Below, one piece after another: positions 1 to 64,000 of a stretch of DNA of 64,000 nucleotides. The translations under genes were made by a program, and so were the position numbers. This stretch comes from Sphagnum compactum. Taxonomy: Eukaryota. The notes beneath the pieces were generated by a model. The model saw only the letters and a list, made by a program, of their open reading frames with translations, was not told the origin of the DNA and did not search any database. The stretch spans positions 3,348,001 to 3,412,000 of the forward strand of contig OZ234494.1 of NCBI GenBank assembly GCA_965153455.1, written 5' to 3'. How positions within the stretch are numbered: position 1 is the first letter of the stretch; each line of letters starts with the position of its first letter.

Positions 1-779
1 GTTTTGAAAGCAAATGGGTTGGAAATGTTTATATACATTGTTGAAATAAATTGAAGGTTCAAGAAGTTTTCTCGTTTTGAAAACAAAGTGGTTGAAAAAA
101 AGTTCTTCTATACATGTATTTTTTGTGAAGAGAAGATTGTGAGTTTTGAACACATGATGATGATTTTAAAAATATTTCAAAACTTAGCATGAGATAGCAA
201 AGGAAAGCCTAAATACAAAAGACAACTTTACAAATAATTTTAATACATTTGATATTGTGTTGTTGGCTTGGGTATATTAAAATTTGTATAAGGTCACCAC
301 CCATCCTTATGTGATGTACTATTTTAAGTTGAAGTGTGCATAATTTCAAATTTCTTATGGAACATTTAATTTAATTTTTAACAATGAATAATTTTTTTTA
401 GAAAAAACAAAAATCATTCTTAAAAAATGAGTAACTTTTGCTCCATTGGTTTAAAAATTGCAAGATGACAAATTGTGCACATTGTCTCAACAAGGATTTT
501 TAAACAATAATAATACCAAAAGCACAATCAATGAACCTTCATCATTTGGGGAGGTCACATTAATGGTCACATGGAAACTAAACAATATTTTATGTAATTT
601 AAATAATAATTTAAAATTTAATTTAATTTAAATAATTATTTTTATTTTTATTTTAAATTTAAATTAAATGAATTTATTTTTAATTAATTTAATTTAAATT
701 TGGAACTGGAAATGAAGAACCGCCCAACATTCTTTCTTAGTTCTTTACTCACAAATAAATACACCACATGGCGGGTCCC

Positions 780-1250
780 CGAAAGAATCGCCGGGCGACT
801 GTCCAGCGCAACGAGCGGGTCACCCAATGACTCCCCGGGCAACTGCAGCAAGGTAACGACCGCTGTCGTCGCCCAATGAATCCTCGGGCAAATGCACCAA
901 ACTTCACGACCGGGTCGCTCGCCCCGTGAATCTCCGGCCTCGTGAGCGAGTCACCTGCAGCGTAACGACTTGTGTCGCCCAATGAATCCTCGGCCGACTA
1001 CTGCAGCAGCAACGTAACGACCGGATCGGATCGCCCAATGAACCCTCGGGTCGAAACTGCGGCAGAGAGAGTAACGACCGGATCGGGTCGCCCAATGAAT
1101 CCTCGGGTCAAAACTGCAGCAGAGTGACGACCGACCGGGTCGCCCAATGAATCTTCAGGCAAATGCAGCAGCGTCACGATCGGGTCAGCCGAAGAATCTT
1201 CAGGCGATTCCAGCCACGTAACCGCCGGGTCACCCCATGAATCCCCGGCC
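780..1250. repeat. GC-rich degenerate tandem array (about 9 units of 50-60 bp) upstream of PECT1
   Basis: Core CGACCGGGTCGCCCAATGAATCCTCGGGCAAA(C)TGCAGC recurs, with CCCAATGA at about 822, 872, 978, 1034, 1091 and 1143 and variants near 922, 1189 and 1233. Confidence 0.85.
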
Positions 1251-1605
1251 GCGCTCGCGCTGGCTGCGGCGGCTCCCACCACTGCTCCTCGTGTGCTTGC
1301 GTGTTTGCAGCGTTGCCTCTCCCCCTCCCCCCTGCCGCGTCGCTTCCTTGCTGCTGTGCTTCCTTGTTCTCTTCTGAGATCGGTAGCAGCTGCTGTTGTT
1401 GCTGTTGCAGTTGTTGCTGTTTTTCTTTTGTTGTTTTGGTCAGTTTTGTTTTTGGGTCCTTTTGGAATAGAGTTCTTGAGTGCTTATGTGCAGTACTGAA
1501 TACCAGAATTGGCGTCATGGGCATTGTTATTCACAGCTTGTAGATTGCGGGATTGTTAATATTGTACCGAGTTTCGATTGGGTTTTGTTTGATTTTTTTT
1601 CTTAG

Positions 1606-5184
<3,579 letters not shown>

Positions 5185-6025
5185 GTCATAATGTCCTTGC
5201 TCCAGATGCAGTGCAATTCTAGAGTGATTTTTTTGGCGGATCACCGGATCTGATGTAAAATTTGATAGAGGTCTGTTTTTCTGGACATGATAGTTTAGTT
5301 TGTGGAGGGGGGGAATGTGAGTGTGAGCAGCAGCAGGAAGTTCTAGTGCACACACACCCCCATGACAGCAATGAATAGAACCTGGAGTAGGAGGGTGTTT
5401 CTATAATTGCAATTTATTTTTAGGGATTCATATGTATGTCGTTCTGGGCCATAAAAATCCATTATCGAGGCTCCACTTTTCTATGCACATAATTTGCATC
5501 CCATACGTTGAGCTTGCTCAAATACGATCTAATTCTCAGTGCTGAATTGAGTGTGTCTGTCCACCAGCGTGTTTAATTCTTCCCACTGTAGCTCTTGGAC
5601 ATTTGGGCTGAGTGATTAGGGTTACTAAGTTTACAAAAGAAACAACCTTTATTTTGGTTAGTTCTGTACTTTCTCAAGCATGAAGTGGGTAATTGTGTAC
5701 GGTTTACTCTCTTTGTAACAAACCATTTTTTTTTTCTCCTTGAGCCTTTTGTATGCTGGTCCCGCACGCTTGGAAACAAGCTTTTTCTTGTGGGTCACAT
5801 CATTGTGTTGTTGTCGTGGGTTAAGTCCAACCATCTCTAATAACCGAGTATGAAGAAAGAAGAAAACTAAAAACTACCAAGTTGAAAGTTACAATCTTAT
5901 ATGTCAATCAATATTTGGTATTCTCCTTGTACCAAGAAGTGAAGGCAAAAACAAAACATCTACCATACTTCCATGGAACACAATGTATTTTTCTCTCAAC
6001 ATCAAATATCATCTCCTTCACCATT

Positions 6026-6270
6026 AGTCCTCCTCCTAATCTCCAGTAAAACAAACAAGACAAAATGAGAGAATGAAAAACCCACGCAAGAGGAGAAAAA
6101 AATGAAGTCCTCCTCCTAATCTCCAATAAAACAAACAAGACAAAAATGAGAGAATGAAAAAGCCCACACAAGAGGAGAAAAAAATGAAGTCCTCCTCCTA
6201 ATCTCCAATAAAACAAACAAGACAAAAATGAGAGAATGTAAAACCCACACAAGAGGAGAGAGAAAATGAA
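6026..6270. repeat. Minisatellite, 3 units of about 81 bp
   Basis: AGTCCTCCTCCTAATCTCCA(G/A)TAAAACAAACAAGACAAAA..GAGAGAATG..CCCAC.CAAGAGGAGA starts at 6026, 6106 and 6188. Confidence 0.9.
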
Positions 6271-7502
6271 GAAATGATGGTATCCTCTCACCCACACAAG
6301 TTCCCCCATCATTTAGAAAACAAAAAAGCATGTCATCTTTTCTTACTTACAAAGTAGGTTTTTAGGGTTCTCAATGAAACCAAACCATGGGATCTAAATT
6401 AACTATAAATAAAATTCTAAAACAACATACATGTATAATTCCTCCTCTCAAGTGTTTATACGATTATAACAAGAATACAAAAACCCAATCAAACCCTTGG
6501 TTGCATCTTCCAAGAAACAAAGGAAAGTCCAAGTCCTTGGTTGCAATAATGGAAGGGATGGTCTAGGACTTGGGTGTATCTCTCAAAATATTGTGATGAT
6601 TGCACATGTAGAGTGCATGAAATCCAAATTGTTGTAATCATGGGAGTTGGATCACACAAGCCCACTTTGCATTACCTCCATGAAGTTTTAAACCACAATT
6701 GTCATCTTTTCGGTGCCAATCACATTTAGGTAATGAATTGTTTTTATCTTGTTCAAATTTGTTTTAGCTTGAATTGAATTGTGCCCATGGCCATGCATTT
6801 CTTTTAAGTTGCAAGGATTGGTGTGAGGACTAACTCTAATATATATATATATATAATTTTTTTTTTAATTTTTTCTTTTCTTAGCTTGGTTATGTGGGTT
6901 TAAACTATTGCAAGCTACCATGTTATTGCAATTGCACTAGTAATAATGGAGACACGTTTTCTTAGTGTTCAACATGAGTAAACCGCATTGTAAAATTTTA
7001 CAAGCCAAATTTGGTGTTGCCAACCTCTACATACACAAGTACCTAAATGATCACACCATAGTTCTAAGATTATGGATGACTATTAGGAACATTGTGTTTT
7101 CATTATTTTGGAGATAAAATTTTAGTGATGATGGTTAGATCAAAAATTGGTTTAAAGGGAATGACTATAAGTTCTTATACTATTTTGTCCTACCAAAAAT
7201 ATGTTTTGTTTTGGAATTTGCTTTGAGATGTCTTTTCAAATTTGTCTCTTTTGAAAACTATATATATATATATTTTTTTCTCAACACCATAATCATGAAA
7301 ATGATGAACAAATTTTCAATGTTTTTTTTTTGGTAGCAATTTGCATCTTATTTCAATCAAATTGAATTTGAATTGGGATTTAATCATATTGGAATTTGAT
7401 TCATTCGAATCAAGAATTTGAATTCAATGCGATGTCATTCAGTATTTTCATTCAAGTGAAACTTCATTTCCCAATTTATTTATTTTTCATCAAAAAGTAT
7501 CA

Positions 7503-7745
7503 TAAGGCAAAAGAAGAATTAGGGAAACTCGAATATTTCACCATGCAAAAATATAGTCTTCCAAAAATCCTCTAAAAGAAACCCAAATCCCTTCAAAGAT
7601 ATTATAACTCTATAACAACTAATCTCAAGTTTCAACACGAGCCAAAATATCATCTTTCCAAAAATCCTCATATAAAACTAGACCCATTATTACATAAGGG
7701 CCAAAATCCCTGAAGCTACTACAACACTCTACAACGAATCTGAGC
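7503..7745. repeat. Dispersed AT-rich repeat, copy 1 (non-autonomous element-like)
   Basis: Colinear similarity with 23697-23945 (TAAGGCAAAAGAAGAATT...CTCTAAAAGAAAC...AACTAATCTCAAGTTTCAACAC..AGCCAAAATAT). Confidence 0.8.
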
Positions 7746-7780
7746 ACAATATCCTTGCCTTGGTAGGCGAGGCCAATACG

Positions 7781-7830
7781 GGTTTTGGGTTTTAGGGTTT
7801 TTTAGGGTTTAGGGTTTATGCTAAAGGTTT
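7781..7830. repeat. Short degenerate interstitial telomere-type (TTTAGGG) tract
   Basis: GGGTTTTGGGTTTTAGGGTTTTTTAGGGTTTAGGGTTT. Confidence 0.8.
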
Positions 7831-7837
7831 ATGGAAG

Positions 7838-9062
7838 ACAGAAGGGTATAAGCTATCAGACAACAATTCCAAAGCTTTTAAAGGTGGTGTCACTACGGCT
7901 TCAATTCATGCACAAAGGACAACGTTTTCTTACAAGGAAGTAGTAGGCACTTGCTCAACCTGGCACTTGTACATCCATCGGGCCCAAGTTGGAACACCTG
8001 ACTGCAACCGCTTCACATGAGAAATCAGAAGAATTGATGTCTGAGAATGTGTTGCCAAAGGAGCAAACCTCAACTCCTCTCATGTCTGACTTGGAGAAGG
8101 GCAGGCAAGGTTTTGCACCTGAAGACGCTGAAGTTGCTGTTTCCAAAGAAGTCACTGAAGAGGCTACAATGACTCCTATCAGCACAGATCTGACAAAAGC
8201 ACAGCCTTTGCTGGACAACAGATCACTCTTTGGCCCTTCTTACCAGTTCTGAGGCAACGGCAGCAGCTCTGATAGTGGAGGCTTCAGACACAAATGTGAT
8301 GGCCACTTCAAATGATGACTCAGACACTTGCAGCTTGCATGAGTCAGATGAGGAGACTCTTGTGGCAGCTGAAATGAGAGAAAGTGCAGATGCGAAAGAT
8401 GAAGCAAAAGACTCTATGGCAGACAACAACAAACATACTGCTGCCAGTGATGATTGCAAGTCATCAGACTATAACACAATGCTTTCAGCAGAAGGTCCTT
8501 TCTTTCATCTTGATAATGCACCTGGATCAGTTTCCACCACTGTTGCAGTGACCCCTTTCAAGGATGGAAAGGGTCCTCCACTCAATGGGCTTCCAGTGAG
8601 TCTACCTCTATTGTCTGACAATGTTACAAACACAGTTGCAGTGACACCAATGCACAGATCCCTGCCACCTTTGGCTCCTCTCCCCCTGGTGAGATTCATG
8701 AGCCCACAAACATATTATGCCTCTGCACCAACCAGGCATGCCCATTGTGCCCATCTTTGTACCTCCTTACCATTTTAGATTGCCAATGCTTGATGGGTTA
8801 CAGACATCATCACTGCTGGAAATGGTCCACACATGGCTCCTGTACCTTTTGCACCATTTTGCAGTGTGCCCATAAACCTGAATGCAGAGGAATTTCATCC
8901 TGGTACATGTGGCAGCAATCTCAGAGTCCGCTGACATTCCCACCCATCCCTGCTTATTCTCCAATCCCAGAAATAGTAGCAGATACTGATGAAAACGTTT
9001 CACAGCAACAACATGCAGGTGCAGCAGCAGCAGCAGATACTGAGAAACAACTAGAGCAATGA
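7838..9062 (+). pseudogene. Frameshifted fragment of the C-terminal region of a TSS/REC (CLU-family TPR) gene
   Basis: TFSYKEV-ALAQPGT (restored by removing a 4-bp GTAG duplication at 7943-7946) resembles the SYKEVALAPPGT motif. Also LSAEGPFF, VAVTPFKD and a PAM2-like INLNAEEFHPG at about 8872-8904. Further frameshifts near 8228 and 8730-8810. No CLU/TPR part is present. Confidence 0.65.
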
Positions 9063-10122
9063 GAGTGCAAAAACAAGCAGCAATAAATAGTGCTCGTCTG
9101 AGGATCAGTCTTCCAATTTGAATAAAGGTCATTCAAAAAAAGGATTGCGTCAGAGAACATATTGCTTGGACCTAACTTCTTGATGAATGTGCAATCAAAG
9201 TACCTGGAGAAGATTTGTACATCTCTGTGCAAACTTGAGACCAGCACAACGATTCAGGGCACAAATTTGCATTTTACTTGCATGGCAGCATTTTAAAAGT
9301 GCTTGAAGAAGACCATGGCAGATGGAATGTTGGCCATCCATGTACCCTCTCCACAATTTCCCCCTACTTTGGGGGACTGTGATTTCTTGCCCACTCATTC
9401 TGCACATTCACCTAAACCCTAGGCATGTCTTGGGAGCAAGATTGGAACCTGTGAAACTTGTTGCCACGCGTCACAGAAGAACGTCGATGATGCTCACATG
9501 AATGTCCCCAGTTCTGCTTATCACTTTCCTGCTTATGCAACTCCATATGTGGCTAATAAGCTTCATAAGCAAAACCCCACATACAAGAGCTCATACATGA
9601 AGAAGACATCGACCTAAACCCTAAACCCTAAACCAAGACCGCACAGAATACCCTCATGAGAGCTTCCAGTTCCCTCATGAAAATAACTTTCAAAACTATG
9701 AGTGTGAGGCAAAACCTAAGAGAAGGAAAGATCACACGAGGATTCGCTTTCCAAGCTCCGGAGAAGAACCTGGATGGACTTCCGGAGAGCTTAGATAGAC
9801 CTGGTCTTCTGAAGCTACCAGATTGCCGCCACTGACCTCAAGCTGCACCTGGTTGTTGATGTGTGGAGAGAGAGAGAGAAGCTAGCTGTGGAGAGCGAGG
9901 CAAGGTCCCTAGAAACCCTAAACCCTAAACTCAGACACACACACACACACACACACACAAACTGCATGGAAGCCTTCCGGCGACGATGATTGTGCACGGA
10001 AGCAGAGGAAGGATGCGCGCGAGGGATAGACGCTCGATCACAAGAGTTTATCCGGGGACACACAACGTCTGTCTGACGAGGGTCTTTTTTATTGGGAGGT
10101 TTTTCAGCTGGAATTAGGAGCA

Positions 10123-13100
10123 ATGGCGATGGAGGACAGGAAATTCTCTGGAGCAATGACGATGGAAGACAGGAATTATCGTTTGCGTTTAGCGTTGCCT
10201 GAGCTCTCGCAGCCCTTCCTCGGGCACTGGCTTTCTCCTCTCCACCAGGACTCGTACCTTAACAACAAGCTTGACAATGCGGGATTTGACATGGACCGGC
10301 AATTTTCTAGCAGCTGGTTTTCTTCAGACCCTGGAGATACTCCATCCTATGCGTCTCCTGTTGAGAGTGAAGAGAGGAGATGTCGTGAAGATGTCAAGAG
10401 CGATTGCAAGGTCCAAGTTCCTGAGATTAGGGTTTCTGTTTCAGAAGCTGAAGGCAGGAAGAGGAATGGCTATGTGTTTCACAGGTAAAAATACTTCTGG
10501 ATGTGCACACTCTGTTGTTCTGAATTTCCAATTTCCAAGGTCTCGGTGTCTGGATAGGATTCAAGGTCTGTAAATGCATGCTTCATTGCAAAAAAAGTCT
10601 GATAATTGAATGTATGCCTCAGATATACAGATGAGTTTCTGGAGTTACAAGGTGATGGGAATGATTGTGTTCCAACAGAGGCGGAAGCTCAGCATGAGAA
10701 GATGGAGCAGAAGAAACAGGTTGTGGAAATGTGGCTACATGTGGGAAAAATGCCTGCAGGACAGCCAAAGCTGCGGCCGTGGGAGCTTTCACATGAGCTG
10801 GAACAGATGCTCCAGCAGATGGTGTTGCCTCAGGCTCTTGATGAGGTGCAGCTTGGAAAGCATGAATTGCTGAGTGGAGGGGCTCTTTTGGATGATGCAG
10901 CAGGCAACAAGGAGTTGAGAATTCCATTACAGCCAAGCTCCAGAGCCATCCTGGTAAGTCTTTATTCTAGTGAACTTCTAACAGTCAAGAAGAGCACATG
11001 ACTATCCTGAAATTTTGCTGGTGTTCTGCCTTGAAATCTGACTTCTTTTTTCTGGATCAATGGTGCTCACAGAGTTCTTAGGTTTGGCTCATTGTAGGAA
11101 AGAGACCTTGTCAGAGATGCTATTTATGCTCTCCAAGGCATCCCAACAGCTGTTGCCCATCTAGAGCACCTGGCTACAACATTCTCTGAAACCTCAGCAG
11201 ATCGAACCTCTCATAGCCTTCAAACTTTATGGTTGCGTTCGTCAAGCACAACAGCACTTGGGAAAGTGCTTGCAGAGTTTGCACAGGCTGGGCACCTTGC
11301 CTGCCAGCTTGAGGCTTTTGTCAGTTTTTTCTTGGATGAGGATCAACGGGACAGTGCCTTTCTGTTTCAAAAGGACAGCTTGGAAAAAAAATCATCCAGA
11401 ACCATGAGGAGAAAGAGAAAACGGCAGAATTTCAGGTCCAATGTGGAGCTCCAGCCTAAGTATGAAACCATCCAAGGGAATCAACCTGTGGATGGAGGTG
11501 GGACCTCACCTCACTGTCTTGTGAATCAAGCTTTTGCAGGAGCAGTAAGAACCATCATGCAGGGGAAGCTAGCATCCTTGAACACATTGGGAGCATCAGT
11601 TGTGGATCGTAGGCAAAACACAGTTTCTGGATGGGCAGGTGGAGAGTTTGTGCAGGTTTCGGAAGACACGGATCCAGGTCTTGTATTTGGATTTGGGTTG
11701 GGCGATATAACACTCCTGGAGTTATACCTGCATACAAGCAGACTAAGAGAACAATTCCAAGCCCTTGCTGCAGTTTGTATGATTGATGGTGGTATTTACT
11801 CTACTGGCAAGTATGATAATAGAGCTGATCCAGAACATGCGACAGAGAGAAGACATGGAGATGAGGGAGCATTGCCACCAGCTGCTGGCAATCAATGTAT
11901 TACTGTGGATTGCGCACCTAAGCCCTTTCCACGAGGAGCAGATTTGTTGACATATTTGTACGAAAAGCTTTCGGTATGCATGAATTCCCAACCAGAGCTG
12001 CACCCATCTCCCATAAAACAACAGACAATGTAAACTTCTGCATCTAACATGACAGTAATGACAAATTGGGAACATGTATGCAGGAGTCTGATCCTATTTC
12101 TTTGGAGCTATTACGGTTTCTGTTTGAGCGGGCATGCAGACCATATGCAGGATTCATCCAACTGTGGCTGTATCATGCCACAGTAGAAGATCCTTTTGAA
12201 GAGTTCATAGTGAAGTGTGCAGAAGGCAATGGCATGCTGCTTTCACCTCCTTCCACTGCTTCTGGACTAGTCAGTAAACAGACTTGTATGTCAACTTTCC
12301 AGGTATGTATGGAGGGAATGTGATGGAATAGTATTAACACCGTAGCAGTCTTTTTCCTTCAATCAAGAGAAGACATGGAATCAGAGTCTTGTAGTGGATT
12401 GCAGGTTCGCACTGGTGTATCAGTGCCTAGTTTCCTGGAAGCTGTGTGCACACCTCTTCTGCGAGCTGGTCAGCAACTTCAGGTGCTTTCAAAACTGCTA
12501 GAGACTCACCAGTTTGCTCCGCATGTGGCCAACTTTCCCCTTTTGCCCACGGGTGGGTCCCAACATCCGTCTTCATGTTCCTCTACCATTGGTTCCGAGT
12601 TTCTCAACGATGAAAGCTCTGTTTTGACTCCAATTCTCCACTTTAGCAAGCTGAAGCTGCAGCATGTTGTACAGCAGCGAGAGATCCGAAGGCAAGTCAT
12701 GATGGAGCGGTATGACCGTCTTTTTGCTGATCTTGCCCAATCATGCCTGCCTGGGGAACAGGGTGAGAAAGACAGATTGTGGCAAATTGTGCAATTTCCG
12801 ACTGTGCCAAAGAACAAGCTTTCTCAGAAAATCAGTGACAAAACAGAACAAAGCATTGACATGCTTTTGGACAGACCACTGAAATCTAAACAGAAAATGG
12901 ATGCCAGGATTCTGTAAGTGAGCTCTATCAACTGATACTGTAAGGCAGTGTTGAGAAACAGTTGATGCAAAAAGAGTTGTTCAATGAGCATGCTTGCTGT
13001 GCACTGCATGAACTAATGCGCAGTCACAGACAGGGATGGAGTTGGAACAATTGTATTAGAAAGGAAGGACTGCTCATTTTTTACTACTGTCTTGGAAAAC

Positions 13101-16100
13101 TTGGACATGGGTGTAGGTAAAGCATCCTCAAGAGAGCATGCATGGTGCCTTAGCTTGTCTGATTGTAGCTTTCTGAAGGAAAACTTATTGTCTCGTTCAG
13201 AGCTTCAGCTGCATTGAGGGTGGAGAAGCGAGCAGATGAAGATGTGCAGGCAGGCATCACTCAGGAAAATTCAGATATCATTTGTGTGAGTGTGGAAACG
13301 CCAAGAACATCATCAGCATCCCAGCATACAGAAAATAAAAAAACCTTGGTCCTGAGCATTGGTTTTCATGACAAGCTGTCCCATTGTTCTTATCCTGATG
13401 CCAGAGCATCATTGATATCTGATTTCCGAAGGGGCACAAGCTGGCCCCTATGTGGACTTCCATCCAATCCCTTTCTTCCCTCCAACAAAACTCATACTTC
13501 CACTCATGCTTACACTCATACTGTGTTCCATGACAAAGACCGGCATTGGGACATTGCCATGCATTGGGGAGATCCAATGCGCTTTTTTCCTTCTGAAAGC
13601 TCTCTGTTTGATGGAATGGAGGGGTTTGTAGAAGACAAGAGTGGTCCCATTTCATGCCATGGGGTTGCGACTGTCAGACCTGATTGGTTCACAAGATTAG
13701 AAGAGTCATTTCACTACCAGCTTTTTCGAGGCCTGGATGCACAGATTTTGCAAGAGCAATTTGGAAATCTGGGGTTTGAAAGTGACAGGGAGGATGTTGG
13801 GGATCACAATCCCTATTGCACTATGAGCAAAGACTGGGCAAATTATAGGTCCCCTGGAAGCTTAACTCCATTGCTTGAGAGAAATTCATGGAGACATTTA
13901 CAACCAAACCCAGGTAGGTCAATTCAATGACTATTGTTAGGACATGAAATGATTCCTCACTCTTGAAGTTCAGTTGATTGATTATTGATCAAGGCTACTG
14001 TTGCACAGACCCATGAATGCAACTTGGTTTTCAACCTCCTTACACTGTCCATGCACTCTTGGACTCATTTACCAATCTGCATCTGAACTGTCTGTAGAGT
14101 GGGAAGAAGTTGTGGAGAGTGCAGCTGTGGATGCTTATGAAAATTGCTATTTTGTCGAGGAGTGTGTTTCACCAAAAGGAGAGAATATCAAATTGATGAA
14201 CCCCCATGATGAGACAGATTCACTTGGAGGGTTGGGTGTTATTAATACTAGTGGGAAAAGTGTGGATCCATCCCTATTTGGTTTGCTCCAGAGTGGCAGA
14301 GACAGCTGTGGAAAGTCATGTGAGACAATTGCAGAATCTTTGGATACACTTTCTGCTCCCAAAGAGATAATGCCTTCTGAAGACAGTAAGTTGCTTGATT
14401 CAATGGATAATCATCATAAAACAACAAAATCAAGTGCGGAAACAGATACCATTGCATCAAGTGAAAGCATGGGAGCTGCCTCTGCTGGCTCAGGGGGCTC
14501 AGGAAGAGGTGCTAGCTGGCAGACTTACCTTGGTGCTGGCTCTAGAGAGCATGTAAGGCAGCTGCCTGAAATGCAATATGAAGCAGCCGCAGCATGTGAA
14601 GATGGAGATGACAGTGATGAAGAGATTCCATTGGTGGTTGTGGTTGACCAATGTCTAGTACAAGAAATATTGTCACAGTATCCTCTTTCAGCAACCCATC
14701 TTCTTGGTAGTGCCCAGTTTCCTTACTGTTGTGGGATACTGACCTGGACAGGGCCATGCTAAAATGGGATGATCCTCATAGGTTTGCAGCAGCTTTGAAT
14801 GAGAACACTATCGACATTTTTTATTAGCTAATGCTGGCTGGCATCATGACTGGGTCTTCCTATCACTTTCAGGAATCCGACAGAAACTCAGGTTGCAGGT
14901 GCCTGTATAATTGTCTGCCCCATGTTTGAGCAGATTAGTACATACTTTTCTGCACCCACTGTCAGGAGCTGACAAAACCAGTGGGGAGTAATGGCAGCTA
15001 ATCACAGCAATTCATGATGAAGGTGATGGTTTGATATGTTATGAGTAACACTCACAAGGTTATTGCATTCATTGTTGTCCTGTCTGTTTTGGTTTGGCCA
15101 CAACCCTCACAGCATCTGTTCAGTTTCAATGTTCCTTTGTTTCCTAATTTCTTAACCTACACCAGATATCAACTTGTGAGTATGTTTACAGTTCGGCTGT
15201 TCCAAGAAGGATTGTGTCTCCAAAACCACTATGCTGCTCTGAGGCGTTACTATTTCATGGAAAGAGGGGACTGGGCTGAGTATTTCTTGACTGCCCTTTG
15301 CCAGCATGTGAGTTCTGAATAGTCCTTTCCAGATCTCTCTTTGGGAAGCAGAAAATTTCATTTTAGTTGCCCATTATCTGGCCAGATCTCTAGCTAATGT
15401 CAAGAAACTGAGGCATCTGGAAGCTGGGTTCTCTTCCCCTGGAATTTCAATGTATTTTAAGATTCATGCCACAAAGGAATGAGGGACATTTTATCAGTGT
15501 TAGGCTAAATTATGTACTTGGTTTGCCAGGAATGGGGCCATACAGGAGGTCAGCCTCGTCTTTTGGAGGTGCAGGCCATGCTCGAGACTGCGTTGCAGTC
15601 TTCTTCATGTGAGGGGGATGAGTATGCAGAGAGACTTTATGTGGTTATCCATGATGCATTTGAAGCTAATCCATCATCCTTGCATAAGTCACATCCCCAG
15701 TTCAGCCACAGATCACGAGTTCCTGGCCCATTTGTTAGTCGCAATTGTGAGTGTGACTGTCCACCATTTTCCATTATGCATCGTGTTGCTATATATGTTT
15801 TCAACAAAGTCCTGCTGGAGCTTGACAGGGATCCTGTTTGTTGCTTATTATCTTGATTAGAATTGTGCAATTGGGCCCCATCTCCTTCCTGCCAGCTCCA
15901 CCCCTTAATCTTTGACATGTATCAGATTCAATGCTTGCAAGATGTGTATATACACCAACATGGAATTGACAGGTCTGAGGGCTTTCAGCTAAATCTCTTT
16001 TTGTTCCAAACTGAGAAATGTGAACGGTGTCATGATTATGTGTATGTCAGGTCTTGGTGCATTCGACTGTTTCAAATTGGGTTACAAGGTGGACTGGCCA

Positions 16101-18403
16101 ATTGGATTGATTCTTACTCCTACTGCTCTGAGTCTGTACAGTGAAGTATTTACTTTCTTGATGCGCACTAAGCTGACAGTCTATGGATTGGAAGATACAT
16201 GGCAGTATCTTCAGGTATGGCGTTTGTCTTATTGTCCTGTCATGTTTATATCAATCACTTAAGGCCCATATTAAGGCCCATATTCCTGCATGTTGTCTAG
16301 CTAGGCCTTTGCCACTCTGGTCTCTGACAGAACATCTTGCATGTAGCTCTAGCAGAATCAACCCTCAAATTTGGTGAAAATTAGGATGTGTCAATGTTCT
16401 GCTTTTTGACTTTGTTTGCCATGTCTTCAACTTTATGCTCATGACATTTTGTTGCTTTGGATGGTACAGAAGGATCTATGTTTGATGTGGAAGTTCAGTA
16501 GCACCATCAGGAATTGTCATTTGTACTAAGTTCCATTGCTGTCATTGATGGATAATTTGTCTGATTGATTTGCAGGTAATAGGACGCTCCCTTGACAAAA
16601 GCAGGCAGGCTTCAGACTATGAACAACAAAAAAAGAGGTTTCGGATGCTACAGCTTTTCAGGTCAATTTTTTTAATACCTTGTGCACTCTTCTCTAGCTT
16701 ACTTTTGGAAAGCTAAGTTGTGCAATGTTGTACGAAGCATGGCTCTAAGACTTGTGCAAGGATGTGGATGCAGGCAGCAGATAGGGCATGTAGTGACCAC
16801 AGTCCAGTACTATGTTGAGTCCCAACTGCATCATGTTGTTTGGGGAAGATTTGTTGACTCTGTCCAGCAACAGGTATGCACTAATCATTAAGAAGTAAAA
16901 CTGTTGCATGCTCCAGACGCTGTTTTTTGGGCTACCATACCTGATGGGTAAAAAGATGTAATGTCTACTTTGTTCAAAGGACTGTAGATTGTCAAATTTT
17001 GCAGCCTTCAAAAAAATCTCCAGATGAAGCACATCCACAAATGGATTTGAACATCTGCTGCTACACACCTTAACTTGTAAGGTTCATGATGTGAATTTGA
17101 TCAGTGAAACCAACTTTGAAGGCTTGTTTTAGGCCTGATATCATTGCAACTGCATAGAAAGATTCTTTGATATCACAGTTTGCAAGGTGCTGTGGGAAGT
17201 GGACCAGCTCTTGAAACTTTTTGAACTACTTTGTAAACGTACTCGGGAGTGCGGGTTGGGACAGGTGAAAGATATACATGATTTGGAACAGGTGCATTCA
17301 GCCTATATAGAAGACTGCTGCCACCAGTAAGGCTGCCACTGTTCATTGCATCACTTAAGCTTGAGTTTGGCAGTACGAGTTGCCTAGAAAACTTGGGTGT
17401 GCAAACTGATTGACAGTGGAGTAGACAATTTCTATAGTTCAGCAGATGATGAATTGTATGCTCGAATGTGAAGAGTATGCGGTTTTTTTGTGGGAGGTGA
17501 TTTTTACATCCAGGGACATGTTTTTGACTGACCACGTGTTTCTAGAAAGCAGTTATGTTGGAAATGGTTAACGTTATGCTTGAAGATTTGACTCACAGGT
17601 GCTTCCTGTCAAGAGATATGAATGGGGTGAAGGCTTGCATTGACACCATCATGCAATGCACTCTAGACTTCCGGGCCCATCTCAGTACAGCTAGTCAGGA
17701 AGGCGATAGCAACTCTTCTAACCTCATAAATGACAACCTGTTTGTAAAGGCATGGTTCCTCATTTTTCTGATGCTACTCTGTCTGGACCTTAATTCAATA
17801 TTACTGAGCAGGAATCTTGAAAGTGCTTGAAGTTTCTCCATTGATAGCTGTGCATGCCAGCACTGAGTTACCAGTAGAAACTGTGTCTGTGAATGGGAAA
17901 GGGAGCTGTGTTACGGACAACTGTTTCAAACAAATGATTGTCACGGAGTTTGAAAGCCCATGATTTCCTCAATGAGTCATGTAGCAGTAATTGGACAAAT
18001 GCAAGTGTCTCTGTGTTCTTGTGTTTCTGTAAATCCTAGAACCTGTTTGTGTATGGGGAATTCAAAGGGGTCCTTGCAGGAAGAATCAGGCAACCAAGTT
18101 GCTCTGGTCATTGTGTACCTTGGAGGAGGCATCCACTCTAAGGTTGCGAAGAGACCATAGCATATTATGTGTTGGCAGACACCATATGATCTTCCTCACC
18201 TTGTGTTGAAGTTCTGATGTTTATGTAGTGCAATTGTGCAGGTGCTTGATGTGAAGTACACGTTTGAGGCCAGTCTACGGAAACTGTATGCATTTCACCG
18301 GAGGCCAGAACCACAGTACCGAATTTTGCTCAGTGAGTTCTGGATGTGCCTGGACTTCAATGGCTTTGTTGCACACACCTGTTCACAAGCACCGCCATCT
18401 TGA
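10123..18403 (+). CDS. GCP6: Gamma-tubulin complex component 6 (Spc97/Spc98 family), about 15 exons
   Basis: Plant GCP6-like motifs: PWEL, ERDLVRDAIYALQG..ADRTSHSLQTLWLRSSST, LVNQAFA, ITLLELYLHT, RGADLLTYLY, DPFEEF, ALRRYYFMERGDWA, LGYKVDWP, FWMCLDFN. Exons: 10123-10484, 10623-10953, 11098-11973, 12084-12302, 12405-12913, 13201-about 13915, about 13994-14677, 15166-15307, 15530-15746, 16051-16214, 16576-16661, 16774-16873, 17265-17326, 17599-17743/17749, 18242-18403. The exon 6/7 junction is uncertain. Confidence 0.9.
14678..15165 (+). other. U12-type (minor spliceosome) GT-AG intron in GCP6
   Basis: Donor GTATCCTC, branch site TTTCTTAAC at 15148-15156 lying 9 nt from the end of the intron, no long pyrimidine tract. 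Splicing restores ...QEILSQYQLVS... Confidence 0.8.
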
Positions 18404-19624
18404 CCCCCCATTCAGAGGCAACTTTCCAATCAGAACCTAGCTACCTGATTCAAAATTCCTCAAAGATTGCATTCTATTAAACGTCACAAGGGTCACGGTT
18501 TTGCCTTGGTTGGCGAACTCCATTTTTCAAATTTCAGGCTCAGATGAATTGTGATTGCACACTGCTTCTAGTGTAGCTAATCTGCAAACTCTGAAAGTTT
18601 TACCCCATGTATATCCATGTCTCAGGTATTAGAGAGAGATTGAGAGATTGCGAGAGAGAGAGAGAGAGAGAAACTCTGCTGGGGTTACCAGTTAGATTTC
18701 TGCCATATGTACTATTTTACCATTTGAACAAATTCAAAGGTTTAAAGCTGCCTTGGAGGTGGCGAGTTGTGCCCTCCATAGACCCATTTTTTGGTCATGC
18801 TTGGTTCTGTCTACCCTATATCCAAATTTTGAAGGTACCACCAGACTTGCACCATTTATGGACTACATGCACGATACGGCAAGTCCGGCGGTATTATCAT
18901 AACCTTTGTCTTGATGGTTTCTGAAACCTAAATATTTGAAATATTTTTATCGTATTGGATGTTACGATATCATTGTGGAGACAATAAAAAGCATGTGCAG
19001 GAGCAAATTGCCACTTTTGACATGGACCACAAAGATAGAAAGGGTTCACCAATGAAACCAATTGTGTTTTTCACCAATAGTGAAAATTTAAAAAGGGATG
19101 GAGAAAAGAATGGTAAAGGTGTGTCTATGAAGTATAAGGCATCATGACCCTGTGAATGTAAAGCTTCTTGTGCTAATAGAGCCAGTGGCTTATATGTGCA
19201 ATAGCTTTGTCCCTTATGACAAGTTCAAACCAGTAATAGTTAAAAATATGAAAATGTTCCATGAAGTTCCCGAAAAAATGAACTCACAATTTAAGGTAAT
19301 GATTTTGTCTATGTTAAGCTTCTAGTGCTGATACAAATAGTGATGAGGTTCTCATGACCACTGTCCACGAGACCACTGGTAAGGACTGCTGCCCAAATTT
19401 GATTCACACAGTTTTGAAATTCTTGAATGTCACATGATCATGCTCTTAAGGTTCTGTCTTGTTTCTCTGTTTTCTCTTCCTCTTTTCTTCTTGCAACTCC
19501 CCTTTTGCTTTTATGTGTTTCCTTTCTGTGTTTCCTTTTATCTTCTTGGTTTCTTTGGTCTTCTCCTTCTCTTTTTTAACTTGTTTTGCTAGGCAGCATC
19601 ATCACTTAGTTTTCTTTTTGCTGC

Positions 19625-20001
19625 TAGTGATTCAATGGACTTGCAATAAGATAAGTGCAATATTGATAATGAAGAGATGTTTCCAATGGTTTGAGGAATC
19701 TCCTTAAGATTTTCACATTCTTTCAACCATAATGTGTCAAATGCTTCAAGTCACTAATTGTTGTTGGTAGTGATTCAATGGACTTGCAATAAGATAAGTC
19801 CAATATTGATAATGAAGAGATGTTTCCAATGGTTTGAGGAACCTCCTTAAGATTTTCACATCCATTCAACTTTAGTTCGGTCAAATGCTTCAAGTCACCA
19901 ATTGTTGATGGTAGTGATTCAATGGACTTGCAATCAGATAAGTCTAATATTGATAATGAAGAGACGCTTCCAATGGTTTGAGGAACCTCCTTAATAAACA
20001 T
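19625..20001 (-). pseudogene. Isolated leucine-rich repeat fragment (NLR-type 24-aa LRRs), frameshifted
   Basis: LKEVPQTIGNISSLSILDLSYCKSIESLPTTISDLKHLT repeats. A third LRR pair continues out of frame to about 19630. No NB-ARC, TIR or start context nearby. Confidence 0.75.
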
Positions 20002-22504
20002 AACCTGTTGTTTTGTAGATCAACATTGGCCTATAGTTGATTGACGTGGTTGAGACTTTTAAAAAACTTGCTCGTTAGTGTCCATCTTAGTGGCTTGGTG
20101 AAAAAATCAAGTCCGTATCCATTGTTTGTATGTCCTCCTAAGCTAAGTGGAAAGCTTCTTATGAGGTATAGTTTACGACTATTCCTATTGGTCATAACCA
20201 ACTTCATTTGATTATGGACAAGTTGATTGTTGATTTCCCTAATTTATGCAAAAAATTGCAATTGAACAAGATGGGCCAAGGTGTTTGGAATTATAAAAAT
20301 GGAAGAGGCACTTGTACCTCATGAGTATGGCATGGAAGTAACAAGCCATAGGGACCCTATTTCATATGGCAAGTAAATTTTTAAACTTTTTATTTTATTT
20401 TTTTAAGTTTTGATTTTATTTTTTGGTTTGAATTTGTTTGATGATTTTCTAAAATAGTAACTTGTTGTTTTAGTAAGTATAACCATTTTGATAAGCATTT
20501 ACGTGATAAAATGATGCAAATCATTTTTAGTGAATTTAGATTTGGTTGATTAATTTGTTTCAAGGAGGCTTTTAGTGAGGAAAAGGCTGTGTATGAAAAT
20601 ACTAAGGTAGATGGATGAAGAGGTAAGTGATTTGTTGTCTAATGTTTTTGTGTTTGCATTATTTATATAGTTTTTGGTTTTGTAGGTTTATAGTGATTTT
20701 ATTGGAGAATCACATTTTGATACTATTGGTGTTATTGTTGTGTTTAATGGTGTGGTTGGAGGTTCTCCTATACATTGGGTCTATGATTTTTCCATCATTG
20801 TTACATTTGGAGGACCTCCTTTTGACATCCTTATTGGGGTCCCTTCTTTTAACTACAATGTTATTGTTGGCCCTAGAGACTAGGAAAAGATTGTCAATCA
20901 AGTTCTTGGTGCAACTGGTGTTGGTTTTATGGATTGACAAAAAAACGTGGTGAAAGTTGTAGATTTTGGCATTGGTGAATTTGGATCTGTGATGGATTTA
21001 GAAGATTCATTTTGGAACACCATGTTTGAGAAATAGCTACCCAAGTATAAGGATCGATTGGATACTATTTTTTCGTGTCGCCCTGTTGAAATGGTCAATG
21101 TTAACATTGCCTTCGGCTATTCTAGCCATGTCTTTAGAAATTTGTAGAATTTGCCTTATTAACATTACATATATAGTTGATCCAAAATTTGACAACCCAT
21201 ACTCCTAATTACCAATTGCTCAGTCAGAATTGCATAAATTTATGCTTACATATACACATAGGTGTAAGCTTTGGTGCACTCCAAAATAGTAGGCATAGAA
21301 CTCACACTGGATGTTTTGTTGGTTGCCATAGTGAAAAAATTCATCGAAAACAAAAACATTGCTTACATTATCATAAATGATCACATGGCTCCATTATTGA
21401 TCTTGTTTGATGTTATTCAAATGCTGGAGCAAGTTTTAGAGGTGGAAGATGAAAAACTCGACTTTAACACAATGTAAAGATAAGAACATGATAAACAATT
21501 GAAGTTAACAATGCAATTAAAACAATGTCTGATTTTTTCACACTTATAACCCCTAAATATTGTTTGCAAATTGTCTCAAGAAGCAGCAATGACTTATTGA
21601 ATTTCACCTTCGTATCTAACACAAAAGCTTAAAATTAAATGTTTACAATCCTTATCGGCCGCAACCTATGATCACAATTAACAAAAACGTTCATGAGTTG
21701 TTATCTTTTGATGAACAAGCAATGTGGCCAACAAAGATTCAAGGAAAACAATGAACTATATAGGTCACGTGAGGCCACCAAATTCACAACAACAATTGAG
21801 GTAGAGAAGCCTAAAGGACTTGAAGAAATGATGATGACATGAACAAGCATTGCTAGGATTAACCACATAGCTCTCCTAGTGTTTTCTAAGATTTTCAAGC
21901 AAAATGGCAACCATCCATAAGGTGTAAGAAAAATAGGGATTGTTCCTATGAACATTTAACCAAATCTAGCATTAAACCAATATGAAATATAAAATTTTTA
22001 TCGTCCTTTTATATTTTTGGCTACACACGAAAAATCAATTATAGAAACTTGACACATTAAAAAAACATCATTTTGTTAGTGGCAAAATTGGTTCAAAAAT
22101 CAAATTGTGACATTTGTTGGTTTGATCAATCAATCATTCTAAACAAGTCAATTTTGATATGATCAAGTGGCCTATTCATGATTTTTTTAATGGTCTTTTT
22201 TACTAGTGGTTCTTTTTTATTGTTGTTTTTGTATTGGTCATATTAACTAGTCAAATTGGTCAACTGTCATTTTGACTATTAATAATCCAAATGAACAAAA
22301 AATTGACTTGATATGTAGGTAGGTCCTAGATAAGTAAGCATGTAACAATGTGTTTTTTCCCAAAATTCAAGGTAGCATAGGTGGCAAAACAAATTGAAAA
22401 GCATTAACAGACATCCGAACCTTTGTTTAGTGTTTCAATGAGCTATAAAATTTAAAGTATGAAATTTGGTTATTATTATTTTTTGACATGTTATGTACAA
22501 TTAC

Positions 22505-22800
22505 TTACAACCAACTCGAGTTGTGCCCTGATTGACCACAGACCCCACACTTGCGTCCTTCCACATATTCAAAGTGAGACTTGTCTCTGGTCGTGCTTGT
22601 CTTGTTCTTAGAGCCTGCAGGTCTGCTACGTTTCTTGACCACGACCAAGGGCTCTTGAACTTGAACATCAGGCATATCCAGGACCTGATTGAGGCGGGCA
22701 ATCAAATTGAAACTGCCTGCTCGAGGATTCCCATTATCGAATACTTGCTGTAGGGTAGCCGTCATCGTCTGCATATAATCAGACGCGCGAAGAAAGGGTG
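22505..22800 (-). mobile_element. Fragment of a Mutator-like (MULE) transposase C-terminus with zinc knuckle
   Basis: KKRSRPAGSKNKTSTTRDKSHFEYVEGRKCGVCGQSGHN (basic region plus CxxCxxxGHN knuckle) in a GC-richer island with AT-rich flanks. Confidence 0.6.
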
Positions 22801-23696
22801 TGAATTTAACCAAAAAATGTGTGAATTTAAAATTTTCCTACACATATTAGCAAAATAGATGGTTTTCTAAGTTTCACCCCCCCCCCCCCCCCTCCCCCCC
22901 TTATTTTTGTGAAAACCGGATTCAACCGGTATGAAAAATCTAATACCCGCTCAACACTGGTATATACCAATGTTGGCCGGTTCTTTGACTATCGAGACGA
23001 ACTGCCAGTTTTGGGTAAATCGAAAAAAAATCAAAATCGAAGAATCGGTAGATTCCAGGTCTTCGAAAACCATCTCAAGTAAAAAAGAACCTCCATTTAG
23101 GGGGTTTTTTTACTTTTAACCTCAAAGAACCGCCGGGTTTTATGAAAGAACCTGTCATTCACTGCCAGTTCTTTGACTTTTTTTTAATTTTCTGGGCAGG
23201 TCTTTCTGGGCCTCTGCTGGTTATGTATCTATATACCCGTCTGACCTCCGGAAAGGGTTTGGTTCAGGATCAAAGAACCACCCAACAACACGGGTATATA
23301 CTATATATATACCATCAGTGGCCGGTTCTTTCATTTTATGAGAACCTACGGTTCCAGTAACTCCACACAATTGGGAGAACCTGTGATTAACTGCCAATTA
23401 ACCTCTAGTTACCTATCCCTTGGTTCTAATGTGTTTTTTTTTTTCCCCAGTCCAATCATAGGTCTGGTTCCAGGTTTTAAAAATTAAATACCCGTACCAA
23501 CTGGTATGTTCCAAAAGTTGATACCCGCCCAACATTGGTCATGACCGGGTACAAGGGGGAACCCTAATTACCCTTGTGGGAGGGCCTAGTTTGAGGGGGA
23601 TTGCTACAAAAGGGCCCTCACTCCCACAAGAAAGAACAAGGTTTGTGTCACACTTGTGGCCTTGCTTTGCCATTTTACATTAAAAGGTATATCTTT

Positions 23697-23945
23697 TAAG
23701 GCAAAAGAAGAATTATATGAAAACTCAAATATTTTTTTCACCTTGCAAAAATAAAATCTTCAAAAAAAATCCCTCTAAAAGAAACTAAAAATCCTTCAAG
23801 ATGTATTAATTATAAACTCTCTTATTATAACTAATCTCAAGTTTCAACACAATAGCCAAAATATTATCCTTCAAAAATCTTCGTATATAAGAAAAATAGA
23901 CATAAAAATACCAAGGGGCCTATAAAAATCCATTAAGCTACTATA
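23697..23945. repeat. Dispersed AT-rich repeat, copy 2
   Basis: Colinear similarity with 7503-7745. Confidence 0.8.
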
Positions 23946-24461
23946 TTCCCTGGTAAAGCCATATAGGGGTCCTTACATGTTTTGTAAGGTCCCAAGCAAT
24001 AAAATTTGAAAGGTTCTTAAGTAGGATAAGGGGCTTATCTTTTGAACCTTTTGAGATTTTCAATACCTTTCAACATAGGCTACCGACCTTATTTGAGGCC
24101 GGTTACCTCGAAACCTCAAGAAGGTTCTCAAGATCGACCCTTCTCTGATACCTAAGGATCAAACTCTCCCACACCAAAAGGACCAAAACGCTCTCCACTG
24201 TAGCATAAGTGCTGCCTATTAAAGCTAGCTCAGCTGCAGTAAGGGTCGCTGAAGAACCCTTGTAGGTACCTAAGTAAGGATCGAACCCTTTAAGGCTACA
24301 GTGAGCCTGAGGATTCTGCTTTAGGGTTTGCAGTCAAGCTCAGATTGCTTGCTCGTCATCGACTCTACGTGATCAGATTGAGCAGGAGAAATTGCAAGGA
24401 GTGGGCTTGCTGCCCAGTGGATCGAAAGGAGAAGAAGAAGGAGTTTAGAAGGTGGTTGGGA

Positions 24462-25994
24462 ATGTCAGGAGCAGCAGCTGGAGCTGCAGCTCCATACTGG
24501 AGGAATGCAGGGATGACATACATCTCCTATGCCAACACTTGTGCGGCTATGGTGAGGAACTGCCTGAAGGAGCCTCACAAAACCAAGGCCTTGAACAGGG
24601 AACAAGTTTATTACAAGCTGCAGACATATCAGGAGGGGGAGCCCCAGAAACCTGGTATGGGATTTTCTCTTTCTCCCTTGCCCTTCTAGATCCTTAGTAG
24701 GCCTGTCTGTCTCTCTCTGTCTCTCTGGCTGTTATGGTAACATGGAAGCTAGGGTTTAGAGGTCCACTGGTGGTGGGTGAGTGACTTCTCAGCCCATTTT
24801 GTTTGTGTTGGGATTTGACCTATTCCCCCTGCTTGTTTCTTTTGTGCATTCTGGAAGATGGGTTATATGTCACCTAGTTATGTTTAGAGCTGTCCTTCTA
24901 TGGTTGAGTGTGCTGGATACAGAATCTTTGTAATCTTTGTAGTGGATATTTTGTGATTGCCTGATTTATTTCCCCTCTTTTTGTGATCCATCTTTTGGGA
25001 GACATTCCAAAAGATGGTTCGGTGACTAATTTGTGTGGTGCCAGGAGCATTTTTACAGGTGTTTCTCTCACTGATTGTTTTTCCCCCCCCTTTGTTCCTT
25101 GTGGGCTCTCTAAAGCATGGCTTATATCACTGGTGTTGCTGACAGCTTTGTATCCAAGGCTAGATAAATTGTCTTATGGCATCTCAGTTAATGGACTTGT
25201 AGTTGGTGTCTTTCCTATCTTTAGGGTTTACAGTCAAGAACAAGGGTTGTGTCACTAGGGTTGTCTGAAGCCTCCCTTGCAGGCCTGGCTTGATGTCATG
25301 TTGTTGCATTTCCATGAATGTTGTGTATGCGGGATTGGCATTTCTGGGAGGCAAGACGTTTCTCTTGTGGTCTTAGTCCTTATTTGTACATTAGGGACTT
25401 CCCTTGCAGGCCTGGCTTGATGTCATGTTGTTGCATTTCCATGAATGTTGTGTATGCGGGATTGGCATTTCTAGGAGGCAAGATGTTTCTCTTGTGGTCT
25501 TAGTCCTTATTTGTACATTAGGGACTTCCCTTGCAGGCCTGGCTTGATGTCATGTTGTTGCATTTCCATGAATGTTGTGTATGCGGGATTGGCATTTCTG
25601 GGAGGCAAGATGTTTCTCTTGTGGTCTTAGTCCTTATTTGTACATTAGGGACTTGAATGAGTGGATAGTCCATTCAGACTCTGTTGTAGACAGTCTGTCC
25701 TATATGACAACCTTAGAGCAGATGGGCAGGATCGAAGGCACATTCTTGTGTGAGACTTATATTTGAATATCTCTACTGTTCATCCAGAACACTGATCTAG
25801 ATTCCCACTTCTAATTTTAGGGCAATTGAAGGGCACATGTGGGTATCAACCTTCCTGCCCTAGTTATTGAGGAAATTTCTGTCCCATTTCCCCCTGCTCA
25901 TTTGTTTACTGTTTGGTAGCTAATTCATCTCTGATGTGCTATGATTGTAGTGGTACGGGAGACTCCCCCTGCTCCACCATTAAAGAAGGAGTAA
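24462..25994 (+). CDS. Mitochondrial F1-ATP synthase epsilon subunit (2 exons)
   Basis: [38 protein letters not shown] is the ATP-synt_Eps signature. Exon 1 24462-24654, exon 2 25951-25994 ([14 protein letters not shown]). Confidence 0.92.
25274..25654. repeat. Near-perfect 127-bp x3 tandem repeat in the ATP synthase epsilon intron
   Basis: CCCTTGCAGGCCTGGCTTGATG...TACATTAGGGACTT starts at 25274, 25401 and 25528, with only 1-2 substitutions between units. Confidence 0.95.
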
Positions 25995-26987
25995 GTAGTG
26001 ATGATGTTTCCAGAGATGTTGGAGCACAAGAATCAGGCCCTGGGATACATGGCACAAGGTTTGACAAGAATTTGGTACATTCTTGTGGCACATTTAGTAC
26101 TTTTAGACTGTTTGTTTGAACTTGCCATGCCCGGATGAGGCTTAATCCAGGATCTTTCTTGGATGTGGAATGCTCCCTTTGTCAATAAACAGTTTACAGT
26201 CCTGTGTGTCTTGTATATAAGATTTGAGTTCAATCTTTTGTTGGTTCTCTCCTGATCCATACTCATATTCAGTATTGCGACTGCATCTTGTGTTGACTTT
26301 ACGTTACAGCCTTTTGATCCATCATCTGGGGTTGAAAGAGTATGTTTTAGTAATCAGGATTGGGGCTGGCTATATCTCTCAACTGAGTCACCAGCAAAAT
26401 GCTCCAGCACTTGAACTCTTCACGTTCATCATCTTCTTTGAGCAACATGAGTGCAAACTAGATTGATGTGCAATAATTGTGAGCGAACAATACGGCAAAT
26501 CTGCCATCAACAGTCAGAAGATTCATAATGCTATGGAAATGTAACTACAACTTCCTTTGTCATCTGCAATGTCAGAAGTATAGAATAATGGCCTATATTG
26601 AGAATGTCTGGGATTTGAGGTACTTATCCCCAGGCCAGTAGCCCTGTGGATGCTCTCCAGTAGCCCCATGGATATAGAGAGCTTGTAACCATAATGCCCT
26701 CAATGTGGAGCCTTGCTCTAAACATAAAGAACCAGGGTTGATTTTCCCTTTGTTAGAAACCGGAATAGCCTGCCCATCATTGCCAGGGCATTATGACAAT
26801 ATGGAATGTACATTTCCAATTCCAATGTGTGTAATGCACACCTATCAGAAATAGAAAAATACAGAAACTGCACTGAGACATCTGTGAGGAAGAGAATAGA
26901 AACAAAAATGCAGAATTGATCTTTACGTGCTAGTACCCAAAGCACAATTTACTGAGGACCTGCTGGGCCTGAGTGCACTACCAAAAT

Positions 26988-28559
26988 TCACCGGTTGAAG
27001 GAATGCACAAATCCAAGCAATGCGTTAACCTCACGATCTTCTGACTGATACTTTACAACTGAGCTACTGTTAGCTGGGAAGAAGAGAATTGTGGGAAAAC
27101 TCTCCAGCTGCAAATATTGCTTTGCATAAGGCTTATTATCACCATCTGCCTGGAACTTGGCAACCTGTTGCCGCCCCCACCCTCACCCCCATGCAAAAAA
27201 TCCACGGACTTTAGACTTATTTATAACAAGTGTGGGTTGAAGACTATCAAATTTCAAAGGTTTTTCAAAAGGGGTTTGTTTCCATGCTATGGATTTTACA
27301 CGTATGCCATTCAGCACTATGACAATTGCGTATTATATAAGCATGGATTTTCGGAGGGCCTTAAGAGGTCGTAATGCTCTTGTACCATAGTGCCATGCCA
27401 TGTATCATAGACATTGTAATTAGTGTTGCTAATTAAAAACCTAATCCTGAATTTTAAAATGGAATGAAATATTTTACTCACGAAGACATCTGAGTGTTGA
27501 AGACGTTGTGCAACCATGTTGAATGCTGGTTCCATGGCCTGTATACACAAATTTTACACAAACCCAACTCCCCAAATCCCTTCAAACTCCACACCCATTA
27601 TTGTCTCCAATTCTAAATCCTGTTTACAGGGTTGGGACTTTGAACCCTTTCAGTTGCAGGATCAGAACTCACTTTCTTAACCTCTAGAGAATGCGTGCAG
27701 CTGGCAGCTTCTATATCAAAGCTCATAATTCTATGTGACTCTTAGAATTCTCAAATTTCAGAGTTGGGTTCAGAACAATCTTCATGGTAATTCTCCTTTT
27801 CTTCTTTTGGAAAGGTAGTAGTCCTGGGGCATGCATGTGCACACAGATACCTAGGTGGCTTGTGTTTTCATCTATTGAAAAAGGAAAACTGAAAATTGTT
27901 GTAAGGGGAAGAAGACAGTGAACCTGACAGTAGGTGCACCAGGGTGCATACAGTACCACCAACCAGGGTTTGGATCTATGGCTTGTGGCCAAGGCGTCAA
28001 TCTCATCCAGATTCAGCTGCATCACACGGCTACTGCCAAACAAATCCTCATTTCTAGAGTGCTGCTGCTGCTGCTGCTGCTGTTGCGGTGAGCTTGTATG
28101 CTGGGTGGAGTCATTAGCATTGCCTACCGTGTCAAAATTTTGTGAAGAATTGCCATGATCCTCATACGTATGATGCTCATGCAGTTGATAATCCTCATTA
28201 TGCAATTGTTGACTTGGTTGTTGTTGCTCGTAATGGCTATGGACATGATGGGCAGCAGGACTTGAGTGGTGGTGGCCATCATGATGATGATCATGGTGTG
28301 CAGCATGAGCAGCATGAGAGCCTGAGTGATGTGAGTGACTTGGCTCACCGTTATCATCAGAAAACAAAAAAGCTTCATCCCGATTGTCATGATGTGTCGA
28401 GTGATGGTGGTGATGCTCCTCCTCCTCATCCAGATGTCTGTGATGATTATGAGCTGCATTATTATAGTCATCTGAATCGTCATACAAGTTGTCATCATAA
28501 TCAGGTCTTTCTTCTGATGGATATGGGTTTCCATACTCATCAAAGTCCCACACTGACAT
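26988..28559 (-). CDS. His/Asp/Gln-rich N-terminus fused to an APS-reductase-type thioredoxin domain (289 aa, 3 exons)
   Basis: Exons 28559-27924, 27538-27482 and 27164-26988 join with phase-0 GT-AG introns. They give DLFGSSRVMQLNLDEIDAL..KPWLVVLYAPWCTYCQ|AMEPAFNMVAQRLQHSDVF|VAKFQADGDNKPYAKQYLQLESFPTILFFP..VKYQSEDREVNALLGFV, colinear with the APR C-terminal domain. Confidence 0.85.
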
Positions 28560-28774
28560 CTTTCCCCACCACCACCCTCCTCCTTCTCCTCCTCCTCCTC
28601 CTCCTCTTCTTCGTCTTCACACCACCTCCAAGACAATGTTGCATCTTGAAGTTCCAAACGTTGTCTCCACCTGATGACAATCACAACAGAATACAATACA
28701 CCGCACCATTCCAGAACCCTCCTTGATGTTGCTGGTCTATGGATATGGAAATGTATATGGATATGCCAGATAGG

Positions 28775-28776
<2 letters not shown>

Positions 28777-28840
<64 letters not shown>
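28777..28840. repeat. Compound (CT)n(CA)n microsatellite upstream of the thioredoxin-domain gene
   Basis: Direct reading. Confidence 0.95.
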
Positions 28841-31800
28841 ATCCCCTTTGACCTTTGGAGGTCCTATATTGCATTGCACCTCTTCACTCCTCACTCCCCC
28901 ACCCCCCTCACAAAAGATCTACCCTACCATCTTTCTGCAGCAGCACTGTTCAGATCTGATGGATGAAAGCTCTAGTAGATACAGACCATTTGTAATCAGA
29001 GTTCCAGTGATCAAGCAGGTGCCCATGATCAAATTACTAAGATCATCTCATGTCTTACTCAATACCATACGCTGGAGAAAACATTGTTCATGGTAAATGA
29101 AAGAGTCCAAGGATGATGGGATGGGTGTTGAGCCATCCCTGTGATTTTTGTTGGGGCCTTGAATGCATGCATGTCCCAATTGTATTCCCTTGCGGCTGGT
29201 GAGGAAGGAGGCACACATGTTCATTAATAGATCATTCAAAGTAGTTGTGTGTTTGATGTCTTTTTGGGTAGTATAAGCATCATTGACATGCATCATGCCA
29301 AATGTGGGAACCTTGAGGATGCGTGGTGAACACATTTGATGGGATGCTTATGAACAACAATGTGGTCTCTTGGATGATTATGCTTGAGATTGCCATGCAT
29401 GGGGAATCATGAAGAAATTATGCTTCATTGTGTGTGACAAAAGCTCTAAGAGATAGGTTTAGAATATTGGAACGTTACTGGGAAGATTACTGGGAAGATA
29501 GGTTGTGTAGTATGATGTCAAGGAAACAATTTTTTATCACCATAGCAAGAAGTCAATCATTTCATTTGGGCTCATAAGCATTCAGGTTTCGTAGTTCTCC
29601 ACTCTATGTTTTCATAAATTAGCAAAGTTGTACCACAAGTCTACTATAGTTATGAGGTAATCACATATCAAGGGATGATGCCAATGACACCTTCTTGATC
29701 ATGGTCCTTGTTCTCCCAAGGATTATATCGGTCATGGCACCAAGTTCTTGCTTTCTCAATGATGCACCAATAAGCTTCGTGGTGCAATTGGATTTTAACA
29801 ACATATTTGACAATTTGTTGACTGAAAGTCATAATGAATTGTTAGAAGCCAATACATTCAATTTCATTGTGAAAACAAAAGGTTTGTTGGATGTGGAATT
29901 AAGCCCTCACATAATCATTGAATGTCACTTCATCATTCAGCTTTTGTTGTTTATTGTGATCCCACACATTCCTTATTTGTTTGTTCTCCTTATGCTAGAC
30001 ATCAATGCAATAGCATGCTTTCACACAATGTTGATTTGGTCATTTGTTTGCACCACTTGTCTATGGTTGCAACCAATGTTTCAATTTTAGATGTAATTTG
30101 CTACAAACGCAATGTAGTCCTTCCTTCAAGGTACATGGCAAATGACATTGTTCTTTGATATGATACATTACTTGCACATGATTGTTGCATTATGTATCTC
30201 AACATGAATGTAATTCATGTGTAGTGTTTTGGAAGGGTGGAGAAGATGATTATTATAAAAAATTGAAAGTATAATGACATAATAAATTCCATGACTTTAG
30301 TCTAAGGTTGCAAGTGGCAAGGCCTTCGCATCTTGTACTACTTGGACATGATGTTTATAGTAATGAATATTCACAATAAATTTTTTACACAAAATGTGGT
30401 GAAAAAAATGCAAAAAGATATAAAATGTGATTTGGAGTTAGAAAAATTTGACCATATTTATGACTTTCGTAATGACCTATCAACATTTCCTTATATATTT
30501 GAAGGGCATTTAAAATCCTTAATATTCCCTCTTGATGTTGGAGGTCATATTATGTTTATGGACATGCGCTTACATTTTGAAATGGCTTGTCATTATTTTT
30601 TTGTGCAACAAATAGGATCTTGGCCATTTAGATATGGAAAACAAAGGCTAACATGTCATTATGCATGTTAATGCTCTTCAATGAGGCGTTACCAAATTTT
30701 TGCACCTACCTTTGGCTATCACCTTGTACATGCACATTATTCTATTATCACTTGTAATCAATCTAACCTCATGTGATGGTTGTTGCCCCACCTTAACTAT
30801 GCATTCATTGATGCTATGTTTGAATGCAAAGTGCTTCTAATTATTTTGCCTAACTCATACTGCATGCACATATAAGGGGAAAATATCCTCCATGAAAATT
30901 GGTCAAAATGGGGTGTTGTAATGCAAGAATTGTGTTTGAAAGGAGGTATGTAGAAAAGCACAAGGAGGGCACTACCTCATTTCATTTGTGTTTTGTTGGA
31001 TATGTGCAAGAAGATGCATCAACCACTCTATGCATGTGGGAAATGGATTTTATTTTTTTTAAATTCATGTCATGATGTCACATGACTTGCCCTGTGTTAG
31101 ACATAATTGATGAATTTGATACATGTGGTTATGTGAATACCCCTTGAATGTGTTGCATAAAAAGTATGAACAAGGTTGAATGAAAGGGTATGTGCACAAC
31201 ATGATCAAAAGTCATAAAATAAGGAATGTTTGAAGTTGAGGAATAGAACTTTTAAGCATGTGACAAGTACATGTAGGATTCTCATATCACAAACTCATAA
31301 AGTTTGAGATGCAAAAGAGGACATTATGCTGAAAAATATATTGGGAGGAGTCACAAAAAGAATTGAGCTAGGCCTATTATTTGGAATTTGGATCACTACT
31401 ATGTCCTAATTAAGACATGTTTTGCTAAACTATAATTCAATATTTTTCGAAGTTCAAATGTTTGTGTTATGGGATATGTTGGTTGTTCATATTTTTCTAT
31501 TTTTGACATGTCGTCCATACCATTTATATTTTATAGATGGTTGAAAATTGAAACCATTCATTCTTCAAATAAGTCTTGAATTATTTTTTTTGTTGTACAT
31601 CATAAAATGACAAACAAACAAAATTGATAATTAAATGACATTTAATCATCTGATTGAATATTTGAATTGTGTTCCCAATGTGTTTATTTATTTTTAAAAA
31701 TCCATGGCCTTTTACAACATTTATGTTTTCATTTGCAATTATGCCTCAAATGTAATTCATATTGGAAATATTCAATAAGTGGGCATAACTTTGAAATGTA

Positions 31801-34800
31801 CTTACACAAACATTGATAATTTGAAAAATTGAACAGGGGTTTAAACCTTTTTTGATATCTTTATGTTATATGACACGTGGTGTAAAATTTTCTAATGAAA
31901 ATAAATGTCAAATTGTCTTTAACAATGTAAAAGGTATTTAATTAAAATTTTGTTACCAATAATGTATAATACACTTGTATGTTAAGCTTTTACACATTAC
32001 TATATATAGGGCTCGTTCATGGTTGGGATTCCAAAAAAATAGGAAAAAGATATTGTAGATTTTTTTAACTTAGTTTTTACAAATAAAATTTACATGAAAC
32101 AATCTAAATGAAAAAATTTGAATAGTCCAAACTAGGATAATTCATTTGGTGATGATGATTTTTCACATGTGTACGTTATTATGCATACAAACTTTGGTTC
32201 AAACCCAAAAATGTAAATAATGTTTGAATAAAATTGCAAGAACAATTTGATTATTTTTTTGGCCTAATTATTTCTTGCACATGTGATCTACATTTTGAGT
32301 TACAACTTTAGAGATACACAAAATCAACCAAATGGCAAAAAGAAAAGTTATTTTCCTTGCAACCTCAAAGATTGAATTTTGTTACTTTCAAAAGTCTCAT
32401 TTGGTTTATTATGTAATCAAATGCACCCAATGAACATGGCCAAACATATATGTAAGCATTATTTATTCAAAAAAATTTGACATCAATTGCATTATTTAAT
32501 TCACTAATTTTAATTCCTTTTACAACGAGGTGCAATTAGACACTTGATATAATTAGTCTAAAGGATTCAAAAGGTCATTTACATAATGTTCAAATTATTC
32601 AAAAAAACATTTATATACTATTCAAATTATAACATGTTCAAGTTATTTTGAACCTAGGGTGTTAACTTTAAAGTTCAAGCTATGGGATATGATATGTCCA
32701 CTACCTTATCTAACTCACACCTTACACTCATACTATCTATGGGAAAATTATAATGCACTTGATCAAACATGCTTTGAACATTAGTATATTGAATATGAAA
32801 CTTTTAAAACACCTTTTAAAGCATGACCCCTAAACACAATATAGTTCAAAAATTATTCAAAATTAATCAAATTTTAAAACAAAATAAATAACGTTCCGTC
32901 AATATATACGTTACAGGTGAATGTAGATTTGAATAGGAAAATTTTAATTTAAAGAATGGTTTACAACATGTTTGTAGAATTCGGCCTTAATAAATAACTT
33001 GATGTCAAAAACCAATGTGCATGTGCATTTTTCCTTCTCAATGGTCGTTGTCTTACATGTCCATCATCATTTGAAAACCTTATAATCGTAGATTCACAAA
33101 AAATATACCTAAGTTCCAAACACATCCTGTTGTTTTTGTCAACACCATAAGTTCAATCACAAGATGTAGAAACATGTGAGATCTTTTTTAGTATATTTGG
33201 AGATAACCTTTAATCTTGGGTAGTTCTCACTTTTTTATTTTGAGAACCATTGGTTTTAGTTCAATAAACCAAAATTGAAAACATCTTCTTGGAAAAAAAA
33301 TCACTGTATTTTGAATACATGGTTGGGGTATTATGAAAAATACATTGGTGGATGAATTTTTTTAGAAAATTCACAATTGGTGTAGATAAAAAGATAATAA
33401 TGCATAAAACAACATGCCCAATAGTCATATTCAAAGCTTTACATGTTTGCACATTAGGCACAATTATAAACAAGGAGATGAAATTACTGAAAGTTAAAGG
33501 AAAGAAAAATATTAGTTTCATCATAAGAACTAAGTGTTTTAAACGTCACATGCAAAATATTGACTTAAAAAGGTAACCTTAAAAATTATGCACAACAAAA
33601 TTGAAAATTGTGTAAAGAAAATGAAAGTGGAAATAAAATCATGTAAAGCTTGTTTTGATGATGGTAGCTTCTTGTTGGGCCTTGAGTATTGTTGGCCTTA
33701 CTTGGATAGCTTATTACAACTTTCAATATTTTAAGCAAAGAATGGAAAATTGAAAGAAAAAGGAGAAAAGCTAATGAAGCATACAACAACCAAATCAAGG
33801 AAGTCCAAATCAAATTACACTAAAACTTCCATATTCTTAGCCTCCAAAACTCTAATTGGAGTTTTAAGGAGGTATGTTTAGGACTTAACTTCCTTTTCCT
33901 TTTTAACATGATGTTCATTTGTTGTAAATAAGGTTGACAATGAACATCATGAATAATGATTTTAAATTCTAATTTGCATAATGTATTATTCTTGACGGGT
34001 GAATATGATTGATAATAAAATGACATTGTATCATCTAAATAAGGATGGAAAACATGTTTCCTATATTTTCCCATTTTTGAAAATGTTCACAACAATTCAA
34101 AAAAATCATGTTTGATTAGCTTCAAATGTAATTTGTATTGGAAATAACAATTATATGTTTATTGTTCATTTGATAACAAAGCAAAAGATTAAATTCTATA
34201 AAAAATCAATCTAGCATAGTTTTTGTGGAGTAAAAGATAACATTTGAAAGCCAAAACAATAAAATTGACTTTACATTTGAACATTATTTTTGAGTAAAAA
34301 CAATGCAAAAGGAAAATGGAAGAAGGATGAATTGCCATAATCTTGAAGTACACCTAGATGCAAACAAACAAAATTTGAAAAAAACTTGGACATGGGTGCT
34401 AATAAACCAATATCAAAATAAGGTGGTTGCAAGATAAGGTGAATCATTTTTTGTCACACTAAAGGTTTTTGCTAAGTGTTGTACATTAACATCCCATAAA
34501 ATCATTATTATATCAAATTTGCTATTGAATAAAGATTATTGAATTTAATAACAAGAAATCTTTATTAAAAATTACAACATATGTTCCCCAAATATATAGT
34601 AAATGAACTTTTGAAGTTGAAGAATATGGATTTATATGGCTTTATATAAATACATTTTTGTTTATGATTGTAAAAAAAAATCTTATAGGGACTCAATATA
34701 TGATATATGAAAGGAAAAGCAAAATGAATGTAACAACAATGTTTTAAGAAATTAACCCAAAAAAAGGTATGGATTTTTGAATGTTTTAAAATGGACCTTA

Positions 34801-34993
34801 TTTTCAAAAGTTCATACTATAATCATTTATTAATGGATTTTAATGTTTTTCTTTGCTTTTAACATGTATTTAAAAAATTCATATAGTTGGGCTTTTATTC
34901 ACATAATCTTTATTAGCTCATTAACTATATTCTACATGTACAAGCAATGATATCACAATAGATTGCAATCTTATCACTACCAAATGGACTTTT

Positions 34994-35810
34994 TGACGCG
35001 CTCCCAAGTTCCTTGTTAGACTCAAGTTGGGTCCAAAGAAGTCAAACAGCGGAATTGTTTGAAACTTGGGGCACGCTCCCAGCTTCCAGCACTAAAAGGG
35101 GTAGAGGGGCGTGCTAAAGCTCCGGGATTAAACTAAGGCGAGGGACAAGCTTTACTTAGTTACTCGGACCTGCATCAAACCAACCAACAAGTTGGTTAAT
35201 TCACATTCGAAAGCACTTTCAGTGCTAGGACAAGCCACGGGCGACCCTAGACTCACATGACTCACCACGGCCCGGACTCGGGGGAAGACACCACCTTCCC
35301 CCATATATACTCTCCGTTACTTTGCGACACCTACATCCGAATGGCACTTTTTCCCGGGACTCCCAAGGAGGAGTCCTGAAACAGTCCCGGCTTGGACTCC
35401 CGAGACTTTGGGAGTTCATAACTTCTTGCTCAGACCTCCGATTGTGATAAGGTCTAAAGCAAACTTGTAGCCCTCCTTGAGAGCTTTCCAACGGTGTGTC
35501 ACACTTCACCTGCACACACCGGGGTCAGGTTGATTCCCGACTTTTAGTGGTCGGGAGTCAAACTGGCAATTTGACTCCCAGCCCTTCTTTCCTCCATAAC
35601 TTGTGCTGCAGATGTCCGAATGGCTCATGCGAGGCCATTTTCGACATTACACTTCAAGACCTTTCCAACGGTATAAAGAACACCTCAAGGCAAGGTGTTT
35701 TGACCTTTGCAATCAAACTCTGAGTTTTCGGGAGTCCCGGAAGACTCCCAAGTCCCCATTTTGGGAGTGTGAGTGTCATCCTCACACTCCTTCAAAGTGG
35801 GCTTGCAACA
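34994..35810. mobile_element. Solo LTR (817 bp) with 5-bp target-site duplication
   Basis: Termini TG(ACG)...(CAA)CA, flanked on both sides by CTTTT (34989-34993 and 35811-35815). GC-rich island in AT-rich DNA with no internal coding region. Confidence 0.85.
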
Positions 35811-37699
35811 CTTTTAATCTATCGGAATTGGTCCACATTAATTTGTAACCATCCAATACCTTTGTGTTGTGTGGCATATTGGTGTAAAATGTGCCCACAA
35901 AAAACAAATGTCAAATTTTGGGGTGAAAGCACATTACATTGACCCCTTTTGGGCCCCTTTGGGGTGTCACATTGTAGTACTTTCCAAAGACATGCATGTT
36001 TGAGTGTATCTCACCTCAAGCTTTTGAAAGATTTTCATAAATTTTTTGCATATTATGTTAGAAATATAACCTAGGCAAGATATTAGAAATGAAACTATTT
36101 CACTTCATTGGGAGATTGGAGTATATTTGGGAAAATGACTATAGCGTACTTGTGTATTCAAAAATACAAATATATTCCAAAAACAATTTAAATGATTTTA
36201 AATCTTCATGAGAGTTGAAGGTATATTAAGCCATGTCATTTCACATATTTTGAACCAAGTTTGGATACCATGTGACTAATTTGAAATTTTTCATCTCAAA
36301 AAAAGAATTTAAAAAAAAATGCAAAAAATGTGTGATAATTTGATGTTTTGACAAATTAACACATTCACATGGAAGATGACAAACATAGCTAGATGGGCCA
36401 TTTTAAAATTTTCATTAAAATTGATTATTTTAATGACTAATGAAACCTTAAAATTAATATAGTCAAAATGAGACAGTGGCCCTATTTTACCAAATAAAAA
36501 TATACCCATGGATCTTTTAATAAAGATAGTGAAAATTATTATTATTTTAAAAGTAATATTACATAACATTGGTTTTGTATAAATAATATTTGTAGGGCCC
36601 AAAAACCAAAATTGATGCCCAAAATTAAATGTACCATACTTTTGGAACAATTGTAATCTATGTACTATAATACTAGACCCAAAAGTGCCAATGTGCTTTC
36701 ACCTTGTGTTATTTATTTTCAAACAAATGTATATAATAAAAGGCCCATTGAAAAAATGGCATCAATAATATGGGGTGCACTTGTCCATTAACACATAAAC
36801 CATACATAGTTACATTAGAAAATAAATTTAATATTAGTTAGAGTTAATTGGAAAAATGACTTTCAATCTAGATGACATAAGTAATCCATCCCTTCAAACT
36901 TCAAAGATTGGCTTTCATAAGTGTTTATAGCACTAAACTTACCTAGCCCACAATTTTTTTGAACATAAATTAGTAACCCAATTCTTTAGATCTAAAATGA
37001 AGGATCTAGATGTGTCAATTATCTAGCCACACCACATACAAAGAGGTACCTAAGACCTTAAACTTTTTATTTTCTTTCCAATTTGAGTTTCAATTTTTTT
37101 TAAAATGCATAATTATTTCAAACATTTTTTATTTATGTTTTAACAAATAATTTTTTTATATTTAAAATTTTCATTTATAAATGTAAGGAAATAAATGCAA
37201 CCAATGAATGTGTGTGTTTGAAAAATGTCACTATATATTATTTATAAGATTTTTTGTGTTTGCATCAAATTTTCTTATGGAAATTTGATTCGATGTTCTT
37301 TCCTTTCAATGCACTATGGACATAAAGTCAAATCCCAAGGGGGACACTAGTTTTAAAAAGTAGAAAATATGTGAGTAAAAATAGAGGGTGCAATACATTG
37401 GTTGTTGGGTAAAAATTAAAAGTTAATTAGTTAAAAAAAGGTACATTTATTCAAATAATCAATTTAATTATAATATAGGATATGTAATAATATGAAATAT
37501 TGGATAATAATTAATATAGGGTGGTTTGAGCATACATATATATATTAAATAATGAAATAATAATAGGGTGATAAAAAATGGGTTGAACAATTATCTAATA
37601 CCTTTTTAAAAATGGTCGTTTGACACACGTAGATCCCAAACTTTATAGTAAGTGTCCCCCCCCCCCTCCCTCCCCCCCAGAGTCAAATTTGATTCCTTG

Positions 37700-38720
37700 A
37701 ATCAGCCTATCTTAAGTGATGTTGTTTGAACATCTTTTAATATTTGTTGATTAATGTGGCCTAGATGCAAATGCCAAATATTAAAATATCTGTTTATATT
37801 TGATGTTGTTGGAATGGTAATAACATTATGCTTTAATTTATTCATGACAACAAGTTTGTGTAAATTGGCTTGTAAAATGCACTCAACAATCTCTAATCTT
37901 TTTTGAATTTATGAATATACAATTACCAAATTTTGTGACAATTTTTTTGTTTACATGATTAACTTGCTTTGTGTAAAATAAGTTTTTCCAAAGCCTAGGC
38001 ACCTCTAACACATTCATCATTTCTTTAACTTTGCCATTACTCAATCTTATGGATATATTGCTTTGTCCAATTATTTGGTTTAGAATTATCATTCAAATAC
38101 ATGACTTGCCCTTTTCCCCACTTATTATATGTCCCAAATGATTTAATATCATGTGACATATGATTTGTGACATAATAATCACACTATTATTCTAATAACT
38201 ATTAATAATTTTGAGTGCAAAAGTATGAAGTTCATTCCAATTACCTATGCTACGTACATGTGTAATAGGTATTGTTGCAACCCTTATTATGGGTGTTATA
38301 GTTTTAGTCTCCACATTGATAAACCATAATTTATTTATTTGAATAATAATGTGAGTCTATGTTTCCAAATTTTGAAAATCAATTCTTTCAAATTTTTGGA
38401 TATGATTTACATCAAGTTTTGGATGATATGCTATTTTTTTTGTTTTATGTTATATGTTGATTTATTCAAAATATGGTTATTGAACAATTTTGAATAATGA
38501 GATTTGAATTTCTGGATCAAATTGGGTTAAATTGAAGATTATAAATGAAAATTTTGATAGATGAATCACCTTTGTTTGATTTATTTATTGTGTTGTTACA
38601 TGTGATGGCTTTCAAAGTTTCTCCTTTTTTCTTTTCTACAAATTTGATCAAGAGTTGGAAAAAACTGTTTCATTTTTGATACAACAATGTTATTAAAGAC
38701 AAGTAATTCAAACTTGACAA
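37700..38720 (-). mobile_element. Highly decayed Ty1/Copia gag-protease/pre-integrase remnant
   Basis: GQSNISIRLSNGKVKEMMNVLEVPRLWKNLF (Copia protease-like) and IWHLHLGHIN (LWHxRLGH-like) at about 37750-37780. Many stops. Confidence 0.55.
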
Positions 38721-40650
38721 AGAAACGCATCTTCGTATAAAGGCTAGTAGAACTGCATATACATGATTGTAGGTTGTTGCAAACTTGAAATTATTAACAA
38801 ATCAATGCATTGCTAGAGTTGGGTTCGGAGTTTATAAAGCTTCATTGTAGATTTGGAGTTTGATATACTCATGAACTTCTCCACTTTTGCAAGGAGTCTT
38901 CTGACATTAAGAAAAAAACAAAAAAATTATAATGCTCTCTTTCATCTCAATGTGCTATCTTTCATTCTTGCTTTCACAAGTGACATCATAAAACTTGATC
39001 ACATGTGCTCATTGCGTTGCTAAACGCTAGCAACGATACTTGCAAGCCTCCATGGCGCCACTGTATTGTATTGCAATTTGGAGGTCAAAGAGAGGCTTTC
39101 TTGACGTGATTGAGCTCTTTTCTACTATGTTGATGCAACAATGGGGAGTACAAAAATATGTCATAATGAATGGGATGTGTCCACTCAGGAGTTCTAGTTT
39201 CTATACAATTATTCACAAGTCTTTTGCACAAAAAATTGTGGCTAAAAGCGCAAGAATAAGCCTTTACTTTCACACCTTGCAAGTCAAAAAAGATGTTGTC
39301 ATTGCTAACATAATTGTCCTTCCAAATACAATTTGTTCATGTGAAGGAATTGAGTATTTTAAACCATAGTTAATGTCCACATTAAGTTTGTCAAACCAAT
39401 TTTATAAAATGAATCATCAAGTTGAACGCATTCAATTTGCAGCATGACCACAAGTGTGACTTTTAACATAAATTAAAGTCAAATTTTGGTACACATAAAA
39501 CATGAGAAGAGAATTACAAGAAATGTAAAAACAAATTCACACTAAATGATATTCATATAAGCATTGAACAAAATCCAAGCAAAATGCCGATGGTTTCAAG
39601 CTACAACATAATGTTTCGCCAAGGGAATGAAAGGTGCAACAAATTGACATACATTAGCTGCAACTGCCTCAACATGAATCACACCTGCTGGGAAGAACCG
39701 GAGATGGGAGGTTTTGTCTCTGTTAGATTTCTGATTCCAAAGTTGAGTTGTCATCCCCGAATCCAGACTATCTGCAAACACTAGTGGCTCTTGAAGGAAG
39801 AGCAGGATATTGGAGAAGAGAAAAGCTCACAATTCCAGATGCCAAACTCACAGTCAAGCAGAAAAGGAAGAGAAAAAATAAAGTCTTTTAAGGACCCTGA
39901 TGCTCCCCCCATCTCAAAAAAAGTCGCGGAGGGACATTCTCCAAATTGAACAAAGCTCAACAACAGCCAAGGAAAACCAAGGCGTGTTCTGTGGATGATC
40001 TGAATAGTTGAGCAGGTCTAGTTGTGCATAATAAATCCTTTTCTGTGTAGATTTGTGTCTTTCAGAACACACAACCTGTAGAAAAATATGTTGGGTTTTA
40101 TGTAGGACCATTGAGATCCAGTAAGCTACAACATCAACCAATGTCTAGACAGACTTGCTGAATGATGATGATGCTTCCATGGTGGTGGAGGCTAGTTGGA
40201 CTGTCCAAATAAATGCATACACTATACACTGACACTGTTAGGTAAATGGTACCTACATCGGACACTTCTACTGACTGGGAAGCCACTGATTTATGAGTTC
40301 CAGACAATCAGTTTTTCAGATGAGTGAATGAGGCAACGACCTGCCCCACTTCTGCAATGCTTTGCATTTCTTTCAAGCAGGTGGAGTACCCAATTAGATG
40401 CAGAAGGGGATGGCTATCAGCTCACAACCTGACACATATATCAGGAGGACAACTGCTGAAAAGGATCATATAGAACAACGTCACAAGGAGAGAGACTCTT
40501 GGCAAACACAAGAAGATGATACAAAATTGCCAGGCTTAATTGAAACTTAGTTTGCTGTCAAGGGTGCAAAGTTGAGACCCCCATGATGCACATGAGTGTC
40601 AAACCAAAGTGATTGTGATAACTACGTTGAACTGGTCATAGCGAAACGCT

Positions 40651-40910
40651 CAGGAATCCAAGTATCTATCTATGTAGGAGGGACTCCAAAGGTTTAGGGT
40701 TACTAAATGTTGCACCATCCTCAGCTCATAGAAACTTCAAGAGCGAGAAACAAACACTATGATTCATGATTCACAGCTGTGCAGGAATCCAAGTATCTAT
40801 CTATGTCGGAGGGGATTCCAAAGGTTTAGGGTTTAGAATTACTACATGTTGCACCATCCTCAGCTCATAGAAACTTCAAGAGTGAGAAACGAACACCATC
40901 ATTCACTGTG
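40651..40910. repeat. Tandem duplication, about 130 bp x2
   Basis: CAGGAATCCAAGTATCTATCTATGT..GGTTTAGGGTT..ATGTTGCACCATCCTCAGCTCATAGAAACTTCAAGAG at 40651 and 40782. Confidence 0.9.
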
Positions 40911-41182
40911 TATGCAAAAAAGGCATGCCGGAAATAAGACAAAGACATACAAGAAATACATTGATCTTGGCAGTGGACCTAGTACCTGTCTGATGAGTGC
41001 TTCAATCTCCACAGTAAACCTTGAACTGGTCAAATATGGGAATTGCTGGGAATAGCAATATTGGGTACAGGAAACTTAAGTGCCAAGCACCCTAAACCCT
41101 AAACAGACCTGCTGCAGACAGAGACCTAGTCCTGAATTGTACTTTCGGTCTCCCTGACAAGAAAGAAACGCCGTCCACGAAC

Positions 41183-41497
41183 AACGCTGCCAGTTTTTTG
41201 TCTCACAAACCGACCGAAACAGAGACTTTAGGTTTGCTTTAAGGATTCGAGATTCGGTGAGAAGATGGGAATACCAGTCAAGAGAGAAAAGTAAGACCGA
41301 AAGTAAGATCGTTTCTGAGCGACGAAGAAGAAGAAGAAGAAGAATGCAGCGAACGAACTCCGCTGCCAGTTTATCTCACAAATCGAAACAGAAGTTTTAG
41401 GTCTGTTTTAGGGTTTGCGAGATCCTGTGAGAAGATGGAATACCAGTCAGCGAAAAGTAAGACCATTTCTGAACGAAAAAGAAGAGGAAGAAGAACG
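41183..41497. repeat. Diverged tandem duplication, about 170 bp x2
   Basis: CGCTGCCAGTTT..TCTCACAAA..GTGAGAAGATGG.AATACCAGTCA..AAAAGTAAGACC..GAAGAAGAA occurs twice. Confidence 0.8.
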
Positions 41498-42767
41498 CGA
41501 CAATTTTTGCACCATGGTTTTGCTGCTTACCAAATGAATGTATTAATTGACTTGTTCGAGATTTTTGCTCGCGGGAAACAAAGCGCAACGATGGGCAGGC
41601 GAGACGAGAACAACAAGCGCGAATTCCGCGCAACACTGCGAGCTAGCCAGCTGCCCGACGTCCCCAAAAAAGACACGTGTTAGATCGAGATGACAAAATC
41701 TCATCAACGAATGGAAAGTCACGAAACTGACACGAGTACAAAGCGAAAGCGAATATAATTGTGACGCGTGGATTAAGACCTCGAACAAGCTCCCGACTTC
41801 CGACGGCCGAATGAGACCTAAATGGCACTTCGGAACGAGATGCCAAAGAGGGTGAATTTGGACCGTGACGATGCCACAAGGGTTTCAATCGACGGTTATA
41901 ATCGGTCAAGGGCGCCGGGGTTTTCTCCAGTGCAAATTCTTCGTCTCTCTCGTATTCTGAGAGAGGCATTTGGCTTTGTTGCTTTCCTCTTCTTTCTGGC
42001 TTCCTTTTGCAGAGCTCACACACGTATCAGGCAGTATTTTGCTCCGTGGTGGAGGTAAGCTCTTGGACCCCTCACATTGAACTAGGAGTCAATTTTTTAT
42101 AATATTTCTTGTTTTGATTTCTTTCCTCTTTTTCTTGGTTTCTGGAGGCAGGTTTGTTTCTCGTCTTTTGGGTGTCCGATTGAGGTTCGATTTTCTTCCT
42201 TCTTCTGTCTTGGATCGCCGACCTCCGATACCAACGTGGCATCGCTTGATGTATCGCGTTTTCTCTTGCTTGTTGTCTTGTTGTCACTATTGCACTCGAC
42301 TGCCGCTTAGGTAGTTGTAGTGCTACTCTCATTAGCTTCTGTATCCGAGTTCTTGGGATGGAGGCTTGACCTAAAAGAAGGTCTTCTGTTCTGTCTGTGC
42401 TTGACTCAAGCCTTCTGTCTGCTTTTGATGTACTTGCCGAGAACATAGTTTTTCCTTAGGTTTTTGTAATAACTATCTTGTGTAGTTTGAATATGGGTTC
42501 TTGAGCGCTGATTCTTGAGGCTTGTGAAAATTGATGTGCTCGAGACTTATTTTTCTTCTGGAGTTATTGATGAAAAAACAAGGGCTGGGCAGTCTCTTCA
42601 TAACTGCGATATTGAGAGACCGGATTGTTTCACCCCTTACTTGGATTTTTTTTATGTCACTCAATTTCTTACTTGTTACGTTTCTCATGTTGGCATACAC
42701 CAGGTTCCTTGCAATTCAAGTCTCTTTGGAGGGTCTCATCTTGCTCTCTGGTCAGGTGCAGAGCACC

Positions 42768-44819
42768 ATGTCAGAAAACAAAGATGTGTCAGATATAGCA
42801 GCTGATACTGTAAATAGTGCAGCAGACAATGTGTCAAAGCTTCCAGCCTCATCATCGGCTCCTTCAGACAGACATGTGTCTGCACCACGACATCTCTTTA
42901 ACCGAGAGAAATCTGTCCACCACCTTCTTGGTGGAGGACAAGGTGAGAGATCTCAGTTGCCTTATAATAACAGTGTTTTGGTGTCAGGTGCTACAGCTAT
43001 AAATTTTTTTTTCCCAATGTTTTAATTGTTCTATGCAATATGTGATGTCTTGAAATTCTGTTCTCAGTCAATGTCATCCCTTTTGATTCTTGAATCCCTG
43101 AAAAGCAAGTTTGTTTCTTCTCTGCAGTTGCGGATGTCCTTCTTTGGAGGCAGAAACACCTCTCCGCTGCCTTACTCATCGGATCAACAATCATATGGTT
43201 CCTGTTAGAGAAGTCTCAATATAAATTGGTGCCCCTAGTTTCCAACATCCTCATCTTTGCCATTGTTGTCCTCTTTGTCTGGGCAAATTTGGCATCTCTT
43301 TTGAACAGGTGTGCTAATGTGGTCTGACCTGCTTCAAGTGCACTTTTCAAGTTGAAAGGTTCAATGTAACACTGATATGCTTGTTGATGTTATCTTTATA
43401 AGGCACTGATCTTTTGTTACTATCACCACCATGTTATTCAAAGGCTGCTCAATCTGCTGTTGTATATATCTTGTGCTCAGTTTACAGCTCAAGTCATCTA
43501 CAAGTTCATCCCCTATCTGTTTTGCAGGCGCGGTCCTCCTGTGCCTGATCTGACTCTGTCAGAAGATGCCGTCCTTAGTACAGCAAGTGTTCTCCGTGTA
43601 GAACTCAACAAGGTTTTGGAAGTCGTCCAGGATGTAGCTCTGGGGAAGGATTTCAAGCTTTTCTTGAAGGTATCCCATTCTGATCCTGGATGGTGTGCTT
43701 TTGCATCATGTATGGTAGGTGGACAAGAGCATACATGTTGTTGAAGGTCTCTGAACCTGTATGACTGTCACTGTTGTTCAAACTGCTCCTTGGTTTTTGG
43801 TTTTGCATTTATTTTATCTTTTCTCTAGGGTTGGATTTCCTCTTTTGGATGTTTGCTGATATGTTGTCAGATCTGAAATGTCTGTAACATTATTGTTGGG
43901 TCATCTCTATACTTTATTTAGATTCACTTAAATCACAAGCATGGAAAAGTTTTCAGTACTTATGAAAATAGTATTTTCCATCATGATAATTTTGTAGTTG
44001 ACAATCTTTGATTGCCTACTTGGTATTTGCAGGTGGTCGCATTACTATGGATTGTCTCAACTGTGTTTTCACGGCTCAATTTCTTGACTGCTATCTGGAT
44101 TGGTAAGATGACATTTCCTTGGCATCACCATTGTCTCCAATCTGCATGTGCATAGACTGTCACTCTCTAATTCTTTGGTTGGATTGGAGAATCTGTTCAT
44201 GTGCCATATTTGTAGCGATTGAAAATGAATATTTGTTTGTGTCAGATGTTGATATGTCTATGCCATTGTTATGGGTTCATCAAATTATGCACTTTGGGCT
44301 AGCCCCTTTTGATGCACAGGATTAGAGCTGCACAATTATCTTCACCACACTTTTGAATTCAATTGCAGCTGAGAAAGTAGTCTTAACTTTGCTATGAGAG
44401 CAACTGAAAGAAAGCTATGTTTCACTGCTGGAATCCTTTCTCCTAATGACAATGCAGAACTGAAGCTTGGCTTTTTATTTAGTCACTTGCATCTGGTATT
44501 GTGACTTTGTTATTCCTTGCTTCATTGACAATTCCTTTTATCCCTAAAGAGGTATCAGTGGCAGTTCAATGCTGTTCAAAATTGATCTTTTGGCTTATGT
44601 GATGTCCAATCAATTGTACTAACTATTTTACAATGGGGCATGGCAACAGTTATTATCTTGGCACACACTATTCCATTCATCTATGATACATATGAGGATG
44701 TGATTGATGAGCATCTGCTGAGAGCAAGTGATGAGGCTAACAAGCATTACAAGAACTTGGATTCTGCAGTTCGGAGCAGAATCCCAAGGGGTCCTGCAAA
44801 AGACAAGAAGGCACTCTAG
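42768..44819 (+). CDS. Reticulon-like protein B (RTNLB family), 5 coding exons
   Basis: RHLFNREKSVHHLLGGGQVADVLLWR..., DFKLFLKVV, HTIPFIYDTYEDVID, SRIPRGP. Exons 42768-42942, 43128-43308, 43528-43669, 44033-44102, 44650-44819. Probable 5' UTR intron 42055-42755. Confidence 0.93.
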
Positions 44820-46319
44820 GTCAGGGTGGGTGGACACAGGGTCCACATATTTCCAGTGCTGATAACTGGGGTATGACCTGTAAATACCAATTATGTGAGC
44901 TACTCCAGAGGTGTTCATTCCTTTGTGCATCTTTGGAGAAGTTTCCATGTCTTAAAAGTTGGAATGTGTAGCTTTGTGAAGGGATGGTCATTGCTAATAT
45001 ACAGTTGTCTTTACCGTTGTACTCATACTCAGCTGTGAGTGACCTAGAAAAAAAATATTGTTGTGGTTTTTGCTGAGTGACAAGCTGCTTCTTTGCGCTA
45101 TCTATTTGCTGAGGACTTCTCATGCGCATAATATGTTGCTTCAATTGTCAAGCCCTTCATCAGGTTCTCTCACTCCATTTGGTTCTCTGCAACCAGTCCT
45201 CCACAAATACAGTGGATGGTTTCTGGAAGACCAGCATCGATGTTGTAAATTGTAACAGGGCTGAAGTACTGGCTGAAGTACTGGTTCACACGTAGCATAT
45301 GACCGATTCCTACCAGACTCGTTGTAAAGGGTTTGCAATATTTAGAGTTGAAGATTTCTTGTTATTGTTGATGCTATGTTTTAGTTGCAGAGATCCTAAC
45401 ACAGTGATATCACTACGCGTGGGACCGTGCTAACCAACCATTTAGTCATTAACAATTGAGTTTTAGTTGGCTTTTGGTCACACTAACTTTGGTTGGTGTC
45501 ATCTAGTAGAAACACTGACATTGGGTTTTTGTAAGAGAAAAACCTTGTATATAAAAAAGGCATGGATGGGAACACATACACAAGAAGTACAAGGCAAATG
45601 TAAGCATGAGAACGTAGCGGTCGGGACATCACTAATACACTAGTAAAATAGAAAGACTTATATAATTGAAGCTTTGCATGAAAATGGATGAAGACGAAGA
45701 GTTTTTATTGGAAAGCCTTTTCGTTCATTAGGATTTGAATTTAACAAACACTTCAAATTTTTCCAAAGCCTTTTCGACTCTAAAAGTAGAGAAATCCATA
45801 AATTCATGACTTTATCCTGTCTTTGGGCCTCCTTTTACCCTCTAAACCCTCTTTCAGTGGTATCTGCAAAGTAGGGAAATTTTATTAAGTCTTCCTGTGA
45901 AATGCTGAAACTCAGCATTTAATGCACAAGGTTTGAGAGGAGTTATAGTATCTGTACCAACCATGTAGCTCATTTTCATCAACGAATGTAGTTTCATCCA
46001 TGTTGTGAGAATATGTCATTTAGTTGATTTCATCCATGTTGTCAACTTAATTGATATTGTCATTTCCATGAACATCAAGTTCACATTCATGGATGTGGTG
46101 GATTTCATGGACATTGACATGTCCATGTGTTATTATGATTCATGTTCTTTGTCAATTTCAAACATGTTGTACCCATGATTGATAATTGGTAACTCTTGTA
46201 AAATGTTTTTATGTTTTTGGAAAAAATGCGGTCCACTAGCTCCATTTTGAATATTTTGGAATTTCAATGATATAGGTTATGTATGTTTAGTCTCTTTGCA
46301 TTTAAAAATAAAGAACCAT

Positions 46320-49250
46320 AGTATATGACATTGCCTCAAATAAATAAAAATGCACATATGGACCATCAAGAGTCAAGGTTGGCCACCCAATCCGAATCTA
46401 TCCAACCTTCAAAAAAATAAAATGTGATGGACAATGTAGAATATTGAATGCCCATGTGTTTGGTTGCTTGAAGAAAATAGAAAATGTGCTTTACAATACA
46501 CCTATGCATTGAACTTGGATTGGACATAAATTGGGCCAAATGATTTGATAGAAAAGTAATGGTTGGCCTAATATGAATACCAAGATACATTAAACTTCCA
46601 ATGGCATTAGCATAAGGAACTAATGCCATATTGACTTGTTCAACATGTGTAGAAGGCATTAGGTCCTTGGTCTAATGAATTCATGTTGAAAAAGGAGTGG
46701 CAATGGGTTTACAAACTTCTATGTAAAACTTATCTAAAATGTCATCAATATATTAAAATTTTCAAACGTGATCATGTTTGATTTGAATACCCAAACAATA
46801 TGCAATGTTGCCATTATCTATCATAGCAAGCTCTTCTACCAAAAGACTTTAGAAAGCCTCCAAGTAAGATAAAACATCGGAGACAATTATAATCATCAAC
46901 ATGTATCCCAACGACGATTAAAAAAATTTGAATGTGATTAATATAAAGACTTGTGTTAGAGGAGCACCAAATATATCCAATGTTCAAAATATGAACATTG
47001 AAGCAATGATACCACACATGAGATGCTAGTTTGAGCCCATAAAAAGACTTGAACAATCAACATACCTTAAGTTCTTTGCTTAATGAACCATAGCCTTCTA
47101 GTTGTTCAAAATAGGTTTCTTCTTTCAATTTGTCATGGATGAATGCAATAGGAATGTCCATTTGATGAATATGGTAACTATAAATGGTGGCAATGGAAAT
47201 GATCACATGAAGAGACATCATCTTGAGAATCGGGGAGAAAGATTCCTTGTAGTTGATATCGAGTTTTTGTGTGAACCTACATGCCACCAACCAAGTCTTA
47301 TAATGGGCAAGAATGCAATCCACATTGTATTTGTACTAAAAAGCCCACTTAGAACTCACCCAAATCAATGAAAAGATTGATCCACCAAAATCCAAGGTTG
47401 ATTGTTCATCAAATAAATAAATAAATTTTGCATTAAGGGTTGTTCTTTAGTATGTTGCATTAGGACCATCAAGAGCTTCAAGCAAAAAAGATGGTTTAAT
47501 AACATGAACCATCTATGTGCATACACAAAATGATTTCATCATGCAATATTTTTTAGATTGCCAGAAGTTTTAATTTGTTCATTGGAAGTTGAGGAATTTC
47601 CTTGGAGTTTGGAAATGAAGGAAACAATGAACTAAAAGGTTGAGAGGAACATTAACAACTTAAGTTGGTGAGAAAGCCTTGATATTACTTTATAACCAAA
47701 TGGTGATTGCGGAATAGGTGGAGGGGAAATAGGTCATATTAGGTTGAAAAGAGAAATTGTAAGTGGGTCTCAAGGATATGTAGGAGTCATTAGAGCTATC
47801 AATAATGGATTCTAATTATTGAAAGGAATAAAAAATGGTTGAAAAGGAGCAAGGGTGGGAGGTGCTAGTTGATGAGTAATTAAAGGCACAAACCCTTCAT
47901 CATTATGAATTGCAACAATTTCATTACTAATTAGGGTATTTTCAACATCCTTCTTGATTGATAAGAAAACCTTCAAAAATTGGGGGAAATGGATTCTTCA
48001 TCATAGATGAGACTTTTATTGATTCACAATCAATGACTACATTGATCAAATATTATGTAACCTTTGACTCCAAAAAGTTTCATCATAACCCACAAATATA
48101 CATTTCTTTGATTTGGGGTCTAATTTCTCATGAAGCTCATCAAGGATGTGAACATATTTTGGGTGTCCAAACACTTGTAGAAAATTCAAATGAGGTTTGA
48201 ACCAATGATTCATGGGGAATCCGAAACATATTTAATGAAGATGTGCACGAGAAAATTTGAAGACAAGTTGATATATCGAATTAACCTCTCCCCAAAAAGA
48301 ATTGGGTAACTTGGTAGATAATAGATTTTAACATGCTACAAGCAAATTCCATCAAAGTGTGGGTTTTTCATTTAAAAACCATGTTTTGTTAGAGAATACA
48401 TGGAGTAGAAAATGGATGTTGAATGCCATGGTCATCATATAATTTAAGTTCAATTCTAAAGATTTGTATTCACCACTATTGTCAAAATGAAAGATTCAAT
48501 TTTCCTAACAATTTCAGTATCAAAAAAAGTTTTATAAATTTGATTTTTTTGGTAGAATACATTAGACTTAGAGTTTCTAAGATAAATATTTTCAAACTAA
48601 GAATAATCATCAATAAAACTAAAAAAATAGTAAGCCCCTCCAAGTGAATTTTTTTGTGAAGGACCATAAATGTCACTATGGACCCAATCTAAAAGTGATG
48701 TGGCTCTTGTAAAAAATTGACACTAAATGTTTTCCCATGGTACAATCTTCACAAAGATTTGAAATAGGGATTTGAATAGAAGGAAGACCCAAAACAATTT
48801 GTTGCTTTTGCATTTTGTGAAAAGATTGAAAATTTATGTGGCCAAGTCTATGGTGCCATCTTATGGGTGGGTGGACATGATCAAATGATTATGAAGTAGC
48901 CAAATTTAAAAAGGGTTGGTTGATTGATGAGTCACAACACCTACTCCAATTGGGAAAAAAATTCCAATTTGATGACACTTTATGATAGTTTCATTACTAT
49001 TGATGTCAATTGTTGTTTAAATCCTACACATGTATTTTTGCAAACAACTAGATAATAATTTTTTTGCTAAGCTTGGGGCATGGAGGACATCATCACTTCA
49101 ATTTTTTCCCCTCATGAATAAACATATGAGAATTGAATCAATCCCCAAAGCTTTTTGTTGTCCATCATTTATTACAAAGATATTTGTTTAAGAGATTTTA
49201 ACCAAAGTAATTTTTTTCACAATGAATAATGTTATTAACACATGCTTTGG
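46320..49250 (-). mobile_element. Decayed Ty1/Copia retrotransposon (protease-integrase-RT region)
   Basis: WHHRLGH near 48840-48860, YKTWLVACRFTQ..INYKESFSP..HQMDI..AF, KSFYGLK, HVDD and PYANAIGSLMYL in Copia order. Multiple stops and frameshifts. No LTRs recognised. Confidence 0.85.
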
Positions 49251-49609
49251 AATCTCTTGATATCCATTTTGCTAATTTAATAGGATTAGATGTGTCAAAG
49301 ATGCGCTAATCTGTCATGCATTAATATTCTATCTATGAAATTGCAGAGAAAATCTCCACACCAACAATTTGAAGATAACATGACAACTGAGTGCAGTCAT
49401 AACCTTATGACCGTTGCTCACAAACCATCTTGACCCATCTGAACCTTCATCACAAATAGCAGTGATGATGAGCTGCCATGACTACCCACCAACTTCATCC
49501 AATTCCCAACAGCATTAAATGCCATATTATGAAACATTTGTGCAATATTCACAATTGAAAACTAACCTTGTGTTGTCAGCTGATTGGCCTATACTTTTGA
49601 TGATTTTTT

Positions 49610-50412
49610 TTAAGGCAGACGAGCATGGTCCCATCCTTTGTAGGTGAACATTTGGATCCAATCAACTAGCCTCCAAGCAAGTAATGCACACACAGCTGCA
49701 ATTCCAACAGCTGCATAACGGGGAGGTGATTGAGGAAGAAGCACTGCTACACCTGTCAGGACTGCTGCCAGAATATAAAAAGCAGTCCTTGCAAATTTGA
49801 AGTTCTTCAGGGCATTGCGGCATGCGACACACTTTTCTGTATGCTGGAAGAACAATATGTAAACAACACAAAGTAATCATCAGGGATGTACACTTTAATT
49901 CAAGAACCCAAGAACTATATCCTCCTCAACATTCTCTGCATCAATAGAATGCGTATGAGAGACTTAACAAAAGAGGGCTTAATACTAAGTTACACTTGCC
50001 TTGTTATATCGATCCAAAAGATCTTCCTTCTTTGTGATTCGTGGAGGGAGTGAAGGGTTGACACCCACAGTCCATTGTACCATCTTACCACCATACCGAT
50101 TGAGCCACTGACGGAAGCCAGCAACATAGCGATCAGCTGCTGTGGGAATGAAAACAGCTTTGCTCCATTTGTCAGGACTCCCACCAGTTACCTGTGTCAA
50201 ATTTTGCTCCTGATGCAGCCAAGTACATACATAAGTGTCAATAAGTTTTCTGCAATAATTTAAGCTTCAATGGTCTCTGTAATGCCCTGGGTTTAGGGTT
50301 TAGGGTTGGTGCTCCATGTTCATCCACAGCTAAGAAACAATCACATGGGCAATCTCAACAACAGAGAAATGAATGAAACTTGTGCCAAGAGGTGCTCAAG
50401 ATGTGAGGAACT

Positions 50413-50446
<34 letters not shown>

Positions 50447-53286
50447 GAGTGAGTTAACCTGAAAATGTAGGAGCGCAAGATCCCCATCTAAGAGATTGAG
50501 CATCATCTGATGGTCCAGCCACCTTGGAAATAGCTGCCACCAATGTGGCCCACTAGAAAATGCAAGAAGAGCATTCCGGGCATTGACAACAATAATTCGT
50601 GACCTCCCTGGAGCTGCACATGAACAATCATAGTCAAGGACTGAACTGGGACAGCCAGAACACACATGAAGGTGAGTATAGAGATAAATGCCTATCTAGG
50701 CTGTAAATTTGTTAGGCTTCCAGATGTGAATGTTTACAGCAAGAAAGGAAGCCCATCTGAGACTGCAACTTCAGTAACAGACAGAAAGATACAAAAAGAA
50801 TTGAGGGGGCTACTGCAAGTAAAGGCCACCTACACATGGGTGTAGCATAAGTAGTTGCACATCCTGAAGCTCCTTTGATACCCTTGAGTGGGAACATGTA
50901 AGTGAAGCGTGAAGGTGCTTCATAAGTATGTTCAGAGGTGCCTCCCCATGGCTTTTTCCACTCACCCACAAAACCTCTGGCATTCATGGATTTCAATTCC
51001 AATGCAATTGGAGCTGCATTGTCACGCTTTCCCATAATGCCACCATTCACATTGTGATGAGCAACTGGGATGTGGCTTGGATCTACTAGATTTTCCATCA
51101 GTGTGTCAAATCCATAGTCCACATCTCGGAATGTTGCCACAGCACACCAGCCAGGTTCATCAATACCTACAACCCAACATCCACATGGAAAAAAAAGGAC
51201 ATCGGATGGGGTTTAAATAACAATATCAATTCAAACCTAGTACATATGACAGACATACACTTCAAGTTCAACTCCAATTTTGCTCTGCAAAATATTGTTT
51301 TCCTGAATCATGATGAGATGATGCAACTCAACAGAATCTGATAAGTCGAAATACCTGGCGTAATAGGGGGGAGAGTCTTGTCAGCTAGCTCCTGCCCATA
51401 TTCATCAGGCCAAATGAAGAGAATCCCCTGTTTCACGACAGTTGGAAATGATATACAATGGGCCATTTTGTTTCCTGGAAAAAAGCACCCAACATTCTGA
51501 AGATCTAAGTTTCCCTGAATACATAATGAATTATGCCAAAGGTTCTCTCATTTTGTACAAGAAACAATTCTTGCAGAATACCATTTCAGAAGGTGGTGGT
51601 TTTTCTCATATTCACCAGCAGCTTTGGCTTCAGGACCCTGTGGCTGAGCCTGAGGAATGCGTGCACATGAGCCATCTCCCTTGAAGGACCAACCATGGTA
51701 GCAGCATTGCAGACAGCCTTGTTCATCAATCCTACCTTCTGATAAAGGTGCTAAACGATGTGGGCACATGTCGACAAATGTCTGCCACTTTGACAACTGC
51801 TTATCATACCAGATTACAACCTTGCGTCCCAGTATCTGCAAATTGCAAGGATTTGTGACATTAGTGCATTGCTCTAAACTAAAGAAATCTCCAGAGAAAT
51901 AGAGGGAAGAACAAGAGAGGAAACACTTGAGGTACCTACCTACATGAAGATGGCGAGATCACTGACCATATGAGACCTACAGATTCTCCAGTGAAAATCC
52001 ATTGACTACACCAATGAGACATCCCCTTCCCACAAGTATGGTGGAATGGAACCAAGATCCTGACCTGGAATCCATGGGGAACAGCCTTGTCCATGTCAAT
52101 CTCTGGACATACCGGGTACCAGTTTGATTTCCATACAAAAGAATCTCTTGCATCTGCATTTTCCACCAATGACTCCTGCAACACCCACAAAAAGTTGGGA
52201 GTTCCAGGATAAAAGAAGCACAAGGAAATATGCTAGGATTTCTTAGGTGTGCATCTACTAAGGTTTTGTTTCTTGCATTGAAGGTGTGATCATCATATGA
52301 TCATGAGGAAATTGGATGCTGTTCCATAGAAAGTGCATAGCTTAGAAATGGAGGAAACAGCATGTCGTGATGCAAGACTCATTCTGTCACATTTTGGTTT
52401 GCAGATTTACAGAAACTTTAGATCAATCTCTCTCTGTCATCTACCATTTGTGCAAGAAAAAGTGTTGTGCTGTTGTGTGGCATGGACAAAAAACATGTGA
52501 AGCTGAACTTTTTTTTGCAGCCCTGCGAGAAGTGGGTGTGTACCTCGGATTCCTGCGAAGTCTCAACATCTGACATAGGTGGAGATGCCACTGTACAAAT
52601 CCATCTCTTATTATTATTATTCGTAACAGGCTCCCTGGTTTTCAAAGCCCATGCCACTATTGAAGCTCCTCGTCTGGCAGCAGCAAAAGTCAAGGGGTGG
52701 TGGTGGAGGTGGTGCTGCTGGTCTTGCAAATCAGCTTGAAAACACAGACCGATGATCTCCACTCCCTTCTTCCTCCTAAGCCTCCAGGCAGATCTACCCC
52801 CAAAAGTATTCCACCATCAAGAGGAGCATCACAAAGACTTCAGTTTACCATTCATCCCTTATAGGTCGCTAAACTTTGTGACAATTGGATGCGTTGGTTC
52901 TCAGCACACTCCACATTGTAGAAATTCTGAGAATTGTGCTCAGGGCTAAACTTTCCGGCAGCGATTAATTCAGGAGCATTCAAATCAAATACCCCAAAAT
53001 AATAGGTACTAAATCCATTTGCTACTTCAAATTGAGTCAAGTGGCATTCCTTGACCTCACTGATGTGTCTCTCACTGCACTTCACCTCAGTGAAATGTCA
53101 ATAAATCCCCACCAACCCCATTTCCTCTCCCCCGAAAAAAAACTAGCCCTTCCAAAGTGCTCTACAAATCACTAACCTCGATAGCGTCGCAGGTTGCGAA
53201 TCCAGACGGAACGAAAGCATAGATCTGGTGGCACTTAAACTTCCCACCTCCACCGTAGGCAGCGAGAAACTTGACATGGTATGCAT
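49610..53286 (-). CDS. Plastid Rieske/mononuclear-iron oxygenase of the PAO/PTC52 family (PAO-like), 9 exons
   Basis: Rieske CPHRLAPLSEG..LQCCYHGWSF, iron site ENLVDPSHIPVAHH, DGD, C-terminal HTEKCVAC and two hydrophobic helices. Transit-peptide-like exon 1. Exons 53286-53177, 52793-52544, 52175-52065, 51835-51616, 51474-51355, 51166-50834, 50613-50459, 50209-50000, 49843-49610. Confidence 0.9.
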
Positions 53287-53414
53287 CTTCTTCTTCTTCT
53301 TCTTCTTCTTCTTTACAAAGCTCTCGCAACACACTTACTTCCAAGCCTCAGCTCTCTATACACGACGCCCCCCAAATAACAATAATAATATACAAACATA
53401 AAAGAAGTTTGAAG

Positions 53415-53456
<42 letters not shown>

Positions 53457-54208
53457 CCCTTGCATACTTGTCCAAGCAAGCTCTCACATTACCATTCTTG
53501 CTGTGCCTTTCTCTTCTTCTTCTCCTTCTTCTTCTGCTTCCTCTTTGTCCGTTTCGTTTGCTTCACGTGCAAGTCGTGAACGGGGTTGAGAGGAGAGAGT
53601 ACCACGTCGTCGCTGGAGCTTTGTTGGCGCAGTCGACGACTGATGGCGACAAAAGAGTTGAGAGAAGAAAATCTCTTCCTAATTTGTGCTTGGAAAAAAT
53701 ACGATGACTACGTAGGAACGCTGGAATCATTTTTGCTTGGACAGACAACAATGCAAAAGTTCTGATTGGCTGGATAGCAAAAACAATATATTATTACGGT
53801 AGGTAATGGAGCTGAAAATACAAAGGAAAAATCCCTTTAGGTAGGTAGTAGTAGGAGGGAAATCCAAAGGCTCGTTCCAAAAGCTTAATTTAGTCATACA
53901 TAAAGAGATCACCTTGATTTTTTCCTTTGTATTTTCAGGACTCTCCAGGCCCTATCGCATTCGATCCAACTTTTGGAAGTTTTACCTTATTAAAACTGGT
54001 TTCACATTAGGTGAACCGGTTTCTTTGCTCAAAGTGTTTAGCCTGTTTAGATTGGAACGGATTTTTTTGGGTGTTCAGAGTGTGAACACGGTAGGTAGAT
54101 GTACAACATATTATTTATTGGCAGGGTCAGTGTGTTTGTGACGCCTTGTTTATAAAAGGAAGAGGAAAGAAAAATCAGGCTGGGTCTTTCTTTACGTTTG
54201 TAGGGGAA

Positions 54209-54367
54209 GCGTCTTCCGGATTTTCGACCCGTTCCCTTGGCCTACTGCGCGTCTTCCGGATTTTCGATCCGTTCCCTTGGCCTACTGCGCGTCTTTCGGA
54301 TTTTCGACCCGTTCCCTTGGCCTACTGCGCGTCTTCCGGATTTTCGACCCGTTCCCTTGGCCTACTA
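54209..54367. repeat. 40-bp x4 near-perfect GC-rich minisatellite
   Basis: GCGTCTTCCGGATTTTCGACCCGTTCCCTTGGCCTACTGC at 54209, 54249, 54289 and 54329. Confidence 0.95.
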
Positions 54368-56186
54368 CTGGCCTGGGGCCAGACTCTCAAATCCTAAAGG
54401 GTCTATTTTCAGACCCTTCTCCTCTACCTATTTGAAAGGCCAATTAGGTAGGGTGTTCTTTGCAAGGGCTGTTAGCCCAGTCCCAAAATGGTGCCAAACT
54501 CTTTTGGGAAGAGAAACTGCAAGCATGCAGTCACTAGGAAGGCCCAAGCATGCACTCAAGGTGCCTTGCTTTTTTCCATTTTAAGTTTTGGTGGAAGGGA
54601 AGGATTTTTTTTTCATTTTTCCTTGGTTCTCAATGTGTTATCACTATGTGCCTTTGAGTTCCCATATGTTCCCCAACATGTTTTCCATACCACCTCACTT
54701 TTATCGTATATATGCTTTGGCAAATCTTCTCCTCCTTCCACTCTATAGGAAGGGCTACTAGTTGAGGCCAAAAATAGTGGCAGCCAATTTTAGAAATAAA
54801 AATTTCATGCAACCAATGAGAAGGCTCAACGTATGCAATAGAAACTTTTGTTTGGTGAGTCCTCTATGTTTCAATTTTATTTTGTGATGGGTTAATCAAA
54901 TTGGCTCATTATAGGAAAATAAAATAAAAATCAATTGAATCACACAACTTGAACCCTGGGAGGAAACATCGTTCTTCTCTTTATAGTAATTATATTTGTT
55001 AATTTATAGCAAAAATTACATTTGAATGGATAAAAATTCTTAGGATTGTCAAGTGAGGATTTTGAAAACTCTTGAAATTATCAAGTTATGAATTCTATTA
55101 CTTTGTGAGCTCAAAACTCATGATATGAGGTCTATTTGAAAACCTTCAAAAAGGCAAAGTTGTATCTTTCAAAAATAAATTTGTAACTTAGTTTTGCACT
55201 CTCTAATTGAAATAGGGCATTTGATCATTTTTCACGTTTGTGTGGTCAAGCTAAGTGAGATTTCTCCTAAACCTTCTTTTGACAATAACTTGCATTTCAA
55301 AACTAAAATTGCAAGATGTAAGCCCACTTTTGACATTTACTCTCCAAAATCTTCCTAATGGTCTAAAGAAAGACCATTGGACAATTTTTTTGTTTCAAAT
55401 GTTGTTTCAAAAATGTGAAGCATTCTAAGATTTCAATTTTCAAAGTGAAAACCTCCCTTGCACTTTCCCACTCTTGTGAGAATGTGCATAGTCTTTGGAC
55501 ATTGTCCCAACCCATTTCTTTTCTAATTTAACCTTGGCTATGGTCGTGACATTGTGGTTATTGTTCATGTGATTTCCAAACACATCACATAGATCTCTAA
55601 TGGAAATCATGTTATCAAAACAACCAAATCTATATGCAATAACAATAAATTGTAAGTGTATTGGTATTTATTCCATTATAGGGTTGTTATGAACTTGTAA
55701 TGAGCTTATATTCATTTTATAATTGCTTCAAAACATGGAATAAACATCTTGATTTTATTCTTGCAACATTCATCTAACAACTAGGCAATGATGGTTTAAA
55801 TGTTTTTTGAACTTTTGATGTATCCTTGAAATATCTTTGTGCACCAATGCCCATATACAACACATGAAGATTATTTAGCCCATCATAACTTGCATCATTG
55901 TTGTAAGGATTATCTTGTGGCAAATTGAGACTTCAAACTTCTTATCCTTCAACACCATCACTCCTATCAATATTATGTCAAGAGTTTAGTTTAGCTACCT
56001 AAATAAATCACAATTAAGTTAATCCTAAACTAAATTAATGCAACTTAATGTGCTTTAATTCAAAATCAATTTAAGTGTGAACTAAGTTTGGGATATTTCA
56101 TAGATTGGGTATAAATCCTAAGAGTTGTGATTTCTTTGCAAATTTTGTTTGTGTACATTGTTTTGTGAATTTTACTATGTGTTTTT

Positions 56187-58820
56187 TGGCGCCCCAAACT
56201 TAGATGTAGGTTGATTAACCGTCGTTGGTGTCAGCTGCGAAGCCAGCGTTCAGCCGACGCACTCGCAGGCAATCAGCTGCTCCCCAACGCCTCGCTGGAA
56301 CGCGACGAAAAGGCGCTGATTGATCTGGTAGATGGTCTATCCTCGGGGTCGGTTGTGTTTGTCAGCGTGACGGATGGTGATCTTGCGGATCATGATGCGC
56401 GTTTCGGGGGCGGAGTCACCGAACGTCTCCCAAGCCATGACGATCAAGCGCAGACCATTGCGACGATACTTGTCGTCGTCGTCGGAGTGCTTCTTAGCAG
56501 CGGCGGCCTTGGCAGCGACCAAACTCTTTCCCGCCACACGATTGATGAAGGTGGGCTGCAGTGGGTGTGTAATCACAGAGTCCAGGCAGGCGTCCTGGCC
56601 GGCGCAGAACATCGTGAGCAGGACGTCAGCGGGACGATCCTTGCGGCTGGCGATTAGGCCGGTCTTCTCGAGGCGGGACTTGAGACCCGCTTCATTGGCG
56701 ATGATGTTCTGCACGTACATCATGCGGTCGTTGCGGCGAATGGTGTGCGGCCCGTGCCTGCAGGTCACGGCGTGGTCGCCGTATGGGTCTATCACGTGCA
56801 GACGGCACTTCGGGCAGCGGATGGTTGGGCATGTCTTCAAGCCCAGCCGAAACTGGACGACACGCTCGAAGTGGCACGGTGGTAGGGTGAGGCCGAGATA
56901 GGGCAGCGGCAGGGCGGTGAGGTACCCCGACGCCCAGCCAGCGTGCAAAGACTGGAGGCGCCCCTTGTTGCGCATGTTGCTGTCGGCGAACAGGCGATCG
57001 TACTCGGCCTCGTTCATCAGGTGCATGATCTTGGATTGGATGCCAGCGCCTGACGCCTCAGGGTTGAACTGGAGGATCTTGTTCAGGGCGGCGAGGTTGC
57101 TCGGGTTGACGCGTTGATGCAGGCGCTCAATCTCGGCGCTCAGGTCGTCGGTCGGGTCGGCGTCGTTGCGGCCGAGCAGTTTGTTGACCAGGCTGGCGGT
57201 GCCCAGGCGCGAGCTGACGTAGGCGGCATCGGGGTGGTCCTCGACAATGCCAATGGCCAACCTGGCCTTGCCGATCGGCAGGTGGGCCTGCTTCCATGCA
57301 AGCGGGTCGTCTATTTGGGCGGAGAGTATGGCCTTGATTGCCATCTGCCAGTTTTGGTCGACGGTCTGCAGCTCCTTGCGGATATAGTCGCGACGCATGG
57401 TGCGGAGCAGGTGGTTCATCTTGGACGAATTGTCGCTGCCACGCAGGATGATCATTTCACTCTGCGGGTCGTTGATATACGGGATGCGGTCGAGGATCGA
57501 CTGGATGTTGTCGATCTTGGCTTTGATGAAGTCCTGCACGTACAGGTCGGGGCCGATCGGGCAGCCGAGCGTCTTCTGGCCGTTGTCGAATGTCTTGAAC
57601 TTAATCGACGCCGGGAACAAGCATCGCAGGTCGATCGCGTCGGTGTCGCTGGTGATCGACGACTTGTGAAGCTGCAGTGGAGGCTGTGCTCAGGTTCGTC
57701 GTCGACGAACATCTGGACGGCACGACTTGTGTCATTGAGCGTGCCGACGATCTTGCCATCATCGAGGTACCACGCGTTCAGCTGCAGGTCGGGGATGATG
57801 TTGTGCACCTTGAAGAGGAAGGCGTGTAGGGTCAGCGAAAACAAGAGGCCGGCCAGCGGGTCGCCCTGGTCGACGCTGGATGTTCGCGAGAACACGTGAT
57901 CCTCGTAATACAGGCGGCCCGCCTGTGTGTAGACGGCGACGACAAACCGCGCCATGCCCGACAGCTTGTTGACGACCGAATCAATGGCGGTTTGGCGTAA
58001 GCAGCGCCCGGAGGCGTTCTGCAGGTCCAGGTCGACCTTGGCATGCGTCTCACGGTCGATGGTGTCACGGAACATGTTGGTGGCGTGCACGATCGCTTCG
58101 GCCCCGCCGACGACACCGGCGCCGAGCTGGAATGGGTTTAGCAACTCGGCAATTGCAACGCACTCCTTGTCCAGTAGGCACTTGCCAACGATGCGTCGGT
58201 CCAGCAACATTAGGTTCAGCTGGTGGATGTCGTACTCGATCGGGTTGGCGCGTAGCGCCTCTTGGGACGCTTCCTTGATGAGTAGGATGGTCCGCCCGCC
58301 GTTAAAGTACGGGCCGATGGCCTCCGGCCAGGCGCCTTGCGCCAGCACGTTGACGAAGCGGCTGTACGCCCGCTGAAAAACGTCCGCCACGTTGGTCGAG
58401 GGAGCGGCGGCGCAATACTTATAGAACTCGGCGCGGTTGCCGTCCATGCCCGCCGCGGTGCTCTTCGGGATGCTGTTGACGATGTGCATGATTTGGCCCT
58501 TCTTGAAGTTGTGGCTGGTCGGCAGGTCGACCAGCGGTTGCATCTCGGGCAGGTCGGCTTGCTGCAATTTGGACAGCAGCTTGCCGAGCGTGTGCTCGCT
58601 CAACTCCGCCATGTCGCACGACATTAGGGCACGCGTGACGCAGCCCGCTTTGCCACAATGCACCAGCTTCTTTGCGCGGTTGGCATTTTGAATGATCAGT
58701 TCGTCGCCCTCGAGGCGATACAACGAGGCGAAGACGCGGGTCAAACGGACTTCGACCATCGCCAACGCCCATTTGGCGGCTTGACCGCCAGGCTGAAACC
58801 ATTGGACGCAGCGGTCGACG
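56187..58820 (-). mobile_element. 5'-truncated non-LTR retrotransposon, CRE-like (RT + CCHC + restriction-like endonuclease), inactivated
   Basis: RT motifs PFQLGAGVVGGAEAIVH, DLQNA, QGDPLAGLLF, AWYLDDG. Zinc finger CPKC..DPYGDHAVTC, RLE RPADV..LD..AKKH..AWETFG, terminal QRLFVAFQRG. 1-bp frameshift near 57665 and premature TAG at 56337-56339. Direct repeat ATGTGTTTTT at 56177-56186 and 58821-58830. Confidence 0.88.
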
Positions 58821-59644
58821 ATGTGTTTTTGGGCTTGGATTCTTATTTGTTATAATTGAATTAATTTTTTGAATCACCAAATGTCATTTGGTTTTGTTTT
58901 GTGCAAAAATTATTTTTCTTTTTGTTGAGCTTTGTTTGATGCATTGTGTGATGAGCCTACTGTTTTGAATTATTATTATGTTGTTGGATTTGGAATTGTA
59001 ACAACATGCACTTTGGAGTTGATACATGTGTTATTTAAAGTGATTTGTGTTATTTGGCTTATGTATGTGTGGATAGAGACAATTGTAAGCATTCATATGA
59101 CAGCACACAATAACTATCTCTCAAAGTATGAGCAAATAATTCTATAGCCAATTCTTGAAGACAAATTGATAGGACTATAAAAACACACTTGTGGAACAAG
59201 TATAATCACATTGAAGTTGATCATGGATGTTCACATGTTTAAAGGAATGAAGTTTACCTTTAATGTGTGCTTTTAACAAAAATGGATAAGGTGTGCACCA
59301 ATGTTGTTTATGATATATCCTTGGATAAGGATGTATAATCTTTTCAAATTCCCATTAAGTAAAGGTATGTTAACATTCAGCAATTTTCCATCATGTTCAA
59401 ATCTTGGTATACAAAATTGAGTTTTCAAATAGATGGGTAGGGTCAAGGTACTCCTGTATATGAGAAAGCATATGCTTGCCCAACAATAGTAGACAATGGC
59501 AGAGAGGCCCAGATGCTGAGTGAAAGAAACAAGAAACCATGCGAGGTGCTAATGAATGCCCATATGATGATATCTCGACTTATGATGGAGGATGCTTTTG
59601 CACTTTTCTGCTATTATGAACTACAGACACCAATGCTCGTGGAT

Positions 59645-60035
59645 GTCTCGTCCGTCATGTTTTATCCACTCTTGTTTTTCGTTCTTTCCCGTCATATTTC
59701 ATCCACGTTCTTTTTGGGGGTGTCTTGCCCATTATATTTCATCCATGAAATTTGGTTCATTCATCTGTCCCCCGCTCATTTGCACCCATTCATGTCTCGT
59801 CCGTCATATTTCATCCCCTCTTTTTTTTTTGGCTCTTGCCCGTCTTATGTCATCCGCTTTTTCTGGGGTCCTCTTGTCTGTCATATTTCATCCACGGAAA
59901 TTAGTTCATTCATCTGTCCGCCGCTCATTGCACGCATTCATGTCTCGTCCGTCATATTTCATCCGCTTTTTTTTGGGGGGGGGGTCTCTTGTCCGTCATA
60001 TTTCATCCACGAAAGTTTGTTCATTCATCTGTTCG
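59645..60035. repeat. Higher-order degenerate array (CCGTCATATTTCATCC core, about 150-bp super-unit) upstream of annexin
   Basis: Core at about 59652, 59689, 59730, 59801, 59839, 59878, 59949 and 59993. TTCATTCATCTGT recurs about every 150 bp. Confidence 0.8.
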
Positions 60036-60920
60036 CCGCTCCTGGCCGCTCCTGGCACGCATTTGCGTGTACGCGTTTGTGTGCGTGTCGCGAGTTGCGC
60101 TTTCAGCGATGGCGGGCGTTGTCGGCGTATCCGTGTGATTTCTTCAGGTTCTCTACCCTCGAAGAAGTTGTTAATCTGCGCGTTTTCTTGTTGTTTTTCC
60201 CTTGAAGATTTTGTAAAACTCTCTGCTTAAGCGTGTATTTTGATTTCCGCTCCTTATATCAGCAGAAAATTCTTCTCAAACTCTTTGTACGCTCTGTTTT
60301 GCATCGCCACTTTTGAATGATCTTGTCCTTCTTCTTCTTCCGAAAAGCTCCCTAGTCTACCAGTTCGAGCAATTCTCTCTCCTACTGTGTTTTTCCTCTC
60401 CAGTTTCTCTTGAAGTTTTGTCGCATAGCGTGATTCTGTTGCGATTGTTTCCTTTTCAAAAAAATTCGCACATCTCATCTCCCTCTGTCTCCTCCCTGGT
60501 GTTTTATTCAAAACTTGTTTTGGAATTTGACGGAGGTTCGACTCTTTAGGTCACTGACCGGCTTACGAAGCTTTAACAAAAAGGTGAGAGTCGCTTCATC
60601 TAGATCTCTTCTCCATTTCTGTTGGAAGTTTTTGTAACATATCTGAACTGTGGCTTTTAGTTTCTTTTGTTTTTCGGCAAAGTTCTTTTCCGCGTTTGGC
60701 TCCCGTTTGAAGTTATAACAGCGTTGTTTTTTTTGTTTTGTTTCTTAGTTCGCACGGTCATAAAGAATGGAATTTGCATATCCATTACATATCCGTGCGT
60801 GGAAGAGTCTGGCGGAATGCTGTGGCTCCTCAAGTCATGTTCATTTGCACCGTGGATCCAACTTGTGTGCAGGGTTTTGGGAAACGATTTTGAAAGAATC
60901 AATTAGAGTGAGAGAGAGAG

Positions 60921-63312
60921 ATGTCCACAATAACTGTGCCTCAGTATCTCAATTTGCAAGAAGACTGTTCTGCGCTCCGTCAAGCATTCAGAGGTATGCA
61001 TTACTCACAATTTTGTGTAGTGTTTAGTCATAAGTCTCCTCTCCCGCTTCAAAAGGAGGAGGATCAGAATAATTTTGCCGGAAGATTTTTAGATAAAAAA
61101 GAGTTTCAGGTCTTCCTGCTGAGATAAGCTGTTACTGTGGAGTAAGCAATCTAGAGGCTTCCATTACTTCTGACTCTGTGCAAATGAGAGGAAGAAGTGC
61201 ACATTTTATGTCTTTTACACGGGTGTCAGATTTTCCATGTGGAATGGAAGTAAATAGCACCAAAAACACGCTCACAGCTTTTAGCATTCTAACCCCATGT
61301 TTTGTTTCGGAGGGACTGCAGGGATAGGTTGTGATGAGAAAAAAGTGATTTCAATATTAGGTCACCGCACACAAGCCCAGCGCTTAGCAATAGCTGATGC
61401 TTACCAAAGGCAGTTTGGTGAGAACTTATCTAAGCGTCTCAAGTCGGAACTCCATAGCAACCTTGAGGTGTGTTTCTTCGCCCGGTGCAGAATGAGCTGA
61501 TATCACCAATTGAAGGGAACCCCAGTTTTTCAGAATAACAATCCTTTTGGGCATGCTGATCTATTCCTTGATTTGTGGCATTTCTGAGACTCAACAAGAG
61601 TGGTTTGATTGTCCAATGAAAGATACTTAAGCAATCACTAGTTTACTTTCTTGAGTGGTCAGAGAAAAGGTCACTTTTTTGGCCACCATAGAAAGCTGCA
61701 AGCAATGGTGATCAAGTGTTTTTTTCACCTTCTGTTCTACCCCTTCTCTGTTCATGTCAATCGACATGCTGATAGAGGCCACAGATAGGATAGTTGCATA
61801 GAATGGTTCATTTATTACCATGAATGCACTGATCAGCTAAATCTGGAACATGTGGACAATGCAGAGAGCAGTGCTTCTTTGGATGATGAATGCAGCAGAC
61901 AGAGATGCAGTTCTTTTATATGATTCAATGTCAGGGCTGGGCACCAAAGACACTGCCTTGATTGGAATCGTGTGCACTCGCACTCCCTCGCAGTTATACA
62001 TTATCAAACAAGCTTATTATAACCTTTACCATAGGACACTAGAGCATGCCATTGATGCGGACACTAGTGGCAACTATCGAAAGGTGAGGTCATGTTACTC
62101 AAGTTATCATGCCACTTTTGTTTTGAATTTTGTAGTGAACCTTGGACTTGTCTATCACTTGGAAGTAGGCAGGAAAGTTGAACTACAGCTTCTGGTTTGT
62201 CATTTGAGGAGGGATCTTTCAATTTTTTTCCTGTCATGCCAGTGGCTGGCAGGTGTAATAATTTTTGTGTGAACTATTCTAGCTAATCTGAGAGAGAATG
62301 ATAGTCGCAGTTGTATCTCTAACTACCAGAAATTATGTTTACAGCTCCTATTGGAAATTGTCAAAGGCAACCGTTCAGAAAGCTTGGGGGTAGACCGACA
62401 ACTAGCACTAGCTGACGCCCATGCACTATACAAGGCGGGTGAGGGCCGATGGGGCACAAATGAAGACACTTTCATTCATATTTTGGCAACTCGTAGTGCT
62501 GCCCACCTGACCACTGTGTCACAATACTACCTGCAAACATTTGGGCACTCACTTGAGAAGGTGAGTTTCACAAGTTCTCCTAGTGTAAGTTCACAACAGC
62601 ATGAGGATTCTAGCCACTTTTGCTGTTCCAAAACTAAAAAGCATTTTGTCTTGAATATGTGCAGGCAATCAAGAAAGAAACATCGGGACATTTCGAGGAT
62701 GCATTACTGGCTGTTGTGCAATCCACTTGCTACCCTGCAAAATTTTTTGCCCAGGTACTGGCTTCTTCTACTCAAAAGGTGGATGATGTTAGCACATCAG
62801 TTTGACACATGTCAAGAGAGAAGGAGATATATCCAGGATTATGGTTTGAGTCATTCTAGAAAAACCCAAGGGTGAATGAGTTCATAAGCTGACATGACAT
62901 CTAGTATAAGCACAATTCCTTGTCGCCAGTTACTTCATCTATTTCTGATAATTAGAGGGTGTAAAGAAAGTTTGGGGTGTTCCACATACCTTTGCTGGTT
63001 TTCAAGGTCTTCCTTGCAGTCTCATAATTCGTGTGTTCTCACCTAGGCAATTTCTGAAGCATCAGCTATTCAGTGGCTTTTGATCATTAACTCTTGCATT
63101 TGGTGTTGCAGGAGCTCTACCGATCAATGAAGGGTCTAGGAACAGACAACAGCTCATTAATCCGGGTTGTAACTACTCGAGCAGAAATTGACATGCAGTA
63201 TATAAAGGCTGAATTTGCAAATATGTACAACAAGACCCTGGAGCATATGGTTGCTGGTGATACATCTGGGAATTACAGGCAATTCCTTCTTACCCTTGTG
63301 GGTGGTGCTTAG
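60921..63312 (+). CDS. Annexin (6 exons)
   Basis: MSTITVP..DCSALRQAFRGIGCDEKKVISILGHR, GLGTKDTALI, GRWGTNEDTFI, KGLGTDNSSLIRVVTTRAEID, DTSGNY. Exons 60921-60993, 61322-61467, 61865-62083, 62345-62560, 62665-62754, 63112-63312. Confidence 0.95.
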
Positions 63313-64000
63313 TTTACAAACACAGGGCACCTGTTGCAAATGCTGCTTGTAAAATTGTTTCTCTAACACATTTTCACAAAATTGACAACCCCAGTGGAAT
63401 ATCAGGAATTGATCACCAGTATCCAACTGGATGATAGTGTATTATTCTGTGTCGATCACAGGTTCATCAGGCACATATTTTAGTGCAGTTCTGCTTTTAG
63501 GGAAAGAACAATACTGGGTTTGCTTTCTCCATCTTTTGATGGAAGAACAAAATAAGAGCTTAGGATTATAATGAGAAATCTAAGGTCACTGAATGCCAAG
63601 ATTATTTTTTAGAAATGTCCTTGGGCTTAGTTGCTTCCATGGCATAGTGTGGTGGTTGTAGTATGAGGGAACAAAGAATTGCAGGTACCTATTGTAATCC
63701 TGGTATAGCCATTGGGACATGGTTGGAAAGGCTATGTATATACACACTTCAGCAATTCAGGTAATAACTTGTGTCGGACCTCGATATGTTCATTTGGACA
63801 CACCAGCATGTTCTGAGTATGACATATATTTTAATTGATTAAAATTAGAAAAGATGGGTCTTGATAACTTCATTTTTCCTCATATTGAATACTAGATTGT
63901 TATCAATTATGAGGTTTGCAGGAGTATGTATGTATTGATAGTGCACTTTGAGTTTTGGTGGTTACTTAGCAAAATGGGTTGGGTATGTTCCAAGCTTTCA

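Follow-up and report, generated by a model that had tools for sequence, protein, structure and literature searches.

The window analyzed here is a stretch of 64,000 nucleotides (64 kb) of the Sphagnum compactum genome. At positions 26988-28559 it carries a gene of three exons with a coding sequence of 870 nt for a protein of 289 amino acids (Table 1). All exons are in phase 0 and the introns have GT..AG borders. The original prediction of an intact open reading frame of three exons gave these coordinates correctly; to be added is the coding strand, which is the minus strand. Exon 1 is likewise intact at the Sphagnum loci L001-L004, exon 2 is spliced identically in annotated Sphagnum and Ceratodon proteins, and the end of exon 3 with REVNALLGFVHSFNR before the stop codon is common to the models of S. 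balticum, S. magellanicum and Ceratodon. Intron 1 is read through in several database proteins.

Table 1. Features of the locus (positions in the 64 kb window)
Feature	Position	Strand	Description
Exon 1	27924..28559	-	212 codons, ATG at 28559; whole His-rich tail, then the redox domain as far as WCTYCQ; donor CAG/GTTCAC
Tail, residues 1-171, predicted disordered	28047..28559	-	35 His, 34 Asp+Glu, 0 Lys, 12 HxH motifs
Conserved N-terminal motif, residues 1-22	28494..28559	-	MSVWDFDEYGNPYPSEERPDYD
Poly-Gln run Q159-Q166	28062..28085	-	CAG/CAA repeat, 8 Gln
APR-type redox domain, exon 1 part	27924..28046	-	D172-Q212: beta1, alpha1, beta2, active site
CxxC active site C208-T-Y-C211	27927..27938	-	
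Intron 1	27539..27923	-	GT..AG
Exon 2	27482..27538	-	19 codons, AMEPAFNMVAQRLQHSDVF; helix alpha2
Intron 2	27165..27481	-	GT..AG
Exon 3	26988..27164	-	58 codons and stop (26988-26990); beta3 to alpha4; cis-Pro loop SFPT, QSE loop, C-terminal helix ending in REVNALLGFVHSFNR
Alternative GT donor inside exon 3	27028..27029	-	after SEDRE; used by public 4-exon models
3'UTR intron	26770..26981	-	donor 7 nt past the stop codon; used in the spliced metatranscriptome contig (X4 record 7)
'Exon 4' of the public 334-aa model	26596..26769	-	most likely 3'UTR

The reductase half of a plant APS reductase (APR) was searched for by tblastn with three full-length APRs (P0013, P0008, P0009), and no match to it was found across all 64 kb. 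The queries matched the three thioredoxin exons and otherwise just two places, both at chance level (E = 0.75 and 4.2). This bears out the claim that the reductase domain is missing at the locus. The splicing-in of upstream APR catalytic exons, which was to be considered as an objection, finds no support in the sequence of the window.

Residues 172-289 form a complete thioredoxin-fold domain of the APR type with a CTYC active site. The motifs of the APR C-domain which had been read from the sequence are all present (PWLVVLYAPWCTYCQ-AME, VAKFQADGD, LQLESFPTILFFP and KYQSEDREV). Family models were compared with the full-length orthologues P0275 and P0002. Both match the plant APR model TIGR00424, P0275 with 130.6 bits at profile positions 346-462 and P0002 with 117 bits at positions 325-452 of 464. 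They cover the C-terminal part of the profile, are without the PAPS-reductase-like catalytic domain (PF01507, Fe-S cluster) that belongs to a plant APR and stay below the whole-protein cut-off of 553.2 bits; the genuine APR P0013 scores 805.5 bits. The protein disulfide isomerase (PDI) models are also below their cut-offs (TIGR01130, 58.4 vs. 344 bits; TIGR01126, 62.5 vs. 107.2 bits), and so is the classical thioredoxin model TIGR01068 (P0275 30.9 and P0002 40.7 bits, cut-off 96.8 bits). PF00085 (Thioredoxin) is assigned to both full-length orthologues; single exons of the window scanned alone reach 16.1 and 12.7 bits and are under its cut-off of 23.5 bits.

The best solved relative by sequence is the redox domain of AtAPR1 (residues 353-461, 5YRY) with 113.9 bits. 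The catalytic thioredoxin domains of PDI, ERp46, P5, ERdj5 and QSOX share the thioredoxin fold and the CxxC and are the next-best matches in structure and sequence, but they reach at most 60.9 bits at 18-29% identity. The moss protein further differs from the PDI type as it has a single thioredoxin domain and no signal peptide. As structure model we used the AlphaFold2 model of the Ceratodon orthologue, which stands in for the window protein. Its residues 170-288 are arranged as beta1-alpha1-beta2-alpha2-beta3-alpha3-beta4-beta5-alpha4 with block-mean pLDDT values of 72-91, and the same order of elements is given for the AtAPR1 redox domain in PMC6827007. Foldseek also returned 5YRY as top match of the Ceratodon model (TM 0.87 on the target, RMSD 2.1 A, 47% identity). 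Common to both are the fold, the element order, the position of the WCxxC, the cis-Pro loop and the C-terminal helix. With the C-domains of seed-plant APRs the moss domain shares 53-63% identity. In the ESM Atlas generic thioredoxin clusters were hit, the best being a Streptophyta-dominated cluster of 148 aa (score 0.93, 169 shared features, just short of the benchmark of 170), which we take as no more than a lead.

In a phylogenetic tree that took in no bryophyte APR the moss family is one clade (98/96) inside the APR-type domains, and the PDI-type domains are set apart across a 100/99 branch. The family groups with the APR of Selaginella (90/78); long branches are joined here and this grouping may be an artefact. 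Profile scores, the match to 5YRY, Foldseek and the tree agree that the stand-alone domain is APR-type and not PDI-type, as had been proposed, and a grouping with PDI proteins was not observed.

The WCxxC at the N-terminus of helix alpha2 is kept. It reads WCTYC in the window, CTYC or CTHC in eight Sphagnum models and CRFC in two Ceratodon models and nine other members checked, whereas APRs have CPFC. For the glutathione groove of AtAPR1 PMC6827007 names the loops WCPFC, SFP and PSE; their counterparts in the window are WCTYC, SFP and QSE. The Phe-Pro of the groove loop is found in all members seen and is preceded by Ser, Asn or His. Of the three residues next to the active cysteines, two differ from AtAPR1 (Pro to Thr or Arg, Phe to Tyr or His), and Pro96 is replaced by Gln. 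Because residues of the groove and the active site deviate in this way and the Ser of SFP varies, glutathione binding could be altered relative to AtAPR1, whose redox domain binds glutathione and has a glutaredoxin-like redox potential of about -188 mV according to the same paper (PMC6827007).

In front of the redox domain is a tail which has no counterpart in APRs. It had been described as about 170 amino acids of low complexity with 35 histidines by hand count. Our recount gave exactly 35 His and no Lys; residues 1-175 further contain 21 Asp, 14 Glu and 16 Gln. The composition of this His-rich, acidic and Lys-free tail was counted in the window, and its disorder is predicted from the Ceratodon orthologue, in the AlphaFold2 model of which residues 1-169 have a pLDDT below 50 except for a few at the extreme N-terminus. 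The calculated net charge of the tail in the window Sphagnum changes from about -27 at pH 7.5 to about +3 at pH 5.5. The tails of all ten members examined are 152-176 aa long with 12-21% His and no or one Lys. The poly-Gln run differs in length among Sphagnum species. Between the window and Ceratodon 81 of 117 residues (69%) are identical in the domain and 47 of 166 (28%) in the tail, and from the aligned sequences the tail is seen to hold its composition and not its sequence across members. Within the N-terminal motif MSVWDFDEYGNPYPSEERPDYD W4, E8, G10 and Y21 are invariant in all ten aligned members, and 10 of its 22 residues are identical between the window and Ceratodon. One relative carries the automatic name 'cation transport ATPase' owing to its His-rich resemblance.

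Orthologues are annotated in eight Sphagnum species, among them S. fallax, S. jensenii, S. balticum, S. tenellum, S. compactum, S. magellanicum and S. troendelagicum, and with the same architecture in two assemblies of Ceratodon purpureus. In several further relatives the redox domain is likewise preceded by the N-terminal motif and a His-rich tail free of Lys. All annotated members are named only generically. A search directed at the tail gave 11 matches out of 183 candidates, ten with the tail architecture and one an APR. Among the best 120 of 262 matches of a word search directed at the domain, 117 carry PF01507 and among the matches listed only P0002 is tailed; this search was not exhaustive, as the Ceratodon orthologue is absent among the matches listed. 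A HMMER search with P0002 (4270 matches, E <= 0.001) gave no new family member among the best 150 of 4270, and long proteins with multiple thioredoxin domains dominate there because scores sum over 3-10 stretches. The short single-stretch matches P0192, P0214, P0011, P0058 and P0071 were rejected as family members, as each either contains remnants of a reductase domain or is a truncated copy of an APR. In place of the local domain shuffle that the original prediction had assumed we find a moss family conserved from Sphagnum to Ceratodon, and judged by sequence conservation the gene is a real, conserved moss gene. The protein had also been called undescribed. This holds for the literature searched, in which we found no description of a tailed stand-alone APR-type redoxin, but public gene models do exist under generic names in the eight Sphagnum species and in Ceratodon.

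We suggest, with somewhat more confidence than doubt, that the protein is a dithiol oxidoreductase which depends on glutathione, acts outside the plastid and is carried on a disordered tail responsive to metals or pH. The domain would draw its electrons from glutathione and would reduce disulfides or glutathionylated cysteines of other proteins in the manner of a glutaredoxin. We read it as a glutathione-driven reductase because it has kept the WCxxC and the cis-proline loop within a thioredoxin fold, along with most of the groove in which AtAPR1 binds glutathione. The tail would bind divalent metal ions and/or flip its charge upon protonation of the histidines, and the metal binding or the charge switch would tune the place or timing of redox-domain action. 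Residues 1-22 may resemble a short docking motif. A more specific form of this proposal is clearly more speculative. The protein could be a cytosolic redox switch of mosses with a hitherto undescribed design, composed of a glutathione-driven APR-type domain on a Lys-free His/Asp/Glu polyampholyte tail, the charge of which would flip with acidification or binding of Zn, Ni or Cu and cause collapse, condensation or docking via the N-terminal motif. If so, metal or pH stress would be coupled directly to thiol-disulfide control and a module of sulfate assimilation would have been re-used in a moss-specific way.

It could also be argued that the His-rich tail is the working part and that the protein mainly handles metals, by buffering, storing or chaperoning Zn, Ni or Cu. 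The CxxC would then bind metal or keep the bound metal and thiols reduced, and the protein would not be a general disulfide reductase. Metals are classically bound by His-rich stretches and by CxxC pairs. The tails of all ten members examined contain 20-35 His and 6-13 HxH motifs, and the automatic naming as 'cation transport ATPase' points in the same direction. It is, however, the domain and not the tail that is best conserved (69% vs. 28% identity), the complete fold of the APR redox domain is kept together with most of the glutathione groove, and the matches to family models include no metal-binding domain family. In our view metal handling as the main task is rather unlikely.

Still less probable is that the main product is a 4-exon isoform of 334 aa, in which an extension of 57 residues takes the place of the last thioredoxin helix and which would have a different or a regulatory, non-catalytic role. 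The public model of the window locus, P0288 (334 aa, four exons), equals the 4-exon reading of the window exactly, and six of the ten named public models take this 3' end and are without helix alpha4. Moreover the acceptor at 26769 is real, as it is used by the spliced contig. However, this contig (metatranscriptome X4 record 7, depth 2.5), the only spliced one seen at the locus, pairs the acceptor with the donor 7 nt past the stop codon and not with the internal donor; the fourth exon is therefore 3'UTR in that transcript. The joint, with 30 nt on its shorter side, reads CT..AC on the plus strand and hence GT..AG on the minus strand, and the donor sequence is identical in all five Sphagnum sequences. 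The frame of 'exon 4' has an in-frame stop in L004, no counterpart in Ceratodon and non-synonymous change at 0.93-1.22 of the intron rate. From these comparisons it evolves neutrally and is probably 3'UTR. The models of S. balticum and S. magellanicum and both Ceratodon models instead end with the conserved C-terminal helix, which is confidently modelled at residues 277-287 (AlphaFold2, Ceratodon). Six of the ten public models, including that of the window locus, are probably wrong at the C-terminus and truncate the fold.

For the place of action we looked at hydrophobicity and at the N-terminus. The maximum Kyte-Doolittle mean over 19 residues is 0.88 for the window protein and 0.74 for Ceratodon, both maxima lying inside the thioredoxin domain, which agrees with the absence of a transmembrane segment and a signal peptide as first stated. 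Of the first 25 residues 8 are acidic and 1 is basic; in three genuine APRs 2-3 of the first 40 are acidic and 10-14 are Ser or Thr. By this heuristic of N-terminal composition, on which our transit-peptide call is based, a transit peptide is not evident, again as claimed before. Plastid import is unlikely because the N-terminus is strongly acidic, unlike the Ser/Thr-rich and acid-poor N-termini of the APRs. As neither a targeting peptide for plastid or secretory pathway nor a membrane segment is evident, the cytosol or nucleus is the most likely place of action, away from the plastid pathway from which the domain originates.

The same observations bear on the idea, also put forward in the original prediction, that the protein would supply electrons in trans to APR-B, the moss reductase of sulfate assimilation that lacks this domain. 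The domain does derive from the electron-donor module of APR, and APR-B without a thioredoxin domain is present in a moss according to PMC11350084. But the 8 acidic residues among the first 25 make plastid import unlikely, and sulfate reduction in photosynthetic eukaryotes is plastidic as stated in PMC2275785. Further, the window is without a sulfur-metabolism gene; the Pfam families matched around the locus are gamma-tubulin complex, annexin and cytidylyltransferase. We consider such a donor function quite improbable.

At the four other Sphagnum genomic loci (L001-L004) the reading frame, the stop codon and the splice sites are kept, and all length differences in exon 1 are multiples of three. 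Within Sphagnum the highest dN/dS of any single pair is 1.09 in the tail and 0.80 in the domain, values that are underpowered with 2-3 synonymous changes per partition. As dN/dS rests on too few changes we took intron divergence as yardstick. Relative to the intron rate, non-synonymous change is 0.26-0.54 in the domain (p 0.015-0.18) and 0.32-0.64 in the tail (p 0.013-0.23). Neutral evolution, which had been named as a possible objection, is contradicted by this lowered rate in both parts and by the conservation between the window and Ceratodon. Transcript evidence is sparse, and among the metatranscriptome contigs examined none is spliced across intron 1 or intron 2. Several contigs are unspliced through the introns, X1 and X2 being identical and unspliced, and these may be DNA or pre-mRNA. 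A poly-A run with the same species label (X24) gave 0 reads at the locus, which with about 12% of the run sampled is no test of expression. This read count, the single spliced contig of low depth and some pairwise dN/dS values near 1 would fit a lineage-specific duplicate that is decaying or has no function, or an artefact of gene prediction. Such a reading is very improbable and already largely refuted, since the architecture persists with an open frame and 69% identity in the domain between Sphagnum and Ceratodon, the frame is intact in all five Sphagnum genomic sequences, where every indel is in-frame, and non-synonymous change is under the intron rate while the adjoining 'exon 4' frame is neutral.

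To our knowledge the APR redox domain, a textbook thioredoxin fold acting as a glutaredoxin, is known only inside the fused enzyme. From a plant APR the moss protein differs in that the fused PAPS-reductase-like catalytic domain and a transit-peptide-like N-terminus are missing. APRL4-7 of Arabidopsis have a thioredoxin-like domain which resembles the APR C-domain and no reductase part, and they carry a signal peptide and a membrane anchor but are not known to have a His-rich tail; from these the moss protein, without a hydrophobic segment, would be set apart. In its design the protein may be likened to selenoprotein P of animals, an extracellular selenium-transporting protein in which a thioredoxin-fold redox domain with a UxxC/CxxC-type site occurs together with stretches rich in His that are ligands of metals and polyanions. 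The analogy concerns the design alone; the lineages are unrelated.

In summary, we find a tailed stand-alone APR-type redoxin, so far named only generically, the design of which is conserved in distantly related mosses. Its free-standing form indicates that the APR module has been re-used outside the plastid sulfate pathway, and for biochemistry it offers a natural stand-alone form of the APR redox domain. The tail with its kept composition and drifting sequence is a clean example of selection at the level of composition in a disordered region. Since mosses, and Sphagnum above all, face acidity and metal loads, a metal- or pH-linked redoxin would, if this reading is true, be ecologically relevant for these plants.

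The gene is real. As predicted, it is an intact three-exon ORF, with all exons joined in phase 0 at GT..AG borders; spliced from the window sequence, they give a CDS of 870 nt encoding 289 aa. Lys is absent from residues 1–175, which include 35 His, 21 Asp, 14 Glu and 16 Gln, in agreement with the original hand counts; the tail has a run of eight Gln, and every APR-like motif cited earlier was found in the product. The start codon is well supported, because a Met-(Ser)-(Met)-Trp start is common to all family clades and the frame, which stays open over the 57 nt before the ATG, holds no further ATG there. Immediately 5′ of the ATG lies a GAG/GGA-rich run, and about 220–280 nt upstream two adjacent microsatellites. 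Together these stretches are probably 5′UTR or promoter; as repeats they were left out of read placement.

Features of the locus and its surroundings (window positions)
Feature	Position	Strand	Remarks
Exon 1	28559-27924	minus	phase 0, GT..AG border
Exon 2	27538-27482	minus	phase 0, GT..AG borders
Exon 3	27164-26988	minus	phase 0, GT..AG border
"Exon 4"	26769-26596		used by public four-exon models
GAG/GGA-rich run	28560-28620		
(CT)n and (CA)n microsatellites	28777-28842		
ORF	1606-2079	plus	Pfam Cytidylyltransferase-like, 48.2 bits
ORF	11098-12033	plus	Pfam GCP_N_terminal (gamma-tubulin complex), 29.2 bits, slightly below the 29.4 cut-off
ORF	62273-62875	plus	Pfam Annexin, 53.7 bits
Open frames	56337-58849	minus	two overlapping, 450 and 465 aa

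The reductase domain is missing from the locus, as had been claimed. With three full-length APRs as queries (Amborella P0013, Cynara P0008, P0009) tblastn recovered the three Trx exons, and APR residues 1–340 found no match anywhere in the 64-kb window; the remaining matches were two at chance level (E 0.75 and 4.2). Between 28560 and 40000 no long open frame is reductase-like. The three neighbouring ORFs with Pfam matches are not tied to sulfur or redox metabolism; 14 long window ORFs were scanned, and the remaining 11 have no Pfam match. The overlapping open frames near the far end of the window, which face more ORFs on the opposite strand, match no Pfam family either; such a long open stretch is unusual where the sequence is AT-rich, and a gene of low complexity or derived from a repeat may lie here.

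The view of the protein as an undescribed domain-derived redoxin was largely right, but it is not unannotated: it belongs to a conserved moss family whose public models carry generic names (hypothetical, unnamed, "Thioredoxin domain-containing protein"). Among named proteins the first search placed S. fallax BDL97_02G007300 nearest (90% identity), and the 90% cluster around it takes in models from S. fallax, S. jensenii, S. balticum, S. tenellum, S. compactum, S. magellanicum and S. troendelagicum. The four-exon reading of the window is matched exactly by P0288 (334 aa), the S. compactum model, which makes this species the most likely source. A search with the tail of one relative gave 11 matches among 183 candidates, ten with the tail architecture and one an APR. 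Ceratodon purpureus KC19_11G165100 (P0275, 288 aa) has the same layout: it starts MSMWDYNEEGDPYP, continues with a His/Gly-rich spacer and ends with a complete domain (...REVDALLGFVHAFE). A second Ceratodon purpureus assembly gives P0294. In an alignment of ten members W4, E8, G10 and Y21 are invariant and the domain start nearly so; the middle aligns poorly. Named members came from Sphagnum and Ceratodon only in these non-exhaustive searches; the two genera belong to deeply separated moss classes. A third clade (P0004–P0007, P0298–P0302) has an N-terminus, MWEYDEYGNPYPAEERPDY, nearer to that of Sphagnum than of Ceratodon. Its active site reads CRFC, an insert rich in Pro (PPAAPMAVPLPPQ) is present, and intron 1 is read through in all its database proteins. 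A search of the main texts of openly accessible papers turned up no account of an APR-type redoxin that stands alone, nor of these locus tags. A 2024 review of sulfur evolution covers APR, APR-B and algal fusions, and a free C-domain protein is absent from its matching passages (PMC11350084).

The domain is of the APR type. Single exons scanned alone gave Pfam Thioredoxin matches below threshold; the full-length orthologues carry PF00085. P0275 matches positions 346–462 of 464 of the plant APR model TIGR00424 with 130.6 bits, versus 62.5 bits for the PDI domain model and 30.9 bits for the thioredoxin model (all NCBIfam). A PDB sequence search returned the AtAPR1 redox domain 5YRY with 113.9 bits, followed by TXNDC5 with 60.9. 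For the Ceratodon orthologue AlphaFold2, given an alignment of 14 rows, reached a mean pLDDT of 55.3, because residues 1–169 lie below 50 except for a few at the extreme N-terminus; the tail is predicted to be disordered. Residues 170–288 reach block means of 72–91 and show the element order reported for AtAPR1 in the relevant passages of PMC6827007. With this model Foldseek ranks 5YRY first (TM 0.87 on target, RMSD 2.1 Å, 47% identity), ahead of PDI, ERdj5, ERp46 and QSOX domains (18–29% identity). For the phylogeny against APR and PDI, proposed originally as a check, APR rows were first removed if they lacked the active-site pattern or if their C-terminal piece fell outside 105–135 aa. Of 126 domain pieces the 116 distinct ones were kept, and thinning of the APR rows at 88% identity left 53 rows (4 family, 43 APR, 6 PDI-type outgroup domains). 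The family forms one clade (98/96) and is split together with APR from PDI (100/99). It adjoins the Selaginella APR P0176 (90/78), with both branches long, the bootstrap not fully settled and no bryophyte APR among the rows.

A metagenome scan confirmed four genomic loci among 258 pattern matches, and all four are orthologues from Sphagnum. Three of them differ from each other little or not at all; the fourth, L004, is S. fallax-like. The three-exon frame and the stop codon are intact in all four, and exon 1 differs in length by +9, +6, +3, -30 and -15 nt. Pairwise dN/dS is 0.26–0.80 for the domain and 0.35–1.09 for the tail, values underpowered at Sd 2–3 per partition. We therefore also compared non-synonymous change with intron divergence (26–29 differences in about 700 sites). 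The ratio is 0.26–0.54 for the Trx domain (p 0.015–0.18), 0.32–0.64 for the tail (p 0.013–0.23) and 0.93–1.22 for the "exon 4" frame (p 0.6–1).

Public models disagree on the 3′ end. Four of the ten named models (S. balticum, S. magellanicum, two Ceratodon) end with the conserved helix; the other six splice from within exon 3, after ...SEDRE, to the fourth exon. The six Sphagnum models P0283, P0291 (338 aa), P0286 (314 aa), P0002, P0292 (321 aa) and P0288 thereby end in an extension of 57 residues, and that of S. tenellum diverges once more close to its end. We argue that "exon 4" is 3′UTR, since its frame is interrupted by an in-frame stop in L004 and changes at the intron rate, and since the extension replaces helix alpha4 (residues 277–287), confidently modelled by AlphaFold2 in the Ceratodon orthologue. 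Moreover, the only spliced RNA contig seen (record 7 of metatranscriptome set X4) joins the exon-4 acceptor to a donor 7 nt past the stop codon (GT..AG, minus strand). The extension is thus probably non-coding; an internal-donor isoform may exist as a minor form.

RNA support for the gene is otherwise thin. A poly-A raw-read run with the same species label placed no reads in the roughly 12% sampled, a result that carries no weight either way. Contigs of sets X1 and X2, identical between the two, are unspliced over 26400–27274 and across exon 2 and may be DNA or pre-mRNA. The contig over the 3′ end of the gene measures 1329 nt at depth 14.6 and runs 452 nt past 26400; besides DNA carry-over or pre-mRNA it could be a plus-strand transcript overlapping the 3′UTR. 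X4 contigs stop at 27164 and start at 27480, near the limits of exons 3 and 2, which is only suggestive. Splicing of intron 1 or intron 2 is seen in none of the contigs, and none links exon 1 to upstream sequence. Splicing of both introns is deduced from splice sites that are canonical, from a match to APR domains that runs without a break, and from the proteins annotated in Sphagnum and Ceratodon.

Across ten members the tail spans 152–176 aa with 12–21% His, 20–34 Asp+Glu and 0–1 Lys; Gly ranges from 6 to 35. The window protein and its Ceratodon counterpart are identical at 47/166 positions in the tail and 81/117 in the domain, so that composition is conserved where sequence is not. The net charge calculated from composition shifts at pH 7.5, 6.5 and 5.5 from -26.8 over -12.4 to +2.8 in this Sphagnum and from -8.5 over +3.1 to +15.1 in Ceratodon. 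This shift and the 6–13 HxH motifs per tail suggest that the tail binds metal, switches its charge with pH, or does both. Strikingly, Lys is almost wholly missing over about 160 residues in three clades; avoidance of ubiquitination is one, speculative, reading.

By analogy with AtAPR1 the domain would have a glutathione-dependent dithiol-disulfide function. According to the relevant passages of PMC6827007 glutathione binds to the AtAPR1 domain with a Kd of 2.84 uM, the redox potential is -188 mV, and the groove is formed from WCPFC, SFP and PSE loops. The subject protein has WCTYC, SFP and QSE at these places; other mosses have CRFC at the first, and the Ser of SFP varies among family members. 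As the groove loops correspond but with substitutions, this function is plausible but not assured. That the protein acts in trans as donor for the domain-less reductase APR-B, as originally proposed, is unlikely: judged by composition, its start is not transit-peptide-like. Hydrophobic segments are absent from the protein as well.

We conclude that the gene belongs to a moss family already annotated under generic names, and that the six public Sphagnum annotations with the 57-residue extension likely need correcting.

Follow-up and report, generated by a model that had tools for sequence, protein, structure and literature searches.

To our knowledge, the R2 elements of Bombyx mori (R2Bm), Taeniopygia guttata (R2Tg) and Platysternon megacephalum are the only LINEs with a restriction-like endonuclease (RLE) whose structures have been solved. 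The N-terminal layout of R2 is of the ZF/Myb type. Elements of the CRE clade are aimed at spliced-leader genes or, in the case of Cnl1 and MoTeR, at telomeric repeats, and HERO is known mainly from animals. The available part of PMC4640811 describes most CRE elements as specific for a target, and HERO as the RLE clade that holds many non-specific elements. Dualen/RandI, from green algae and cryptophytes, possesses both AP-type and restriction-like endonucleases (PMC5029228, available part). The LINEs listed for land plants are only L1 and RTE, as far as the accessible sections of a 2022 review extend (PMC9033089). No description of an RLE LINE from mosses, from Sphagnum or from Viridiplantae, nor of one bearing a PHD finger, turned up in the literature searched here; Repbase Reports and Dfam lay outside this search and may catalogue the family.

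The window, the whole stretch of 64,000 nucleotides of Sphagnum compactum DNA that was analysed, contains on its minus strand an element of 2632 bp (56188..58819), seen as a GC island of about 2.6 kb. This element is very probably a dead, 5'-truncated copy of an R2-like LINE carrying an RLE, derived from a repeated family that the host genome harbours. Other copies were compared with it in contigs from the public read sets X1, X2 (a separate study and a different genotype) and X8 (another species). From the 3' end of the element to its 5' end, the features are:

56177..56186, no strand: target-site duplication on the 3'-end side of the element, ATGTGTTTTT, its T-run overlapping the A-run of the element
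56182..56187, minus strand: short oligo(A) end, A6 (T6 on the plus strand), which may be partly target-derived
56188..56249, minus strand: 3' UTR of 62 nt, ending in ...GGGGCGCC, then A6
56250..56336, minus strand: last 28 codons and true stop (56250-56252), cut off by the premature stop; assigned by consensus match
56337..56339, minus strand: premature stop TAG, private to this copy, with another letter at 56339 in other copies
56418..56750, minus strand: restriction-like (PD-D-K) endonuclease domain with RPADVLL, CLDSV, AAKKHS and AWETFG, assigned by motifs, R2Tg profile and R2 fold
56760..56816, minus strand: CCHC zinc knuckle CX2CX10HX3C (CPKC..H...C) on the N-terminal side of the nuclease, assigned by motif
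56817..57676, minus strand: end of the RT palm, thumb and helical linker, from an AF2 model aligned to R2 structures over 420-482 columns
57677..57678, minus strand: frameshift, one base fewer than in other copies, with loose contig ends at 57677 in X1, X2 and X8
57679..58819, minus strand: N-terminal RT region and RT fingers/palm (motif A DLDLQNA, motif B QGDPLAG, motif C YLDDG), the ORF being open to the 5' end
58820..58820, minus strand: single base at the 5' junction, an extra nucleotide or a mismatch, matching neither the longer copies nor the duplication; loose contig ends lie at 58819
58821..58830, no strand: target-site duplication on the 5'-end side of the element, ATGTGTTTTT

The composition bears out the GC-rich, CpG-rich island in AT-rich DNA that the preliminary description had reported. 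The GC content is 60.8% in the element versus 39.1% in the remainder of the window, and the CpG observed/expected ratio is 1.17 (not depleted) versus 0.35 (depleted). In 300-bp windows, the GC content amounts to 54-64% within the island and to 28-32% in the DNA adjoining it. Codon usage, for which a comparison with host genes had been suggested, differs as well: GC at third codon positions (GC3) is 82-83% in the element versus 34-56% in eight host reading frames of the window. One fragment of a host gene shares 48% identity with a protein from the moss Ceratodon purpureus, in agreement with a land plant as the host.

The coding content is distributed over two reading frames that join at base 57677. 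On the minus strand, the RT motifs are situated at 58013-58033 (DLDLQNA), 57848-57868 (QGDPLAG) and 57755-57769 (YLDDG), and the nuclease motifs at 56616-56636 (RPADVLL), 56574-56588 (CLDSV) and 56484-56501 (AAKKHS). The putative catalytic residues of the PD-D-K nuclease are intact, and H306 and C310 of the knuckle are nearly invariant across 50 sequences. Pfam and NCBIfam scans of both ORFs of this copy returned 0 families each, Pfam RVT_1 on this copy alone not reaching E 0.1; the RT assignment is based on motifs, relatives and profiles. No RNase H was found between the RT and the CCHC knuckle of this copy.

Both lesions noted earlier, one frameshift and one premature stop, are confirmed against other copies. 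At 57677, the read contigs of other copies have one extra letter, and six related fragments run uninterrupted across the site. At 56339, a differing letter is present in every X1 and X2 contig aligned and in nearly all X8 contigs, and fragment P0052 has Q in place of the stop and continues to the same C-terminus. The 28-codon tail behind the stop fits the conserved C-terminal consensus of the relatives and also matches fragments P0030 and P0052. At the other end, the reading frame runs open into the 5' end of the element and the copy is therefore 5'-truncated; longer copies continue past 58819 in the read contigs, and fragment P0196 reaches 73 aa further upstream.

A profile of 10 relatives together with the C-terminal ORF of this copy matches R2 proteins of solved structures, the named relatives used for comparison, with E 1.3e-27, 2.3e-27 and 1.1e-22, whereas the same profile matches L1 ORF2p more weakly, with E about 1e-10. 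The C-terminal profile matches the CCHC and RLE part of R2Tg (residues 1210-1376, E 1.3e-14). Furthermore, the AF2 model of the C-terminal 450 aa has a pLDDT of 91.8 and a pTM of 0.87, and a fold search with this model gives seven matches at E <= 0.001, all of them R2, with TMq 0.51-0.58; the next match has E 0.49. Single-sequence PDB searches gave 0 matches for the C-terminal ORF and only weak L1 matches for the RT ORF (E 0.019). Since the profiles match R2 most strongly and the confident fold model matches R2 alone among solved structures, the element is assigned to the RLE-bearing LINEs, as an insertion made through target-primed reverse transcription (TPRT). The LINE-type RT motifs A and C, a C-terminal CCHC followed by a PD-(D/E)xK nuclease, the absence of LTRs, and the TPRT footprints of 5' truncation and a 10-bp duplication are all found here, and the RT, CCHC finger and PD-(D/E)xK-type endonuclease read earlier from the letters are upheld by the motifs, the R2 profile matches and the R2 fold match. 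Pfam detected an AP-type endonuclease in 0/5 and 0/23 long relatives (0/28 together), this copy being without its N-terminus.

The perfect 10-bp direct repeat flanking the element, claimed in the preliminary description, is present at 56177-56186 and 58821-58830, at the jump in composition. In the host part of the window, an exact repeat of at least 10 bp in 20-bp boxes of the same spacing arises in 3/20000 random placements, and the repeat motif has 4 occurrences in the window versus 0.69 expected. At the 3' end, the match of other copies to the window begins in read contigs either at 56182 or not until 56189; the A-run may come partly from the target, and the exact 3' junction is therefore ambiguous. 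The 3' UTR, put at only ~65 nt before, measures 62 nt (56188-56249), and its fold shows no unusual stability against shuffles (z-score -0.24).

Reads spanning both junctions had been proposed as a check on the insertion. X1 contigs bridge both at single-copy depth: 55200-56245 lies in contig 1 and 58563-58895 in contig 5, each with 0 differences and a depth of about 8. X2 bridges the left junction with a contig over 55200-56245, in which the flank has three other letters and two gaps; at the right junction, X2 covers only 12 letters on the element side. Flank coverage in X8 consists of scattered pieces, and among the contigs listed none crosses the site. A loose end at 58827 in X1 (two contigs) resembles the left flank by eye, which would suit a paralogous empty site but is too faint a likeness to build on. 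Elsewhere in the window, neither other copies of the element nor a paralogous empty site were found.

Over the element, the summed contig depth is 47-627 in X1 versus 7.8 in the flanks, 183-6818 in X2 versus 43-48 in the flanks, and up to 15598 in X8, these values being summed contig depths and not copy numbers. The family coverage in read contigs climbs toward the 3' end of the element. The element is a member of a family that is repeated in two species. One RNA run contains 4 reads at 90-95% likeness, three of them lying only partly on the stretch, and no conclusion is taken from these reads. The window copy has at least 32 well-supported private differences in its 2632 bp; in 28 of the 32 best-supported differences listed, it has A/T where other copies have G/C, in 14 CG, 8 CHG and 6 CHH contexts (background 35/22/43%). 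The copy is fairly young, because its private differences number at least 32 over this length and its CpG is not yet depleted; together with the target-site duplication, this sustains the fairly recent TPRT insertion proposed earlier.

The insertion may have proceeded along the R2/LINE pathway, to which the anatomy of the copy conforms. The element nuclease would have nicked the plus strand after the T-run of ...ATGTGTTTTT^GGG. The freed 3' end could then have annealed to the element RNA at its short A-run, priming reverse transcription. An early stop of cDNA synthesis or joining would have left the copy short of more than about 1 kb on its 5' side. A second nick on the other strand, 10 bp away and presumably in this order, would have given rise to the 10-bp duplication. 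After insertion, the copy acquired the 1-base deletion and the premature stop, and besides these no fewer than about 30 other changes, mostly of the C-to-T type and enriched at CG and CHG.

Among the best 150 representatives, 18 are fragments 64-86% identical to the element, and a further relative search gave 11/17 matches at 64-88% identity. One fragment cluster is found in records named Sphagnum jensenii, S. balticum and S. troendelagicum. All relatives beyond these fragments are at most 37% identical and derive from sponge, a marine protist transcriptome and metagenomes; no relative of between 37% and 64% identity occurs among 2830 matches in 1.84 billion representatives. The closest named relatives outside the moss fragments are sponge proteins, and the nearest ESM Atlas clusters, which serve only as leads, are sponge-labelled or "hypothetical protein". 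The N-terminal part of the long relatives contains either a PHD finger or no domain that could be recognised. A metagenome scan by peptide patterns yielded 57 pattern matches, none confirmed as relatives. A locus in the metagenome scan (L001), which matched a 20-base 3'-end pattern, proved to be a chance match and has no BLAST match to the element.

The sharp jump in composition, with CpG observed/expected falling from 1.17 to 0.35, is what would speak for foreign DNA joined to the window by mis-assembly or contamination. However, the junctions are crossed at single-copy depth in runs from two studies (both in X1, the left in X2), the perfect 10-bp duplication is located precisely at the jump, and those runs contain the family in repeated form. 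Mis-assembly is thus extremely improbable and contamination is refuted; the foreign look noted earlier, taken in the sense of a contaminant, falls with the repetition of the family in the read sets of two species and the X1 contigs that bridge the junctions. The high GC of the third codon positions belongs to the family as such and not to a contaminant. A horizontal transfer that brought the family from a GC-rich donor into the moss lineage, with the composition as the donor signature, is unlikely, even though it would accommodate the GC3 gap to the host reading frames, the non-moss relatives (at most 37% identical, from sponge, a marine protist transcriptome and metagenomes) and the restriction of land-plant LINEs to L1 and RTE in the accessible sections of PMC9033089. 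Against such a transfer, no candidate donor appears, the interval of 37-64% identity is empty among the matches, and the family is diversified (64-88%) and present in the read sets of two species, as well as in records under the names of three Sphagnum species. A transfer, if there was one, would therefore date far back, and a composition kept despite this age speaks for a trait of the active lineage; the base composition of LINE families is, besides, often unlike that of their hosts. For the horizontal acquisition that the preliminary description had considered, a recent date is not supported, given the 64-88% identical fragments, one cluster of them Sphagnum-named, with none above 37% elsewhere.

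That description had also placed the element in the CRE clade, with a possible preference for (TG)T-rich targets. The nick site follows a T-run and the duplication is TG/T-rich, as a family aimed at such a sequence might leave them, and the order of RT, CCHC and RLE is common to CRE but also to all other RLE clades (PMC4640811, available part). However, the flanks of this copy are AT-rich and at single-copy depth, and Rfam and tRNA scans of the whole window gave no RNA gene and no rRNA match. The flank consensus of other copies, among the loose ends listed (149 more exist), agrees only to 0.56-0.68 and is AT-rich like host intergenic DNA. Insertion into a specific repeated target, the mark of the CRE clade, was not seen at the one full site and the few loose ends, nor was the 28S rDNA site of the R2 clade proper. 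Insertion is probably dispersed and not aimed at one repeated gene, "dispersed" being based on the single-copy flanks of the one fully read site, the lack of RNA genes and the low agreement of a few flank consensuses. Moreover, the closest named relatives are from sponge, not trypanosomatid, fungal or algal, and it is HERO that counts many non-specific elements among the RLE clades (same part of PMC4640811). A target-specific CRE family is accordingly quite improbable, and the target preference is not borne out.

With the copy read as a dead member of a host-resident R2-like family, a wider proposal can be put forward only tentatively. Peat mosses, perhaps with other bryophytes, may harbour a resident, recently active lineage of RLE R2-like LINEs, the first described in land plants, at most 37% identical to its other relatives, without a fixed target and keeping an extreme GC3 of about 82% while the genome around it is AT-rich and depleted of CpG. 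Such a lineage could be a relic of the earliest LINE radiation that survives in this plant lineage alone, or the outcome of a transfer between kingdoms long ago. Within the window, the element is ordinary, a single dead repeat copy. The host range known for R2-like LINEs would become wider with an RLE-type family that is repeated in a moss and was recently mobile there, and such a family would supply a non-specific RLE element from plants for comparison with site-specific R2 gene-insertion systems. It would also be a natural test of the fate of a CpG-rich, GC3-rich element where the host genome methylates its CpG sites and loses them.

Several likenesses and differences exist between the moss element and the known systems. 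Dualen/RandI shares the C-terminal CCHC and RLE and the green lineage (PMC5029228, available part), but the moss copy lacks an RNase H between RT and CCHC, and none of the 28 relatives scanned has an AP endonuclease, the moss copy itself being 5'-truncated. CRE elements (CRE1/2, SLACS and CZAR) likewise have the RT followed by CCHC and RLE in one long ORF; however, they are mostly target-specific in the part of PMC4640811 available, whereas the moss copy lies in single-copy DNA without an RNA gene. The L1 and RTE elements of land plants occupy the same host kingdom, and the 5' truncation, target-site duplication and 3' A-run of the moss copy are L1-like, but those elements utilize an N-terminal AP-type endonuclease in place of the C-terminal RLE of the moss family. 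In the case of R2, the order of RT, thumb/linker, CCHC knuckle and PD-D-K nuclease and the TPRT footprints are alike. Compared with R2, the fold alignments show a sequence identity of only 11-12%, the moss copy is situated outside 28S rDNA (no Rfam match) and ends in a short A-run with a 62-nt 3' UTR of no notable fold, and its relatives show, where R2 has ZF/Myb at the N-terminus, either a PHD finger or no recognisable domain. The likeness to HERO is behavioural, with insertion in unique DNA and closest named relatives from an animal, the sponge.

The element, a minus-strand LINE copy at 56188..58819, has 60.8% GC and a CpG observed/expected ratio of 1.17, compared with 39.1% and 0.35 for the window outside it, and the adjoining 300-bp windows have 28–32% GC. 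The third-codon-position GC (GC3) is 82–83% in the element versus 34–56% in eight reading frames of host DNA within the window; the compositional contrast between element and host is real and synonymous. The coding content is carried by two long open frames:

57452..58849, minus strand: long open frame 1, with reverse transcriptase (RT) motifs A (DLDLQNA), B (QGDPLAG) and C (YLDDG).
56337..57689, minus strand: long open frame 2, with a CCHC knuckle (CPKC..H...C) and nuclease motifs RPADVLL, CLDSV and AAKKHS.

Antisense open frames, the longest of 281 aa, also lie opposite the element ORF (e.g., 57054–57899, plus strand). They are the expected chance product of 82% GC3, and no sign of a gene was found in them.

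The direct repeat ATGTGTTTTT is situated at 56177–56186 and 58821–58830, exactly on the composition jumps. Placing two 20-bp boxes at random in the host DNA of the window, at the spacing of the real duplication, gave an exact repeat of at least 10 bp in 3 of 20000 placements. Since the A-run of the element and the T-run of the left copy overlap, the real duplication may be a little shorter than 10 bp; base 58820 differs from both the longer copies and the duplication. Frame 1 stays open across the 5' end of the element, contigs of longer copies in two public read runs (X1 and X2) continue past 58819 in GC-rich sequence, and P0196, a related protein fragment, has 73 residues more on the upstream side; thus, the window copy is 5'-truncated. 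The coding part lost from the 5' end amounts to roughly at least 300 residues by alignment to full-length relatives. Both the duplication at the composition jumps and the 5' truncation support insertion by target-primed reverse transcription, as proposed in the preliminary description.

The junction of the two frames at base 57677 is a frameshift: the read contigs of other copies in three runs have one extra letter there, and six related protein fragments run uninterrupted through the position. The premature stop, TAG at 56337–56339, is private to the window copy, with a different letter at 56339 in all aligned X1 and X2 contigs and nearly all contigs of X8, a run from a second species. P0052, another related fragment, carries Q at the premature-stop position and the same ...CEC.G C-terminus. 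Beyond this stop, 28 further codons extend to a stop at 56250–56252, and the C-terminal tail (..INQRLFVAFQRGVGEQL..) agrees with the conserved C-terminal consensus of the relatives. The 3' UTR of 62 nt (56188–56249) is followed by an A6 run. The one frameshift, the one premature stop and the UTR of about 65 nt read from the sequence at the outset were therefore correct.

Contigs of the public runs were aligned over window positions 55200–59800. In X1, which may be the assembly's own material, a 1075-nt contig over 55200–56245 and a 333-nt contig over 58563–58895 both show 0 differences at a depth of ~8, equal to the flank depth. X2 comes from a separate study and a genotype other than that of the window; its contig over 55200–56245 has a left flank 3 letters and 2 gaps off the window, and its right contig, starting at 58809, reaches just 12 letters inside the element and was therefore left out as bridging. 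A foreign origin as a contaminant or a mis-assembly is contradicted by these junction-crossing contigs, at both ends in X1 and at the left end in X2.

Summed contig depth over the element and its flanks (these depths are not copy numbers):
Run X1: element 47–627, flanks 7.8.
Run X2: element 183–6818, flanks 43–48.
Run X8 (second species): element 89–15598, flanks not comparable.

The depth climbs steadily toward the 3' end of the element and jumps in the final ~250 nt. The family is multi-copy and shows the gradient that 5' truncation typically produces in LINEs, and no second copy was found within the window. Over 56188–56431, the X8 depth is ~15000 versus ~2500 further in, and the X2 depth is 4162–6818 versus 2426. 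In addition, AT-rich sequence follows where contigs exit the element at 56296–56299, and 56279–56577 is missing from one X8 contig. These features suggest either copies truncated to very short lengths or a non-autonomous, SINE-like element borrowing the 3' end.

Among the matches listed, the close relatives are short fragments only. Of 2830 matches found among 1.84 billion representatives, the best 150 comprise 18 pieces of 79–180 residues with 64–86% identity and 132 matches at most 37% identical; in the RT search, the 17 matches divide into 11 fragments of 64–88% identity and 6 matches of 28–36%. No relative in either set (the best 150 of 2830; n = 17) lies between 37% and 64%. One fragment cluster has member names from Sphagnum jensenii, S. 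balticum and S. troendelagicum. Long proteins laid out like the element make up the distant relatives (22–37%), and their sources are metagenomes, the transcriptome of a marine protist and a freshwater sponge, Ephydatia muelleri. Since the family is repeated in the reads of two species, is diversified (fragments 64–88% identical), is set apart by the 37–64% gap and includes a Sphagnum-named cluster, a recent horizontal transfer is without support. The family might derive from an old horizontal transfer.

Among the 32 differences listed with the best support within the element, 28 have A/T in the window and G/C in the other copies. Of these 28, 14 are in CG context, 8 in CHG and 6 in CHH (background 35/22/43%), a distribution that fits post-insertion decay of the window copy driven by methylation. 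Its private changes number at least 32 over 2632 bp (a lower bound, as 228 further rows lie beyond those counted), and with its undepleted CpG ratio the copy is fairly young yet clearly dead, in line with the "fairly recent" insertion initially suggested.

The surrounding host DNA contains the following gene pieces:

8194–14762: gamma-tubulin complex component (GCP_N_terminal) with 98% identity to a JGI protein.
11098–12033: gamma-tubulin complex component reading frame, sharing 48% identity with a protein of Ceratodon purpureus.
62273–62875: annexin exon.

The gamma-tubulin frame is 34–40% identical to proteins of ferns, conifers and Amborella; a Mercurialis protein reaches 44%, over just 28% of the query. 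These identities place the host among land plants, with mosses as its closest group. The CpG-rich 5' end of a host gene seems to lie at 1000–2080 (53% GC, CpG ratio 0.83), where a GA-repeat-encoded (ER)n/G run comes before the cytidylyltransferase-like domain of an ORF. At 35200–35950, DNA of 25–28% GC contains a 48% GC island (CpG ratio 0.52); several short ORFs overlap there on both strands, none of them an obvious gene, and the island is probably one more repeat fragment. To the right of the insertion, tandem-like internal repeats at 59640–60040 (blastn self-matches, 75–83% identity) sit inside a 254-aa ORF with recurring ..SYFIHE.. motifs, and a 4-base insertion and a variant cluster between runs occur at 59715–59746.

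No Pfam or NCBIfam model reached E 0.1 on either element frame; hence, the element was identified through its relatives. Pfam RVT_1 is present in 5/5 distant relatives of one set and 22/23 of another, accompanied by a PHD finger (n = 2), a ubiquitin hydrolase (n = 1) and a C2H2 finger (n = 1), and no AP-type endonuclease was found by Pfam in these two sets (5 + 23). A profile of 10 relatives and the C-terminal ORF of the window copy matches R2 proteins (E 1.3e-27, 2.3e-27 and 1.1e-22) and L1 ORF2p (~1e-10), and the C-terminal profile matches R2Tg residues 1210–1376 (E 1.3e-14). The C-terminal 450 residues, modelled with AlphaFold2 on a 50-row alignment, give a pLDDT of 91.8 and a pTM of 0.87. 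The model's seven Foldseek matches at E <= 0.001 are all R2 proteins (TMq 0.51–0.58, 420–482 columns), and the eighth has an E of 0.49. Profile and fold comparison with solved structures points to R2 alone, so the element is a LINE with a restriction-like endonuclease (RLE), R2-like in type, and the RLE assignment of the preliminary description holds.

According to a passage of a 2022 review (PMC9033089), the LINEs of land plants are L1 and RTE. A full-text literature search yielded no RLE LINE described from mosses, Sphagnum or Viridiplantae; its scope excludes Repbase Reports and Dfam, either of which may already list the family. The host range of the family is of moderate interest. Kojima and Jurka (PMC4640811) sort RLE elements into five clades, CRE, R2, R4 and NeSL being mostly target-specific and HERO including many non-specific elements; the CRE-type label of the preliminary description is a candidate placement of the element. 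The flanks of the window copy have single-copy depth, no Rfam family or tRNA was found in the window, and the flank consensuses of other copies (a few, with 149 further loose ends beyond them) are AT-rich, with an agreement of 0.56–0.68. The target specificity first considered is unsupported by these single-copy flanks, the lack of an RNA gene and the discordant flanks of other copies; a mild preference in nicking, for instance behind a T-run, may exist. The insertion pattern of the element is unlike that of the spliced-leader, rDNA, snRNA and telomere specialists.
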